The notes under the pieces: generated by a model
What the model saw: only the letters and a program-made list of their open reading frames with translations
The model's database searches: none
What the model was told of the DNA's origin: nothing
Part shown: positions 1-64,000 of the stretch, piece by piece
How the letters are laid out: every line of letters starts with the position of its first letter
Numbering within the stretch: the stretch's first letter is position 1
Program-made: the position numbers and the translations under genes
NCBI GenBank assembly: GCA_002269645.1
Contig: NIVC01000708.1
Coordinates: 310,001-374,000, forward strand
Direction of reading: 5' to 3'
Length of the DNA stretch: 64,000 nucleotides
Origin: Macrostomum lignano
Lineage: Eukaryota

Positions 1-1817
1 CCATGGAGTCATGTAACCATGGAATCATGTAACCATGGAGTCATGTAGCGGTGAAATCATGTTACCATGGAATCATGTAACCATGGAATCATGTAACCAT
101 GGAATCATGTAACCATGGAATCATGTAACCATGGAATCATGAAACCATGGAATCATGTAACCATGGAATCATGTTACCATTTAATAATGTAACCGTGGAA
201 TCATGTAACCATGGAATCATGTAACCATAGAATCATGTAACCATGGAATCATGTAACCGTGGAATCATGTTACCATGGAATCATGTAACCATAGAATCAT
301 GTAACCATGGAATCATGTAACCGTGGAATCATGTTACCATGGAATCATGTAACCATGGAGTCATGTAGCCGTGGAATCATGTAACCATGGAGTCATGTAG
401 CCGTGGAATAATGTAACCATGGAATAATGTAACCATGGAATAATGTAACCATGGAATCATGTAATCATGGAATCATGAAACCATGGAATCATGTAACCAT
501 AGAATCATGTAACCATGGAATCATGTTACCATTTAATCATGTAACCATGGAATCATGTAGCCGTGGAATCATGTAACCACGGAGTCATGTAGCGGTGGAA
601 TCATGTTACCATGGAATCATGTAACCATGGAATCATGTAACCATGGAATCATGTAATCATGGAATCGTGTAACCATGGAATCATGTAGCCGTGGAATCAT
701 GTAACCATGGAATCATGTAACTATGGAATCATGTAACCATGGAATCATGTAACCATGGAGTCATGTAACCGTGGAATCATGTAACCATGGAATCATGTAG
801 CCATGGAATCAAGTAACCATAGAATCATGTAACCATGGAATAATGTAACCATGTAATCATGTAATCCATGAAATCGTGTAACCATGGAATCATTTAAACC
901 ATGGAATCGTGTAAGCCATGGAATCGTGTAACCATGGAATCATGTAACCATGGAATCATGTAACCATGGAATCATGTAACCATGGAATCATGTAACCATG
1001 GAATCATGTAACCATGGAATCATGTAACCATGGAGTAATGTAGCCGTGGAATCATGTTACCAAGGAATCATGTAACCATGGAGTCATGTAGCCGTGGAAT
1101 CATGTAGCCGTGGAATCATGTTACCATGAAATCATGTAACCATGGAGTCATGTAGCCGTGGAATCATGTAACCATGGAATCATGTAACCATGGAATCATG
1201 TAGCCATGGAATCATGTAACCATGAAATCGTGTAACCATGGAATCATGTAAACCATGGAATCGTGTAACCATGGAATCATGTAAACCATGGAATCATGTA
1301 AGCCATGAAATCGTGTAACCATGGAATCATGTAGCCGTGGAATCATGTAACCATGGAATCGTGTAAGCCATGGAATCGTGTAACCATGGAATCATGTAAC
1401 CATGGAATCATGTAACCATGGAATCATGTAACCATGGAGTAATGTAGCCGTGGAATCATGTTACCAAGGAATCATGTAACCATGGAGTCATGTAGCCGTG
1501 GAATCATGTAGCCGTGGAATCATGTAGCCGTGGAATCATGTTACCATGAAATCATGTAACCATGGAGTCATGTAGCCGTGGAATCATGTAACCATGGAAT
1601 CATGTAACCATGGAATCATGTAGCCATGGAATCATGTAACCATGAAATCGTGTAACCATGGAATCATGTAAACCATGGAATCGTGTAACCATGGAATCAT
1701 GTAAACCATGGAATCATGTAAGCCATGAAATCGTGTAACCATGGAATCATGTAGCCGTGGAATCATGTAACCATGGAATCATGTAAGCCATGAAACCGTG
1801 TAACCATGGAATCGTGT
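1..1817. repeat. 16-bp minisatellite (CCATGGAATCATGTAA)n
   Basis: Direct tandem repeat with point variants; runs from the window edge; probably intronic to the gene remnant at 2959. Confidence 0.97.
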
Positions 1818-2692
1818 AATGTCACAGGATCGCACAGGATGTCACAGGATCGCACAGGATGTCACAGGATCGCACAGGATGTCACAGGATCGCACAGGAT
1901 GTCACAGGATCGCACAGGAATACAGGATGTCACAGGATCGCACAGGGTGTCACAGGATCGCACAGGATGTCACAGGATCGCACAGGATGTTACAGGATCG
2001 CACAGGATGTCACAGGATCGCACAGGGTGTCACAGGATCGCACAGGATGTCACAGGATCGCACAATATGTCACAGGATCGCACAGGATGTCACAGGATGT
2101 CACAGGATCGCACAGGATGTCACAGGATCGCACAGGATGTCACAGGATCTCACAGGGTGTCACAGGATCACACAGGGTGTCACAGGATCTCACAGGGTGT
2201 CACATGATCGCAAAGGATGTCACAGGATCACGCAGGGTGTCACAGGATCGCACAGGATGTCACAGGATCGCACAGGATGTCACAGGATGTCACAGGATCG
2301 CACAGGGTGTCACAGGATCGCACAGGATCACACAGGGTGTCACAGGATCTCACAGGGTGTCACAGGATCGCACAGGATGTCACAGGATCACGCAGGGTGT
2401 CACAGGATCGCACAGGATCTCACAGGATCGCACAGGATGTCACAGGATGTCACAGGATCGCACAGGGTGTCACAGGATCGCACAGGATCTCACAGGATCG
2501 CACAGGGTGTCACAGGATCGCACAGGATGTCACAGGATCGCACAGGGTGTCACAGGATCGCACAGGGTGTCACAGGATCGCACAGGATGTCACAGGATCG
2601 CACAGGATGTCACAGGATCGCACAGGATGTCACAGGATCGCACAGGATGTCACAGGATCACACAGGATGTCACAGGATCGCACAGGATGTTA
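1818..2692. repeat. 10/20-bp minisatellite (GTCACAGGATCGCACAGGAT)n
   Basis: Direct tandem repeat abutting the 16-bp array with no spacer; source of ORFs 1806-2762. Confidence 0.97.
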
Positions 2693-2958
2693 CGGCCAAA
2701 AGCTGTTGATTACAATTGGTTTGGTATTAAATTACATTAACAATCTAGTAGGTAAATATTGAATATGAAACATGGAGTGCTTTAATAACCCTCAAATTTC
2801 ATGTTACCCAAGTCAACATATTACATATCATCAGTCACATTTTTAAATGTGGAGGAAGCACAGAGGGGGTATGCGAAAGTTAAGACATGAAGTTTGTAGT
2901 ATTTAAAACAGACCGCTTTGAAAGGTCCATAAACTGAACCGAGCCCCCCCCCCCACAG

Positions 2959-4292
2959 GTCAGTCGGGCGAATCCTTCTGCAGTGAAGTTCTGGTCTTCG
3001 CCTGCGGGCCGCACGCCTCGTTCTACTGGGCCCAGACTGGAGCTGATTCAATAGCGATCTCGACAGCTGCCCTGCCTCTCAGGCTGACCGTCATGCCCCC
3101 GCTCGATAGCACTCCAGGCGCTGTCTCCCTGGTCCAAACCGGCTCCGCCACCCGCGTCAACGAGCTCGGGGAGGCGACGCTGGCAGCCGGGAGCGGCGAT
3201 TTCAATCGCAACGCCAGCTCCCTGATGCTGGTGGCTGACGAATTCTGTCACCACATCCGGTTGAGCGTCGCTCAGGCTTCCCAAATGCTGACTCTGCGTC
3301 ATCAGAACTTCAATCTTCGAGCCTCGATCTACGATAGATGCCTTGTTCTTGACTGACTCCGCTTTGACGTTGCACTGCGTTAAATGTGAGTTTTGTACAC
3401 CTGCTTGTTGATTGTAGTCTTGGCCGGGAGACTTGCTCGTGAAAAAACCAATGCACTGGGTCAGAGGGACAACTTAGAAAATGGGAGACACTATACTGAG
3501 GAAATAGGAAACACTACCTGAGGAAATAGGAAACACTACCTGTAGAAATGGGACACATCACCTGAGAAAATGGGAAACAATACCTGAAGAAATGGGAAAC
3601 ACTAGCTGAGGGGATCGGAAACACTAAGCTGGAAATGGGAAACACTACCTGAGGAAATGGAAACACTACTTGAGGGAATGGGAGACACTACAGGTACCGG
3701 AGAGAATGCGGAAGTCGAAGACGCTTCCAGGTATTTATACACCCCTGAGAGAATGACATGGCAGCTAGATGGACATCGCACTTTTTAAATGCTACATCTC
3801 CTGGAATAGGAGAATACTCGTAAGGATAATGTATCTAATCCCGGCCCCGCAGACGAGCGACAATGTTCTTGGCGGCACAGACTGGCTGTATCCGGTGGTA
3901 GCTACTTATTTTGTCCAGCAGGAAGTTCCTGCCAGTTGGTTGGATCTGAATCTAGCGCAATACTATTCACGGAGCAAGCCGGAATCAGCGCGGAACTCCA
4001 GCCGCGGTGTCATTCCAATCGGCAACCAACGCCAGCTTCTACCTGTACGCTACGCTTGGTGACAGCCTGAGACTTCTCAAGAACAATGCCAGCTCAGAAT
4101 TCTCGGTGGCTGCAACGTTTCGTTTGAGCTACGTAGATTCCAAAGGACCTTACTGTCGAAGCTACCGCCTGCTACTGACTGGACCAACGACTGGCGTGCT
4201 GAGATCCGACAGTGTTGGAAAACTCATGGCAGTTGCGTGGAACGTCAAAGACTATGTTCGCAACGTCAATTTTTCATTTAGTTGCGATTCAG
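2959..4292 (+). pseudogene. Two exons (2959-3385, 3853-4292) of an unknown protein gene, each with one apparent frameshift (pseudogene or consensus error)
   Basis: C-rich acceptors (CCCCCCCCCCCACAG at 2958; CCCGGCCCCGCAG at 3852) and strong donors (GTGAGT at 3386, GTAAG at 4293). Protein-like frames QSGESFCSEVLVFACGPH...RASIY / IDALFLTDSALTLHCVK splice in phase to YERQCSWRHRL...AELQ / AVSFQSATNASFYLY...FSCDS, but each exon needs a frame switch. No family recognised. Confidence 0.4.
3470..3690. repeat. Degenerate ~19-20-bp repeat (AAATGGGAAACACTACCTGAGG-like)
   Basis: About 10 diverged copies lying between the donor at 3386 and the acceptor at 3852. Confidence 0.75.
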
Positions 4293-5079
4293 GTAAGATT
4301 CTGCACTGTGTAGTAGCAATTAATTAGCTTATAGATGTAGAACTTTGATTATTGACAATTAATGTTGTTTATTTATTATGTGAGCCGAACGACTGAATGA
4401 AAAGCATTGTTGCAAAATGTAAGGTTGGTAAATCAAGTAAGTTAACCCGAATATTAAATTTAAATATAAGATAACCGCATTTATTGCGTTTAAATTTACA
4501 TGCATTAAGCTTGTCAGTCAAACTACATTTCTAAAAATTAAAGCTGGAAAAGGACAGACGGATGCTTTCGGTTAAATTATTGTAAACATAATATTTTAGA
4601 GACAAAACAGCCAATCTGCGCAATAATCGGGACTGTTGCTAGATTTAACATCAGATCAAGACCTTAAGTTCGTTTAAAATGTTTGATATAACAAACGCTT
4701 ATACCACTGATTGAAAATAATAAACTTTAGAGCAGGATCTGACAAAATAGCAGCATACTAGATATGTTTTGCTACTTTCTGTGTCAAATAAAATGCTTTC
4801 TTTGTTTTGCTCTGTTGAATTTGAATCACTTCTAGCACGCCAATTTTTTGTAAAGTTTTAAGTTTAATAAGCGGCTATTGCGTGGGTTAAATGTGTTATC
4901 GAATCTCTGATTTTTGGTGTTTTAATAATTCTATTTATCAGTCTAGCTCAATAAGACAACTAGTGCAAGTTAAGTCAGTCAACTTTTCCAATTTGCTTAC
5001 AGTCTCGGTCTAATTGCTTCTGTGTTAAAATAAAAATTTCGCTGTTTATTATATTAGTGTTTAAAAGTTTGCTTTTGAA

Positions 5080-18532
<13,453 letters not shown>

Positions 18533-18599
18533 GCCCGGCCGGTGCGCTTCATGCAACTCCTTGACTCGGAACTTTGAAGCTGTGCGCTGACTTACTGCT

Positions 18600-19222
18600 C
18601 ACCATCTGTCCCACCCATCCCAGTCCCACCCATCCCAGTCTCACCCATCTCAGTCTCACCCATCTCAGTCTCACCCATCTCAGTCCCACCCATCCCAGTC
18701 TCACCCATCTCAGTCTCACCCACCTCAGTCTCACCCATCTCAGTCTCACCCACCTCAGTCTCACCCACCTCAGTCTCACCCACCTCAGTCTCACCCATCT
18801 CAGTCTCACCCACCTCAGTCTCACCCATTTTACCCTCACCATCTCAGTCTCACCCATCTCAGTCTCACCCATGTCACTCTCACCCATCTCACTCTCACCC
18901 ATCTCAGTCTCCCCCATGTCACTCTCACCCATCTCAGTCTCCCCCATGTCACTCTCACTCATCTCAGTCTCACCCATCTCAGTCTCACCCATCCCAGTCT
19001 CACTCATCTGAATCTCACTCATCTCAGTCTCACCCATCTCAGTCTCACTCATCTCAGTCTAACCCATCTCAATCTCACCCATCTCAGTCTCACCCATCTC
19101 AGTCTAACCCATCTCAGTCTAACCCATCTCAGTCTCACTCATCTCACCTTCACCAATATCAGTCTAACCCATCCCAGTCCCACCCATCTCAGTCTCACTC
19201 ATCTCAGTCTCACCCATCTCAG
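18600..19222. repeat. 15-bp minisatellite (CATCTCAGTCTCACC)n downstream of the MCM3 stop
   Basis: Direct tandem repeat; same unit and rare variants as the array at 23295-24170. Confidence 0.95.
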
Positions 19223-19739
19223 TGTGTCAGAGGCGCTGTGTAACTCACCCCTTGAAGATGTCACACCAGCCTTCAGCAAGCTTTGGATGTCTTCCAAAGC
19301 ATCGCAACGAAATTCTAGGCTTTAGGCAGTCCGTTCGCGTGTTACATTTATTGTACCTGGCACCATAATTTGCTGCATTAATGATGCATTTGGGTTTGTC
19401 AATTTATTCTAATTGTTAACTAAGAATGCGCAAAGTTGGTATTGCTAATTTTTAATACTGCAATTTGAGTGTCCGTATTTTATAACTATTTACAGCTCGC
19501 ACTGGCATTTCAATTTTACTGCTGTCCCGTGCTGTCACCTTTTTTGCTCCTCTGCGTTGGTTTTTTAATAATTAACTTTATTTTTTCGCTTTCGGCACTG
19601 CATTTTTATCCACTAACAAAATACATAACCAGCTCGATGACTCCGTGCCAACTCTGTCCCGGCTACATTAACTGAGCAGCACCTGAACTTGCGATTGGTC
19701 ACCGCTCTGCTTTCATCTCCTTTGGCAGAGTTGGCCTAG

Positions 19740-21610
19740 TTTAGATTAGCCATCCATTCTGTTCCTTCATCAGTGATGCTGGCTAGGTTAGCCATCCATT
19801 CTGTTCCTTCATCAGTGATGCTGGCTAGATTAGCCATCCATTCTGTTCCTTCATCCGTGATGCTGGCTAGATTAGCCATCCATTCTATTCCTTCATCAGT
19901 GATGCTGGCTAGATTAGCCATCCATTCTGTTCCTTCATCCGTGATGCTGGCTAGATTAGCCATCCATTCTGTTCCTTCATCCGTGATGCTGGCTAGATTA
20001 GCCATCCATTCTATTCCTTCATCAGTGATGCTGGCTAGATTAGCCATCCATTCTGTTCCTTCATCCGTGATGCTGGCTAGATTAGCCATCCATTCTGTTC
20101 CTTCATCCGTGATGCTGGCTAGATTAGCCATCCATTCTGTTCCTTCATCAGTGATGCTGGCTAGATTAGCAATCCATTCTGTTCCTTCATCAGTGATGCT
20201 GGCTAGATTAGCCATCCATTCTGTTCCTTCATGTGTGATGCTGGCTAGATTAGCCATCCATTCTATTCCTTCATGTGTGATGCTGGCTAGATTAGCAATC
20301 CATTCTATTCCTTCATCAGTGATGCTGGCTAGATTAGCCATCCATTCTATTCCTTCATGTGTGATGCTGGCTAGATTAGCCATCCATTCTATTCCTTCAT
20401 CACTGATGCTGGCTAGATTAGCCATCCATTCTGTTCCTTCATCAGTGATGCTGGCTAGATTAGCCATCCATTCTATTCCTTCATCCGTGATGCTGGCTAG
20501 ATTAGCCATCCATTCTATTCCTTCATCAGTGATGTTGGCTAGATTAGCCATCCATTCTATTCCTTCATCAGTGATGTTGGCTAGATTAGCCATCCATTCT
20601 ATTCCTTCATCCGTGATGCTGGCTAGATTAGCCATCCATTCTATTCCTTCATCAGTGATGTTGGCTAGATTAGCCATCCATTCTATTCCTTCATCAGTGA
20701 TGTTGGCTAGATTAGCAATCCATTCTATTCCTTCATGTGTGATGCTGGCTAGATTAGCAATCCATTCTATTCCTTCATGTGTGATGCTGGCTAGATTAGC
20801 AATCCATTCTATTCCTTCATGTGTGATGCTGGCTAGATTAGCAATCCATTCTATTCCTTCATCAGTGATGCTGGCTAGATTAGCAATCCATTCTATTCCT
20901 TCATCTGTGATGTTGGCTAGATTAGCAATCCATTCTATTCCTTCATCCGTGATTCTGGCTAGATTAGCAATCCATTCTATTTCATTCATCCGTGATTATG
21001 GCTAGATTAGCAATCCATTCTATTTCATTCATCCGTGATTATGGCTAGATTAGCAATCCATTCTATTCCTTCATCCGTGATTTGGCTAGATTAGCAATCC
21101 ATTCTATTCCTTCATCCGTGATTCTGGCTAGATTAGCAATCCATTCTATCCTTCATCTGTGATGTTGGCTAGATTAGCAAACCATTCTATTCCTTCATCC
21201 GTGATTCTGGCTAGATTAGCAATCCATTCTATTCCTTTATCAGTGATTCTGGCTAGATTAGCAATCCATTCTATTCCTTCATCTGTGATTCTGGCTAGAT
21301 TAGCAATCCATTCTATTCCTTCATCCGTGATTCTGGCTAGATTAGCAATTTATTCTATTCCTTCATCTGTGATGTTGGCCAGATTAGCAATCCATTCTAT
21401 TCCTTCATCCGTGATTCTGGCTAGATTAGCAATCCATTCTATTCCTTCATCTGTGATTATGGCTAGATTACCAATCCATTCTATTCCTTCATCTGTGATG
21501 TTGGCCAGATTAGCAATCCATTCTATTCCTTCATCCGTGATGCTGGCTAGATTAGTAATCCATTCTATTCCTTCATCTGTGATGCTGGCTACGAGTAGAT
21601 TAGCGATCCA
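19740..21610. repeat. 42-bp minisatellite between the convergent MCM3 and ptc 3' ends
   Basis: Unit CCATCCATTCT(A/G)TTCCTTCATC(A/C/T)GTGATGCTGGCTAGATTAG; a multiple of 3, giving long open frames on both strands. Confidence 0.96.
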
Positions 21611-22315
21611 TTTTACTCCTTCATTCAAGACGGAGACTCGGCGAGTTGGTGCTCAATGAACACAGGTGAACAGCGAGGTAATCGGAGCAGTCAGTGTGCT
21701 GCACTGTATTTGTTGCATAATAAATAGCACTGGGCAAATATAAATAGACAAACACTGGCACATCTTGCATTGGTAAACCAATTTAGGATAATGCAGCTAC
21801 ATTAAATAACAAAAACAGAATATGCATAGCAGTAATAGTATTTGCAGGCGGTGCAGGTGTGTCGCAGGTGCAGCATTGGCAGTAAAGCAGGGAGAGTATG
21901 ATCATATGACAGCCACCTCTCTATCGGCTACTGTTCATCGTAGAATGAAATGCAGTTCAGTTTCGGAGGTTTGCAAAACGGGTTATGGTGAGGCATTGTT
22001 AATATAAGAAACTACAACAAAGAAACAAAAATACAGAATGTACTTCTGCTGCAATACAGGTGTGTACTGATTAGTGAGTTGTAACCGGTTGGGGAGAAGC
22101 TGCTTTCAACTTTTTCAGCGAGCGAAGACTTTATATAAACAAATCGAGCACCAGTGATTTCATAAAAATCCTTCCACATGCGCACTTTGCTACTGCTCAG
22201 TGGCCGAGTTAGTAGCGTGAAAGGCAACTTCCAACGAATGATGCGTTTAAAGCTTTCGTTAGATTGCAGTAGAAATGCCGAATTGAAAGTCACGTGATTT
22301 GGCTCGCACCCGCTC

Positions 22316-25300
22316 TCACACGTGGCTGATCGGAGCGCCGAAAAATCGGCCGCCAGCCGGGGCGGCGCGCACAAATCGCGGGGGCGGCGGCGGCGGCGCG
22401 CCCTGCTGCGGGAGGTAGAGGCGCAGCGTGGCCGTCACCACCTGCTGCTGCTGCCGGTGCTGCTGGAAGGCCGCCGAGCTGCCCAAAATCGGCGGCGTTG
22501 CAGCTGGCGAGGCTTCGCCGCCGCTCTCCTCCGGGATGGTGTTCAGCGACCGCTGGCTGGCCGTGTAGGCCGCCTCCGCCGCAGCCGCAGCCGCCGCCTC
22601 CGGGTAGCTGGGCGGCGAGGGCCGCACTGGCGGCGGCGGCGACTCGTCTGAGGAGGCGGAGGACGAAGAAGATGAGGAGGACGGCGAGGAGCCCCGTCGG
22701 CGCCTCCGAGATCGCCTATGTCGGTGCGCGGCCGGCCGCCTGCCGTTCTCGTCCTCGCTGTCGCTGCTGTAATCGTCATAGTCGTCGTTGGAGCTCGGCG
22801 ACGCGCCCGACTGCTGCAGTGCCTGCCGACGTGGCGGCTTCGGTGACGGCGGCGGCCGGAGGTGGTGCGGCGGCAGCGCCTGAGGTGCCGGACTGGCGAC
22901 GGCGGCCACCAAGGCGGCATTGGCGACGGCGGCAGCGACCCCAGCGACCAGCGGGCCGCCCAGGCAGGCGGTCAGCAGCGGCGAGCCCGGGAAGGCGGAG
23001 GCAGCAAAGGCGGCCAGGGCGGGCGGAGCGGCCAGGGCGGCGGCCCAGAGCAGCGCCGCCAGCGGCCAGTCCGGCCTGAACTGCGGCCTCCGCTTCGACA
23101 GCTGCTGCTGCTGGCCTGAGGCCTCCACGTTGTCGCTTCTCTGCTTCTGTCTGCTTCCAGAGTCTGCCTCTTCTGCCGGCCTGGTGTCTTCTGCTCCTGG
23201 CCAGGGGGTCAGGGCCAGTTCGGCGGCGGCGGGGGACGGCGGTGGCTGCAGGCTGAGTTGCTGCAAAGTGGGGGAGGAATTGTTAGCTTTGCAGCCACCC
23301 TCACCATCTCAGTCTCACCCACCTCAGTCTCACCCACCTCAGTCTCACCCACCTCAGTCTCACCCACCTCAGTCTCACCCACCTCAGTCTCACCCACCTC
23401 AGTCTCACCCATCTCAGTCTCACCCACCTCAGTCTCACCCATTTTACCCTCACCATCTCAGTCTCACCCATTTTACCCTCACCATCTCAGTCTCACCCAT
23501 CTCAGTCTCACCCATGTCACTCTCACCCATGTCACTCTCACTTATCTCACTCTCACCCATCTCAGTCTCCCCCATGTCACTCTCACCCATCTCACTCTCA
23601 CCCATGTCAGTCTCACCCATCTCACTCTCACCCATCTCAGTCTCCCCCATCTCACTCTCACCCATGTCACTCTCACCCATGTCACTCTCATCCATCTCAC
23701 TCTCACCCATGTCACTCTCACCCATTTCACTCTCACCCATCTCAGTCTCACCCATCCCAGTCTCCCCCATGTCACTCTCACCCATCCCAGACCCCCCATG
23801 TCACTCTCACCCATCCCAGACCCCCCATGTCACTCTCACCCATCCCAGACCCCCCCATGTCACTCTCACCCATCCCAGACCCCCCCATATCACTCTCACC
23901 CATCCCAGACCCCCCATGTCACTCTCACCCATCCCAGACCCCCCATATCACTCTCACCCATCCCAGACCCCCCATGTCACTCTCACCCATCCCAGACCCC
24001 CCATGTCACTCTCACCCATCCCAGTCCCCCATGTCACTCTCACCCATCCCAGACCCCCCATGTCACTCTCACCCATCCCAGACCCCCCATGTCACTCTCA
24101 CCCATCCCAGACCCCCCCATGTCACTCTCACCCATCCCAGTCCCCCCCATGTCACTCTCACCCATCTCACCCAGCTACATGCCACCCTCGCACATCCTAC
24201 TCTCCTCGGCGCCCCGGAGCCCAGCCACTTACAAAGACCAGCATCAGGTTCACAAAGAACATGACGGGAAAGGCCAGGGCCGCTCCTGTGCAGGTCAGCA
24301 GATTCAGAGGAATTCCAGATGCCCACAGCATCGCAGCCAGCTGCAGCAGGTTGATTAGGCACAGCGCGGACTGCAATTTATGGGATGTTGGTGAGGGCCG
24401 ATGAAGGATTTGTCATGGTGGAGATGGAGAGAGGTCAGTTGACCCCCCCCCCAAAGATCCTCACTCACTAATCCACAGACTAAAAACTTCATACAAGACA
24501 AAAAAATCGCAGCAGAACTCACGCAGACTACTGCCGGCAGTAGTTTGCAGAAGACGGCCAGGCTGGCCAGGGCGGCGGCGGCGAGCAGCAGCGACATCAG
24601 GCCGGCCATCTTGCCGGCGTCGATCCAGTCGGGAGAGTGAAAGTCGAACACTGGCCCGGACACCGTGTGCTGCAGGCCCAGCTGACTGAATCGCTGGCTG
24701 ACGTCCTTGATTCGAGCCCCGGCCTGCAGGTAGGCCCTCGTGCTGTTCAAGCCGCTGAGCTGGAGCACGCTCTGCACGAGTTCGAGCTCCTTGGACGGCG
24801 GAATGTACTGCAGATGGGGGTGCCTGGGCTGCACAGCGTACTGCTCCGGCTTGGGCAGCAGCAGGGAGTTGGCGGACTCGTAGGACATGCCGGACTGGGA
24901 ATACCAGCTGGTCAGGCAGGTGTAAAACCTGCCAGGGCTGATCACCCCGTGCTTGTCCACCAGCCGGCCCCTGTCCGCCTCCAGCTGCGGGATTCGGGAT
25001 TATTGGGGTGGCGATTCGTTGCCTGGATTTCTCACCTGCCTGCATCTCCTTTCTCACCTGTCTGCATCTCATTTCTCACCTGCCTGCATCTCATTTCTCA
25101 CCTGTCTGCATCTCATTTCTCACCTGCCTGCATCTCCTTTCTCACCTGTCTGCATCTCATTTCTCACCTGCCTGCATCTCATTTCTCACCTGCCTGCATC
25201 TCCTTTCTCACCTGTCTGCATCTCATTTCTCACCTGCCTGCATCTCATTTCTCATCTGCCTGCATCTCGTTTTCACCTGCCTGCATCTCATTTCTCACCT

Positions 25301-28300
25301 GTCTGCACCTTATTTCTCGCCTGCCTGCATTTCATTTTTAACCTGCGAGAATCTCATTTCTCACCTGCCGGAATCCCATTTCTTTTCTTACCTAATTCTC
25401 TTTTAATTCAACACAAAATATCCAATCTTTACCTACCTGAATCACAATGCACCCACTTGAATCCCATTCAACCCACCTGAATCCCAGTCAACCCACCTGA
25501 ATCCCATTCAACCCACCTGAATCCCAGTCAACCCACCTGAATCCCATTCAACCCACCTGAATCCCATTCAACCCACTTGAATCCCAGTCAACCCATCTGA
25601 ATCCCATTCAACCCACCTGAATCCCATTCAACCCACCTGAATCCCATTCAACCCACCTGAATCCCAGTCAACCCACCTGAATCCCATTCAACCCACCTGA
25701 ATCCAATTCAACCCACCTGAATCCCATTCAACCCACCTGAATCCCAGTCAACCCACCTGAATCCCATTCAACCCACCTGAATCCAATTCAACCCACCTGA
25801 ATCCCATTCAACCCACCTGAATCCCATTCAACCCACCTGAATCCAATTCAACCCACCCACCTGAATCCCATTCAACCCACCTGAATCCCATTCAACCCAC
25901 CTGAATCCCATTCAACCCACCTGAATCCCATTCAACCCACCTGAATCCCATTCAATCCACCTGAATCCCATTCAACCCACCTGAATCCCAGTCAACCCAC
26001 CTGAATCCCTGTCAATCACGCAGAGAACTCCCTCTTCCTATTCCCAGGTGACTCACCGCAGTCAGGTCGTACTCATCGAACCTGCCAGTCTGCACGAGCA
26101 GGTGAGCAGCCAGAATGCCTTCGTCCGAGGCGGCCTCGGTGAAGTTCAGGCCGTCCTCCTTGGAGCTGAGCCTCGTGCTGATGCTGCCCAGCCGAACGTC
26201 CTCGTCAAAGCGGCTCTGCAGGCGCAGCAGCCAGGCCCGGAACTCGTCCAGCCAGAACGGGCCGCTGCCGCTGCTATTGGCGAATGGCAGCTCGGCCAGG
26301 GCGAGGAACAGCCGCCTGGTGAGCAGCTGCTGACGAGGGTAGTCGATTTTCTGAGGGTCGGCGGGGTGGCGGGTCGGAAGGGCTTGGCCACGCGTGCTGG
26401 GTCTGCTGGGTCTTGTTTAATCCCTGTCTCAACAACAGCTCGAATCCCACCCGAATCCCACCCAAATCCTAGCCAAATCCCATCAGAACCCCACCCAGCC
26501 CCATCAGAATGCCACCCCAGCCCCATCAGAATCCCACCCCAGCCCTATCAGAATGCCACCCCAGCCTCATCAGAATCCCACCCCAGCCCTATCAGAATTC
26601 CACCCCAGCCTCATCAGAATACCACCCAGCCTCATCAGAATCCCAACCCAGCCTCATCAGAATCCCACTCCAGCCTCATCAGAATGCCACCCCAGACCCA
26701 TCAGAATCCCACTCCAGCCTCATCAGAATCACACCCCAGCCCCATCAGAATCCCAACCCAGCCTCATCAGAATGCCACCTCAGCCCCATCAGAATCCCAA
26801 CCCAGCCTCATCAGAATGCCACCTCAGCCCCATCAGAATCCCAACCCAGCCTCATCAGAATGCCACCCCAGCCCCATCAGAATCCCAACCCAGCCTCATC
26901 AGAAGGCCACCCCAGCCCCATCAGAATCCCAACCCAGCCTCACCCCAATGCGGAGCTGCAGTGCTGAGTCAGCGTACAGCAGTCTCCTGTTAGCCAGGAA
27001 GGTGAACTCCTGGCAGCGGGCCGGCAGCAGCTCCACCGGGTTGTAGTCGGTCAGCTCGGCCAGGCGCCAGCAGGCGACACCGCCAAGAAGGCAGGCGGAG
27101 CCGACGCCGATTCCAGCCAAGATGGCTGCCAGCCAGCGCCGCCGACGCGTGCTCAGGCATCGGGCAACCCGATGGTCGAGACGGCTGCCCAGGCTGCGCG
27201 GCAAGGAGAGCTTCGCGCTGGCTGACTCTCTGGCCAATCGGCAGCAGACCAGGTCGGCTCCGAGGCGCCGCCGTCGGGCGCAGTCGGCGGCCAGAACGGC
27301 AGGCACGCCGGCCAGGCACAGCAGGGCCAGCTGCAGTCCGTTGGCTGCCCAGTGCCGGCAAAGAAGGCGAACGGCGGCCAGGGGGGTCAGCAGGGAGCCG
27401 GCGGCGGCCGCCTGGCACACCAGCAGGAATGCCAGGGTCTGGGGCGCCGTGCGCTGCATCAGCACTGGGATGACGGCCTGCGGGATTGGGGTCGTTTGAG
27501 GATGGTTTGTTGGTGGGAGTGGGAAGACTAATCTATGAGAAAGATAGTCTATGGGAAGAAGTCTGGGAAGAACAGTATGGGAAGAAAATTCTATGGGAAG
27601 AACAGTCTATGGGTAGAATAGTCTATGGGAAGAATAGTCTATGGGAAGAACAGTCTATGGAAAGAACATTCTATGGGAAGAAAAGTCTATGGGAAGAATA
27701 GTCTATGGGAAGAATAGTCTATGGGAAGAACAGTCTGGGAAGAAAAGTCTATGGAAAGAACATTCTATGGGATGAACATTCTATGGAAAGAACAGTCTAT
27801 GGGAAGAACAGTCTATGGGAAGAACAGTCTATGGGAAGAACAGTCTATGGGAAGAATAGTCTATGGGAAGAATAGTCTATGGGAAGAATAGTCTATGGGA
27901 AGAATAGTCTATGGGAAGAACAGTAAGTCTATGGAAAGAACAATGAATATGGAAAGAAAGTCTATGAAGAACTCTATGGGAAGAACAGTCTATGGGAAGA
28001 ATAGTCTATGGTAGTCTATGGGTCGTGCGAAAGGAAATGACTCCATCATCACAGGTGGGGTCGTGGGGAGAAGGAACTCACGTGATGCTGGGCAGGCTCG
28101 CTAGTCTGGTACAGGTGATTGTAGCAATTGGCCATTAGCAAGCAATAGAAGGTGCCGATTCCCAGCTGAACAAATGGCAGCACCTGTAGGAATGGAGCAG
28201 GTGTGTTTTTAATTTTCATAATATAATGATTTATTTAATGTCAAGCGGGATACACAATTCCAAACTTGATTGATTCTTCCGATTTCAGATTCGAATCCTA

Positions 28301-31300
28301 CCAGTATATACGATATTCCCCAATCCCGATAGTTAAATCTAGGAACTATCCCCAATTCTAGACATAAAATCACGGCTCATATCCAAAATCCCTGTTCCCA
28401 AATACCGATTATTAAATCCCGATTCTCGAATATCAAATCCCGAATCCCTGCTTTCGAATACGAGATCCCAAATCCTAGATCCCGAATCCCAGATCCCACA
28501 GCTAAAATCCCAAATCCCAGGTCCCAAATTCCAGATCCCAACTCCCAGATAAAAAATTCCAGATCCCAAATCCCAATGATTCCCAACTCTCAGATCCCAA
28601 ATAGCAGATCTCCAATCCCAGATTTCAAATCCCAGATCTCGAATCCCAGATCCCAAATCCCAAATCTTCAACCCAATATACCAATACCCGATCCCGGATC
28701 CCAGCACGCACCTGCACGGACAGCAGGTCCAGCGGCACGCGGCACCAGCAGGCGAGCCCGAGGCCGCCGGTGACGGACAACAGCAGCAGCGGCAGGGTCA
28801 GGCAGGCGACAGTCAGCTGGCTGTGCAGCAGCGAGTGCGAGTCGAACAGGACGGCCATGGCGTAGGCGCAGCAGCCGGCGATCAGGAGGCTCCACTTGGT
28901 CCAGTGAACGGCGCGGGTGGCCTCGCCGAGAGCCTCGTTGACTGACTGCTGCTCGTTGAATGCCACGAAGATGGGCTCCCCGTGCCGGCTGTTCTCCTCG
29001 GCGACCAGCTGCGGGGGCGGGTAGTGGTCTTGAGTTCGAGTCCCAGCAAAAAAACAATACACAGTCCCAATCCAGAGTCCTAACAGTCACACAGTCCCAG
29101 TCCCGAGTCCCAACAGTCACACAGTCCCAGTCCCGAGTCCCAACAGTCACACAGTCCCAATCTCGAGTCCCAACAGTCACACAGTCCCAGTCCCGAGTCC
29201 TAACAGTCACACAGTCCCAGTCCCGAGTCCCAACAGTCACACAGTCCCAGTCCCGAGTCCCAACAGTCACACAGTCCTAGTCCGAGTCCCAACAGTCACA
29301 CAGTCCCAGTCCCGAGTCCCAACAGTCACACAGTCCTAGTCCCGAGTCCCAACAGTCACACAGTCCTAGTCCTGAGTCCCAACAGTCACACAGTCCCAGT
29401 TCCGAGTCCCAACAGTCACACAGTCCCAGTCCCGAGTCCCAACAGTCACACAGTCCTAGTCCTGAGTCCCAACAGTCACACAGTCCCAGTTCCGAGTCCC
29501 AAAAGTCACACAGTCCCAGTCCCGAATCCGGCGCGCCCACCTTGTTAAAGTGCTCCCACCAGGCGTCCAGCAGCCGCTTAGTCTTATCAAGCGACCAGTC
29601 GTTAAGCGGTTGATTTTGCCGATATTCGCGCAGCAGATGTTCGGGACTCTTGAGCACCAAGGCGCTGAGCAGAGCCCGGCCGCTAGTCAGCCGGCCAGTG
29701 TCTGGGTCGCGGCTGGCGCCGCCAATCAGCTTCTCGGCTGGCCAGTTGATGAGCTTCTCGGCGAAGCCGGAGCAGCCGGGGCTCAGCGTGTCCAGCACGC
29801 TGTGGTTGGCCCTGGCCCGGCCGTCCGGGGGGCATTGCGGATCGCCGGGGTCCAGGCAGGGGCGCCGGGTGTAGCCGTGCCTCAGGCCCACGCTGGACAG
29901 GGCCCGGGCCAGTCGGTCTATCGGGTGATGACGCCGCTCGGAGTCTGGGGACGCGCCTGGGTGCTTAGGCGGGAAGCTGCTAGTCTTGATAATGCGGGTG
30001 TATGACTGCAGCACCGACTGCGGGTCCAGGTTGGTCCAGCGGTAGGTCCGGTCCAGGTCCTTCAGGCTGGCCGGCGATGCGTTGGGGAGGCTGCGAACGG
30101 GAGCGGATTGGAGATGGAGAAGAGTGAGATTTCAGGTGGTTTAGGGTGAAATTGTAGATGGAAAAGGACGAGCTTGGGGATTACGGCACGAGATTGAGTA
30201 GATTAGGGTGAGATTTAGGGGATTAGGGTGAGATTTAGGGGATTAGGGTGAGATTGAGGGGATTAGAATGAGATTGAGGGGATTAGGATGAGACTGAAGG
30301 AATTAGGGCGAGATTGAGAGGATAAGGGTGAGATTGAGGGGATTAGGGTGAGATTGAGGGGATTAGGGTGAGATTGAGGGGATTAGGGTGAGATTAAGGG
30401 GATTATGGTGAGCTGAAAGACAGAGATAGGTGATATTGTGGAGGGAGAAGGGTGAAATTGCAAATAGATGGAGAGGATATTAGGGCTACTAAAAGTCAGA
30501 ATATATCTTTTTGTTTTCTGTTTACTAAGCCCTACTCAGAGTAGCGTGTTCAGCGCATTCCAGCGCATCCAGCAGCAGAATGTAGAAAGCAAGGCCGGCA
30601 GGCAAATGGAAAGTGAGCCAGTTGAGTCAGCAGGGCACTGGCTGGACTCTCACGCACCGGGGGACCCCCAGGCTGATGACTTTTTTCTCTTTTTTTCGAA
30701 GCACTTACTCTATTAAGAAAGAAGACAGGCAGGCGGTCACAGGTAGAAAATGAGAATTCGCAGTGAGAGTGGCGAATGCGAGTATCCAGTGGGGGGGGGG
30801 TATCCCGAGTTTTGAGTCATCTGATTCAAGCAGTTTGAGACTCATTCAAGAGGCGCAGAGCTCGCCAATGCGCAGTGAAATGATTTTGAGGCAGGAGTTG
30901 AGCTGACAGGCACGCAGACAGATATGAATCTATGAGTATGAGACATTCTGGCTGAGCTGGGGACCCACCGCAGCCGCTTTGTCTTCCGAGTGGGAGGGGC
31001 TCGGAGCGCATCTGTGCTTGAATTCCATTCCATAAAAGACAGTCGCCACTTGCCAGGCGCAATTTGGCCACTGTGTTCCTTTTTGGCGGGCAAATTCTGA
31101 GTTGGGTTATTCATACGGCCTGTTATTATTGGGGACTTTGACGATTTTGAGGAATCGGGATCTCAGAATCGGGATCTCAGAATCTAGATCTCAGAATCGG
31201 GGTTGCAGAATCTAGATCTCAGAATCGAGATTTCAGGGTCGGGATTTCAGAGTCGGGATCAAGATCTCAGAATCGGGATTTCAGAGTCGGGATCAAGATC

Positions 31301-34300
31301 TCAGAATCGGGATTTCAGAGTCGGGATCAAGATCTCAGAATCGGGATTTCAGAGTCGGGATCAAGATCTCAGAATCGGGATTTCAGAGTCGGGATCAAGA
31401 TCTCAGAATCGGGATTTCAGAGTCGGGATCAAGATCTCAGAATCGGGATTTCAGAGTCGGGATCAAGATCTCAGAATCGGGATTTCAGAGTCGGGATCAA
31501 GATCTCAGAATCGGGATTTCAGAGTCGGGATCAAGATCTCAGAATCGGGATTTCAGAGTCGGGATCAAGATCTCAGAATCGGGATTTCAGAGTCGGGATC
31601 AAGATCTCAGAATCGGGATTTCAGAGTCGGGATCAAGATCTCAGAATCGGGATTTCAGAGTCGGGATCAAGATCTCAGAATCCGAGGGGATTTCAGAGTC
31701 GGGATTTCAGAAATGCGGCTCTCACTAGCTGCCCATCAGTCCGATTCCCGGCAGCCGGACTGACCCCCTCGGCCCGAGCAGCTTGGCGCCCTCCCAGAAG
31801 CAGTCCAACGGGGTGACAATCCGGCAGGGCAGCAGGGCCTCCATGAAGCCGCGCACGTGATCGGGGATCTCCAGCTGGCCGAGGTCGAATTTCAGGCACA
31901 GCTGCTCCAGCCTGATGGATTGCACGGGCAGGTTGAAGACTCGAACGTCTGCGCTGACTACCCGTTCCAGCAGGCGCATGTGGGCGAGCAGCTGCCGCTT
32001 CGTCAGGACGGAGTCCGCGGCGGTGTTGTCGTCGGCGGCGTCGGCTGATGGCGGCTCCTGCCGACGAGAGGGGAGCTGCATGAGCAGCTGAGTTGAGGAG
32101 GACATCACGCTGGGATAGTTGCGGAGCAGCTCTGAGTCCTGGGCCTTGGCGCTGCGACCTTCGTCTGTGGGTTGAGTGGGAGATGGAATTAGGCTAACCC
32201 TTCTCTGTTGTGAGTAAACTGGAATGGTCAGATTCTGAAGTTGGAATTGTCAGATTCTGAAATTGGAATGGTCAGATTCTGAAGTTGGAATTGTCAGATT
32301 CTGAAGTTGGAATTGTCAGATTCTGAAGTTGGAGTTGTCAGATTCTGAAATTGGAATTGTCAGATTCTGAAGTTGGAATTGTCAGATTCTGAAGTTGGAA
32401 GGGTCAGATTTTGAAGTTGGAATTGTCAGATTTTGAAGTTGGAATTGTCAGATTTTGAAGTTGGAATTGTCAGATTCTGAAATTGGAATGGTCAGATTCT
32501 GAAGTTGGAATTGTCAGATTCTGAAGTTGGAATTGTCAGATTCTGAAGTTGGAATTGTCAGATTCTGAAGTTGGAGTTGTCAGATTCTGAAATTGGAATT
32601 GTCAGATTCTGAAGTTGGAATTGTCAGATTCTGAAGTTGGAATTGTCAGATTCTGAAATTGGAATTGTCAGATTCTGAAGTTGGAATTGTCAGATTCTGA
32701 AGTTGGAATTGTCAGATTTTGAAGTTGGAATGGTCAGATTCTGAAATTGGAATGGTCAGATTCTGAAATTGGAATTGTCAGATTCTGAAATTGGAATGGT
32801 CAGATTCTGAAATTGGAATTTTCAGATTCTGAAACAGGAATTGTCAGATTCTGAAATTGGAATTGTCAGATTCTGAAGTTGGAATTGTCAGATTCTGAAA
32901 TTGGAATTGTCAGATTCTGAAGTTGGAATTGTCAGATTCTGAAATTGGAATTGTCAGATTCTGAAGTTGAAATTGTCAGATTCTGAAATTGGAATTGTCA
33001 GATTCTGAAGTTGGAATTGTCAGATTCTGAAATTGGAATTTTCAGATTCTGAAACAGGAATTGTCAGATTCTGAAATTGGAATTGTCAGATTCTGAAACA
33101 GGAATTGTCAGATTCTGAAATTGGAATTGTCAGATTCTGAAGTTGGAATTTTCAGATTCTGAAACAGGAATTGTCAGATTCAGAGCTAGAATTTCGGCCT
33201 TGGCAGCTGCTGGCAATGTTAATTTGCACTTTTAAGGCCAGGTCACAAGACACGAAACTGTAACCAGCTAAAAATTTATCTATCTTCAAAATCTGGCGTC
33301 AAACGTTTGCCAAAGACCACCCAGGTCGGGGGCTGGCTCTTCTCCGTCTTCCCTGTCTTCAAAACGCATTATCAAGTTTGCAGTAAACTGAACCCGAGCC
33401 CCACAATCATTCTCATTTGGCATCCCCACCTCACGGCATAATCTAAAGACTGCACCGAAGCTGCCAGAGGGCAGTTCTTAAACAATATTTCCTGCGGCAA
33501 AAAAATGTTCTCCAAGTTCAAGTTCGCCACTGCATCCTGGCGCTTATGTTGTAAAATCATGGGAATGAGCTTGTAAAAATATAACCAACTTTACCGCCAC
33601 AATATATAATTATTAAGGAGAGCTGAGAGGGGGGACCATTGCGCACAACACAGCCGCTGAGCTGATGGGATAGTGGAAAGAACTAAACGAAGAAGGGCTC
33701 AGAGTTCTGAGGCAGAGGTGAGGCAATGCTGAGGCAGAGGTGAGGCAATGCTGAGGCAGAGGTGAGGCAATGCTGAGGCAGAGGTGAGGCAATGCTGAGG
33801 CAGAGGTGAGGCAATGCTGAGGCAGAGGTGAAGCAATGCTGAGGCAGAGGTGAGGCAATGCTGAGGCAGAGGTGAAGCAATGCTGAGGCAGAGGTGAGGC
33901 AATGCTGAGGCAGAGGTGAGGCAATGCTGAGGCAGAGGTGAGGCAATGCTGAGGCAGAGGTGAAGCAATGCTGAGGCAGAGGTGAGGCAATGCTGAGGCA
34001 GAGGTGAAGCAATGCTGAGGCAGAGGTGAGGCAATGCTGAGGCAGAGGTGAGGCAATGCTGAGGCAGAGGTGAGGCAATGCTGAGGCAGAGGTGAGGCAA
34101 TGCTGAGGCAGAGGTGAGGCAATGCTGAGGCAGAGGTGAGGCAATGCTGAGGCAGAGGTGAGGCAATGCTGAGGCAGAGGTGAGGCAATGCTGAGGCAGA
34201 GGTGAGGCAATGCTGAGGCAGAGGTGAGGCAATGCTGAGGCAGAGGTGAGGCAATGCTGAGGCAGAGGTGAGGCAATGCTGAGGCAGAGGTGAGGCAATG

Positions 34301-37300
34301 CTGAGGCAGAGGTGAGGCAATGCTGAGGCAGAGGTGAGGCAATGCTGAGGCAGATGTGCGGCAGAGGTGAGGCAGAGATGAGGCAGATTTAATCCAGAGA
34401 TCCCTCAGTGCCACTGCTACGAGCATAAGTCAGCACATGATTGCAATTCAGACCCACAGCACAGGCGGACAGGGTAACTGCCTTAGTGGCATAAACTATC
34501 TTGAATAACAAAAGCAGCAGAAGCGTCTCCGAGCGCTTTGTATAAACAGTTATGAGGGGAGCTGGAATTTCCTGCGATACTGTTGGCTTTGCAGAGCGGA
34601 ATTCTGCTGGAACCACCGCAGTCTGCAGCCATTAATTTATTAAGGTCGATGTTTTTGTAGCGATGGAGACTAAGTTTCGCTATTTCTGGGGCGAAACCCT
34701 TCTGGTAGGATCAGAATTGGATCAGTTTGGGAAGGGGATTCTTTTAATTGCGGGGATGAATTCGGTTTGCGGGAATCCGGACTTTTAACTAGGGACTCTG
34801 GGACTTCGACCCGGCATTGGGGAGTGAAACTATCATTGTGGGATTTCTGAGATCGGGATTTAATTATTGGGTCTCAAGGATTATCAGGACTTGATGATTG
34901 GGAAACAAAGATCAGGACTTGATGATTGGGAAACAAAGATCAGGACTTGATGATTGGGAAACAAAGATCAGGACTTGATGATTGGGAAACAAAGATCAGG
35001 ACTTGATGATTGGGAAACAAAGATCAGGACTTGATGATTGGGAAACAAAGATCAGGACTTGATGATTGGGAAACAAAGATCAGGACTTTTTGATCGGAAA
35101 CCAAGGATTGGGACTTTGTGATCGGGAACCAAGGATTGGGACTTTGTGATCGGGAACCAAGGATTGGGACTTTGTGATCGGGAACCAAGGATTGGGACTT
35201 TGTGATCGGGAACCAAGGATTGGGACTTTGTGATCGGAAACCAAGGATTGGGACTTTGTGATCGGGAACCAAGGATTGGGACTTTGTGATCGGAAACCAA
35301 GGATCGGGACTTTATGATCGGGAATTGATGATCGGGAACCAAGGATCGGGACTTTATGATCGGGAACCAAGGATCGGGACTTGATGGTCTGGACTAAATC
35401 GGGACTTGATGGTCGGGACTATATCGGGAATTGATGGTCTGGACTGGATCGGGAATTGATGGTCTGGACTGGATCGGGACTTGATGGTCGGGACTATATC
35501 GGGAATTGATGGTCTGGACTGGATCGGGAATTGATGGTCTGGACTGGATCGGGAATTGATGGTCTGGACTGGATCGGGAATTGATGGTCTGGACTGGATC
35601 GGGAATTGATGGTCTGGACTATATCGGGACTTGATGGTCGGGACTATATCGGGAATTGATGGTCTGGACTGGATCGGGAATTGATGGTCTGGACTGGATC
35701 GGGAATTGATGGTCTGGAACAATGATTCCGACTCAATCATCGGGACCCAAGCACCTAGAAATTGTTACTCAATGATTGGGGTTTTATGATTGGGACTCAA
35801 GGATCGGGGACTCAATAATTGAAGCACAAGGATTGGGACTGAATGGATCTTTGTCGGTCACCAACAAGAAAGTACTTGTTAAAAGAGCCACCCCATCAAT
35901 CATGCTGCACAGCAACGTCAAGCCATTGCGAGCTATTAGTAAACAATTAAAGATCAAAAAAATGAATTTTAATTTTACTGCTGCCACAAGGCGGGGCACA
36001 AAATTTCACGCAGGTTTTCACTTTATCTTGGAAAAAATTTCATATTAACAGAGTTGCAAGCGGGACGGCGCACAGCACAGGCCACCAGCACAATAGCTAG
36101 ATGAATGCATAACCCCCTTAATAACCCATTGGCGTGGGTGGCCATTTTGTGGTCTCTCTCTCTCTCTCCCACCTTCGACCCCCGGCCGCAGCGAGCATTG
36201 CATATTTAATAAGGGTATTCTTGTCTTTCGCGTCTCTTTTCAATTTTTTACTGCATATACAGTCTTCTGCCCTTCGGATAGGGAGAGGGAGAGAGAGAAT
36301 TCTGTGCGGCTGCAGCAGTCTGCGGTGGGTTCCTGCACTCCTTCATCACTTTATATCTGTGTGGCCGCCGCTGCTGTTTCGCAGCCAGAGTTTAATCTTG
36401 CCAAAGCTGCACGCGCGCTGAACAAAACTGCTCGCATACTGCAGGGAGGGGGTTGCGAGAAGAACGGGCAGGGCGGGCATGAAATAAGAAAATGGCCCGC
36501 TTCTAGGAGAGAAGGGGGAGCTCTTATGCAGCATTGGGCCACCCAGGCAGTCGAGTTTCCGGGGGGGGGGGTTGCTGGCATAGCTAGGTGCGCAGAAAGT
36601 GGTATTATAAATAATAATAATACTATAAATCTATACAATAATACGGTGTGTGTTATATGTGATGCCCAGCAGAAACTGGCGGACACACACGACTCTGACG
36701 GATTTGCTGAAATCGGATTGCGGTCAGCAATAGACAGCAAGCAATGCAGGGCGCTGCATTATGAACAGCGAGTTCGTTTCAGCGCAAAAAATTCTTTTGA
36801 AACAGTCAGTCAGCTATTGAATTCTTTTAACTTAAATCTTGTGCGCAGTTCAGACAGCTGGGAACCTGCAGTTCTATACTGAGAACACATTTTCGTCCGA
36901 GAATGAAAACTATTTGGAAAAGTTTTCTCTGTGTGCACAAAAATCATTTTCTTTTCTCGAAATGAAAGCTTGAAACAATGTGTTGGAAAATTGCTATTTC
37001 AACAAACTTGTACCGATACATACATTGGCCGCATAGGGGAGTTTTTATCATAATTGCAAAAGTAACGAGAATATTAATCCCCTTCTTTCCAGCTGAAGAG
37101 CTGCGAGAATTCCATTTAGTTAACCCCGAGCTATTATTTCAGTGCAAAAGCAATAAAAGTGGTATTTACTAGCAGAAGAATTTCTGCTTTTAGTGTGGAA
37201 TTCAATATAGCTACTGTATACAGACGGTGAGCTACACTGGAACCCGTTTAGATCTTTTTCATCACTGATGCGTGCAGTCAGCTTTTTCCTCAGCGAAAAG

Positions 37301-38401
37301 GGGGTGGAAATTGAGAGGAGAGAATGGAGTGGAGTTGAGAGGAGATTGGGGGAGTGGAGAGGAGATGAGAGGAGAGAAGAGGACAGGAGGTCACGCTTCA
37401 CACACAACTGCCATAGCGTCGAGGCCGGTAATGGAGAGCAAAGGAGAGGAGATCAGATCAGAGGAGATGGAATGAGAGGACAGGAATAGAGTGGAGAGGA
37501 GATCAGAGATCAGATGAGATGAGAGGAGAGAAAAGATCAGATGAGATAAGAGGAGAAGAGATCAGATGAGATAAGAGGAGAAGAGATCAGATGAGATGAG
37601 AAGAGATCAGATCAGAGGAGATGAGTTGGGATTTATTTGCATTCATGCCAAATTGCACCATGATTATGGACGAACAGAGAGACGAGAGAAAAGAAGAGTT
37701 CTGATAAGACGAGATTAGAATTAGATGTGCGAGATGAGAAGAGGTGAAATAAGCTGAGAGACAAGAGGGGGTGAGATGAGATTTGAGAAGACAGAGCAGG
37801 ATAAGATAAAAGTGAAGTGAAGAGAAGATGAAAGGAGATATGAAACCAAGACATTTAATTAAAATGCCAAACTGAGGCCAAGCTCTCTGAGACTCACCTG
37901 ACATCCAAAACTGGGTGAAATCCGTGTCAAAGCGGGCATCCTTGAGGCCCAGAGTGCAGAGGCTGAACGCCACCAGAGTCAAGAACAGGAACAATTTCCA
38001 CTGACGGGTGACGGCTACTCCGTACTGATATGAGACCTTCTGGCAGAAATAGGTCACCGACTGTTGCCATGGCCGTTTGGAGCACGCGAACTCGTGAGCA
38101 TAAAGGCTTTGCTGCAATTAAGTGATCGAGTAAATTTGCGGGTTAGGGAAGAAGACTGGAAGAGATAGACGTTTATAAGATGAGCAGTGGAGCGAGCAGA
38201 CATTGAGCCTTTAAAATAAGACCTTAGATTAGAGCAGAGGCAAGTAGATAAGAGAAATAAGTAACAATAAATCACCTGCGACAGCTGCATGTCATCTGTG
38301 GCAGAGGGTCGTTGACTTCCGCACCGTCCTAGATTTTGATGCTGTTGCCGCTGGTGGTGGCTAGTCCGCTGCCCCCCTTGGTGTCGATAATAGCCGCTCA
38401 T
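22316..38401 (-). CDS. ptc: Patched-family 12-TM RND-like receptor (divergent), 11 exons, 1366 aa
   Basis: Exons (transcription order) 38401-38276, 38111-37898, 32164-31726, 30090-29541, 29008-28712, 28183-28082, 27477-26944, 26350-26057, 24984-24523, 24370-24233, 23260-22316; all GT-AG, phases consistent, total 4101 nt. Patched signatures: LGLKDARFDTDFTQFWM (TM1), LPCRIVTPLDCFWEGAKLL, RWTNLDP, GYTRRPCLDPGDPQCP, WPAEKLIGG, VQVLPFVQLGIG, IDYP, FWLDEFRAWLLRLQSRFDED, LLVQTG, RLVDKHGVISPGRFYTCLTSW, and C-tail PPSY. Confidence 0.93.
23295..24170. repeat. 15-bp minisatellite grading into a 30/31-bp higher-order unit, ptc intron 10
   Basis: (CACCTCAGTCTCACC)n changes to CATGTCACTCTCACC and then CCCATCCCAGACCCCCCATGTCACTCTCA. 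Confidence 0.95.
25025..26015. repeat. Two arrays in ptc intron 8: 22-bp (TCTCATTTCTCACCTGCCTGCA)n at ~25025-25310 and 20-bp (AATCCCATTCAACCCACCTG)n at ~25455-26015
   Basis: Direct tandem repeats. Confidence 0.94.
26445..26943. repeat. ~22-bp minisatellite (CCCCAGCCTCATCAGAAT...)n, ptc intron 7
   Basis: Direct tandem repeat. Confidence 0.92.
27530..28020. repeat. 16-bp minisatellite (GTCTATGGGAAGAA(C/T)A)n, ptc intron 6
   Basis: Direct tandem repeat. Confidence 0.92.
28300..28700. repeat. Degenerate 7-bp repeat (ATCCCAG/ATCCCAA)n, ptc intron 5
   Basis: Diverged short-period repeat. Confidence 0.8.
29065..29525. repeat. 30-bp minisatellite (CAGTCCCAGTCCCGAGTCCCAACAGTCACA)n, ptc intron 4
   Basis: Direct tandem repeat. 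Confidence 0.95.
30195..30410. repeat. 20-bp repeat (GATTAGGGTGAGATTGAGGG)n, ptc intron 3
   Basis: Direct tandem repeat. Confidence 0.9.
31155..31712. repeat. 34-bp minisatellite (TCAGAATCGGGATTTCAGAGTCGGGATCAAGATC)n, ptc intron 3
   Basis: Near-perfect direct tandem repeat. Confidence 0.96.
32220..33185. repeat. 22-bp minisatellite (GAATTGTCAGATTCTGAAGTTG)n, ptc intron 2
   Basis: Direct tandem repeat. Confidence 0.96.
33315..33323 (+). promoter_or_regulatory. Perfect Gli/Ci consensus site GACCACCCA in ptc intron 2
   Basis: Exact match to the established Gli consensus in unique sequence between two arrays; a 1-mismatch site TGGGTGGCC lies at 36135-36143. Function is inferred. Confidence 0.5.
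33705..34385. repeat. 22-bp minisatellite (GAGGCAGAGGTGAGGCAATGCT)n, ptc intron 2
   Basis: Near-perfect direct tandem repeat. Confidence 0.96.
34885..35720. repeat. Three consecutive related arrays (28-bp, 28-bp, 25-bp units sharing GGGA.T/GAT), ptc intron 2
   Basis: ATCAGGACTTGATGATTGGGAAACAAAG, then GGATTGGGACTTTGTGATCGGGAACCAA, then CTGGATCGGGAATTGATGGTCTGGA. Confidence 0.92.
37310..37830. repeat. GA-rich low-complexity repeat (GAGAG/GATCA/GATGA), ptc intron 2
   Basis: Short-period purine-rich sequence. Confidence 0.8.
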
Positions 38402-39974
38402 ATTCCCGTCCCGCTGCAGTTCAACAGTTCAACTGCAAGCTTGGGGCAGCGAGAATAAAATCGATAATTACACGATGCTTATCAGAAGGGGTCGCTAGAT
38501 AATTGCGACACAGCTCACGCATTGCGTTTCATACGCAAAGTACATGGAAGAGCCTTTGGCTGTAACGGTTCAGCTTATCTTTGGCTTAAATTTAATAGTA
38601 GTGAAATTTACTGTTTTGGGAGTTCAATTAAAAAAAGGAGAGCAGCTAGCTTTTTGTCTTTTTGTTTGGCCTTGGAGTTAAACTAAGGGATTGGGAAAGG
38701 GGTGTAGGTGCAACCTTCCGTCACGCGGTCCGCGCTGGGGCCAAATCAAGGGCTTATAGTATAAGGTGAGGGAGGGATGCTTGTAAAAAAGGACGAGCGG
38801 GCCAACCCCCCGCTCCACACCCACCCCCGCCCATAGCACGTCGACCCCCCTCCCAAAAAACTCTCGCAGCCGACCCACCACTAGCGAAGCCCCCTCCTCT
38901 ACCCCAGGCTCCGAGTGTGCAAGCAGGGGCACCCACGCCGGGCGTGATTCACCCCACAGACGCAGCGCACACACATTATTATAACCAAAGCGGCCCAACA
39001 GCGCAGTGAACCAATCAGTGAAGGATTATACACGAAAGAAACGGGACGGGTAGCTCTTGCTCTTTATAGTACTACGAGGCCAACTCCTCCTCCGGAGGAG
39101 AAAGGGGAAGAACTCCCATCACCGGAATCCCATAACCGGAATTCCATTCCCTGAAATCCATTAGCTGAATCTCATGAGCTAAGTCAGTCAGAGTAAGAGT
39201 CACAAAAAGCATTTATGACGTAATCAATTTATCAGGCAGTCGGTGTTAGGCTCATTATAAATTAACTATAAAGTTACGCAATCCAAATCAACCCTCAAAT
39301 ACGTACACAGCGACCTACACTTTCAGTACACAACGCGCAATTAGAAATCTAACTAACGCATTCATTTCTATCAGGTAGTTATACTTCTGTGTGTCTCCGT
39401 TAAATATATTAAAAAAACTAATTCAAAGACATCATTGGGGGGGTGCGCAGGAAACGACCAAATTAAAGGAATAGTATAAGCACGGGTCATTGGCTAAGTA
39501 TTGCATAATTGTTAATTGAGAATTTATGTGCATGTAATACCTTTTCATTACTTATGATGTTTACTAATAGCCTATGAATCGACCGGCTCGTTTGTATTCT
39601 GAATCCTGCGCACCCCGAGTACAGTATGGCATATATTTTTTATTAAAGCAATGCAATTGTGTTATAATAGGGGTGCAAGCAAAGGTGGGGAGAAAGTGGA
39701 AGAAAGTGGAAGTACCTAATAACTTAACTGACAATACTAAAAAATGTGTGAATTGGCCGTTAATATTACACGTGTAACAAAATACATAAATAATTACGAA
39801 CGGCTACTTTGTACATTTAAAAGATTCAGAAAAAATAAGTATGGCAATTAAATCTAAATTGCTAGGAGCCTGAGCATTCTTAGAAGTTCCCCTTATATGT
39901 AATTTATTTAGCAACTCTATCAAGAAACAGTTTTGCCACTACCTAATAGTTTATGTTAAAAGATTTATCAGTCT

Positions 39975-40320
39975 CATTATTTGTCACACTCTCAATTTGG
40001 CACTCAATGTGGCATAAGTATTTTCGCTCGTGAATTCGTCACTCTCAAAATTTATGACTCATAATTTGTCTCTCATAATTTATCACTCTCATAATTCTTC
40101 ACACTCAATTTGACATCCTGAATTTTGCACCCTCATAAGTATTATCGCTCTGAAATTTGTCACTCATAATTTTTCACTCCCTCTCATGATTAATCACTCC
40201 TTCTCATAATTTTTCACCCACTCGCTCTCATAATTTGTCACTCACTCTCATAATTTGTCCCTCACTCTCATAATTTATCACTCACTCTTATAATATGTCA
40301 CTCATATTATATTTCTGTCA
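39975..40320. repeat. Degenerate ~16-18-bp repeat (CTCATAATTTGTCACT)n downstream of the RepHel stop
   Basis: Diverged tandem repeat. Confidence 0.8.
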
Positions 40321-40349
40321 TTTGAGTCAGTTAATTCAATTGAGTCTAA

Positions 40350-43300
40350 TCAGTTCTGCTTGCCGATAAGCTGGCGCAGCACGATGTTTCGCGTCCGTCC
40401 GCCTGGAGCCCGAACTTTAACGCCATCGGCACTCCGCGCACGACTCAGAGCCACGTAGAGCTGGCCATGCTGAAAGCAAGCCGTCGTCAGGTCGACGGCG
40501 TAGGTGCCCAGCGACTGGCCCTGGCTCTTGTGGATGGTCATGGCGAAGCACGGCCGGATCGGGAACTGCAGACGGCGGAAAACAAACGGAACCTCGGTTG
40601 GGCTCGGCTCCTGCGGGATCCGCGGGATGAACACCTGCCGCGAACGGTAGACGCCGGTGGTTACCTCCGCTAGCAGGACGTTGTCACGCAGTTCGCGCAG
40701 CAGCAGCCGAGTCCCATTGCACAGCAGCGGTGGGTCCAGATTCCGCATCATGACGACCGGCATGCCGACCTTCAGCTCCAGTCGGTGATGCGACATACCG
40801 CTGGGGTCCAGCCGGTTCAGCAGCTCCGGCGGAAAATTAGTGGCTGCCGTGTCGTCATTCGGAATCGAGTCGACAGATAAGTAGACTCGACTCTCACCGG
40901 GGAAGAGCGCTAAGCAGGCGGCGTTGGCCTCGTCCACCGTCCTATTGAGTGGCGCCAGGATGCTCCGCTCCGCGAACATCTGGTCACGCTGCGCACTCGG
41001 CTCAAAGGACGGGTAAACGTGCCGGATGAGCTGCTCAGTGGTTGTGTCCTCGGGCAGAAGGATCTCGCTAGGCAAGGAGACCATGCCCTCAACGTCCTCT
41101 GGCAGCTCCCCGTTGCCAACCTGACGGTGAAAAAGACGGTGAAAATTTTACAATTTTTTCCTTCAATTCGCATGCTTAATGAGAGCATAGAAACTCCATA
41201 GATTCTCACCTGCATAAGAAAATCCGCGTAGCTTTGGAGAGCCGAGCCGCCCTCCAGCCGCAGATTCCTTGTGAGCTGGTGCTGCCTGAAGTGCGACCAC
41301 AGCACCGACCGATTCAGGCAGGCTTCAATCGTGTTGGCCTGCGTCCCTCCGGGCACAACAGCAAGCAACTGGCGAAAGTCGCCAGCCAGCACCAGCAGCG
41401 CTCCCCCGAACGGCTGCCCACCGTACAGCAAATCCCGCAGAGTACGCTCGACGATCTCGAGGTCTTTGCGGTGCGTCATCGGAGCCTCGTCCCACACGAT
41501 GAGGCGGGCGTTCCGCAGAATCTCCGCCAATTTGCTCCGCCTGCCGATGGAGCAGAAGGCGCTGTCCTGCCGTACAGCGCAGACGGGGATCTTGAACCTG
41601 TAGGCAGGTATCGCGAGGATTTTCAATTGTGAGGATAAATTAGGCTTGCCTTTCTGTGCTTAAAAATGAACCGTTTATAAAATGATTGATGCAGACACAA
41701 AACTCACATCGAGTGGGCGGTCCGACCTCCGGGAAGAATAGTCGCCGCGATGCCCGATGACGCGACGGCAACAGCAATTAGACGCCTTGCTCGAACCGAC
41801 TTCAGCAGAAGCGTGAGCAGGAACGTCTTGCCTGTGCCTCCAGGAGCGTCAATAAAATGCAGCCCGCCGCCACCGGCCGTCAGATTGGACTGCACGGCCT
41901 CGAAGACAGCTCGCTGCTCGTCAGTCAGAGTAGCGACCAGCGCATCCACTTCAGACTGCAGCTCAGCAGCTTCTTGCGGCGTCGGCAGGCAGTCAGAAAG
42001 AAGCCGAGTCTGGATATTGAGAAGAAGCTGTCATCAGTAAGCTATTAAAGGTTAAAAATATCAACAGTCAGTGTGCATAGCAGTGAGTTCATTTACTTGA
42101 TCCGCTTCTGCCGGTGGTTCAGGAAGGCCGTAGGCAGACAGCTCGGATCCGCCCATCCGCTCCAGCCGCTTCTGCAGCGACCGCAGCACTTCGGCCCTAG
42201 CAGCCTCGGCGCTCAAGCCCTGATGCAGCAGGTCGCCAGCCATCTCGCGGGAAAACTCCTCCCAGAGCTTGGCGGGGTCGCTGGGATCGCCGTGCGCCAA
42301 AATTGCGGCAAAAAGTCGGCGCAGAGCAGCAGGCATCCGCGTCTGGGCGGCCTCGTACAGACACAGCTGCCAGTGCCTGTCGTCTTCCAGCAGTCCGCGA
42401 GCCTGGCAGGCGGCCTTGAAGGTCGGCAGCAGGACTCCGTCAACAGTGCGCAGAGCCTCGAACGAAGTCGGGCCGCGCACATTCACCAGCAGCAGGCGCA
42501 GGTAAAAACAGTCGCCCATCCGAGGACTGACTGTATAGATGCGGCCGATGTTGCTGGTCGTCAGAACATCGGCTGGCTGATCAGCAGCGACTCGGCCGCG
42601 ACCTGCGCGATGCCACTGGTGCGCCCTGGGGTCCCAGGTGAAGTGCCGGGGTACCTCCTGGTACAGCAGACCTCGGGCGATTTCGTCATGGCGACAGAGC
42701 TGGGCGGGTAGGAACAGGAAAGTGGGCGGGTAGAAACAGGAAGGAGGAATAAATTGAACAAATTGCACTTCGAGCAAAACTCACATCGAAGAAGGCGGTC
42801 AAAGTCGTGGCCTTGGGCGTAGCAGCAACAGCCTGAGCTGTCTCGTCAGTGAAAAAGACCCGCTGCTCGTCCTTAAGATGAACCGCGAGCCTGATCACAG
42901 GCGGGTATCGGCTGTGCACCTCGAAGCCCAGGATGGTGTTAACCGCCTCCATTGGACCGATGAACCTGCCCAGTAGGTATTCGTCGATCTCGTCGATCTT
43001 GCGTCGCTTTGCGGAAGTCGCAGCAGCAGCAGCAGCAGTCCCAGTCGACGTGGACGGACCGGCGATCGCCAGTGGTCCTTCAGTGGCCGAATCAGCGCTG
43101 GCATTCGCAGCAGCCGCCGACTCCTTGCGGATCTGGTATGCTGCCATGTCGCTACCCTTGGTGATGTACTTCACCACGTACTTGATGGCCCGAACTGTCG
43201 CGCAGATCTCGACATTCAGGTGACAGCGAAACTCGCGCAGCAGCGCTGGGCAGTACGGCACCACCCAGCGGTTGTCAAAGGTGAACATCACCCTTTGACC

Positions 43301-46300
43301 GCCGCGCAGCTTTGCGAGCTTCGTCACCGTGAAGCCGCCCATCTCGACGGATCTGCGGCAGTAATGCGGGTAGCCATCCTCCTCCACCTTCGTGGCGGCC
43401 AGGAACTCCCTCGGGTAGCGCTTGCTGCACCTGCCTTTCTCCATGCACGCCGCGGCAGAGTTGAGCTGCTGACCACAGGGACCGTGCAGCATGTTCTCCG
43501 CCACCAGCTGATGCAGGTCGGCGTCGGCGACAGGGTCCGGGATCTCCGCGCTGATGACGGCGTCGTACTGATCCGGCTTCAGCTTGTTCGCCAGCCAAAG
43601 CAGCGCGTGCACGTGGGGAAGACCTGGATGTAGATAAAATTAAAAACTCTATTGAAATTTACGAAATTATTGAGGCGACAGTTAATGCAACATTTAAATG
43701 TTAAAATTTTCAAAAGTTCATACAAATTTCCCACTTGCCTCGCTTCTGGTACTCCAGCGAGCAGACTCGTGCCAGAGTATCTCCAAACAGACTCTTCAGC
43801 CTGTTTAGGAAGGCCTTCTTTTTCAGCTCGAACACCCGGGCGGTGATGTCCGGCCGATCGACGGCAGTCTGTCCTGGGAGCAGCTCGGCCAGAATTTCCG
43901 GCCACTTCGGGTTGCATGTCATCGTCAGAAACAGGTCTGGGCGGCCAAAGGCGTGAACATACGCCATGGCATCCTGCTGACGCTCCAGACGGTACCGTGG
44001 ACCTCCCACGTAGCTGGAAGTAAGAATGACACGCTTCCCGACTTCCTCCGGCCTGCCGTCGTCCTCGTGCAGTGCGTCTCGGAGACCCCGAAGACTTTCC
44101 GACACCAGATCCTTTTGGTGCAGTCGGATGTACGTAAGTCGCTCGGACTCGATCTTAGCAGCCTGGTCCACCAGGTACTGCTGGAAGAGCCGGCGACCGT
44201 ACAGCAGGCTGTTGAACTGGCCTGGGCGCACCTGGATCATGAAGGCGTAATACTTCATGATAGTGATGCCACGATCCTGCTTGAGTCCGATGCTCCAGCC
44301 GTCCTCACCAAATGGGAACAGCAGGACGTACTCCAAGGGATCGTAGGAGCGGTGGGTGTCACAGATGCTCTGGAGGCCTGTGAATCAAAAATGATGAATG
44401 GGCGAATTCTCATTTTTTAAATGCAAATACAGCAACTAAATTAATGAAGCAGAATGCTTGAGTTTTCCAATTCACACAAAAGCAAGAGATAATAAATTGC
44501 TTCAATATTTAAGCGATACATGTGCATTATCACATAAAGAAGCGCAAAAGTCTGAGTCTTTTTAAGAAAATGATTTAAATGCCTGTATTAACAAATAAAA
44601 AAGTTTAACATAATTTCGGGATGCAGAACTCACCACCGCCCCTCAGACGCAAAATCACGTCCCGCCGTCGCGTCTGGGCTGTGCCTTCGGTATCGTCAAG
44701 GTCCGTCAGGATGCCGACTTCACTGCACTCGGGCAAATTGAAGCGTCTGGCATGCTCCCCTGATGGACGGGCATCGGGGTTGATGACGACCTTGGCGCTT
44801 TGCAGCTGAGGGTCGTTGCGGAGCAAGTCAACGGCGGACTTGAGGCTGCGCACGTAGCTGTTGCACGCATGCAGCATGGCTTGCAGCTCTTCAAGCAGAC
44901 GACCGCTCAGTCCGGTGGCCCACTGCAGCCGGTTTTGCAGCTCCTGGTCCACAAAAAAGACCTGGCAGAACCTGGCCTCATCCCCCGGATCCGGCAACAG
45001 GCTGCCGATCCGATGGTGCATCTGACCATGGAGGATGAAGCTCGGGTTCCAGCCGGGCTGCTCATGCTGCTTGGCACCGAGTGAGGTCATGTGGAGCGCG
45101 CCATTGTACTTCCTGATGTCCTTCAGGAACTGCGAACTGTCCGGGTGCTGGCCAGTCAGAAGCCGCTTCAGGACATCAGGGGGGTCACGGCGGGGCTCCA
45201 GGACGGTCTGAGTTGAATTAAAGTAAAAATTGAAGTTGAAAAGTTGAGTTTGTGAACCTAACTTTCGATTACGTGTAGAATTTAGTGTATCGCCTTTAGC
45301 TTCTTAGTGATAAGTGATTTCAAAGAAATATTGGATTTCTTAGCTTTATGTGAAGTCGGGCTGTACCAGGTTTTATACAGTAAAATTAATTTTATACAAA
45401 GATCGACATAAAAAGGCATCAATGAGGCACCAATTCGAGTACACCAAATAAAAAATGTCAACTCACCTTTCCAGCACGGCAGCAAATGCTAGCTGGCTCG
45501 TCCTTCCAGCGTAGCGCGCTGCAGTGCGGACATTGGCGGTCCATGCGACCGAGCACATGTGGCTGGTGTGCCAGCTCCAGCAGCCTGTGGCAATGAAAGA
45601 AAGAGCATTTTAATCATGACTCCTTCTTGAAAATCCAGATCTACATGCAGAAAGTTTAATAGTCTCAGAGAATGAGCAGCCGCACATAAGGTGACCAGAC
45701 ATTTCGTCAAATATCTTTTCGTTAAATAGTCAGTTTGTCAGTTCGTCAAATAGTGTGGTAAATACATGTGTGCGAGGAAGGGAAGTATAACGCTTGTTTA
45801 AAGTGAAGTGTTTCTAAGAAAAACCTATTTTAATTTAAAAAACTTATTTTCAAAGCAAATCCAATCTATCTTAGAAACCCATCGCTTAAAGCAAATCCAT
45901 TATTTCTTAGAAACCCATCGCTTAGACAAAAAGTTGTAAAGTCTATCTTAAATATATTTATCTTGACTTAGCAGGACATTATATTACTAACTTAGAAAAC
46001 TATATTTTAACTTAAATTTAAAATAAAAGGGGCTCTATTTTATCAATCGATTGACGAAATGACGAAATGACTGTTTGAATAGCGGAATAAAATATAAGAA
46101 CCCCTTATACCTGTCTCGGCGCCAATCTGCCTGTGCGTGTAGACGGCCTTCGCGGTCGTCAGCAGACTCAGCCGCGCGATGCGCACTCTGGCGCTGCCGC
46201 TGCGCCTCCAAGCGACGCAGATGGACCACGTCGTCCTCCGCTTTACGGCATTCGGCTGTGCGCAGTCGATCCGCCTCAAGGCGATGCTGGCGATCAACTT

Positions 46301-46724
46301 CGCCTTCAGCCTCACGGCATTCGGCTGTGCGCAGTCGATCCGCCTCAAGGCGATGCTGGTGCTCAACTTCGCCTTCAGCCTCACGGCATTCGGCTGTGCG
46401 CAGTCGATCCGCCTCAAGGCGATGCTGGCGCTCAACTTCGCCTTCAGCCTCACGGCATTCGGCTGTGCGCAGTCGATCCGCCTCAAGGCGATGCTGGCGC
46501 TCAACTTCGCCTTCAGCCTCACGGCATTCGGCTGTGCGCAGTCGATCCGCCTCAAGGCGATGCTGGCGCTCAACTTCGCCTTCAGCCTCACGGCATTCGG
46601 CTGTACGCAGTCGAGTCGCCTTAAGGCGATGCTGGCGCTCGTCGGGTGTCTCCGACGCCCTGCGCTTCTTGGCTGCCGATGCAGCGCGCGTTGAACGGGA
46701 AATATTTCCGCGTTTCGGTGGCAT
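40350..46724 (-). CDS. Helitron Rep/Pif1 helicase transposase (RepHel), 9 exons, 1621 aa, no stops or frameshifts
   Basis: Exons 46724-46111, 45584-45467, 45207-44634, 44377-43739, 43623-42785, 42699-42097, 42027-41708, 41597-41210, 41120-40350 (4866 nt). Contains 23-aa STPR-like repeats, Zn-finger-like CPHCSALRWKDEPASICC, Rep motifs FLTMTCNPKWPEI / EYQKRGLPHVH / YVVKYITKG, and Pif1 motifs DAPGGTGKT, GRTAHS, WDEAPM, GDFRQL, CNGTRL, AMTIHKSQGQSL, QLYVALSR. Confidence 0.95.
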
Positions 46725-47446
46725 TTTAAGGAAATAGTAAATAGAATAGAAAAGGAAAAAAGAGCAAAAAAGATGCAAATAGCAAAATCAGCAAATCAGA
46801 TTAGAGAAATCTGTTATATGGAAAGAAAAAAACCTGAATTGAAAATTCGCCTCCTTAAGAAGCGCCCAGGCCCCAGTGTACACGATAATAATCAATAAAA
46901 AAGAGCCTCAAGAGCCCGCCAGTCTGTCCGCCCAGCCAATGCAAGGGGCTGACTAAACGCGCCGATAATAAAACCAATTGAATCTCGACAGTCCTATCTA
47001 TCTGTTTACACTGTACAACTGCTATGTACACTCAGCCCAAGCCCAACCCCCGTTCTGGGGGAAGCGTTAGATTTAACTCTACCCCCCAACACGCGGGGGG
47101 TTTTATTTGCATTGAACCCAGAACACGCGCACCCACCACCCCTCAATACACAGCGGCCCGCGGGCGGAGGTTGGGGTGGCTATTTTTACAAACTGGCTGC
47201 AGCCCCAGGCAGAGTAGCCAAAGAAGGTTATTGGGGGTTAAAAAAGCAGTTTTCTGCTTTTTAGGGATGTTAAAGTGTGAAAATTAAAAATTAAAATAGC
47301 CTAAAGCCTGCTCCGGAAAATTTGCAGTTTTCCCATATAAGTTTCAACGCTGACTTGGCAGAATTGTAGGAGTTCACTTACAACATACAGACAGACAGAC
47401 AGACAGACAAACATCGCGTCGGTTTTAGTATTAGGATTCGTATAAA

Positions 47447-47829
47447 TCTAAATATACTAAATCTCTAATATTTGTATGCTTGCTTGCTTGTCCATATAGT
47501 ACTATTCCTATTCGTATAAAAGGTGACAAAAATGCAGACTTCACATTGGGTAACAGCTGGCCAACCTCACTTTTTTCTATCCCTTCGCCACAATAGAAAA
47601 TTTGGATGGAAAATTAATCGGCTGATCTGTTTTCGTTATATGAAACCAATTTGAATAATAAATGCCAAATGACAACATTTTTCTTTGCTTGTGGTGGGAG
47701 TTTTCAGCCATTACATAAATTAAATATAAATTTGTTGAGACTGGGACCGAAAACGTCCACAAAATTTGAGCTCACCAACGTGGCTGGCTACCGGAAATGA
47801 ACTCGAATTTACAAAACTTCAATAGCTAG
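47447..47829 (+). mobile_element. Putative short non-autonomous Helitron
   Basis: A|TCTAAATATACTAAATCTC...GTATGCTTGCTTGCTTG 5' end resembling the neighbouring element's 5' end; ends CTAG|T at 47829; no clear subterminal hairpin. Confidence 0.45.
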
Positions 47830-49721
47830 TGCCTAGTAGCTCTAAGCTGGCAAGAGGGACCGCCCCCCTCCAAAGGCTGACAAAAGATTTGGTGGCCATT
47901 TTGATTTCGCGCTCCCTTCAAAGCAGTCTTGGCGCCCCGTTCCCCAGTTTCAGCAGTTCCCAACTGACTCTGACTCCCAGAGACTACCCCCTCCCCCATG
48001 TGTGAGACTTATCGACGCAATGATGCATAAAGTGAAAAAACTAAGGGTCGAAGTTCGCACCGAATTCGGGCCAAGAAAAACAATCTCAGATCAGCTCTCT
48101 CAAATCAGACAGAACTGGAATAATACTAGTACTGTTTGTGCCATTAATATCGCATCAATCTACAAGTGGATTCTTCTGCCTATGTCGCACAAGTGGCACC
48201 ACCCACCAGTTTGGCTTACAACTTGGACCCGAAATAAAATATATGCATGTTTACGCTGTCTTGCTGTAACCAAGTTAATAAAGTAATAAAAAACATAAAT
48301 TGCTACTTTTTCTACTCTATCAGTAGACTGTTGATGATTTTTTGGGAAAAAATCCGATGCATGCTGTTTGGTCATCAAACCACTAGGCCTAGACTCTGGA
48401 GGGATGCGGTTCGATAATTTTCATCCTTTTAGAAGAGCCTGTGTTGGGAGAAAATTATCCTCAGTTCGAATGTGCCCGTATATTCCAATATGACGGAAGC
48501 TCTCTGGGTTGCTAAGGCGCAAAATGGACTGCACAATGAGCTGAACGCGATGATATCAATCTGGATTTCCCAGCAGCGCCATCTTGCCTCATCAAACTCA
48601 TTGTTTCGAGCATTTAGGGCCGGGAGAAAAATCCCCCAACCTCCTATCCCCGATCGCGTGCAGATTTCCCAACCATCCTTCCCCTCTACTTTTTTCCCAC
48701 TTTCCCCGAGACCCTTTTAATAGGTGACGCAACCGCTGGTGACGGGGAAGGCTGTGGGCGATTATTAATGAGGCATGCGATGGCAAATTGAGGGATGAAG
48801 CCCACTGCCAAGCGGTTCGGGTTTAGGCTAGGGGGATATAGAACTGCCCCGGGAGCTCAGCATGCGACGGTCGTATTGAGACTGTGGGGAATTGGAATTG
48901 AAATTCTAATTCCAATCTATGGTACCCAATCTAGCGCCAAATCTATAGCGCAAACTCTATAGCGACAAATCTATGGCGCCAAATCTATAGCGCAAACTCT
49001 ATAGCGCCAAATCTATGGCGCCAAATCCATAGGTTTCAGTTCATCCATCCAGTCAGTCAGTCTGTCAGCTGTCAAAGCTGACCTGACAAAAAAGGCAACA
49101 TCTATAACTGCAGCTTCAATGCGAGCTACTCGCTCGGTTGCTAGGGCACCCAGGCGACCTTTGGCATTCGCAGAGTTTCCGCAGATATCAAAGCATTTCT
49201 TCAGACGCAAGAGTTTATGCACGCGCAGTGCCAGTTTCCCATGCTTCCATATTCCTCCCAAACGGGGAACTGCCGAGGAAGACAGGAGAAAAAAGCTTAC
49301 AGAGCGTGAAGTTAATTAATGCTGACTGTGACAATGCGCAGCGGGAATGGGATCTGAGGATCCTAGGAGAAATTGAAAAACTATTCCTGCTTTTTTGGGT
49401 GGCCGGTTTTCCTTTTTTTCTATTTTCAATAGCATCGGTCCTGAAGGTGTGCGCCGCGCCGAAATCCCCGGAGGACCGCAGTTTCGTCGTCCGCAAATTA
49501 TTGAGGAAAAATGCCGCCACCCTTGCCATATACTGTAGCTGTTCGAACTGCGGAATCCCATTAATTTTCCCCCCGCCCGCGCCGGCCATATCTGAGGGAC
49601 AGCTGCGCCCGTTGCCGAGTGCCATCTAACTAAACTGGCTTGGGGGCTGCGTACGGCCTTGTTCTAATTAATTCCTTGACACTACACCGATGTTGCTGGC
49701 ATTCCTGACCCCTGAGACTTC

Positions 49722-50460
<739 letters not shown>

Positions 50461-50879
50461 CCAGGTGTCCTGAGGCCAATCCATCACAGCTACAGTGGCA
50501 TCTGTCTCTCTGCGCAGATTCTCTCCTGGAAGCAATTTCCGAAGGCCTGAAGAAAAACTACAGTCATAGGAGCAGCTGTGACATCGCGACTATCACGCGT
50601 GACGAGCTTCCAGGGACTGGCCAGATCCTATCTCTGTCCTTTCTTTCTTTATAGGCTTCTTTTTTGTTCCCAAAATCCTAAAGCCAGGCAAGCCACCGAT
50701 GCGTCATTTTAGACGGCTCTCCTCTGCGCGTTTTTTGTCTTTTTTTCTGCTTTTAAAAGTCACGGCCTGCTCGGCTGACTGCAGCAGGTGAACTCTCTGC
50801 TCCACTGTCTGGCGACTGGCGATTCTTTGTTGTCTTTGCTGTGAGAATGGATGGGTTGGGAAGGTGGGTGAATGTGGCG

Positions 50880-51512
50880 TGAGAGAGGAGAGAATGGAGA
50901 GAGTGAAGAGAGCGGAGAGAGCGGAGAGTGGAGAGAGCGGAGAGCGGAGAGAGCGGAGAGAGTGGAGAGAGCGGAGAGAGCGGAGAGTGGAGAGAGCGGA
51001 TAGAGTGGAGAGAGCGGAGAGCGGAGAGAGCGGAGAGCGGAGAGAGCAGACAGAGCAGAGAGAGCGGAGAGAGCGGAGAGAGCGGAGAGAGCAGAGAGAG
51101 CGGAGAGTGGAGAGAGCGGAGAGAGCGGAGAGCGGAGAGAGCAGACAGAGCAGAGAGAGCGGAGAGAGCGGAGAGAGCGGAGAGAGCAGAGAGAGCGGAG
51201 AGAGCGGAGAGTGGAGAGAGCGGAGAGTGGAGAGAGCGGAGAGTGGAGAGAGCGGAGAGCGGAGAGAGCGGAGAGAGCAGAGAGAGCGGAGAGTGGAGAG
51301 AGCGGAGAGAGCGGAGAGAGCGGAGAGCGGAGAGAGCAGACAGAGCAGAGAGAGCGGAGAGAGCGGAGAGAGCGGAGAGAGCAGAGAGAGCGGAGAGAGC
51401 GGAGAGAGCGGAGAGAGCAGAGAGAGCGGAGAGAACGGAGAGAGCGGAGAGAGCAGAGAGAGCGGAGAGAGCGGAGAAAGCAGAGAGAGCGGAGAGAGCG
51501 GAGAGAGCAGAG
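50880..51512. repeat. GA-rich 9-bp repeat (GAGAGCGGA)n
   Basis: Direct tandem repeat. Confidence 0.93.
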
Positions 51513-52029
51513 AGGTTGTGGATCAGAAGCTCTAACTTTCTATGCAGTTCATGCTGCAACACTGTCCTTCTCAATATCCTGCAGAAGTCGATCGGTGCTG
51601 AGACGCATCTAGCAAACTGTAATGAGAAATTCCCCCCCCCATATGTGAAAAAACTACCGATATGACAGACAGACAGAAAAGGTTGAGTTTGCGGGTCCAA
51701 CATAATCCCCACCCCCGCCTTATGCTTTGATGAGGAAGCAGTGTTAGGAGAAAAATCCATCTAAAACTTCAGCTCCATCCCCCTCAATCATTTAATTCGA
51801 CCCCCATTCAATTCCCCCATCATTTGCTCCCGTCTGCCATTGGCAGTGCAAACACTTGAGCCCCACAACACATTTTGGGAGAAAACTCCACGGCAGGATA
51901 AATTTGCGATTTTTAATGGGCGGGACTTGGGATCTGGTTTTTAATTGTTGTCTCACGCACTCCGCACGGGTGCGCTCTGAGTATCTTTGTGTGTTGAGCT
52001 GCGCGACTCACTGACTCACTGCTTACTCC

Positions 52030-54095
52030 TGCCATCCCCCGCTTCTTCAGTCCCCAATTCCCCCGCTTCTTCAGCTCCCCATTCCTCAGCTTCTTCAGCT
52101 CCCCATTCCCCCGCTTCTTCAGCCCCCATTCCCCCGCTTCTTCAGCTCCCCATTCCCCCGCTTCTTCAGCTCCCCATTCCCCCGCTTCTTCAGCTCCCCA
52201 TTCCCCCGCTTCTTCAGCTCCCCATTCCCCCGCTTCTTCAGCTCCCCATTCCTCAGCTTCTTCAGCTCCCCAATTCCCCCGCTTCTTCAATCACCCATTC
52301 CCCCGCTTCTTCAGTCCCCCATTCCCCCGCTTCTTCAGTCCCCCATTCCCTCGCTTCTTCAGTCCCGCATTCCCTCTTCAGTCCCCCATTCCCCCGTTTC
52401 TTCAATCACCCATTCCCCCGTTTCTTCTATCACCCATTACCCGCTTCTTCAGTCCCCCATTCCCCCGCTTCTTCAGTCACCCATTCCCCGCTTCTTCAGT
52501 CCCCCATTCCCTCTTCAGCCCCCCATTCCCCCGCTTCTTCAGCTCCCCATTCCTCAGCTTCTTCAGCTCCCCATTCCCCCGCTTCTTCAGTCCCCCATTC
52601 TCCCGCTTCTTCAGTCCCCCATTGCCCCGCTTCTTCAGTCACCCATTCCCTCTTCAGTCCCCCATTCCCTCTTCAGTCCCCCATTCCCCCGTTTCTTCAG
52701 TCCCCCACTCCCCCGTTTCTTCAGTCACCCATTCCCCCGCTTCTTCAGTCACCCATTCCCTCTTCAGTCCCCCATTCCCTCTTCAGTCCCCCATTCCCCC
52801 GTTTCTTCAGCTCCCCATTCCCCCGCTTCTTCAATCACCCATTCCCCCGCTTCTTCAGTCCCCATTCCCCGCTTCTTCAGTCCCCCATTCCCTCGCTTCT
52901 TCAGTCCCCCATTCCCTCTTCAGTCCCCCATTCCCCCGTTTCTTCAATCACCCATTCCCCCGTTTCTTCAATCACCCATTACCCGCTTCTTCAGTCCCCC
53001 ATTCCCCCGCTTCTTCAATCACCCATTCCCCCGTTTCTTCAATCACCCATTCCCCCGCTTCTTCAGTCCCCCATTCCCTCTTCAGTCCCCCATTCCCTCG
53101 TTTCTTCAGTCCCCCACTCCCCCGTTTCTTCAGTCACCCATTCCCCCGCTTCTTCAGTCACCCATTCCCTCTTCAGTCCCCCATTCCCTCTTCAGTCCCT
53201 CATTCCCCCGTTTCTTCAGCTCCCCATTCCCCCGCTTCTTCAGTCCCCCATTCCCCCGCTTCTTCAGTCCCCCATTGCCCCGCTTCTTCAGTCCCCCATT
53301 CCCTCTTCAGTCCCCCATTCCCTCTTCAGTCCCCCATTCCCCCGTTTCTTCAGTCCCCCACTCCCCGTTTCTTCAGTCACCCATTCCCCCGCTTCTTCAG
53401 TCCCCCATTCCCTCTTCAGTCCCCCATTCCCTCTTCAGTCCCCATTCCCCCGTTTCTTCAGTCCTCCATTCCCCCGTTTCTTCAGCTCCCCATTCCTCCG
53501 TTTCTTCAGTCCCCCATTCCTCCGCTTCTTCAGTCCCTCATTCCCCCGCTTCTTCAGTCCCCCATTCCCCCGCTTCTTCAGTCACCCATTCCCCCGCTTC
53601 TTCAGTCCCCCATTCCCTCTTCAGTCCCCCATTCCCCCGTTTCTTCAGTCCCCATTCCCCCGCTTCTTCAGTCCCCATTTCCCCGCTTCTTCAGTCCCCC
53701 ATTCCCTCTTCAGTCCCCCATTCCCCCGCTTCTTCAGTCCCCCATTCCCTCTTCAGTCCCCCACTCCCCCGTTTCTTCAGTCCCCATTCCCCCGCTTCTT
53801 CAGTCCCCCATTCCCCCGCTTCTTCAGTCCCCCATTCCCCCGCTTCTTCAGTCCCCCATTCCCCGTTTCTTCAGGGATTCCCCCGTTTCTTCAGTCCCCC
53901 ATTCCCCCGCTTCTTCAGCCGCCATTCTCCCGCCTCGTCAGCCGCCATTCCCCCGCTTCTTCAGCCGCCATTCCCCCGCCTCGTCAGCCGCCATTCCCCC
54001 GCTTCTTCAGCCGCCATTCCCCCGCCTTGTCAGCCGCCATTCCCCCGCCTCGTCAGCCGCCATTCCCCCGCCTCGTCAGCCGCCATTCCCCCGCT
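52030..54095. repeat. ~23-24-bp pyrimidine-rich minisatellite (TTCTTCAGTCCCCCATTCCCCCGC)n
   Basis: Direct tandem repeat; strongly G-rich on the minus strand; source of the Pro/Ser pseudo-ORFs. Confidence 0.95.
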
Positions 54096-54769
54096 TCAGA
54101 ATGGCACAGATGAACTTCAGCCGGCGGTTAGTGCAGCAGTCACACTGGGCAGCACTGTAGAACCAGAATGACAAGCAGCCTCTAGTTGGCAACCCATCCA
54201 ATCCATCCAATCTTATTCGTCACAGCAGCCGAGCGCTCTGTCCGGTGCTGTTGCTGCCAAGCAAGACAAAGCTCCCTTCTACCTGAAGCTGCTCCGACAT
54301 CGCTAACTAAAAGGCTGTTTGCTTAAGAAACACGAAAGCGAGCGCCCCCCCCAAAACTGGCAGTAATTAACCGTTTTTCTCGCGACACGACGCCGCCTCC
54401 CTCACAACCGAAATCCCCCATGCGAAATCCCCTCCATCCTCTCCCGCAGAAGATGCTCGATTTGAAAATTGCATAGGCGGTTTGCTCTGCTGCAGACCTG
54501 TTTCTGAAAACATTTGGACAGATCCGGGGATGGCTGGCTCCTCCTGGTCTCCATGGCCCCAATGGTGGGATCTGTGCCGCGAAAACAGCCGCGTCCTAAA
54601 AATGAAGCTTTTGGGCTTGGCAGAATCTGGTGTGTTCTGTCCGTATTTTCACTTCCGTTTTCTCGTGCGATGTTGGAAATCACTGAGATCCAGAAATAGG
54701 GATATAGGAGGGGATTTGGGATTTGAAGAATCTGGACCTATGATAGTATTGCATTGGGAATGTAGGGAT

Positions 54770-55320
54770 TAAGGATCTAGGGATAGGGAATAGGTATCTG
54801 AAGACTAGGGGTTAGGGTTTAGAGATTAGGGATCGATGGATTAGAGATCTAGGGATTAGGGATCTAGGGATTAGGGATTAGGGATTAATGACTGAGGGTT
54901 ATAGATTAGGGGCATATGGATTAAGGATTTATGGATAAAGGTCCAGGATAAGAATTCGGGATTAGGGATTAGGGATCTAGGGATTAGGGATTAAGGAATA
55001 AGGGTTGGGGATTAGGGACACATGGATTAAGGATCTATGGATAAGGGTTAGGGATAAGGATTAAGGATCTAGGGATTAGGGATTAGGGATTAAGAACTAA
55101 GTGTTGGGGATTAGGGACATATGGATTAAGTATCTATTGATAAGGGTTAGGGATAAGGATTAGGGATCTAGGGATTAGGGATCTAGGAATCCAAGGAGTA
55201 TGAAATGGGATTAGGGATTTAGATAACCTGAATCTAGGGATTAGGAAGCCAGTGATTGGGTATAGGGATCTTAGATTTGGGAATTGGGATCTGCAATTCG
55301 GACTCTAGGGATCTAGGGGG
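54770..55320. repeat. Degenerate 7-bp telomere-like repeat (TTAGGGA)n
   Basis: Runs of GGGATTAGGGATTAGGG mixed with GGGATCTA variants. Confidence 0.8.
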
Positions 55321-56294
55321 TTTCAAACCCATCTGCTTTTCTAACAACCCGAAGAACTTTCATAGCTCACCCGCTGTCAAAATTGCATAGAAACAGATGA
55401 GGCATCAGTCACGCATGCCAGCATCCAGACAAGACAGAGGCTGGCCCTATTAAAACACGCCTCACAAAAAAACGATTTAAATGTTTTTTGAACCGCAGAC
55501 GCCAGAACTTGCATTGTCCCGGCAAATCCGTGTTGAAGATAAAAAGTGAAGCGAGAGTGCTCTGAAGAGCTTGTGTGGGAGGCAAATTGTCAGCAAAGTT
55601 AAGCCGGAATCCGCGGGGATCTGCGTGACACAGTTGGAGCAGCAGCAGCAGCAGGCGGCCCCCGGTGTCAATTGATTGCGTAACATACCTGGCTGAGATA
55701 GAGAGAGGGCCTATTTGGCAAAAAAGCGATTCCCTGCCCCCGTGACGGGTTACGCAACGCATGGGAGGGTGCAGACTGTCACCCAAGCCCAGTCCCAGGT
55801 CTCCCCTCAACTGCTGGGAACGCGGTACGGTTTGTAAAGTAATCTTCAGTCTTGACAACTTGAATAAGGAGGGGCATCAACCTTGGCCCGGCTACGTACG
55901 AATTTTCCAGTAGTCCCTTAAACTTATTACGTCACTGAAATTTTAATTACAATTTCACTTTTTTACATTCCGACCGACCCGAATTTGTTGTGAATTTTTT
56001 ATAGAGATCTACTCATAGTAGCAGGCAGGGATGTGCGCTCGCGTGCGGTCTGGTTGGCTAGCGAAAGCTTGTCGCTCATTGGCTGGGGAGTTTCCCTGGC
56101 AAAGCCCCAAGCTTATATTGAGGATAAAAGCTCTGTGTAGAGAGAGCTGTTGGATATCGTAATTTTATACCCTGTGAACAGCTTTCCCAGGTCATCTTGT
56201 TCCGGTAACCGCGGGAACAACTGTTGGACTCTGGAGACCCATGCAACTGCTGCGACCCGGACACCTGGTGAGGTTTAAAATAGGATTTTATGCT

Positions 56295-56815
56295 TGAATC
56301 AATCTGATTCCCCACCCCCAATCTGATTCCCCATTCCCCCAATCTGATTCCCCATTCCCCATCTGATTCCCCACCCCCAATCTGATTCCCCATTCCCCCA
56401 ATCTGATTCCCAATTCTCCCAATCTGATTCCCCATTCCCCCAATCTGATTCCCCATTCCCCTAATCTGATGCCCCATTCCCCCAATCTGATTCCCCATTC
56501 CCCAATCTGATTCCCCATTCCCCAATCTGATTCCCCATTCCCCAATCTGATTCCCAATTCTCCCAATCTGATTCCCCATCCCCCAATCTGATTCCCAATT
56601 CTCCCAATCTGATTCCCCACTCTCCCAATCTGATTCCCCAATCCCCAATCTGATTCCCCATTCCCCAAATCTGATTCCCCATTCCCCAATCTGATTCCCC
56701 ATTCCCCTAATCTGATTCCCCATTCACCCAATCTGATTCCCCATTCCCCTAATCTGATTCCCCATTCCCTCAATCTGATTCCCCATTCCCTCAATCTGAT
56801 TTCCCCATCCCCCAA
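56295..56815. repeat. 20-21-bp minisatellite (CCCAATCTGATTCCCCATTC)n
   Basis: Direct tandem repeat between a donor at 56268 and an acceptor at ~56874-56878. Confidence 0.94.
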
Positions 56816-56896
56816 GCTGATTCTCCAAGTTCCAGAGCCCCAAATGCCATAAAAATCCCCATCTCCATTTCCAGCCAGCCAGCTCAACTTAATGCC

Positions 56897-64000
<7,104 letters not shown>

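Follow-up and report, generated by a model that had tools for sequence, protein, structure and literature searches.

The window analysed here, a 64,000-nucleotide stretch of a Macrostomum lignano contig, contains a Patched gene on its minus strand (38401–22316), which we rebuilt as 11 exons running from an ATG at 38401 to a stop codon at 22318–22316. All introns are GT-AG, with strong CAG/../GTGAGT-type sites. Exon 1 (38276–38401; donor GTGATT) encodes the N-terminal cytoplasmic segment and corresponds to residues 1–42 of UniProt A0A1I8HIG6 (P0001, M. lignano), which matches exons 1–8 exactly. Exon 2 (37898–38111; CAG/../GTGAGT; AF2 pLDDT >90), placed by spliced alignment to the same protein, carries TM1 (WKLFLFLTLVAFSLCTLGL) and the start of ectodomain 1, which continues through exon 3 (31765–32131, aligned to ECD1 of PTCH1) and exon 4 (29541–30090, also aligned to PTCH1). 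Ectodomain 1 ends in exon 5 (28712–29008), where TM2 and TM3 open the sterol-sensing domain (Pfam PF12349), and TM4 occupies the 34-aa exon 6 (28082–28183; VLPFVQLGIGTFYCLLMANCYNHLYQTSEPAQHH), which contains GIGTFY. Exon 7 (26944–27477) encodes TM5, TM6, a short cytoplasmic loop, TM7, and the start of ectodomain 2; its TM5–TM6 span, counted directly, is 71 aa, as in PTCH1. Exon 8 (26057–26350; donor GTGAGT) lies within ectodomain 2, and exon 9 (24523–24984) covers more of ectodomain 2, TM8, and the start of TM9. TM9–TM10 follow in exon 10 (24233–24370), whose 46 aa include no Asp or Glu, and exon 11 (22316–23260) supplies a TM10–TM11 loop insertion, Ala-rich TM11 and TM12, and a low-complexity C-tail.

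The encoded protein has 1360 aa, shortened to 1342 aa if the upstream GTGAGT donor in exon 9 is used; the alternative in-frame donor downstream, at 24468, adds 18 aa (VSSAAIFLSCMKFLVCGL). Three UniProt models (P0010, P0011, and P0025) use the upstream donor, and the resulting exon 9/10 junction (..AVVC/SALCL..) gives PTCH1-like TM8–TM9 spacing. The exon 10/11 junction (NLMLVF/QLSLQ) is confirmed by P0010. Since TM11–12 are low-complexity and poorly modelled, with AF2 confidence <50 across the exon 11 region, the gene model is less secure toward its C-terminus. A first-pass annotation of this DNA had described an intact reading frame of 1366 aa; the gene is indeed intact, at a slightly different length, and the ectodomain, TM4, and TM10 motifs it quoted were all recovered in place on the minus strand. 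The C-tail also contains a PPSY motif (22615–22604, exon 11), which may have arisen by chance in its Pro-rich surroundings.

The gene does not appear to be a pseudogene. Its 4 kb coding sequence is free of frameshifts at ~25% identity to relatives, splice sites are canonical, conserved ectodomain cysteines are present, and exon GC (0.67) and GC3 (0.83) stand well above intron GC (0.48). Several UniProt copies of the gene are frame-shifted, which we attribute to assembly indels, although some homeologues could instead be decaying.

Sequence and predicted fold both place the protein with Patched rather than with NPC1, Dispatched, or PTCHD. All 14 of its PDB matches are PTCH1 (best 4e-71, query residues 65–1034), and when 1.84 billion representatives were searched exhaustively with HMMER, the named top matches (best 150 of 269 matches examined) were Patched proteins; word-indexed protein searches, which have low sensitivity, returned 9, 5, and 7 matches. 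The AF2 model (pLDDT 76.9, pTM 0.73; low confidence for TM11–12) has 12 TM helices arranged, as in Patched, as two 1+5 halves, and each half bears a large Patched-fold ectodomain. TM-scores against PTCH1 cryo-EM structures are 0.73–0.77 (query) and 0.80–0.84 (target), compared with 0.61 for NPC1L1 and ~0.41 for Dispatched. The sterol-sensing domain (TM2–6, residues 480–632) scores 34.9 bits against PF12349 (cut-off 22.3) and is modelled at pLDDT 82–95. Patched ectodomain signatures (TPLDCFWEG and PCLDP..CP) and cysteines are present, with PCRIVTPLDCFWEG at 31829–31788 in exon 3, RPCLDPGDPQCP at 29864–29829 in exon 4, and FYTCLTSW at 24927–24904 in exon 9, all on the minus strand. Unlike Dugesia, Schmidtea, and vertebrate Ptc, the protein has no match to Pfam Patched PF02460 at E ≤ 0.01. 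Its membership in the Patched family, as read at first pass, agrees with a tree in which the Ptc clade separates from NPC1 and PTCHD-like outgroups with 92% NJ bootstrap.

Within that clade, M. lignano Patched groups with planarian, trematode, and cestode Ptc (96% NJ bootstrap) and belongs to a fast-evolving flatworm lineage. It carries both features of this lineage, loss of the TM10 Glu and a TM10–TM11 insertion of ~60 aa (23260–23081) common to Dugesia, Schmidtea, Opisthorchis, and Mesocestoides; a long insertion here was not found in 12 non-flatworm Ptc in the alignment. Among the best 150 of the 269 exhaustive HMMER matches, M. lignano entries all derive from this one gene, as copies or as fragments, and include no second Patched and no canonical GxxxDD ptc. 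The shared grouping, the common insertion, and the single set of M. lignano matches make the locus look like the species' Patched orthologue rather than a side copy next to a canonical one; a canonical paralog appears unlikely from these comparisons. The description of the gene as a paralog in the first-pass annotation is therefore not upheld.

The membrane domain lacks the acidic residues of RND-type transporters. TM4 (VLPFVQLGIGTFYCLL, 28183–28136, minus strand) reads GIGTFY (28162–28145) where PTCH1 has GVGVDD, and HMMER comparison with PDB chains aligns 'lgigtfycllmancy' to PTCH1 'lgvgvddvfllahaf', setting Phe (TTC, 28150–28148) and Tyr (TAT, 28147–28145) opposite D513 and D514. The TM10 motif LAFPVMFFVN (24277–24248, minus strand) has Met (24262–24260, by MAFFT) or Leu (by HMMER) opposite PTCH1 E1095. 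Thus TM4 lacks a GxxxD(D) motif bearing any intramembrane Asp/Glu, TM10 lacks the GxxxE/D acidic residue, and the 12 predicted TM segments contain no Asp or Glu at all. The FY-type TM4 exon recurs in four independent M. lignano protein models (P0001–P0004) and the TM10 exon in three (P0010, P0011, and P0025), and a search of both strands over 20–40 kb of the window found no other exon that would encode GxGxD or GxGxE, so the reported loss of the D513, D514, and E1095 equivalents holds. TM4 does retain polar Thr, Tyr, Asn, and His, which might serve another coupling.

Ectodomains have been retained much better than membrane helices. Among family-conserved positions, 85/116 (73%) are kept in the ectodomains vs 21/45 (47%) in the membrane helices (P = 0.003, Fisher's exact test), the latter being the lowest retention in a 17-species panel, whereas planarian Ptc show even retention (ECD 0.63–0.67, TM 0.61–0.63). 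Wherever at least 80% of 33 other Patched proteins share an ectodomain Cys, M. lignano Patched has Cys too, and 68 of the 87 ectodomain columns conserved at that level are kept, every conserved Cys included. The ectodomain conservation claimed at first pass is borne out, and this asymmetry makes loss of transport with ligand binding kept plausible. Flatworm membrane domains are divergent overall (TM/ECD identity ratio 0.85–1.0 vs 1.2–1.55 in canonical Ptc), and membrane divergence alone is no proof of lost activity because planarian Ptc, similarly divergent, still works.

Comparison with other Patched proteins narrows which residue loss matters. Drosophila Ptc (P0013 cluster), a working receptor, reads GLGVDH in TM4 and has Cys where TM10 would carry Glu, so Patched function does not always demand the complete triad; unlike M. 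lignano Patched, however, it has the first TM4 Asp and retains 91% of the conserved TM positions. Planarian Ptc from Dugesia japonica (Djptc BAI49944, P0052) and Schmidtea mediterranea (Patched-like D2ILS0, P0207) share with M. lignano the clade, the TM10–TM11 insertion, absence of the TM10 Glu, and low membrane-domain identity to canonical Ptc, but have two acidic residues in TM4 (GIGLDE and GLGLEE). In Schmidtea, ptc and hh knock-downs have opposite RNAi effects, pointing to pathway repression by planarian Ptc. The first TM4 position is acidic in the other flatworms sampled (D in Dugesia and Opisthorchis, E in Schmidtea and Mesocestoides), and it is the only triad member kept in trematode and cestode Ptc. 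Judged by these Drosophila and flatworm receptors, two of the three losses are ancestral or tolerated, and absence of the TM10 Glu, in particular, is not decisive alone. The view that the whole triad is required fails on these receptors. As for whether the substitutions are already widespread in the clade, TM10 Glu loss is common to flatworm Ptc, but loss of the D513 equivalent is seen only in M. lignano among the flatworms sampled and appears to be the one new change.

Similar TM4 losses occur in unrelated ecdysozoan lineages. In mites and a tardigrade, proteins annotated 'patched' or 'patched-like' (Fragariocoptes KAG9511138, Varroa XP_022643645, Tropilaelaps OQR67094, and Paramacrobiotus XP_055339601) have TM4 motifs without an acidic residue (CIGFHT, SFGGNS, GIGRSG, and VTHLQH, respectively), and we found no description of these losses in the literature. 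The TM10 acidic residue is absent in Fragariocoptes and the tardigrade and kept in Varroa and Tropilaelaps. Fragariocoptes 'patched' shows an asymmetry similar to that of M. lignano (ECD 0.91 vs TM 0.69 conserved).

Engineered receptors provide a functional model for the possible behaviour of M. lignano Patched. Drosophila Ptc D584N has an engineered, neutralised TM4 Asp. Mouse PTCH1 D499N/D500N/E1081Q (NNQ), in which, as in M. lignano Patched, the charged sites of TM4 and TM10 are neutral and the ectodomain is intact, still binds ShhN but no longer represses SMO (Zhang et al., bioRxiv 10.1101/352443). The earlier statement that neutralising the triad inactivates Patched is thus right for this mutant, but two of the losses are tolerated elsewhere. 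Both mutants are laboratory point changes in an otherwise canonical membrane domain, whereas the M. lignano change is natural, present in all copies seen, introduces bulky aromatics (Phe and Tyr), and is accompanied by wide divergence of TM8–12.

These observations suggest that M. lignano Patched, with its outer domains kept and no acidic residue left in its membrane helices, probably still binds ligand but does not carry out the ion-driven transport by which Smoothened is silenced. The TM10 glutamate was already gone from the flatworm Ptc lineage; in M. lignano the remaining acidic residue within the membrane, the TM4 Asp/Glu that corresponds to D513 in human and D584 in fly, has been replaced as well. 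Cation flow would then no longer be coupled to sterol movement, and there would therefore be no catalytic repression of Smoothened. Selection would retain the ectodomain and overall fold, and a Hedgehog-type ligand would be bound and probably internalised (the tail has a PPSY motif), or the receptor would signal independently of Smoothened. If the receptor does not transport, the canonical Ptc-to-Smo step would in turn be lost or rewired. As context, Smoothened has been reported absent from the genome of another member of the genus, M. cliftonense (bioRxiv 10.64898/2026.07.29.741434). We regard the odds on this explanation as a whole, a non-transporting, ligand-binding orthologue with that step lost or rewired, as about even.

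Removal of ligand without transduction would match known sinks. Vertebrate HHIP, structurally unrelated to M. lignano Patched, is a non-transducing Hedgehog sink. C. elegans PTR-18 has a ligand 'sink' function that needs its GXXXDD and GXXXD/E motifs (PMC8104386), so sink activity itself may require transport. Of the earlier proposal, loss of transport with binding kept is plausible given the preferential decay of the membrane domain and the NNQ precedent, while decoy or dominant-negative action would be conjecture.

Other explanations fit parts of these data. Patched may still be active and repress Smoothened normally by another coupling path or a stoichiometric mechanism that tolerates the TM4 Phe-Tyr. 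The partial triads of Drosophila (GVDH, no TM10 Glu) and planarian Ptc, the Schmidtea RNAi effects, the well-modelled sterol-sensing domain, and the preserved TM lengths and spacing are all consistent with activity, but the D513/D584 position is acidic in every functionally tested Ptc as well as in the other flatworms sampled, no TM helix offers a substitute Asp or Glu, and more than half of the family-conserved membrane positions are gone, which leaves this an unlikely account. We consider it appreciably less probable that the gene is a relic under relaxed selection, with little or no function, or a very young pseudogene, after Smoothened signalling was lost or rewired in its Macrostomum lineage. 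The reported absence of Smoothened in M. cliftonense, the frame-shifted sister copies, the Ala/Leu-rich, low-complexity TM8–12 with poorly modelled TM11–12, and the missing PF02460 match would all suit a relic. However, the reading frame is unbroken over 11 exons with canonical splice sites, the cysteines and most conserved ectodomain positions persist, exon GC3 far exceeds intron GC, and decay is domain-specific rather than uniform.

It seems to us improbable that the genome also has a canonical GxxxDD ptc and that this copy is an extra, transport-dead paralog with a Hedgehog decoy or dominant-negative role. M. lignano became polyploid recently and has the locus in several copies (P0001–P0004, P0010, P0011, P0025, and P0041), and the matches inspected were the best 150 of 269, but the copies recovered all agree in their TM4 exon, of the FY type, and in their TM10 exon, no other M. 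lignano Ptc is among the named matches, and the tree position and flatworm-specific insertion are those expected of the species' orthologue. Still less probable is that the receptor descends from Patched but has been turned to a ligand other than Hedgehog, or to signalling that bypasses Smoothened, much like nematode TRA-2. Top matches carry the Pfam TRA2_N domain family, common to Patched and TRA-2, and the transport residues are gone with the ectodomain retained; against this, the ectodomains align with PTCH1 over their full length.

Returning to the non-transporting receptor, it is possible, if somewhat doubtful, that the sole Patched of M. lignano, and perhaps of close relatives, does not transport and that the catalytic Patched-to-Smoothened step has been dismantled. 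Nematodes have lost Hedgehog and Smoothened and keep a Patched that is still transport-competent, and M. lignano would be their mirror image. It would also provide a natural separation of ligand binding from transport in Patched, in an animal amenable to transgenesis and RNAi.

The loss of acidic residues from the membrane domain of Macrostomum lignano Patched is real, and annotation artefact is excluded as its source. HMMER comparison with PDB chains returned PTCH1 matches only (best 4e-71) and aligned lgigtfycllmancy in TM4 with PTCH1 lgvgvddvfllahaf, placing Phe and Tyr (codons TTC TAT) at the positions of D513 and D514, which with E1095 of TM10 form the acidic triad of PTCH1. The exon encoding TM10 (24233–24370, minus strand) has no Asp or Glu among its 46 residues, the residue opposite E1095 being Met (MAFFT) or Leu (HMMER), and all twelve predicted TM segments likewise have an Asp/Glu count of zero. 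One alternative is that mutually exclusive or otherwise alternative exons restore DD or E; we reject it, as a six-frame motif scan of 20–40 kb yielded no exon with GxGxD or GxGxE. Another is that GIG followed by GT marks a splice donor, so that the residues beyond it would be intron read-through. This too is rejected, because the codons GGC ACC TTC TAT lie inside a 102-nt exon (28082–28183, minus strand) in which every residue aligns with the TM4 exon of PTCH1, and because the same exon is used in four UniProt models; the TM10 exon is common to three M. lignano protein models. The loss noticed in the first-pass annotation is thus borne out by alignment, codons, the empty exon scan, and several protein models.

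The gene occupies 38401–22316 on the minus strand in 11 exons. A motif look-up in the window recovered, on that strand, every motif of the first-pass annotation where it had been placed, and protein searches with stop-to-stop segments showed the window to be from the flatworm M. lignano. Eight exons separated by GT-AG introns encode exactly UniProt A0A1I8HIG6 (828 aa; P0001 in our numbering of related proteins); three further exons were placed from splice sites, and the junction of exons 10 and 11, between NLMLVF and QLSLQ, is confirmed in A0A1I8INB3 (P0010). At the end of exon 9, two GTGAGT donors lie in frame with a spacing of 54 nt (24469–24522, minus strand); they may be alternative splice sites that include or omit a hydrophobic stretch of 18 residues in the TM8–TM9 interval. 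The upstream donor, between AVVC and SALCL, gives 18 residues fewer. We prefer its 1342-aa product over the 1360-aa product of the downstream donor because three UniProt models (P0010, P0011, and P0025) use it and because it restores a PTCH1-like TM8–TM9 spacing. The length first reported, 1366 aa, is near both products and identical to neither.

GC content is 0.67 in the Patched exons (GC3 0.83) versus 0.48 in the introns. Every Patched intron contains a minisatellite array, and long arrays (periods of 14–44 bp, 10–59 copies) extend across the introns and 3′ flank at 20000–35718, for example at 32220–33181, 33707–34385, 23296–24169, and 20000–21591. They produce long spurious ORFs on both strands, including one of 494 aa at 22920–24404 on the plus strand. 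MCM3-like replication helicase exons (14635–18532, plus strand; MCM AAA-lid and MCM3 C-terminal winged helix) belong to a gene that converges on the Patched 3′ end. A Helitron-type transposon remnant lies at 40350–45090 on the minus strand (Helitron_like_N, 2e-52; PIF1 helicase, 6.5e-33; Pif1 2B domain) and is probably disrupted, its domains being spread over several overlapping or shifted ORFs. Tandem-repeat blocks at 46035–46778 and 49722–54171 also carry long repetitive ORFs on both strands; their repeats are of REAEGEVERQHRLEADRLRTAEC-type, poly LSVC/LSIY, and Pro/Ser-rich with strong strand skew at 52–54 kb.

M. lignano Patched has only 25–31% identity to all other Patched proteins. In Pfam searches the sterol-sensing domain is its only match, and the Patched model PF02460 no longer matches it. 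An AlphaFold2 model built from a 34-sequence alignment (pLDDT 76.9, pTM 0.73) is confident for TM1, ectodomain 1, TM2–6, and ectodomain 2 and falls below 50 in the TM10–TM11 loop and TM11–12; Foldseek placed PTCH1 structures first (TM-score 0.73–0.77), with NPC1L1 (0.61) and Dispatched (~0.41) far behind. In a neighbor-joining tree (1009 columns, 200 bootstraps, NPC1 and PTCHD-like outgroups), M. lignano groups with Dugesia, Schmidtea, Opisthorchis, Mesocestoides, and one more trematode-like Ptc at 96%, and this flatworm group is nested in the Ptc clade with 92% support against the outgroups. Long-branch attraction is a concern for this grouping, which we nevertheless keep because a long TM10–TM11 insertion is shared by all flatworm sequences including M. 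lignano and is absent from 12 non-flatworm Ptc. The insertion, in a cytoplasmic loop, is long and variable among flatworm Ptc proteins (P0052 of Dugesia japonica, P0207 of Schmidtea mediterranea, P0027, P0029, P0030, P0039, and P0044), which also have a basic residue (Arg or Lys) two or three positions ahead of the site of the lost TM10 Glu (GLGFRFS, GLGARTA, GLGSKLA); together these features look like a signature of the flatworm lineage.

The first-pass annotation proposed the gene as a paralog and a candidate decoy receptor for Hedgehog. We conclude from sequence comparison that the locus is instead the species' Patched orthologue, given the 96% flatworm grouping, the shared insertion, and the nature of the other M. 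lignano matches. Exhaustive HMMER searching of 1.84 billion representatives produced 269 matches, and the only M. lignano entries among the named proteins within the best 150 of these 269 (P0004, P0010, P0011, P0025, and P0041) are fragments or frame-shifted copies of the same Patched gene. Word-indexed searches also found no second M. lignano Patched among their matches (9 for the N-terminal half, 5 for the C-terminal half, and 7 for a flatworm Ptc profile); their sensitivity was plainly low, the profile missing three of its own four building proteins, so the result rests mainly on exhaustive HMMER. Several nearly identical copies are, we conclude, as expected in a recent polyploid. Five same-gene models (P0002, P0003, P0004, P0011, and P0025) run out of frame for stretches and then return to frame, which points either to indel errors in the older PacBio assembly or to homeologues decaying within the polyploid genome, and P0025 is fused to a neighboring RING-domain gene. 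The top full-length matches, P0014 and P0015, were considered as possible Macrostomum relatives and rejected, because they are nearest to Drosophila or other arthropod-like Patched (37–50% identity) and because their source samples (RNA-seq and metagenome) are unrelated.

In the panel alignment, vertebrate Ptc has GVGVDD in TM4, Drosophila GLGVDH, Dugesia GIGLDE, Schmidtea GLGLEE, Opisthorchis GLGLDG, Mesocestoides GLGMEG, and M. lignano GIGTFY; the TM10 Glu is missing in 5/5 flatworms and in Drosophila, where Cys replaces it. Because RNAi of hh and of ptc has opposite effects in planarians, ptc functions there as a repressor of the pathway; Drosophila Ptc is the founding family member. Natural receptors can therefore dispense with two of the three triad residues, which these working proteins lack, and the absence of those two in M. 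lignano is ancestral. All three are indeed gone in M. lignano, but describing this as loss of the whole triad overstated the case, as two were already absent in working flatworm and fly receptors. Among the sampled flatworms, the novelty in M. lignano is that the first TM4 acidic residue is gone, the only triad member retained across working receptors in this comparison. To judge from annotated patched proteins, this loss is not unique to M. lignano among animals: the residue is also absent in the mites Fragariocoptes (CIGFHT), Varroa (SFGGNS), and Tropilaelaps (GIGRSG) and the tardigrade Paramacrobiotus (VTHLQH). Annotated arthropod and tardigrade Patched proteins are often triad-incomplete (P0013, the Drosophila cluster, and P0016, P0020, P0021, P0032, and P0037); the beetle Harmonia has SIRE in TM4, and the mites and tardigrade have no TM4 acidic residue whatever. 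We found no published description of natural GxxxD or triad losses in Patched of M. lignano, the mites, other arthropods, or the tardigrade.

The ectodomain of M. lignano Patched is better conserved than its membrane helices. For columns conserved in 75% or more of the 33 remaining Ptc sequences, retention in M. lignano is 85/116 in the ectodomains and 21/45 in TM helices (Fisher P = 0.003), this TM value being the lowest in a 17-species panel; every conserved ectodomain cysteine is also kept. Ectodomain and TM retention are symmetric in planarians (0.63/0.63 and 0.67/0.61), and the asymmetry recurs in Fragariocoptes and Harmonia. The TM/ectodomain identity ratio is 0.85–1.0 for flatworm Ptc versus 1.2–1.55 for canonical Ptc; membrane divergence alone is thus no proof of inactivity, since flatworm membrane domains are divergent as a whole group. 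A PPSY motif in the C-terminal tail (22615–22604) would fit the Nedd4-type endocytic turnover of other Ptc proteins and may be due to chance, given the Pro-rich tail. Mouse PTCH1 D499N/D500N/E1081Q still binds ShhN and no longer represses SMO or lowers inner-leaflet cholesterol (bioRxiv 10.1101/352443). With this behavior, the domain asymmetry, and the kept cysteines, the best reading is a protein that has putatively lost transport while its ectodomain is maintained. The transport-dead Patched proposed earlier is plausible and independently backed by the asymmetry; its decoy role is not supported. Caenorhabditis elegans PTR-18, a Patched-related ligand sink, requires its own GXXXDD and GXXXD/E motifs (PMC8104386), and by this precedent even a sink role may need transport.

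Smoothened is reported missing from the M. cliftonense genome and present in most flatworms (bioRxiv 10.64898/2026.07.29.741434, a Wnt preprint). Were M. lignano likewise to lack Smoothened, the disappearance of the catalytic residues would be a natural consequence of losing their target. Beyond that remark in the 2026 preprint, we found nothing relevant in the literature on Macrostomum Hedgehog signaling. Supplementary tables of M. lignano papers, consulted for expression, have no entry for patched, smoothened, or hedgehog, and their sole "Patched" Pfam entry is NPC1.

The mechanism by which Patched silences Smoothened is debated, and the debate leans heavily on engineered TM4 and TM10 acidic mutants. 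The triad is far from universal, and our comparison sharpens the defining catalytic residue to the first TM4 acidic residue. A Patched orthologue fixed in nature that lacks all of these acidic residues, with its ectodomain conserved, would test which of ligand capture, endocytosis, and Smoothened-independent signaling persist in the absence of ion-coupled transport, and would do so in a flatworm amenable to transgenesis, RNAi, and regeneration assays. Should Smoothened prove to be missing from the lineage, the locus would record a second, different route by which the Hedgehog pathway has been dismantled in animals.
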